Source: an uncultured archaeon (lineage in GTDB: Archaea > Asgardarchaeota > Lokiarchaeia > Sigyniarchaeales > SOKP01). From it: a stretch of DNA of 16,470 nucleotides. The notes below the pieces were generated by a model. That model ran no database searches. It worked only from the letters and a program-made list of their open reading frames with translations, and was not told the DNA's origin. Below are positions 1 to 16,470 of the stretch, piece after piece. The stretch is taken from assembly GCA_964583985.1 (NCBI GenBank), contig CAZOYD010000069.1, forward strand, positions 1 to 16,470. Direction: 5' to 3'. A program made the translations under genes and the position numbers. Each line of letters starts with the position of its first letter. Position 1 is the first letter of the stretch.

Positions 1-11
1 CTTTCTTTCAT
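1..11 (-). CDS. Probable 5' end (ATG AAA GAA AG..., MKE...) of a gene running off the left edge, possibly a paralog of the solute-binding protein gene
   Basis: CAT at 9-11 lies 30 nt from AAATATTGGATTAAT (41-55) and 65 nt from TATATAAACTT (76-86). These are the same motifs and spacings found next to the SBP start codon at 4136 (motifs at 4166 and 4201). The N-terminus MKE resembles the SBP's MKD. Confidence 0.5.
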
Positions 12-239
12 AATCATTCATTGTAAAAAGTTTTTAATTCAAATATTGGATTAATTTACGTTTGTGATTAGCTTATATATAAACTTATTATAATTTAGTC
101 AAAAAGACCTTTAATTATATTCAAAATCTCTTGATTAATTCTGAGTATATCTCTTCCGCATTTGAAGTATTCTTAACCGTTAATTCAACTTTCCCATAAA
201 GTAGAAATTTAGTTTAATGTAAAATGGGTAAGTTAGAAA
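12..239 (-). promoter_or_regulatory. Upstream/promoter region, copy A (paralogous to 4137-4302), with TATA-like AAGTTTATATA on the minus strand
   Basis: Three blocks match 4137-4302: TTTTTAATT-AAATATTGGATTAAT, TATATAAACTT and TAATTCAAC..CCAT...TTTAAT.TAAAATGGGTAA.TTAGAAA. Confidence 0.6.
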
Positions 240-623
240 AAAACATAATTGATAAAAACGGGGGTTTTCAATCATCCAATCCCATATTTATTGTTTTATT
301 TTATCAGGAAATTTCAGTGATGCTCGTTCTTACATAAAAGAGATCGAGAAATGTAATAAAATTCTACTATATTATGGATTAATACTTTATCCAATGCTTC
401 GATTAAGGACATGTATTCTGTTAAAGATACGGGTAATCGATCTTTTAAATAATAAAAGTAATCAATAAACATCTATAGTACTAGAGTAGGGGGCTAAATT
501 AATTAATTTTGATATTGAAAAAAATAAGTAATTGTGAGGGAAAAAAATTGGATACTGTCCCATTGTGAAAATTTACTTTCTTTAATGAAATATGGATATA
601 AAAAGATAAAAAAAATGAAAAAA

Positions 624-3600
624 TTAGGATGTTAGCTTAATTTTTCTCTTAAGTTTCGATTTTATGAGTAGAAAAGAGATTCCTAGTATTGTTAGAAGGA
701 TCAATGCTGAATCGTATCCCGGGATACCTGGTATTGCAACGGTTATCTCAACACAATTTGAGAGAGTATCTCCATTATTATTGTGTGCTACAACAATAAA
801 ATAATACGTTCCATCCACGTATCCACTCAATGCCCAAGTCAAATCGGTGATTTCATTTGCCAAGAGGGTAACACTTCCATCTATCACTGTAATAAAACTT
901 GAAGAACGATATACCGAGTAGTTATTTGCCTCAGATGCCGTCGTCCACGAGAGTTCAAAGATTCCATTATTATCAGGATTTCCCGCATTTGATGATAAGG
1001 TGAAATCTCCCGGTGGTGGTAGTTCTACGTTAATTTCAATGCAATTGGAAAGGGTATCGCCAGCATCATTGTGTGCTACTACAATAAAGTAATACGTTCC
1101 ATCATTGCATCCACTTAAGGCTAAGGTCAAATCGGTGATTTCATTTGCCAAGAGGGTAACACTTCCATCAATCACTGTAATGTAACTAGAAGAACGATAT
1201 ACCGAGTAATTATTTGCATAAGACGACGTAGTCCACGTGAGATCGAAGGCTCCATCATCATCAGGGGTTCCCGCATTTGATGATAAGGTGAAATTTCCTG
1301 GTGGTACATCAATGATGGTTAACATCGCGTTGGTATCGACAAAATTGAAGGCATAATTCATTGCTCCTGCGTCGTAAATAAATGTACCATTTAAGAGAAT
1401 TCCCGTACTCTGCTCATACCACACGATACCTCCTGGTTGAGTTAAATCTTCGAGTTCCCACACTCCAACGAGACCAAATCCGGGTAAGTCATACACTAAT
1501 TCTCTTGCGACATAAAAATCATGATCTCCTTCTCCATCAACAGCTATGGGGATCGTATCATAAAGAGATACATTCGTAAATATCCACCCCAGAGTATGAG
1601 CACCATCTCCAAACCCTGACCCACCTGACATTAATCTTGTTAAAGCATTCACGACCCATGTAGTTGACATATGAGATCCCATATATTCCTGCCCAAAAGA
1701 TTCATAATATAAATCACCTGTGAAAAGAGCATATGTAAAATTTGTATTAAAATAATAACCCATCCCTGAAACGGAATGTTTTATATACAATCCATCAAAT
1801 AATTGAGTTTCAACGACATTCACAATCTTAGTTTCTCTATTATTATCTATGGATGATTCAAGAGGTACAGGAAGAGCAAGAGCTGTAAAATTATAGGCCC
1901 TGTATTCGGTAGGTGTCCAGTCATATTCGATGGTTTGGTCCATTCCAACAGCGAGAGTAGGTACTGTAAGAGAATCAACTATAACATCATCGAGGTATAG
2001 ATACAATTCTACATCGACTTCAGGATTTAAACCTATATTTCGAACTGTAGCATTGATTTTATAGCTTGTATCGATTTCAAAACCAACGATAGGAAAGTCA
2101 AGATCCACTTCTAAATCATGATCCGGTGTAATTTCTACAACCACGGTTATACAGTTTGAAAGAGTATATCCATACTCATTGTTTGCAGTTACAATAAAGT
2201 AGTATGTTCCTTCTGTATAGGTACTTAGCACCAAGCTCAAGTCGGTAATTTCATCAGCTAAAACAGTCAAGCTTCCATTTATCTCAGTAATATAACTTGA
2301 ATGTTGATACACGGAATAATTATCTGCTCCATCAGCCAAAGTCCAGTTGAGAGCAAATACACCATCATCATCAGGACTCCCAGCATCAGATGATAATGTA
2401 AGGGAGCCTGGAGTTGCACGATAGATCGGATATGCACGGAATGAGCCCATTGCATTGTAAGGAACTCCTTGAATCTCATTCAGATCAACGTAGATTATTT
2501 TAGGGTGATAGAGAGGAGCATGGAATTGATTTCGTGCCAAGTATCCTTGAATGTTTTGATAGATAATGTTTCTGGCTAATTCATCAGTTTCTGCCAAAGC
2601 TGCGACTATCAAAGCATTTAAGTGTGCATCATCAACTTGAGCTGAGTTAGCACTGGATGCTGGGTTAAATATTGGGTTAATCATATTGTATGGATCAAGA
2701 TAATCTGGACTCCATCCAATAATGAATATACCTAAGTGATCATGATCAGCAAATAAGTAATTAAGGAATTCTTGATAAGTTACTCCATCATCCACCACAT
2801 TAATACCGATGAGCTTAAACCATTCCGTAACTGCAACTTGAAAGTCTTCTCTAAATGTATTTCCAAAATTATAGGTGTGCGGAACTGTCAGGAATGGAGA
2901 GCTTCCTTCTGCTACGGCAATCCATTGTGCATCTGTGGTGAATCCAACACCAAATCCCATCGACTGCATGTATGATCGTGCTAAGCTAAGGTCATAAGCA
3001 AGAGGGACGATAGATGCGTTGAATGAAGCACCAAAACCGGGTGAAATAGCCGAGACAGCTCTAATAGAATCCCCTAATCTTAAAACATCAATTACATAAG
3101 AATAGTTAATTGCATTAGCCATTGCCAATCTCCAAGTTTCATTATACTTTTCATTGTTGAATCCTAGATAATAATATATTAGACTTGGTCTACCAGTGTC
3201 CTCAGTGAATCTCTTCACCTTGATATTGGGATCCGCATCGTATAGAGGAATGTATATAGACGCAATCATATCTTCTAATATATCAATTTCATAAGCGAGC
3301 ATCGCATTATGAGCAGTAGTAAAATCATTAAAAATTACAAATACCATATCTTCAAAATACGCTGGTCCTTTCCAGTAATTATCCCATCGACTAAATTTTA
3401 CTTCTACCCCTGGATTAAAATAATCATAAGTAAATGGTCCTGTTCCTATTGGATGACCTGTTGTGAGGTCAATGAAGGTTGTTGCTTCAGCCGCATGAGC
3501 GGTTGGAGAAATCATGCCCGCGTTAATATAAGATAGAGTGCTTAAGAAAGGAGAATAAGGAGCGTTGAGAGTAATTGTGAGGTTAGAATTTCCAACTGTC

Positions 3601-4136
3601 GCGACGTTATTAATTATGGGAGTTACTCCATCAGGGAGCATCCACAAGGATTGAGTTTGAGCGACTGTACCAGTATTAGTACCAGTACAATTTGTAAGGT
3701 ATAATAACCTATCAAGATTCCATTTTGCTGCTGTTGCATTAAATGGAGTTCCATCATGGAAAAGAATACCTTCCCTAAGATGTATTGAAAGATGGGTACT
3801 ATCTATCCAATGAAAGGAATGAGCAAGTTGGTTAATTCGAGGTAAATTTTCATCTGTTAAATTGTAAAAAAACAGGGTTTCAACCACTTGTTCTAATACA
3901 TCATTTGACCCACTATCCCACGCCTCAACAAGCTCTAAAGTAAATGGACCCGAACTTTTTCCCACTTTGAGAGTCAAAGGATCAGCTCCAATACTGGAGG
4001 TTAAGAAGGTTACTGTTTGATCCGTAATACGAGTAGTTTTTTCAGTATTTAAACGCATTGATGTGAGGTTATAAATATTGAAACATAACAAAAAAATCAT
4101 TAAAAATATAAATAACTTAGTAAATTTATCTTTCAT
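624..4136 (-). CDS. Cell-surface ABC-type family 5 (OppA/DppA-like) solute-binding protein fused to three ~96-aa Ig/FN3-like repeats, a CARDB-like domain and a C-terminal IPGY sorting/membrane anchor
   Basis: N-terminal signal peptide. SBP_bac_5 motifs LREGILFHDGTPFNATA, PIGTGPF, YLGFN and IGWSPDYLDP. CARDB-like INATVRNIG...NN. C-terminus IPGYDSALILLTILGISFLLIKSKLKRK. Confidence 0.9.
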   Translation of the reverse strand: MKDKFTKLFIFLMIFLLCFNIYNLTSMRLNTEKTTRITDQTVTFLTSSIGADPLTLKVGKSSGPFTLELVEAWDSGSNDVLEQVVETLFFYNLTDENLPRINQLAHSFHWIDSTHLSIHLREGILFHDGTPFNATAAKWNLDRLLYLTNCTGTNTGTVAQTQSLWMLPDGVTPIINNVATVGNSNLTITLNAPYSPFLSTLSYINAGMISPTAHAAEATTFIDLTTGHPIGTGPFTYDYFNPGVEVKFSRWDNYWKGPAYFEDMVFVIFNDFTTAHNAMLAYEIDILEDMIASIYIPLYDADPNIKVKRFTEDTGRPSLIYYYLGFNNEKYNETWRLAMANAINYSYVIDVLRLGDSIRAVSAISPGFGASFNASIVPLAYDLSLARSYMQSMGFGVGFTTDAQWIAVAEGSSPFLTVPHTYNFGNTFREDFQVAVTEWFKLIGINVVDDGVTYQEFLNYLFADHDHLGIFIIGWSPDYLDPYNMINPIFNPASSANSAQVDDAHLNALIVAALAETDELARNIIYQNIQGYLARNQFHAPLYHPKIIYVDLNEIQGVPYNAMGSFRAYPIYRATPGSLTLSSDAGSPDDDGVFALNWTLADGADNYSVYQHSSYITEINGSLTVLADEITDLSLVLSTYTEGTYYFIVTANNEYGYTLSNCITVVVEITPDHDLEVDLDFPIVGFEIDTSYKINATVRNIGLNPEVDVELYLYLDDVIVDSLTVPTLAVGMDQTIEYDWTPTEYRAYNFTALALPVPLESSIDNNRETKIVNVVETQLFDGLYIKHSVSGMGYYFNTNFTYALFTGDLYYESFGQEYMGSHMSTTWVVNALTRLMSGGSGFGDGAHTLGWIFTNVSLYDTIPIAVDGEGDHDFYVARELVYDLPGFGLVGVWELEDLTQPGGIVWYEQSTGILLNGTFIYDAGAMNYAFNFVDTNAMLTIIDVPPGNFTLSSNAGTPDDDGAFDLTWTTSSYANNYSVYRSSSYITVIDGSVTLLANEITDLTLALSGCNDGTYYFIVVAHNDAGDTLSNCIEINVELPPPGDFTLSSNAGNPDNNGIFELSWTTASEANNYSVYRSSSFITVIDGSVTLLANEITDLTWALSGYVDGTYYFIVVAHNNNGDTLSNCVEITVAIPGIPGYDSALILLTILGISFLLIKSKLKRKIKLTS
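740..1305 (-). repeat. Tandem intragenic 288-bp (96-aa) repeat units 2 and 3 of the SBP
   Basis: Identical stretch GTCAAATCGGTGATTTCATTTGCCAAGAGGGTAACACTTCCATC at about 838 and 1126 (offset 288). Protein repeat PPG.FTLSSNAG.PD..G.F.L.WT....A.NYSVY...GTYYFIVVAHN..GDTLSNC. Confidence 0.9.
2130..2412 (-). repeat. Intragenic repeat unit 1, a more diverged copy of the 96-aa domain
   Basis: PGSLTLSSDAGSPDDDGVFALNWT...NYSVY...LADEITDL...GTYYFIVTANN...TLSNCI aligns with units 2 and 3. Confidence 0.85.
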
Positions 4137-4302
4137 GATTTAACACTGACTAAAATTTTTAATTAAAATATTGGATTAATATAATTTTATAAAATACTCA
4201 TATATAAACTTTTTTTGAATCAAGGTAAATATTGCTTAAACAATAATTCAACATTTCCATATCGTACTAATTTTATTTAATATAAAATGGGTAAATTAGA
4301 AA
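4137..4302 (-). promoter_or_regulatory. Promoter region of the SBP gene (copy B), with TATA-like element at 4201-4211
   Basis: Minus-strand AAAAAAAGTTTATATA (BRE/TATA-like) about 65 nt upstream of the ATG. Blocks are conserved with 12-239. Confidence 0.6.
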
Positions 4303-4535
4303 GGATTAGAATTGCATTTTTTCTAAAAATGTAAAGAAAGGTCAATCATATCAGATATTTTCCATCACAAAGAATGATTGATACTTCGCCAATAAATCTA
4401 ACAATTCTTCAATGATTTTGAATACCTTCATCATTTGATCCCAAATATCTTAATAATATTCATCCTAAATAAATTCGCAACCAATTTGAAAAAAATGACT
4501 CTGAAAATATAGGTGAAAAGATAAGATAAAATTAA

Positions 4536-4673
4536 TTAAGTTGGAAACTTGATTTTCTCAAGAGCTACTTCTAAATCTTTCTCTTTCTTTAATAATACTC
4601 CAAGAAATGGTATATCTTTTCTAAATTCTTCAATAGAAATTCCGCTTTTAAGCAAGACACCTATCCAATCGAG
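4536..4673 (-). pseudogene. Start-less duplicate of the last 45 codons plus stop of the MoxR ATPase gene
   Basis: Translates to LDWIGVLLKSGISIEEFRKDIPFLGVLLKKEKDLEVALEKIKFPT*, versus LDWISVLLKSGITIEELKQGIPFLGVLLKKEKDLEIALEKIKFPS* in the gene (37/45 identical by hand). It is in frame, three codons after the gene's TAA. Confidence 0.9.
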
Positions 4674-4682
4674 ATTGTGATG

Positions 4683-5537
4683 TTAGGAAGGGAATTTGAT
4701 TTTTTCTAAAGCAATTTCAAGATCCTTTTCCTTTTTAAGTAGTACTCCTAAAAATGGTATGCCTTGCTTCAATTCTTCAATTGTTATACCACTTTTTAAT
4801 AGTACAGATATCCAATCCAAAATTTCAGAAGTTGATGGCATTTTTCTTATTTTAGTGATAGCCCTGAGAGCATAGAAGTGTTTTAAGCATTGATCTAATA
4901 AATTTTGCTTTAAATTAGGATAATGGAGATTACAAATTTCAGTCATGAACTCTTTTGATGGGAATTCAATCCAGTGAAATACACATCTACGTAAAAAAGC
5001 ATCTGGAAGTTCTTTTTCATTATTTGAAGTAATGATAACGATAGGACGCGTTTTTGCTTTAATTGTCTCTTTAGTTTCTTTTACATAAAATTCCATCACA
5101 TCTAACTCTTGTAAAAGATCGTTGGGAAACTCAATATCTGCTTTATCTACCTCATCAATAAGAAGAACGACTTGCTCATCAGAATCAAAAGCTTCTCCTA
5201 AAGGTCCGAGAGTGATGTAATCTTTTACATTATCAACGTTTCGATCTTCACTCCCAAATCGACTATCATTTAATCTTTGGACTGTATCGTACATGTAACA
5301 CCCATCTATTGCTTCTGTGGTGCTCTTTATATTCCATGTAATAAGTTTTTTTCCCAAGGATTCGGCAATTGCATGAGATAAAAGCGTTTTTCCAGTACCG
5401 GGTTCACCTTTAACTAATAAAGGTCGAGCTAATGCAATAGAAACATTAACAATATTTCGAAGTTGAGGATCGGCGATGTATTTAATCCTATCTGTATTTA
5501 CATCGCCTTTAAACTTATTAAACCCATCATTATTCAT
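4683..5537 (-). CDS. MoxR-family AAA+ ATPase (CoxD/AAA_5-like)
   Basis: Walker A GEPGTGKT, Walker B VLLIDEVDKAD, FPNDLL, and IITSNNEKELPDAFLRRC. Confidence 0.92.
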   Translation of the reverse strand: MNNDGFNKFKGDVNTDRIKYIADPQLRNIVNVSIALARPLLVKGEPGTGKTLLSHAIAESLGKKLITWNIKSTTEAIDGCYMYDTVQRLNDSRFGSEDRNVDNVKDYITLGPLGEAFDSDEQVVLLIDEVDKADIEFPNDLLQELDVMEFYVKETKETIKAKTRPIVIITSNNEKELPDAFLRRCVFHWIEFPSKEFMTEICNLHYPNLKQNLLDQCLKHFYALRAITKIRKMPSTSEILDWISVLLKSGITIEELKQGIPFLGVLLKKEKDLEIALEKIKFPS

Positions 5538-5640
5538 AATTAAATGAATTAATTAGGAATTAAATAATTTTTGACTACAAGAAAAAGAATTATTAATAAT
5601 TTATAAAAGAAAATAAAATTGGATTTTTGCTATATTGGGT

Positions 5641-6207
5641 TTAGGCTATTTTGGCAATCGTAAAAAAGTTATGTGCTCCTCCAGGGAATATGTTTCTTGT
5701 TGTGTGTGCATAATTATATTGGTATATTAATATACTAAGAGATTCACCTTCTGCGAAATTAAAATTATTCGTTAGAGCGACCCCAAATGTATTAGTAGTG
5801 TTACTTGCAGTAAATGATCTGGAACAAAGTATAATAGCATTACTGAGAAGTTGTATTATAAAAAAATCCCCATCAACTGCTTCTATGCTATATTGTGTTG
5901 TTACTTGATAAATTCCCGGTTCATGAATCGTATAGGAATCAGATGTGAGATTAAAAGCATCACGATTATCATCACTTATTTGATTATAGTTGAATGTTTG
6001 GGATGATTGATAGGGTATTGAATATGTAGACGTACTATCATAATACACACTTGCCATTGGCGGAACATATGAAGTTATCTCATTGATATGAGCATTCAGA
6101 GCATTAATATAATTATTCATGAAAACGAATGAATAGACTCCTAAGGCGACACTTGCTAACGCAATTATTAGGGATACAACTCCTAACATATTTCTTCCTT
6201 TACTCAA
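5641..6207 (-). CDS. Membrane-anchored protein with a C1q/TNF-like jelly-roll domain (start TTG 6207 or ATG 6189)
   Basis: N-terminal TM helix, short amphipathic stalk (YINALNAHINEI), then F.Y....DNRDAFNLTSDSYTIHEPGIYQV...GESLSILIYQ...NFFTIAKI, which matches the C1q-type pattern. Confidence 0.65.
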   Translation of the reverse strand: MSKGRNMLGVVSLIIALASVALGVYSFVFMNNYINALNAHINEITSYVPPMASVYYDSTSTYSIPYQSSQTFNYNQISDDNRDAFNLTSDSYTIHEPGIYQVTTQYSIEAVDGDFFIIQLLSNAIILCSRSFTASNTTNTFGVALTNNFNFAEGESLSILIYQYNYAHTTRNIFPGGAHNFFTIAKIA

Positions 6208-6585
6208 TTTAAATTTACGTTTTTGGTAAAAATTATATTAGTCTTAATAGAACTAATTTAATATTTATAGCTTTTGATATGTCCATTAGATTTTTTAGGA
6301 TGATATTCTTCACAAAATTCAGCATTTTCTAAAACCTCTTTTTTATTACGATTATTTCCATGCTCCAGAATATAATTATTAAAATCTAATATATAAAGAA
6401 AGAAAATGCAAAAAAATTGGATTTATTCATAAGTAAGTCTTAGGTTCTTTTCACAATCGCAAAATGAAACCTTAGTTCATGAATTATAATTAGAAAATTT
6501 AAGTAAAACTTTGAATCATATAATTCATAACTTTATTTAATCAAAAGAAAAATAAGTTCATATACAAGTAGTAAAGTGAATATAA

Positions 6586-6960
6586 ATGACAAATGAAGAT
6601 GAGATGTTAGGAGAATTAAAAAAAATTCGAGAATTACTGACCCCGCCACCAGCACCACCTAAAGAAAAACCAAAAAACTTGGCAATGGAATTCTTGGATT
6701 TCATAAAAAAATATAAAGTTCTGGGTCTTGCCTCAGCATTTATAATCGGTCTTGCTGTAAATGCACTAATCCTTTCCTTAGCTCAAGATATAATAACCCC
6801 AATAATCGGACTCTTTATACCAGGATTTACTACTATTGCAGATTTCAAACTTGGTGTATTTGGGATCGGAAATTTCATAGCAGCATTCATTAATTTTATA
6901 ATAATAGCGTTTATAGTGTTCCTTATCATAAAATTAGCGTCAAGGATAGGACTTGATTAA
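6586..6960 (+). CDS. mscL: Large-conductance mechanosensitive channel MscL family protein
   Basis: EFLDFIKKYKVLGLASAFIIGLAVNALILSLAQDIITPII (S1/TM1) and GNFIAAFINFIIIAFIVFLIIK (TM2). Confidence 0.9.
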   Translation: MTNEDEMLGELKKIRELLTPPPAPPKEKPKNLAMEFLDFIKKYKVLGLASAFIIGLAVNALILSLAQDIITPIIGLFIPGFTTIADFKLGVFGIGNFIAAFINFIIIAFIVFLIIKLASRIGLD

Positions 6961-7153
6961 GTTATTTTTAAAAGATTAAATAATAATTTTTTTTCTATTT
7001 TTGTTATAAACCTTCTGTTTAATGAAAACCATCTAGAAGCTTTTTTAAAAGTAACAATAAACGATAATATTTAACATAGAATTCAACGTTTTGTTGAGAT
7101 TAATTTTTTTCAAATATTAACGACAGCTAAAAATATTTGATATTTAAAATTAA

Positions 7154-8782
7154 TCATAAAGAATCATCTAAGATCTCAATTTGAAAGATTTTGGAGTCGT
7201 TCCAAGTTTCACAAGTTCTATAGATCCCCCACAGATAACTTCCATCCCAAGACATGCCTACACATCCTCCTGCTACGTCATATATCCTTCCTACTATATC
7301 CCCCGTCTTTGTCCAGGCAATAAGCCTGTTTCCTGCACTTGACCAGAAATGAGTGCCATTCCAAGTGAATGGACTATACAAGTCTATCCCAATCAAGTTG
7401 GTTGTCCCGTGGATAGTCCCATTTTTGTACAATTCAAATAATTTAGACCCTGCTCTATTGGTAATGTAAAGATATGTACCATCAGTTGCTAAACCTTGAC
7501 GTCCACCAGTTTCTTGTTCGGGAATCGGAAAGGAGTCATGAATGGTCACGGCAGTATCATTAACTGAAAATTTAACGATTTTTAAAAGCGAATGATCTTG
7601 AGCCCAAAAATACTCTCCATCATAACATAATCCTCTTGGTCCGAATAATTGGGAAGTATCGATTGAATATTCCGTATAATTTGAGGTTATGGGATCTATT
7701 TTGAGTAATTTACCCGTCTCTAATTTCCAAATATACCCATTAGCATATTCTAATGCCCAACCAAACCCTAAACCTTGACCTATTCTTCTATTTACACGTC
7801 TAGTTTCATCAATGGGATCATACACATATATGAATTGATCTTCGGGATCTCCTGGAGTATAACCTAAATTACTATGTTTGATATCTTGAAAACCAACGTC
7901 GGGTATGGGAACAAAATCTTCACCAAAATCATTATTAACACTAATAAGAGTGCTTGAATTTTGGAGTGCAAGTATGGCAGTAGCGTTATCGAAACCATCA
8001 AATTTGTTCCAAGTAACAGTTGCATTTGCATTACCAGCAACTTGCACCGCCGTTAAATCGGTATTGTTATAATTATAAAAGTAATTACCTTCAAGTGTTA
8101 CGTTAGAATCGAAAACTATGAATGGAAAATGACCCCCAGCAAAGATGTTATTGCGAATTTCTACATCATAATTATATTGCTCAAGAGCTATTTCATGATA
8201 CCCATTTTGATAGAGCAAGTTATATTCAATAAGGGGAGCCGATCTTTCCATATAGATCCCCTCGCTATTTATCCATCTCACAATTGAATGGCTTATGTTT
8301 GCTTTGGAATCAAATTGAGCAATTCCCAAATTGGCATATTCCACAATAACATAATTGAAAAATGAAGTATTAGTTCTATACAATTCTATTCCCCCCCAAT
8401 CACCATTGATTGGATTATCGGAATCAGAAGTAAACCATATTTGTTTCGTTGATGTACCATTAGCAATTAACGTACCCTCGACTACAGCAAACCCTATGTA
8501 TTGCAAGGATTTATAATCTCGACATGGCTTGAAATTAATTTGAGTCCCTGGTAGTATCGTTAAGGTAACCCCTTTCGGTACCAATATGCTTTCATTTACA
8601 AAAATGTTACCAGTCCACGTTTCATCTTGAGTAACGGTCCCTCCCTTGAAAATGGGGTTAATATCGGTATTTTTATCTTCCGGAAATATAAGAAAGTAAA
8701 CCAAAATAGAAGTGCTCACAATAATGCCAATAAATATTATGGATATCAATATTTTTTTACTAAATGGTAATCTAAACAACAT
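7154..8782 (-). CDS. Membrane-anchored extracellular protein with a right-handed parallel beta-helix and a C-terminal beta-propeller
   Basis: N-terminal TM. VPKGVTLTILPGT...GTLIANGT....IWFTS...WGGI beta-helix entry motif and Asn-rich repeats. Propeller repeats GLCYDGEYFW, GLATDGTYLY, FTWNGTHFW and GMSWDGSYLW. Confidence 0.8.
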   Translation of the reverse strand: MLFRLPFSKKILISIIFIGIIVSTSILVYFLIFPEDKNTDINPIFKGGTVTQDETWTGNIFVNESILVPKGVTLTILPGTQINFKPCRDYKSLQYIGFAVVEGTLIANGTSTKQIWFTSDSDNPINGDWGGIELYRTNTSFFNYVIVEYANLGIAQFDSKANISHSIVRWINSEGIYMERSAPLIEYNLLYQNGYHEIALEQYNYDVEIRNNIFAGGHFPFIVFDSNVTLEGNYFYNYNNTDLTAVQVAGNANATVTWNKFDGFDNATAILALQNSSTLISVNNDFGEDFVPIPDVGFQDIKHSNLGYTPGDPEDQFIYVYDPIDETRRVNRRIGQGLGFGWALEYANGYIWKLETGKLLKIDPITSNYTEYSIDTSQLFGPRGLCYDGEYFWAQDHSLLKIVKFSVNDTAVTIHDSFPIPEQETGGRQGLATDGTYLYITNRAGSKLFELYKNGTIHGTTNLIGIDLYSPFTWNGTHFWSSAGNRLIAWTKTGDIVGRIYDVAGGCVGMSWDGSYLWGIYRTCETWNDSKIFQIEILDDSL

Positions 8783-8954
8783 GATCCCTCTTTAAGCCTT
8801 AAAAAAGTTTAGATGGAGATTAATTAATGATAGTTTATCTTCAATTTGTATTATATGCTATATAATTTGATTTTTTTTATAATTTGATATTTTTCTTTAT
8901 GTAATAGTTAATTTAGAATTCAGTATTTTCTCTAAATCGTTTTTTATAAAAAGA

Positions 8955-8997
8955 TTTCCATCAAATAATTTTCATTAAAGAACAGAAAGATTTAATA
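8955..8997 (+). promoter_or_regulatory. Putative operator-like motif TTTCCATCAAATAATTTTCAT followed by BRE/TATA-like AGAAAGATTTAATA upstream of the radical SAM operon
   Basis: Near match to TTTCCATCAATTTGTTTCAT (12469) and TTTCCATCAATTATTTTCAT (13822) upstream of the GTPases. Confidence 0.45.
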
Positions 8998-9045
8998 ATT
9001 TACCAAATAACTTATAATTTAACAAATAGAATCCAAATTAAAACC

Positions 9046-10149
9046 ATGCCGAACATTACGTCTCTAATATCTCAAAGAATTAAACCATCTTGTGCGGTAT
9101 GGGAAATCACGCTAAAATGTAATAGTAATTGCATCCATTGTGGATCAAAGGCGGGAAAATCTCGAATTGATGAACTCAATACCGAAGAATCTTTAAATTT
9201 AGTAAGAGAGATCCGTGATTGTGGTTATAAAGGAATCGCTTTGATGGGAGGAGAACCATTAATTAGGAGCGATTGGTATGATATTGCGAGAGAAATTAAA
9301 AAAAATAAGTTAGAATTATCAATTGTTACAAATGGACTGACTTTACTTGATAACATCAAAGAAATAAAAAGTCTAAAAGCTGACTGTGTATCGCTAAGTT
9401 TGGATGGTGGATCGGCTAAAGTCCACGATTATCTCAGAGGCATACCAGGGGCATTTGACAAAACATTAAATGCAATAACCCGGTTAAAAGAAGAAAAAAT
9501 ACCAGTCAGTGTTATTACAGCGGTAAGTAAAACTAATCTAAATGAATTAAATAAGATAAAAAAAATATTATTAGATCGAAATATTGCGTGGCAAATCCAG
9601 ATGGCAATCCCTATTGGACGCTTTCCAAGAGAATTAACGATTTCGAGGGAAGAATTTTACACTGTAGCATTATTCATTGCTATAAATGTCAAAAAGTATA
9701 CGTATAAACGATTACCAGTTATTGGGGCCCATTGTCTCGGTCATTTTTCAAGATTTATGCCAAATTTGGGGTTGGATCCATGGGTGGGATGCCAAGCTGG
9801 GTTATCAGTTTTAGGTATTCAGAGTAATGGAAACATAAAAGGATGTTTAACACTTCCTGATGGATTTATCGAAGGAAATATTAGAACGCAGAGCTTAAAA
9901 ACGATTTTGGAAAAGATAAGGTTAAAAAAAATAAAATTAAAAGGTTATTGCACAGATTGTGATATGGCAAGAATATGTCGGGGAGGATGTTTGGGATCAG
10001 CTTTAGCATTAAATGAATTTGATGAACCTTATTGTCTAAGAGCGATTGAAAATAATTTGTTTTCCTCGAAGCAGTTACCAATTAAAGGGAAATTGGATTC
10101 CACAATTTCAATATTAAAAAATATGTATCATAACTTAATATTCAAATAA
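9046..10149 (+). CDS. Radical SAM/SPASM domain protein (putative peptide or protein maturase)
   Basis: CNSNCIHC (CxxxCxxC), GGEP, VTNG and VSLSLDG. SPASM cysteines CQAG...GNIKGC...CTDCDMARICRGGC...YC. Confidence 0.93.
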   Translation: MPNITSLISQRIKPSCAVWEITLKCNSNCIHCGSKAGKSRIDELNTEESLNLVREIRDCGYKGIALMGGEPLIRSDWYDIAREIKKNKLELSIVTNGLTLLDNIKEIKSLKADCVSLSLDGGSAKVHDYLRGIPGAFDKTLNAITRLKEEKIPVSVITAVSKTNLNELNKIKKILLDRNIAWQIQMAIPIGRFPRELTISREEFYTVALFIAINVKKYTYKRLPVIGAHCLGHFSRFMPNLGLDPWVGCQAGLSVLGIQSNGNIKGCLTLPDGFIEGNIRTQSLKTILEKIRLKKIKLKGYCTDCDMARICRGGCLGSALALNEFDEPYCLRAIENNLFSSKQLPIKGKLDSTISILKNMYHNLIFK

Positions 10150-10183
10150 ATTAACTATAAAATTTAATGGAGATATCTTTGAA

Positions 10184-10432
10184 ATGTTTGAAAATATTAT
10201 TCAATTGAATAAAATCGGTAAAGAATTAGGTTTAAGTAAGAAAGAAATTAATAAAGTACTTTTATTTGACAATAGCAGGCATCCCTCATTATATAAAATC
10301 CTGATGATAATAATATTTGTTTTTGTGGGAGTTATCGTTATTATCTTAGGAATTGAAGCTTCAAGACATATTTATCCTGCTGGAACATTATATTCAACGG
10401 TAAAAATAAAGGATTTTAAAAGTAAAAAATAA
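10184..10432 (+). CDS. Small single-TM protein, paralog 1 (candidate radical SAM substrate/precursor)
   Basis: 82 aa, GGAG upstream. Shares IGKELGLSKKE and YxxGTxYSTVKxKD with the next two ORFs. Confidence 0.85.
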   Translation: MFENIIQLNKIGKELGLSKKEINKVLLFDNSRHPSLYKILMIIIFVFVGVIVIILGIEASRHIYPAGTLYSTVKIKDFKSKK

Positions 10433-10467
10433 GTGATAAATTTTAAATTGGGGTGAATATTGAGAAG

Positions 10468-10752
10468 ATGATGAAAGATATAATTCTGCTGTTTACGATC
10501 GGTAAAGAGTTGGGATTAAGCAAAAAAGAGATTAATAAATTACTGTTATTTGACAATAGTAAACATGCTTTATTATACACAAGTCTATTGAGAATAGCAT
10601 TTATCTTTTTTGGCGTCTTGATAATAATATTAGGAATAGGAGCCTCTAGAAATACTTATGCAGCGGGAACTTACTATTCTACTGTAAAAATAAAGGATTA
10701 TCACAAAAAAAAATGTTTAAATTTCAATAAGGAAGGAATATTGAGAAAATGA
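10468..10752 (+). CDS. Small single-TM protein, paralog 2 (start revised from GTG 10453 to ATG 10468; 12-aa C-terminal extension)
   Basis: From ATG 10468 it aligns without gaps to paralogs 1 and 3. The upstream GAATATTGAGAARATGATGAAAGAT is shared with paralog 3. Confidence 0.85.
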   Translation: MMKDIILLFTIGKELGLSKKEINKLLLFDNSKHALLYTSLLRIAFIFFGVLIIILGIGASRNTYAAGTYYSTVKIKDYHKKKCLNFNKEGILRK

Positions 10753-10997
10753 TGAAAGATTTGATCCAGCTATATGAAATCGGGAAAGAATTAGGATTAT
10801 CGAAAAAAGAAATGAACACGGTTTTATTCCATAATAATAATAAGAATAGAGTCATATTTCTGATTATTTTCATTATACTTTTCTCAAGTGTAGGTTATCT
10901 TTTGGTGTTCATTATTGAAACGGCGATATCTAACACCTATCCTAGTGGAACAAGATATTCAACTGTAAAATTAAAAGATTATTATAGAAAAAAATGA
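10749..10997 (+). CDS. Small single-TM protein, paralog 3
   Basis: 82 aa with the same motifs. ATGA overlaps with both neighbouring genes. Confidence 0.85.
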   Translation: MMKDLIQLYEIGKELGLSKKEMNTVLFHNNNKNRVIFLIIFIILFSSVGYLLVFIIETAISNTYPSGTRYSTVKLKDYYRKK

Positions 10998-12292
10998 AAC
11001 TGAATATTGGTTGCGGAAAAAAATACGATCCCAATTATTGTAATATTGATTTATATGAAGATTTAGTGGCTGATAGGTTGATGTCAGCGCTTAACCTTGA
11101 ATTTGATGACAATTCGTGTGATGAAATAAAAGCGATCCATGTGATTGAACACTTAAATTTTTTTGAAGCTATTTATGCTCTCAGTGATTTTTTTAGGGTA
11201 CTGGAACCTAATGGAAAATTAATCCTTGAAACACCTGATCTTGAGAAAGCGTGCCAGCATTATTTAAAAGCAAATGAAGAACAGAAAAAAGAGATATTAG
11301 GTTGGTTATATGGAATACCTCATAAAGGTTTACAGCATAAATTATGTTTTCCCCCGTTCCTCTTAATCGAATTATTAGAAAATACAGGATTCGAAAATAT
11401 TACAACCTCTAATTTTTATAACGTTGAGGATATTCCCTCAGTTCGATTTGAATGTTATAAATGTAGGAATGGTAATGAATTTGAAGTGTTTCAAATTATT
11501 TCTAAACTCCGTAAGGAGCTCCGCTTAAACAATCAAATAGATTTTACTGATTCTTTCATTACTAAAGAGCAAGAAGATCTTGTATCTTTCATAGCATTAA
11601 AGCTACTTGGGTTTAAAAAAAAACAAAAAAAAGAGTTAAAACAGGAACTTTTTGTCGATTTGTTGTTTAAATGGCCTGAAGTCGTTAGCACCTTATTATC
11701 AGTTATCCAAAATGAGATTTATATCTCTCAAGTGGAATACTTACACATTAAAGAAATATCGGATCTTTTGGTCAAATATAATATCGTAAATATACTTTTT
11801 AATTCAATAACTAAAGGACCTTTAAATCCCGGATTGCAAAGAATTGTCTTTTTTTCAGTAGAATCGTTTGCGAGGAAATTAATAGAAAATCTTTTGAATT
11901 CTGTTGAAAATCGGGAAAATCTCATTGAAAACCTTAAAATGCTACATGATTCTCCTAAAGATTTTAATAATAAAATATTCTCAGCCAACTTAATTGAGAG
12001 AAAAGCGTTAGACTTTTATTATCTCGGAATTAAATCTTATCATCAAAAAAATTATAATTATGCTCATAATTTATTTTTGCGAGCGATTAAATTAAATCGA
12101 GATAATTATTTATTTTTCTGGAATTTAAGTAAAACATTAGCAAGATTAAAATCATATAATCAATCAGAAAAAATATACAAGAAGACATTACGTCTAATAA
12201 AAATGACTGACATTAAAAATAAACAAGATTTAAAATCGCAAATCCAACAGGAATTAAATTGGATCAAAAAACGGATGGAAAATAAGCCTTAA
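10994..12292 (+). CDS. Class I SAM-dependent methyltransferase-like domain (Methyltransf_11-like) fused to a helical middle region and C-terminal TPR repeats
   Basis: KLNIGCG motif I, NIDL, DEIKAIHVIEHL and RVLEPNGKLILETPD. TPR-like FYYLGIKSYHQKNYNYAHNLFLRAIKLN and FFWNLSKTLARLKSYNQSEKIYKKTL. Confidence 0.85.
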   Translation: MKLNIGCGKKYDPNYCNIDLYEDLVADRLMSALNLEFDDNSCDEIKAIHVIEHLNFFEAIYALSDFFRVLEPNGKLILETPDLEKACQHYLKANEEQKKEILGWLYGIPHKGLQHKLCFPPFLLIELLENTGFENITTSNFYNVEDIPSVRFECYKCRNGNEFEVFQIISKLRKELRLNNQIDFTDSFITKEQEDLVSFIALKLLGFKKKQKKELKQELFVDLLFKWPEVVSTLLSVIQNEIYISQVEYLHIKEISDLLVKYNIVNILFNSITKGPLNPGLQRIVFFSVESFARKLIENLLNSVENRENLIENLKMLHDSPKDFNNKIFSANLIERKALDFYYLGIKSYHQKNYNYAHNLFLRAIKLNRDNYLFFWNLSKTLARLKSYNQSEKIYKKTLRLIKMTDIKNKQDLKSQIQQELNWIKKRMENKP

Positions 12293-12468
12293 GTTCAACT
12301 CTCTCCTGGAAAGACAGCACTGAAGATTTATTTCCTTATTGAATTTTTAATGAGATGATCCAACCTTGAAATTTCCTCTATAATATTTTAGTCCAATTCT
12401 AATCTAATATTTCACGTAATTCATAGGATAAAAAAGAGATTGACTAAAATTATTAGTTGAAATCCCAT

Positions 12469-12531
12469 TTTCCATCAATTTGTTTCATGTAAATTAGTTA
12501 ATGATAAGTTATTTGGAGAAAGTTTAAATAT
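12469..12531 (+). promoter_or_regulatory. Conserved 63-bp upstream element, copy 1, ending in BRE/TATA-like GAGAAAGTTTAAATA
   Basis: 59/63 identical to 13822-13884 by manual alignment. It ends about 150 nt upstream of GTPase 1. Confidence 0.75.
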
Positions 12532-12682
12532 CAAAAGTTTTTTATTATTTTTGCTCAATGAGCTATTTAAAACGAAGGTTATAGAGATAAATTCCTATAT
12601 TGAGCATTAGTTGTGTGGCTGAAAACTTATAGTTTCAAGCATATCAAGTTAATAATAGGAAAAAATGTTAAATTAGATTAAA

Positions 12683-13204
12683 ATGTATGACGCGATTTTT
12701 AAAACTGTCATTTTTGGGGACGCAGGTTCTGGTAAGACAACTCTAACTAAACGTTTTGTTACCGATTTCTTTATACCTGATTCTCACATGACTATAGGAG
12801 TGGAATTTGAAACTAAAATTGTCGAAATCGATGATATACGAGTTAAATTAATGATATGGGATTTTGGTGGTGAAGAACGATTTCGATTTATCTTTCCCCA
12901 ATATATCCAAGGAGCCATGGGAGGAATTTTAATGTGTGATATCACAGATTATTCTTCTTTTTCTCATACTATTGATTGGTTATCAGTCATGAATGGCGAA
13001 AAAGAGCGTTTCCCTATCTTATTACTCGGAGGTAAAAAGGATTTAAATGAATCCCGAGATATCTCTTTTAATGAGGGAAAACAACTTGCAAACTCAATAG
13101 GTCTAAATAAATATATTGAATGTTCCAGCAAAACCGGTGAGAATGTCGAAATATCGTTTGAAGTGTTAACGAGAATAATGGTTAACAAAATGAGAGAAGA
13201 GTGA
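12683..13204 (+). CDS. Rab/Ras-superfamily small GTPase, paralog 1
   Basis: G1 GDAGSGKT, G2 TIGVEF, G3 WDFGGEERF, G4 variant GGKKD, G5 CSSK. No C-terminal prenylation cysteines. Confidence 0.95.
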   Translation: MYDAIFKTVIFGDAGSGKTTLTKRFVTDFFIPDSHMTIGVEFETKIVEIDDIRVKLMIWDFGGEERFRFIFPQYIQGAMGGILMCDITDYSSFSHTIDWLSVMNGEKERFPILLLGGKKDLNESRDISFNEGKQLANSIGLNKYIECSSKTGENVEISFEVLTRIMVNKMREE

Positions 13205-13401
13205 TGAAATAAAAAAAGAAATAATAGTGTAATCTCCTTGACTTATGCCTTAAAAATATCATGACTCTTACGATTATGATTTCAAATTAGATTAAAAATT
13301 TCTATTCTGACTTCTTTGCTTTTTACTGAGAATGATTGCTGTAACTAATAAAAGACTAATTAAAAAAAATAAATTATATCCCAAAATAAGATTATTATTA
13401 A

Positions 13402-13662
13402 TATAATCAGGAAGATCATTGTGGGGGAGGTCACATGCTTCAAGAAGAATTTAATATTCCTGTGTTTGCGAGTAAATTGGCAATCTCATTGTTGATGAAA
13501 GAGAAGCATTATCCCGATTACCGTCAAATGACTTTGGGTAAAGATTCTCAACCGTTTCAAGCTGAAACATTAAAATAATCGATAAGTTCAAAGACAGGCG
13601 CATTTATTTTTGATATTATTAAAAACATAATAGTATCATTACTCGAATGGTCTACGGATTAA
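13402..13662 (+). pseudogene. Decayed fragment of a metallo-beta-lactamase-fold hydrolase gene
   Basis: The frame reads YNQEDHCGGGHMLQEEFNIPVFASKLAISLLMKEKHYPDYRQMTLGKDSQPFQAETLK*SISSKTGAFIFDII, resembling a degenerate HxHxDHxGG motif followed by IPVFAS. There is an upstream in-frame stop, an internal stop at 13576-13578, and no proper start before the motif. Confidence 0.6.
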
Positions 13663-13821
13663 ATGCATATTCACGTATTCTTTTTAGTCTCTCAATTCTC
13701 TGTATATCAAAATAGTGCATAATAATACACCCAAGGATGCAAAATTAAACACTCGAAGTAAAATAGTTTAATTTTGAAGCATAAAAATGAAATATACTAA
13801 ATGAATTGATTTGATTATCAC

Positions 13822-13884
13822 TTTCCATCAATTATTTTCATGTAAATTAGTTAATGATAAATTATTTAGAGAAAGTTTAAATAT
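13822..13884 (+). promoter_or_regulatory. Conserved 63-bp upstream element, copy 2
   Basis: 59/63 identical to 12469-12531. It ends about 170 nt upstream of GTPase 2. Confidence 0.75.
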
Positions 13885-14053
13885 TTGTAGCTATTTTTCC
13901 TTTTCAAACTATCATCCCATCCTAAAAAAATTCTTAGTTATATAATTGCAAGACTAAGATTAAATTTTTTCTTAAGCATAAATTGTGAGCTGAAATGTTA
14001 TATTTTTAAATATTTAAGATGAAACCCCAGAAAAAATAGTAAATTAGATTAAA

Positions 14054-14572
14054 ATGTATGACTTGATTTTTAAAATCGTTATTTGCGGAGACGCGGGTTG
14101 TGGTAAAACAACTTTAAATAAGCGTTTTATTAAAGATTTATTTCTCCCCGATTCTCACATGACTATAGGGGTAGAATTTGAAACTAAAATCATCGAAGTC
14201 GATGAAAAACGCGTTAATCTCATGATCTGGGATTTTGGTGGTGAAGAACGATTTCGAACATTATTTCCTCAATATATCCAAGGAGCCATGGGAGGAATTT
14301 TAATGTATGATATTACGGATTATTCCTCATTTTCCCATATTAGTGATTGGCTCTCAATTTTACAGGAAAACAAAAAAAATATCCCCATCTTATTACTAGG
14401 TGGTAAATTAGATTTAGAACAATCTAGAGCAATTTCTTTTAAAGAAGCTAAACGACTTGCGGAATCAATGGGCTTGAATAACATCATGGAATGTTCCAGT
14501 AAAACCGGTGAAAATGTGGAAAGTTCATTTAAAGAATTAACGAGAATGATTATCCATAATTTGAAGAAATGA
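14054..14572 (+). CDS. Rab/Ras-superfamily small GTPase, paralog 2 (about 71% aa identical to paralog 1 by hand count)
   Basis: G1 GDAGCGKT, G2 TIGVEF, G3 WDFGGEERF, G4 variant GGKLD, G5 CSSK. Confidence 0.95.
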   Translation: MYDLIFKIVICGDAGCGKTTLNKRFIKDLFLPDSHMTIGVEFETKIIEVDEKRVNLMIWDFGGEERFRTLFPQYIQGAMGGILMYDITDYSSFSHISDWLSILQENKKNIPILLLGGKLDLEQSRAISFKEAKRLAESMGLNNIMECSSKTGENVESSFKELTRMIIHNLKK

Positions 14573-14678
14573 GAATAAAATCCATTTATAACAGATTAAT
14601 TTAAAGAAGAAATTTAATTTGTTGGTATAATTATTGAATACCAAAGAAAATAAAAAGATCCTTGTCTATCTTATTCAT

Positions 14679-15206
14679 ATGAAGCGAAGATCAATCATTA
14701 TAGTGATGATCTTATTTGTATTTTTGTATTCTGAATTTATTCAGTCTGTTCATGGAAATCCAGTTGTTATTAGGCCAGGGGACCCATTAAAAGTTCCCGG
14801 TTTTGCTCTTAGCGTGTTTATAATCATGTTCTTTATAGGATCATGGGTGGAGTACGCTTATTTTAATATAATGTTTTATAAAAAAATTAAAGCTAATTAT
14901 AGTTCGAAGTACCATTATAGATTATTTTTAAAAATTAATCTCGTGACTTTTCCCTTAACCCAAATCCTAGCCTATTTTTTTTACATCTATTTCTCGCAAT
15001 ACTTTTGGATATCCATCCTTCTCATAGAGATTGGAGTTGTTTTCATTGAATTTTTTTTGTTAAGAATTGAATTGCATAAAGCGATTAATGTAGAAATGCC
15101 CTCAAAATTAGTTTTTATAAGTAGCTTTTTTGCTAATGTTCTTTCTTTTTTCATTGGTTTTCCATTATTATTAAATTTAGGTATTGGTCATTTATCCCCG
15201 TTATAA
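14679..15206 (+). CDS. Hypothetical multi-pass membrane protein with a signal-peptide-like N-terminus (probable start ATG 14679)
   Basis: MKRRSIIIVMILFVFLYSEFIQSVHG-NPV followed by about four hydrophobic segments containing E/N residues (WVEY, INLVT, IEIGVVFIEF, ANVLS). Confidence 0.7.
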   Translation: MKRRSIIIVMILFVFLYSEFIQSVHGNPVVIRPGDPLKVPGFALSVFIIMFFIGSWVEYAYFNIMFYKKIKANYSSKYHYRLFLKINLVTFPLTQILAYFFYIYFSQYFWISILLIEIGVVFIEFFLLRIELHKAINVEMPSKLVFISSFFANVLSFFIGFPLLLNLGIGHLSPL

Positions 15207-15211
15207 TTAAT

Positions 15212-16095
15212 TTAATCTATCCTTTTCTCGATTTCCTTTTTATTTTTTAATATCAATATAACGGTTATTAGTGAAATTAAACCTGAAATTCCCATTACAC
15301 TGAAGAGAAGATAGTCATCGATTTCCAAATCGCTTCCGAATTTGGGAGGGACCCCCCCATTTACGGGATTTTTAACTAATATTACGCATCCATACTTGAT
15401 ATCCCATCTATTATAATATACGCAATTACTGAAAAAATAGATATTATTTTCTGAATCTATAATTAACGATAGCGGGTATAGAATATAAGTGCCACCACCC
15501 CAATTAATTTTTGAAATGAGATTTCCCGTCTTATTAATTTTTAGCAATGAAACATGCCCTAAATAAGGAGTAAGGACTTGAATATTTTCTTGCATGTCTT
15601 TAGCAAGTATCGGAATGGTATGATATGGGTAGGAAGATGAAACGTAACCAGTTAAGCTGAAATTCCATTGAAGATTTAAATCCAGATCATAATAATATAA
15701 CCTAAAATTATCCTGAAGGTCAGCAATCACAATACTGTCTCCCAGAAACTAACTCAAATCATAAGAAACATAAAGAAATTCGTTCATTAGTATTTCCTTT
15801 AATATAGTTCCTGAAATATTAAAGCATGATACATATAAAGTAGAAAATAGTACTGGAGCTCCGATAAAGTAAAGAGATCCGTTAATTAATTCACATTTAG
15901 GCTTAATACCATTAAATTCTTCCTCTTTTACGATTAACGACCAAGAATCGGAAGTTGATGACGCGATAGGGTGATCCCGATCTCGTACTTCGTTAATCTG
16001 AAGGAAATTTCCCGATGTAAGTACGCTGCTGATGATTATTAAGCTCGCAATGAGCTTTTTCCAAACGAATTTTTTTATGGGAAAGGTTTTTGCAT
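15212..16095 (-). pseudogene. Disrupted secreted/surface protein gene with beta-propeller-like repeats and a C-terminal TM anchor; the annotated 15212-15730 ORF is only its 3' part
   Basis: The same frame continues upstream through one in-frame TAG (15749-15751) for over 100 codons to a signal-peptide-like KKFVWKKLIASLIIISSVLTSG. The ATG at 16095 is one base out of frame, at an A5 run. Confidence 0.7.
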
Positions 16096-16181
16096 TATGG
16101 TTAATATTTCTAATTTATTTTGTGTTTTTATAAAATTTATTGTGTTTAAAATGAAAGAAGGAAACATGAATAGAGCATTTT

Positions 16182-16394
16182 TCAGCGCAATTCTTTTGAC
16201 TCATCAAGCAAAATCGGTAAATTCTCCTTGGTATCATTGATAAAGAGATTTAAATGCCCATTATTGTCTGCCCAATCATTTATCTCGTATGCAATACCAA
16301 AATTTGAAGAGAGATCTAAAAAGACAGATACATCCTTATTTGAATCAAATGATTTCAAGATTTCCTTTAATTCTTTAACTAGCATGGGAATCAT
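16182..16394 (-). CDS. Small hypothetical protein (start ATG 16394 or 16385)
   Basis: Plausible amphipathic N-terminus MLVKELKEILKSFD and AT-rich upstream sequence. No recognisable catalytic motif. Confidence 0.5.
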   Translation of the reverse strand: MIPMLVKELKEILKSFDSNKDVSVFLDLSSNFGIAYEINDWADNNGHLNLFINDTKENLPILLDESKELR

Positions 16395-16470
16395 GATTAA
16401 AATTATTATTCTAAAATTATAATGAAAATATTTAAAGAAAAATGCATTTGCGATTTAACCAAAATAAATA

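Follow-up and report, generated by a model that had tools for sequence, protein, structure and literature searches.

A conserved radical SAM/SPASM and methyltransferase-TPR cassette of Asgard archaea, with small tyrosine-motif membrane proteins as its putative substrates

The radical SAM/SPASM enzyme PqqE joins Glu and Tyr of PqqA, and MftC acts on a C-terminal G-V-Y. Spliceases, which are radical SAM/SPASM enzymes too, act at X-Y-G sites, and in the binary systems there is no RRE protein and the leader helix serves as activator (PMC11414181; PMC10849128). The tyramine spliceases comprise the ternary PlpX/PcpX with PlpY and the binary RhaX/RhaA, RcsX and RasX; spliceotide precursors can bear several sites, and whole proteins are also accepted (PMC11414181, PMC11626197, PMC10849128). 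The natural splice tag is A-A-x-Y-G-V-V (PMC10533398).

The window analyzed here is a 16,470-nucleotide stretch of DNA from an uncultured archaeon of the Asgard order Sigyniarchaeales, in which a gene for a radical SAM/SPASM enzyme (rSAM) is followed by three genes for small membrane proteins (pep1 to pep3) and by a gene for a methyltransferase fused to TPR repeats (MTase-TPR). No characterization of this five-gene unit was found in the accessible literature. No known prokaryotes are closer to eukaryotes than the Asgard archaea and, to our knowledge, almost nothing has been learned of the peptide and protein modification chemistry of these archaea. We consider it quite probable that the unit is a conserved three-component cassette for post-translational modification, with the three small proteins as its substrates; most likely, the rSAM and the methyltransferase act on an invariant Tyr motif in the tails of these proteins.

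The locus and its two enzymes

All five open reading frames proposed in the initial annotation are present on the plus strand with the boundaries that it gave (Table 1), and its description of same-strand genes with two gaps of about 35 nt and two ATGA overlaps is borne out by the sequence. The gaps measure 34 nt between rSAM and pep1 and 35 nt between pep1 and the pep2 ATG (a GTG at 10453, upstream of that ATG, is likewise open); the overlaps lie at 10749-10752 (pep2/pep3) and 10994-10997 (pep3/MTase-TPR). A purine-rich GGAG/GGGG/AGGAAGG element is found approximately 12–15 nt upstream of every peptide start.

Table 1. Features of the cassette in the window (X, residue before the invariant Tyr)
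Feature	Coordinates	Strand	Description
rSAM/SPASM enzyme	9046..10149	+	367 aa, no RRE domain; predicted maturase for the Tyr motif
pep1	10184..10432	+	82 aa; X = Leu
pep1 Y64-Y70 codons	10373..10393	+	Y-P-A-G-T-L-Y core, predicted modification site; read from sequence
pep2	10468..10752	+	94 aa, pep1-like architecture; X = Tyr; 12-aa C-terminal extension
pep3	10749..10997	+	82 aa, pep1-like architecture; X = Arg
MTase-TPR fusion	10994..12292	+	class I SAM methyltransferase and all-helical domain ending in TPR repeats

The first gene encodes, as had been claimed, a full SPASM radical SAM enzyme: membership of the superfamily is met by Pfam Radical_SAM (PF04055, 92.8 bits against a cut-off of 29.5) and that of the subfamily by Pfam SPASM (PF13186, 26.1 bits against 21.5), and the Cys set is complete. 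In 13 orthologues, the CX3CX2C motif for the SAM-cleaving [4Fe-4S] cluster (C25, C29, C32) and the SPASM cysteines C230, C249, C267, C302, C305, C311, C315 and C330 are invariant; the latter satisfy the seven-Cys pattern for two auxiliary clusters (C249...G262-x4-C267, C302-x2-C305-x5-C311-x3-C315 and C330), with C230 additional. Pfam and NCBIfam searches detected no PqqD/RRE domain on the enzyme, in keeping with the initial annotation, and an N-terminal extension is also absent. The top NCBIfam matches are peptide maturases, namely TIGR04103 (the Nif11-class maturase 3 model, which we take to be of the PlpX type) at 200.9 bits and TIGR03913 at 170.3 bits; the WgkB, StsB, DynA and SkfB models all match as well, and SkfB (PDB 6efn) is the closest solved relative (E 7.8e-16), with PqqE also among the solved relatives. 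None of the curated NCBIfam cut-offs is reached, and since 200.9 bits compare with a cut-off of 725, the window enzyme is not a member of the splicease-type family TIGR04103, its best match. This position of the enzyme, far under the curated cut-off of every named family, counts against the explanation that we prefer.

The same searches return the AhbD and NirJ2 models, at 153.2 and 126.6 bits, which could indicate an AhbD/NirJ-type heme or cofactor enzyme that adjoins small open reading frames by coincidence. We regard this as extremely unlikely, because both scores lie below those of the two peptide maturases and far from their own cut-offs of 500 (NirJ, 110.9 bits against 515.45), no heme-pathway genes are found near the cassette, and the adjacency to Tyr-motif proteins holds over Asgard families, Thermoplasmatota and a bacterial bin. 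Small Tyr-motif proteins adjoin every cassette context examined except three (L045, L047, L056). Membership of AhbD/NirJ is thus not met, and a grouping of the rSAM with cofactor enzymes, one of the outcomes by which the initial annotation would have been refuted, did not materialize.

The reading of the last gene as a methyltransferase/TPR fusion is upheld by sequence for its first part and by structure comparison for its second. Residues 1 to about 158 match Methyltransf_23 (PF13489, 29.4 bits against 27) and Methyltransf_11 (PF08241, 24.8 against 21.2), the G-x-G (G6, G8), D19 and E52-H53 columns do not vary among 33 homologues, and in the AF2 model (pLDDT 91.9, pTM 0.88) this domain has the fold of 3sm3 (Z 14.8, rmsd 3.2 Å, 150 residues); by Pfam, invariant columns and fold it is a class I SAM-dependent methyltransferase. 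The helical domain (residues 161–426) contains TPR repeats at about 335–430. By sequence, these remain under the cut-off (PF07719, 18.5 bits against 27), and membership is met by fold over the last 95 residues or so: residues 335–429 compare with the idealized TPR 1na3 at Z 15.3 and rmsd 1.9 Å over 86 residues, a Z of about 15.3 being, for helical repeats, only slightly over the background quoted by the fold-comparison tool.

The small membrane proteins and their tyrosine motif

The three small open reading frames directly after the rSAM are true paralogues, as alignment and identities confirm: the other two are 67% and 48% identical to pep1, the 33 invariant columns of the alignment fall mainly into two blocks, one N-terminal and one C-terminal with the Tyr, and the DNA of the peptide genes, upstream spacers included, aligns as a tandem triplication. 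Because 280 database proteins match them, nearly all of 81–85 aa, they are real genes and not chance open reading frames. The initial annotation could not place this precursor family in any described system; no Pfam or NCBIfam model matches it, but the spliceotide systems of bacteria come close to it in function.

In pep1, an N-terminal leader-like motif (residues ~8–26; amphipathic, phi-G-K-x-L-G-L-x-K-K-E-phi) is followed by a single, variable transmembrane (TM) helix (~35–58) and a C-terminal core, Y64-P-x-G67-T-L-Y70-S...D77-F78, for which the family consensus is Y-P-x-G-T-X-Y-S/G ... D-F. We observed that across 31 diverse members G12 and Y70 are invariant and G16, L17, Y64, G67 and D77 are conserved in at least 90%. 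Directly ahead of the invariant Tyr the sequence is variable (L 34, R 14, F 8, K 5, Y 5, E 5, M 2, A 2), and the position that follows the Tyr is occupied by S, G, A or N. The window sites are all X-Y-S (L-Y-S, Y-Y-S and R-Y-S); X-Y-G occurs in relatives, that is, in other Asgard families, in soluble multi-core proteins and in a long form, and X-Y-N and X-Y-A occur as well. At X, each of the three paralogues has its own type of residue that persists across species (Leu, aromatic, Lys/Arg), the pep3-like copies in relatives retaining Lys or Arg. The orthologues of pep2 stop at the usual position; in the window this stop was lost in an A-run, hence the 12 extra residues and the overlap with pep3.

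Positive-inside counts (K+R of 2.47 in the N-flank versus 0.90 in the C-flank) predict that the core motif lies outside the cell, and the basic TM2–TM3 loop of a longer, three-TM form of the substrate points the same way; in that case a cytoplasmic Fe-S enzyme must act before membrane insertion, which counts against the explanation that we prefer. A complex prediction for the peptides and the rSAM, which had been suggested as a check, was run for pep1 and gave an ipSAE of 0.57 against 0.00 for the best control, with at least 84% contact agreement between runs and a partner pLDDT of at least 67. The ipSAE mark is reached by 58 of 80 solved complexes and by 2 of 110 mismatched pairs; it is reached at 0.60 or under by seven of the solved complexes and by both mismatched pairs, and the result is only weak support.

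Distribution, alternative substrates and multi-core relatives

In the 20 same-genus loci, which were fetched around a peptide match, cassette genes are missing only where a contig ends. The order rSAM, one to three peptides, MTase-TPR is kept in 18 of them, the exceptions being one locus with a different order (L036) and one where only the rSAM and a peptide fragment are visible (L041); identity to the window is 59–91% for the rSAM and 44–88% for the MTase-TPR. The rSAM orthologue adjoins the peptides in 19 loci, and the remaining one is cut by a contig end. At least one component is encoded in 23 of the 35 genomes of the genus, and all three are missing from 12, including genomes that are 98–100% complete; the three components share one pattern of presence and absence across the genus. 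Over the 399 genomes of the phylum, 78 carry peptide and MTase-TPR, four the peptide only, 28 the MTase-TPR only and 289 neither. At least two of the four peptide-only genomes (G236, G350) have their peptide match at a contig start, and 26 of the 28 MTase-TPR-only genomes belong to families with a longer, three-TM or a hydrophilic form of the substrate. Thus, 78 of 82 peptide-positive genomes have the MTase-TPR, the opposite of another refuting outcome that had been named, peptide homologues occurring mostly without the enzymes. A match to the MTase-TPR or to a peptide was the anchor for 47 fetched loci; in 39 of them the rSAM lies within about 1.5 kb of the MTase-TPR, and six of the other eight are cut by a contig end. 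Roughly one in four of the Asgard genomes searched carries the cassette. It is likewise encoded by Promethearchaeum syntrophicum MK-D1, by Thermoplasmatota and by a single Elusimicrobia bin, and the peptides adjoin the enzyme pair in the other phyla too; the designation as an Asgard-archaeal cluster is correct as to occurrence but too narrow, as the cassette is not confined to these archaea.

In the lineages with the MTase-TPR only, other substrate forms adjoin the same enzyme pair. The long form has three TM helices with a basic TM2–TM3 loop, and in it both the Y-P that follows TM1 and the C-terminal X-Y-G/N-V are invariant; the TM hairpin that separates Y-P from Y-G-V returns both to the same membrane face. 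One locus (L043) encodes three tandem hydrophilic open reading frames of 46–65 aa that keep the Y-P and X-Y-G/N-V motifs and have no TM helix. A profile search of the peptide family against 1.84 billion proteins, metagenomic relatives included, further retrieved soluble relatives in which two to five tandem core motifs follow one N-terminal leader motif, as well as relatives in which a leader-plus-core module is itself repeated; the Y-x-x-G-x-x-Y spacing is fixed in every 15-residue repeat unit. Judged from their sequences, these relatives have a leader plus multi-core precursor design. One multi-core gene is separated by 146 bp from a downstream rSAM, which shares 47% identity with that of the window and matches TIGR04103 at 220 bits, MftC at 151 and PqqE at 98; this locus (L148) lacks an MTase-TPR, so that not every branch requires the methyltransferase, a point against our preferred explanation. 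An alpha/beta hydrolase of the S9/S33 type is encoded in the L148 cluster only.

The repetition of the tail motif in the soluble proteins provides strong, if indirect, support for the inference that the peptides are substrates, and further support of this kind comes from the multi-core gene beside an orthologous rSAM and from the rSAM tree, whose two clades track substrate type (long/hydrophilic versus short/multi-core). Two RiPP criteria are met, a bipartite precursor with a multipliable core (by the soluble multi-core relatives) and precursor genes that both adjoin the maturase gene and occur together with it. A third, a leader peptidase or exporter in the cluster, is not: we found none in the window and none conserved among the cassettes of relatives. 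The RiPP-like architecture proposed at the outset therefore holds for the adjacent, co-occurring precursors, but this is not a classical secreted-RiPP cluster. The absence of a conserved protease or exporter, unlike in most RiPP clusters, also counts against our preferred explanation.

That absence, together with the TM helices and an N-terminal motif predicted to be cytoplasmic, would also suit small membrane proteins that serve as anchors or regulators while the enzymes modify a lipid or some other membrane component. The rSAM core is distantly similar to the archaeal tetraether synthase Tes (E 9.3e-7), and a positive binding prediction would be expected from an anchor too. The likeness to Tes is, however, limited to the generic rSAM core, the L043 trio and the soluble multi-core proteins keep the Tyr motifs without any TM helix, tandem repetition of the core would be senseless for an anchor and, after insertion, the motifs would lie on the membrane face opposite the enzymes; we consider this reading improbable. 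There is a similarly slender chance that a redox cofactor of peptide origin, like PQQ or mycofactocin, is made from the Tyr motif, with the small proteins as sacrificial precursors or membrane carriers. Like cofactor precursors, the small proteins have a conserved and not a hypervariable core, the Y-G-V-Y end of the long form resembles the mycofactocin G-V-Y, the MftC model matches the window rSAM at 112 bits, and both the L148 scores for MftC and PqqE and the presence of PqqE among the solved relatives point the same way. On the other hand, the Tyr is never C-terminal, being followed by 2–20 residues, the cassette contains no MftB, PqqD, peptidase, MftD- or PqqB/C-like genes and is accessory, being missing from the 12 genomes of the genus noted above, and up to five tandem cores per protein with a variable X argue for a peptide product. 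Membership of the mycofactocin family is not met, given an MftC cut-off of 265 bits, the lack of an RRE protein and a Tyr that is never the last residue.

Proposed chemistry and comparison with known systems

On the modification-cassette explanation, the cytoplasmic rSAM/SPASM enzyme, without an RRE, would dock on the leader-like helix, directly or helped by the TPR domain of the MTase, and would then carry out a radical reaction on the invariant Tyr motif; the same tail would be methylated by the fused class I methyltransferase, and the modified protein would be inserted N-in, with the core on the outer membrane face, where it may stay anchored or be released. Gene content, motifs, co-occurrence and the relatives with a leader and several cores are observed, the substrate status, the order of steps, the chemistry and the fate of the product are inferences, and there are no product, mass shift or expression data, which counts against the explanation. 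For the chemistry we favor, tentatively, the removal of a tyramine unit at X-Tyr-(Ser/Gly) in the manner of a splicease, on the basis of the variable residue before the Tyr, the lack of an RRE and the best family match. The window peptides have Y-S where characterized splice sites have Y-G, which counts against splicing.

A Tyr-centered C-C or C-O crosslink is about as likely as tyramine excision. Here the substrates would be the same, the rSAM would join Y64 or Y70 to a neighboring side chain, or Y-P to the distal X-Y-G-V, in a cyclophane-type C-C or ether bond such as StrB, WgkB, triceptide or darobactin-type SPASM enzymes make, and the methyltransferase would tailor the product. Two aromatics and a Gly recur at fixed spacing in every 15-residue repeat, the long-form hairpin places Y-P and Y-G-V on one face as if they acted together, and the crosslinker models match, SkfB being the closest solved relative; yet these models score under TIGR04103 and TIGR03913, and the sole hypervariable core position directly precedes the invariant Tyr, the pattern expected of a splice site. 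The crosslink remains a real possibility, if less likely than not. The thioether crosslink classes are excluded, because the peptides contain no Cys.

Were splicing correct, backbone beta-amino-acid formation would be extended to archaea and to membrane proteins, and new leader/tag pairs would become available for protein engineering; if not, the cassette would represent a radical modification of Tyr that is new, its recognition unit being a well-defined stretch of 15 residues. The boldest version, which we consider unlikely, is that these are the first archaeal spliceotide-like products and the first on membrane proteins, with the MTase-TPR as a new partner: Leu, aromatic and Lys/Arg residues at X would then yield a small panel of ketoamide warheads with differing protease specificities, which the Asgard cell would present at its surface or shed from it. 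The cassette is compact, consisting of one radical enzyme, one methyltransferase and their putative substrates, and as it is present in the cultured P. syntrophicum MK-D1, its function is directly testable.

SPASM enzymes that have proteins, not short peptides, as their targets, namely anSME, QhpD and a methanogen enzyme, resemble the cassette rSAM in their size of about 370 aa, the lack of an RRE and a folded or membrane-protein substrate that keeps its N-terminal part, but they act on Cys/Ser, whereas the conserved, predicted target residues of the cassette are Tyr and a methyltransferase is coupled. The methanogen enzyme is reported to install protein thioethers (PMC13692751). The MftC/MftA/MftB and PqqE/PqqA/PqqD systems share with the cassette a SPASM enzyme that acts, in the cassette by inference, on a conserved Tyr-containing core, and the long-form Y-G-V-Y tail recalls the MftA C-terminus; the cassette departs from these systems in that its Tyr does not lie at the C-terminus, an RRE chaperone and downstream peptidase or oxidase genes are lacking, and it is accessory, with multi-copy or multi-core substrates. 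TIGR03913 (GDL-motif peptide maturase), WgkB/StrB-type enzymes and SkfB have the same domain architecture, similar scores and substrates in adjoining small open reading frames; the cassette differs in the absence of Cys from the substrates, the lack of an RRE and a different precursor family with different motifs.

The spliceotide systems have in common with the cassette a radical SAM/SPASM enzyme, an invariant Tyr between a variable and a small residue, multi-site precursors and, in the binary ones, the lack of an RRE protein, and the splice tag A-A-x-Y-G-V-V resembles the long-form X-Y-G-V-Y. They differ in that the window sites are X-Y-S and no tyramine loss has been measured, and in that the putative cassette substrates are membrane proteins whose leader is new and not of the Nif11/NHLP kind, the MTase-TPR is an obligatory partner in most cassette lineages and the hosts are archaeal.

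Gene content of the cassette and its flanks

The radical SAM/SPASM enzyme (rSAM), three small proteins (pep1–pep3) and the methyltransferase-TPR protein (MTase-TPR) are encoded head to tail as the initial annotation had described, with spacers of 34 and 35 nt and ATGA overlaps at the last two junctions. A purine-rich stretch lies 12–15 nt 5' of the start of each of the three peptide genes. Both pep2 and pep3 are paralogues of pep1 (67% and 48% identity to pep1, respectively), and the tandem triplication is visible in the DNA of the peptide genes, spacers included. The three proteins share an N-terminal block, φ-G-K-E-L-G-L-S-K-K-E-φ, followed by a variable hydrophobic helix and a conserved tail, Y-P/A-x-G-T-X-Y-S-T-V-K-φ-K-D-Y/F; Cys is absent from the conserved part of all of them. 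Towards the 3' end of pep2 (within 10700–10752), the usual stop codon used by the orthologues is gone in an A-run and the frame continues for 12 more residues, up to the ATGA overlap with pep3, so that the spacer and the ribosome-binding stretch before pep3 are now coding. A profile of the three peptides matched 280 proteins in a collection of 5.8 billion, nearly all of them 81–85 aa long and originating from marine sediment and Promethearchaeota. The three ORFs are real genes.

Features of the cassette and its surroundings
Feature	Position	Strand	Evidence or context
1170-aa protein, SBP_bac_5 + CARDB domains	624–4136	-	upstream in window
Radical SAM/SPASM enzyme, 367 aa	9046–10149	+	ORF, Pfam
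pep1, small ORF	10184–10432	+	ORF
pep2, small ORF	10468–10752	+	ORF
pep3, small ORF	10749–10997	+	ORF
MTase-TPR, 432 aa	10994–12292	+	ORF, AlphaFold2 model
Ras-family small GTPase gene 1	12683–13204		tandem duplicate
Ras-family small GTPase gene 2	14054–14572		tandem duplicate

The rSAM scores above the Pfam cut-offs for both Radical_SAM and SPASM, and its CX3CX2C motif (C25, C29, C32) and complete set of SPASM cysteines (C230, C249, C267, C302, C305, C311, C315, C330) are invariant in 13 orthologues. The cluster motif begins as early as residue 25, which leaves no space for an RRE at the N-terminus, and a PqqD-like match is absent as well, in keeping with the initial annotation, in which no PqqD/RRE domain was visible on the enzyme. 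The MTase-TPR consists of a class I methyltransferase domain followed by approximately 270 helical residues. Its AlphaFold2 model, built on 33 homologues (pLDDT 91.9, pTM 0.88), contains a Rossmann domain at residues 1–158 (Z 14.8 to 3sm3), and approximately residues 335–430 form TPR-like repeats (Z 15.3, rmsd 1.9 Å over 86 residues to 1na3), the middle helices (160–335) being barely covered by the structure searches. The model confirms the TPR as a predicted fold only, and a role in recognition is hypothetical. Foldseek searches with the model returned only generic class I methyltransferases, without a clue to function. One MTase-TPR gene from the same genus (G035:C25, locus L039 1355–2659) contains a single in-frame TAA, which may reflect a pseudogene or an assembly error.

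A scan for sigma-70-type promoters and terminators across 8700–12800 gave counts equal to those in shuffled sequence, and is unsuited to archaeal promoters. Mobile insertion of the cassette was rejected, as a search for bracketing direct repeats around 8.5–14.2 kb yielded nothing beyond short AT-rich matches and the GTPase duplication. The latter (12425–13204, 13778–14572) extends into upstream non-coding DNA, with 127 nt at 77% and, across the gene starts, 212 nt at 79% identity; a motif of 17 nt at 13822, 5' of the second GTPase gene, recurs at 8955, 5' of the rSAM gene. In a distant Asgard cassette (genome G045), the gene directly following the MTase-TPR (L042 2982–5072) encodes a 25%-identical relative of the 1170-aa protein, which may be coincidence or a loose association.

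Linkage of enzymes and putative substrates, and distribution

Within the genus, the order rSAM, one to three peptides, MTase-TPR is kept in 18 of the 20 loci fetched around peptide hits, with identities of 59–91% (rSAM) and 44–88% (MTase-TPR). Of the other two, L036 has the order peptide, MTase-TPR, rSAM, peptide, and L041 contains only the rSAM and a peptide fragment; cassette genes are absent from these 20 loci only at contig ends. Extra, more diverged peptide copies often occur just 3' of the methyltransferase or a few kb off, near MscL and a MoxR-like ATPase. In several same-genus genomes (L030 4067–5569, L032 7318–7626, L033 7707–9197), diverged copies of 101–106 aa with a longer basic tail sit between the MoxR-like AAA gene and MscL, 1–3 kb upstream of the cassette; MscL (6586–6960) and a MoxR-like AAA gene (4683–5537) are neighbours in the window too.

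At least one cassette component is encoded in 23 of 35 same-genus genomes, where the three components coincide. All three are missing from the remaining 12, some of which are 98–100% complete, and the cassette is therefore accessory. Across the phylum, full-length MTase-TPR homologues are found in 106 of 399 genomes and 19 of 85 genera. A broader short-peptide profile matched 82 of the 399 genomes, 78 of which also encode MTase-TPR. Four genomes have the peptide only: in at least two (G236 and G350) the match lies at a contig start, and the others are weak (G203, E 9.8e-4; G252, E 5e-8). Among the 28 genomes with the methyltransferase only, 26 belong to families using another substrate form. 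In 39 of 47 loci, fetched within the genus and beyond it with either an MTase-TPR or a peptide hit as the anchor, an rSAM lies within approximately 1.5 kb of MTase-TPR; six of the other eight are cut by a contig end (L040, L047, L070, L111, L113, L114), leaving L041 and L056 as the two exceptions. As far as sequence comparison can tell, the linkage of rSAM, peptide and MTase-TPR holds at four levels.

By record title, the hosts are Promethearchaeota/Promethearchaeia, genomes with Hod-, Hermod-, Thor-, Odin-, Hel- and Heimdallarchaeota labels, and MK-D1. Complete cassettes with long-form substrates (described below) also occur in several Thermoplasmatota bins and in Euryarchaeota SM23-78, and the system is therefore not limited to Asgard archaea. 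Partial cassettes cut by contig ends come from a bin of Aenigmatarchaeota and from one with the label Dehalococcoidia (L113), in which an MTase-TPR and a Tyr-motif protein are followed by the contig edge; a bin labelled Elusimicrobia (L138 2821–5538) encodes an rSAM, an MTase-TPR and a 110-aa short-form protein. The two bacterial labels reflect either horizontal transfer or mis-binning, and a binning error cannot be excluded.

Putative substrate forms, topology and inferred order of events

Besides the window-type, single-TM short form there is a long form of 120–185 aa, which is encoded next to the enzyme pair in further Asgard families. Among these are MAGs of the Heimdall and Hod types and the cultured Promethearchaeum syntrophicum MK-D1, whose 145/156-aa homologue lies at about 1.576 Mb of NZ_CP042905.2. 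The N-terminal motif of the long form, K-L-x-E-φ-G-x-x-L-x-V-x-x-x-D-φ, is related to that of the short form and is followed by TM1, Y-P(Y/F), a hairpin of two TM helices joined by a basic loop, and X-Y-G/N-V-Y/F/W at the C-terminus; across 29 such proteins, only Y-P and the first Tyr in this last motif are invariant. The AlphaFold2 model of the MK-D1 protein (pLDDT 80.6) has three TM helices, with Y-P loop and tail facing the same side of the membrane, a predicted arrangement that fits the contiguous motifs of the short form. A Helarchaeota-labelled genome encodes, in three tandem ORFs between methyltransferase and rSAM, hydrophilic proteins of 46–65 aa that retain only G-Y-P-F and P-P-x-Y-G-V-Y and have no TM helix. 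A profile search of 1.84 billion representative proteins yielded 173 members at E up to 0.001, among them soluble multi-core proteins with one leader motif and two to five tandem 15-residue copies of Y-K-A-G-T-X-Y-G-T-V-S-P-K-D-L; others consist of modules of leader plus core, repeated two or three times. None of the substrate forms (short, long, hydrophilic, multi-core) matched a family model in Pfam or NCBIfam. A leader with multiple cores is the classical design of a modified-peptide precursor, and one that can hardly be squared with a structural protein or an anchor. In a maximum likelihood tree of 46 rSAMs, the enzymes with long or hydrophilic substrates form a clade apart from those with short or multi-core substrates; the substrate label changes far fewer times than shuffled labels do, relatedness alone contributing to this.

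Precursors P0196, P0189, P0240 and P0242/P0220 reside on contigs under 1.3 kb, and a multi-core neighbourhood is readable only for P0168, on a metagenome contig (L148) that is archaeal by its NAC gene. There, the gene for a five-core soluble precursor lies 146 bp upstream of an rSAM/SPASM enzyme 47% identical to that of the window, which is followed by a 51-aa ORF with one more core copy. Also in the cluster (1–7000) are genes for another rSAM/SPASM enzyme, for an rSAM that binds B12, for an alpha/beta hydrolase matching S9/S33 peptidases, and for a 442-aa protein of no known family. No MTase-TPR was found in the cluster, and the 442-aa protein was ruled out as a diverged version of it (hhalign probability 0.2); the B12-binding enzyme may replace the methyltransferase in this branch. 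The P0240 precursor (L151 179–403) translates only with TGA read as Trp; a stop codon may thus have been reassigned in the organism from which its contig derives.

The cassette enzymes have no signal sequences and the rSAM requires three Fe-S clusters; modification must therefore be cytoplasmic. Over 68 sequences, the 12 residues preceding the TM helix have a K+R count of 2.47, versus 0.90 after it. On these positive-inside counts, with which the basic TM2–TM3 loop of the long form agrees, the N-terminus would stay inside upon insertion and the Tyr core would come to lie outside. Because the core would end outside and the enzymes are cytoplasmic, modification before insertion is inferred: the rSAM would act on the Tyr core in the cytoplasm, membrane insertion would follow, and the tail would then be anchored or released. 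The N-terminal motif likely docks the enzyme, being the sole conserved cytoplasmic element and one that the soluble multi-core forms retain. The predicted complex of rSAM and pep1 (ipSAE 0.57 versus 0.00 for the best control; contacts agreeing by at least 84% between runs, partner pLDDT at least 67) offers weak support for binding. Of 80 solved complexes, 58 reach this mark, as do 2 of 110 mismatched pairs; at 0.60 or under, however, it is reached by only 7 of the 80 and by both mismatches. The prediction is silent on the part of the peptide that is bound, since no contacts were output.

Possible chemistry and comparison with known systems

The residue before the invariant Tyr is the one freely varying position in an otherwise rigid core (L 34, R 14, F 8, K 5, Y 5, E 5, M 2, A 2), and the residue after it is S, G, A or N. 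In the window, the variable residue is Leu (pep1), Tyr (pep2) or Arg (pep3), residue classes that each paralogue lineage also retains in related genomes. Among NCBIfam models, the window rSAM best matches the Nif11-class maturase model TIGR04103 (200.9 bits, far under the cut-off of 725), with TIGR03913, TIGR04133, TIGR04053 and AhbD close behind. TIGR04103 may be the PlpX family; a literature search for the accession found nothing.

By analogy, a variable residue followed by an invariant Tyr is the splice-site pattern of spliceotides. The likeness extends to the RRE, which is lacking in the window rSAM as in the binary spliceases; the latter systems have no RRE protein, their enzyme being activated by a leader helix, and spliceases also accept whole proteins as substrates (PMC11414181, PMC10849128, PMC10533398, PMC11626197). 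Splicing at X-Tyr is, nevertheless, no more than a tentative proposal. A crosslink at the Tyr, rather than a splice, is equally compatible with the conserved Y-x-x-G-x-x-Y spacing, and this too we hold only as a possibility that may well prove wrong. Cofactor-type chemistry is considered very improbable.

A literature search found no paper linking Asgard or Lokiarchaeal genomes to such a system. That the cassette has been listed before by bioinformatics is not ruled out: Scott et al. 2022 (Chem) catalogue splicease types and reportedly include archaeal genomes (PMC11626197). We class the cassette as a radical SAM/SPASM peptide- or protein-maturation system and as such of an already known kind; what is new in it is the substrate family, the obligatory methyltransferase-TPR partner and the setting among archaeal membrane proteins.

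Follow-up and report, generated by a model that had tools for sequence, protein, structure and literature searches.

Three small genes encoding similar peptides lie between the genes for a radical SAM enzyme and a methyltransferase in the 16.5-kb contig analysed here (the window, which is the entire contig and part of a 3.8-Mb genome). Each peptide has a conserved N-terminal region, a hydrophobic segment and a conserved Tyr-rich tail, which raises the question of whether the peptides are substrates of the two enzymes or have another role at the membrane. The explanation that we consider probable is that they are precursors of the RiPP type made up of a leader, a membrane helix and a core: the leader would dock, two enzymes would modify the core, and insertion into the membrane would follow. 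The plan assigned to the peptides within this probable explanation is tripartite, with a two-helix leader (residues ~1–30), a membrane helix (~36–57) and a 15-residue core (Y64–F78) followed by a short basic follower. Linkage of the genes, conservation across the family, repetition of cassettes in relatives and a charge bias around the helix are all observed.

The gene cluster and its surroundings

The cluster comprises five genes on the forward strand. The first encodes a 367-aa radical SAM/SPASM enzyme, the putative maturase (coordinates 9046–10149; Pfam Radical_SAM, 3.5e-26, plus SPASM), and is followed by the genes for the candidate precursor peptides P0001 (10184–10432; 82 aa), P0002 (10468–10752; 94 aa) and P0003 (10749–10997; 82 aa). 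The last encodes the second putative tailoring enzyme, a 432-aa methyltransferase whose C-terminal half is helical/TPR-like (10994–12292; Pfam Methyltransf_23/11 and a weak match to TPR_2). Spacers of 34 bp and 35 bp separate the radical SAM gene from P0001 and P0001 from the ATG of P0002 at 10468, and the last two junctions (P0002/P0003 and P0003/methyltransferase) are ATGA overlaps. Given these short gaps and overlaps, the five genes look like one operon.

A gene for an MscL-family channel is located at 6586–6960 in the window, and 7 of the 17 genus loci have a gene of this family only a few kb from the cluster (the others are L017, L019, L020, L023, L027 and L029), which may be plain synteny. 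Two paralogous Ras/Rab-like small GTPase genes are located 3' of the cluster (12683–13204 and 14054–14572; Pfam Ras, 8e-42); such GTPases are typical of Asgard archaea. In three related loci (L019, coordinates 9333–11537; L020, 1875–4073; L022, 9830–12028), the gene directly downstream of the methyltransferase gene encodes a protein of ~730 aa that combines leucine-rich repeats with a TIR domain.

The three peptides belong to a narrow family

In P0001, which was delineated from its ORF translation, alignment and an AF2 model, the predicted leader corresponds to residues 1–33 (10184–10282), the membrane helix to about residues 36–57 (10289–10354) and the core cassette to Y64–F78 (10373–10417), after which comes the follower KSKK. 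P0002 follows the same plan, with its predicted core at Y64–Y78 (10657–10701), and the core of P0003 would likewise span Y64–Y78 (10938–10982).

The preliminary description, made from the sequence of the window, had presented the peptides as gap-free, with an invariant leader, a variable helix and an invariant tail, and the ORFs and translations were found to be as given there. The three align without gaps over 82 residues, over which the other two copies share 67% and 48% identity with P0001. All of the invariant positions listed earlier are present (I11–E21, N23, N30, F45, G49 and A59, and in the tail Y64, G67, T68, Y70–K74, K76 and D77), position 69 is L, Y or R, and the aligned 82 residues contain no Cys. 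The absence of gaps is limited to these three copies, as family-wide there are indels in the hydrophobic segment and in the linker before Y64. The length of 82 aa given for all three peptides stood for P0001 and P0003 but not for P0002, which has 94 aa (99 aa if started from the GTG at 10453). Its 12 extra C-terminal residues, CLNFNKEGILRK, hold its sole Cys and are translated spacer, because the TGA that ends the orthologues has been replaced here. The run AAAAAAAAATGA closes the gene in P0002 orthologues (window 10702–10752 region), while the reading of P0002 continues to a TGA overlapping the next start codon.

A profile built from the three peptides matched 280 proteins at E<=0.01 among 5.8 billion, so that the similarity of the three is far beyond chance. 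Only 85 matches at E<=0.001 came from a profile search that covered 1.84 billion cluster representatives exhaustively, and the family is thus narrow in sequence space but deep. No Pfam or NCBIfam family was found for the three peptides, the sole match being to DUF1189 (E=0.0047), under its cut-off. The AF2 model of the peptide has helices at residues 2–14 and 19–26 and one long helix at 34–60, with the tail as low-confidence coil.

In homologue alignments, Y64, G67, Y70, S71, D77 and F78 are near-invariant, and the helix and linker are variable. The earlier proposal that the Tyr-rich tail is the core was supported, with Y64 kept in 43 and Y70 in 44 of 45 cluster representatives, and both residues are also conserved in relatives from Thorarchaeota, Thermoplasmatota and bacteria. 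An N-x-T sequon for N-glycosylation precedes Y64 in only some members.

Linkage of the peptides with the two enzymes

The gene order radical SAM, one to three peptides, methyltransferase-TPR was found in all 17 genus loci, with varying flanking genes. Peptides and methyltransferase occur in the identical 20 of 35 congeneric genomes, and the radical SAM gene is also present in these 20 save where contig ends truncate it. Phylum-wide, a match was found in 80 of 399 genomes, representing 9 of 85 genera.

When species genomes were searched with an alignment of the enzyme, the radical SAM clade was also found, at 43–50% identity, in Thorarchaeota, Thermoplasmatota, Elusimicrobia, Geobacteraceae and Smithellaceae. 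Among 80 such loci, 68 include a match to the peptide profile and 60 a methyltransferase homologue, and enzyme, methyltransferase and peptides were found together in Promethearchaeota, Thorarchaeota, Thermoplasmatota, Elusimicrobia and Desulfobacterota. Leader, Tyr cassette and the two enzymes therefore travel together. Across the 17 archaeal loci from the genus, no gene for a protease or an exporter is conserved.

About eight related loci carry a divergent fourth peptide of 89–102 aa with the same plan, which is translationally coupled to a protein of ~200 aa that has five hydrophobic segments and belongs to no Pfam family (examples are L017, coordinates 3159–4046; L018, 4952–5848; L019, 4067–5007; and L021, 8482–9375). 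A search of the window's own genome did not find this 5-TM partner protein.

Precursor forms in relatives

The 15-residue consensus of the cassette is Y-x-x-G-T-x-Y-[GS]-T-[VI]-x-x-K-D-[FL], and the copy in the window (Y64–F78) is followed by K-x-K-K. Several of the 85 representatives are soluble, with the same head (consensus IYKIGKxLGLxKKDI) followed by one to six tandem cassettes of the form Y-K-A-G-T-x-Y-G-T-[VI]-S-P-K-[DE]-[LF], which repeat with a period of exactly 15 residues, the last cassette forming the C-terminus of the protein. As judged from sequence, this combination of a head with tandem cassettes matches the classical organisation of RiPP precursors that have multiple cores. 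In the locus that encodes a six-cassette precursor (L039, coordinates 263–5801), the adjoining radical SAM/SPASM enzyme is 47% identical to that in the window. This locus also includes genes for a second radical SAM/SPASM enzyme (41% identity), a B12-binding radical SAM enzyme, an alpha/beta-hydrolase of the proline iminopeptidase family and a CPBP protease of the Rce1-like type, so that its set of genes for tailoring and processing is more complete than those of loci encoding the membrane form; no homologue of the methyltransferase-TPR protein was found in it.

In Thorarchaeota, a leader and a helix precede a core of the form TYxPGTxY[GA]SIxPKDF, and the forms in Thermoplasmatota are mostly soluble. 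The bacterial form has a leader (KLYEIGAKTGLxxKE), a hydrophobic segment, a long linker and a core (GYPCGTRY[FYA]TVSxKDF), and its hydrophobic segment ends in a lipobox (LLAC, FSSC, VMGC or LSAC) or an AxA site (SAHA|G or ANA|A). The hydrophobic segment thus appears, from these comparisons, to be an optional yet common module between leader and core. An NCBIfam search with the soluble, Thorarchaeota and bacterial precursors gave nothing relevant, and these forms hence belong to no curated precursor family of that library.

More distant systems in Loki genomes, with radical SAM enzymes 38–45% and methyltransferases 25–34% identical to those in the window, have tandem proteins of 145–165 aa adjoining the two enzyme genes (L034, coordinates 6524–8092; L035, 5910–6929; L036, 3762–4709; L038, 354–1882; L125, 466–903; L130, 2543–2977). 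These proteins combine several hydrophobic segments with a leader-like head (KIDxIGxKLxV), a loop with GYPF or HYPF and a tail of the form Y-x-V-Y-[DK]; they may be substrates that are membrane proteins in their entirety. With their multiple segments they resemble membrane proteins more than they do RiPP precursors of the classical type, which counts against the RiPP reading. A further distant Loki-class locus (L033, coordinates 5521–6034, reverse strand) encodes three tandem soluble peptides of 46–65 aa between the methyltransferase and radical SAM genes. KGYP[FY] is located close to their N-termini and P-x-Y-G-V-Y close to their C-termini; a leader-like head and a helix are both absent.

These forms also bear on whether the peptides are substrates at all. 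They could instead be small membrane subunits that tether or regulate the radical SAM enzyme and the methyltransferase, with a tail conserved for structural reasons. A single membrane helix, several paralogues per locus, a head predicted to bind the enzyme and the pairing of the divergent copy with a 5-TM protein would all suit such a role. However, relatives that are soluble, lack the helix and have up to six tail cassettes make no sense for an anchor, bacterial relatives place a signal-peptidase site between head and tail, and the tail was modelled as low-confidence coil. We therefore regard this alternative as very improbable and prefer the reading of the peptides as precursors.

Predicted docking of the leader on the radical SAM enzyme

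A complex of the radical SAM enzyme and the peptide, both supplied as alignments, was modelled with an ipSAE of 0.63 (0.61–0.67 in three runs), compared with 0.00 for the best of three controls. Of 80 solved complexes, 58 attain this mark, as do 2 of 110 mismatched pairs; these counts apply only roughly to the present model, because it was built from our own alignments. The runs share at least 78% of contacts, and the pLDDT of the partner is at least 65. All confident contacts of the peptide are in residues 1–26 and involve mostly the invariant I11, G12, E14–L17, E21, I22, V25 and L26. The predicted docking surface on the enzyme (residues 165–169, 202–213, 217, 237–238 and 338–344) sits between the radical SAM core and the SPASM domain, and the contacted residues Y205, F210 and I211 are invariant or nearly so in an alignment of 24 homologues. 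The core was not confidently placed in the active site in this model.

The modelled complex supports the predicted binding of the leader to the radical SAM enzyme. It also agrees with the view of the preliminary description that the N-terminus is a maturase-binding leader, since the model docks only residues 1–26 and the same head precedes the cassettes in the soluble relatives. The enzyme lacks an RRE domain at its N-terminus, and a PqqD-like gene was not found nearby. For binary spliceases, both modelling and tests of direct docking of a leader helix on the enzyme have been reported (PMC11414181).

The enzymes and their possible chemistry

The CxxxCxxC motif of the radical SAM enzyme and its SPASM cysteines (C249, C267, C302, C305, C311, C315 and C330) are invariant in 24 homologues. 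Its best NCBIfam scores were with TIGR04103 (200.9 bits; cut-off 725), which we take to be the same family as IPR026482, and TIGR03913 (170.3 bits; cut-off 592), and the enzymes of the relatives score 174–230 bits with TIGR04103 and about equally with TIGR03913. As all scores are under the cut-offs, the enzyme belongs to no curated family. Identity with TIGR04133 ('rSAM_w_lipo') was considered for the window enzyme (156.6 bits) and for the bacterial relatives with a lipobox (119–142 bits), and was rejected in both cases against a cut-off of 425. A search of PDB sequences with the radical SAM enzyme returned only the generic SPASM enzymes SkfB, BlsE and PqqE.

Chemistry of the sacti- or ranthipeptide type had been judged unlikely, and this remains so as the core has no Cys, which leaves thioether chemistry out. 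PlpX spliceases belong to IPR026482 (PMC11002830), and a splicease-like radical SAM enzyme could in principle excise a tyramine unit at Tyr70. TIGR04103 is the top-scoring curated family for the window enzyme, but with a score far under the cut-off, and with TIGR03913 scoring about the same in relatives. Residues 69–71 of the window peptides are L-Y-S, Y-Y-S and R-Y-S; the variable residue before Tyr70 is like the X of XYG, but there is no X-Tyr-Gly. Gly follows the second Tyr in 34 of 44 soluble cassettes, which suits excision, compared with 12 of 66 membrane-form cassettes, and the residue is F, Y or A in the bacterial relatives, so that the family as a whole is not restricted to small residues after Tyr. 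The distant Loki locus with three small peptides ending in xYGVY and the docking of the leader helix that is modelled here, as in the binary spliceases (PMC11414181), also point towards excision. However, it would leave the second invariant Tyr, G67 and T68 unexplained, and we consider it rather unlikely; another Tyr-directed reaction, for example a crosslink, is at least as likely.

In the AF2 model of the methyltransferase (pLDDT 90.8), residues 1–156 form an intact class I fold in which the G-x-G motif and conserved acidic residues are present. Residues 161–426 are all-helical, and this part may hold the peptide. Only generic SAM-dependent methyltransferases were found in a Foldseek search with this model, and a PDB sequence search gave nothing useful.

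The membrane helix, its topology and Ala59

The uncharged stretch is 19–38 residues long (mean 24) in 60 helix-bearing representatives and 19–27 residues long in the window peptides, and follows a head of 33–38 residues. In a classical Sec signal peptide, the charged n-region is short and the h-region covers about 7–15 residues. With 19–38 residues after a head of ~35, the helix is thus likely to be an anchor rather than a classical signal peptide. In the 60 representatives, K and R residues within 15 residues of the helix average 3.72 on the N-terminal side and 1.05 on the C-terminal side, and this bias predicts that the leader is inside the cell and the core outside. Positive-inside counts give an N-in/C-out orientation in 58 of the 60, in line with the earlier suggestion that the helix serves as an export device. 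A C-in topology was rejected, as it would place the enzyme-docking leader outside the cell and contradicts the charge bias. The follower is strongly basic (KSKK, with longer basic tails in relatives) and suits an exported tail poorly, which counts against the leading explanation.

The preliminary description went further and took the hydrophobic segment as a cleavable signal peptide, cut after Ala59 so that a soluble modified peptide of ~23 residues is released outside the cell. Several features fit this proposal. The -3/-1 rule is satisfied by P0001 (IEA|S) and P0002 (IGA|S), 109 of the 120 closest homologues share Ala59, the predicted topology is N-in/C-out, bacterial relatives have a lipobox or AxA right after the hydrophobic segment, and the archaeal loci have no conserved protease or exporter gene. 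However, P0003 has Glu at -3, Ala59 is kept in just 4 of 45 representatives of 50%-identity clusters, and the linker that joins the helix to Y64 has no common motif and a length of anywhere from about 3 to 16 residues, so that a conserved signal-peptidase site is unsupported for the archaeal family. The long uncharged stretch behind its long head, and the helix running continuously through residues 34–60 in the AF2 model, also speak against a cleavable signal. Release at Ala59 is therefore improbable as an account of the window peptides, though P0001 and P0002 may still be cut there. A precursor that brings its own export device is nevertheless well supported as a general idea, and the bacterial relatives, to go by their sequences, clearly join the leader to a cleavable or lipid-anchoring signal.

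In P0001 and P0003 the helix ends about 25 residues before the C-terminus. When a helix is that near the C-terminus, translation ends before it leaves the ribosome, and membrane insertion would thus follow translation, leaving a time window for a cytoplasmic Fe-S enzyme. ArsA/Get3-family genes are present in the genome, but the family is also found in every control genome.

Proposed pathway

In the pathway that we favour, the leader would dock directly on the adjacent radical SAM/SPASM enzyme, as modelled, without a separate recognition domain. The radical SAM enzyme and the co-transcribed methyltransferase would then modify the core in the cytoplasm, the target most likely being one or both of the near-invariant tyrosines. 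P0001 and P0003 would be completed before the helix leaves the ribosome, so that insertion would come after translation and allow time for modification. The helix would insert with the leader inside and the modified core outside, and the product would either stay tethered to the membrane or be freed by a lineage-specific cut. We infer the modification of the core, the order in which it precedes insertion and the final location. The pathway calls for a cytoplasmic Fe-S enzyme to act on a segment bound for the outside, hence modification must precede insertion, and this counts against the leading explanation.

Significance of the gene cluster

Judging by the literature that could be searched, the system is a variant of RiPP-like biosynthesis that had not been described. 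In that literature, which lies outside one survey reporting archaeal spliceotide clusters, no description was found of this peptide family, of TIGR04103 or of Asgard RiPPs with a leader-TM-core plan. To our knowledge, RiPP precursors are almost always soluble, with a leader and then a core, and are exported by dedicated transporters. Here a helix or signal sequence is located between leader and core and is conserved together with two enzymes in two domains of life, and neither the peptides nor the enzyme clade are covered by any curated model.

We tentatively propose a wider reading, in which these systems could represent a cross-domain class of ribosomal peptides, with a folded leader fused upstream of a Sec-type signal or anchor, and with a radical SAM/SPASM clade and a methyltransferase that perform an undescribed Tyr-directed modification of the cassette YxxGTxY[GS]T[VI]xxKD[FL]. 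The hosts would be Asgard archaea, Thermoplasmatota, Elusimicrobia and Desulfobacterota. If this is true, a single polypeptide encodes an order in which modification comes first and export or display second. Should the core be both modified and displayed outside, the cluster would represent a new way of placing a chemically altered peptide on the cell surface of the Asgard archaea, which are the closest archaeal relatives of eukaryotes, and a new radical SAM reaction on tyrosine may be involved. The soluble multi-cassette relatives offer an easy way into heterologous reconstitution.

Comparison with known systems

The preliminary description called a precursor with its own export helix unusual. 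This needs to be qualified, as RiPP precursors with Sec signal peptides are known, namely those of the bufferins and other MNIO-modified RiPPs, some members of which are predicted to be membrane-anchored lipoproteins (PMC12452194). Because such a precursor has its own export signal, it must be modified in the cytoplasm before export (PMC12452194). The peptides described here would likewise bring their own export signal. However, the MNIO systems use an MNIO and a DUF2063 partner rather than a radical SAM enzyme, and their chemistry is Cys-based. In addition, a bufferin uses its signal peptide as the leader; in the peptides described here, the helix is preceded by a leader that is separate and folded.

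In the mycofactocin (MftA/MftC) and PQQ (PqqA/PqqE) systems, SPASM radical SAM enzymes act on a conserved Tyr of a short peptide, and both families were among the matches, the window enzyme scoring 112 bits with the MftC model (cut-off 265). The window peptides differ in having neither a C-terminal GVY nor E-x3-Y and in being putative membrane-anchored precursors, and the locus has no PqqD/MftB-like RRE gene. With tail-anchored proteins, P0001 and P0003 share a single helix within ~25 residues of the C-terminus and an N-terminal part that is predicted to be cytoplasmic, a likeness that is a functional analogy only.

The spliceotide systems (PlpX/PcpX with PlpY, and the binary RhaX/RhaA, RcsX and RasX) also combine a radical SAM/SPASM enzyme with Tyr-containing precursor motifs, and the residue before the target Tyr is variable both there and here. 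Spliceotides are recognised by loss of the tyramine unit, about 135.06 Da, from the precursor (PMC11626197), and archaeal spliceotide clusters have been reported by a survey that is cited there as reference 37. TIGR04103 is the top-scoring family here, yet at 200.9 versus 725 bits, and the cores in the window have Y-S, not Y-G. Further differences from the spliceotide systems are the membrane helix that separates the leader from the core, a second Tyr that is invariant, the conserved methyltransferase-TPR partner and the archaeal hosts.
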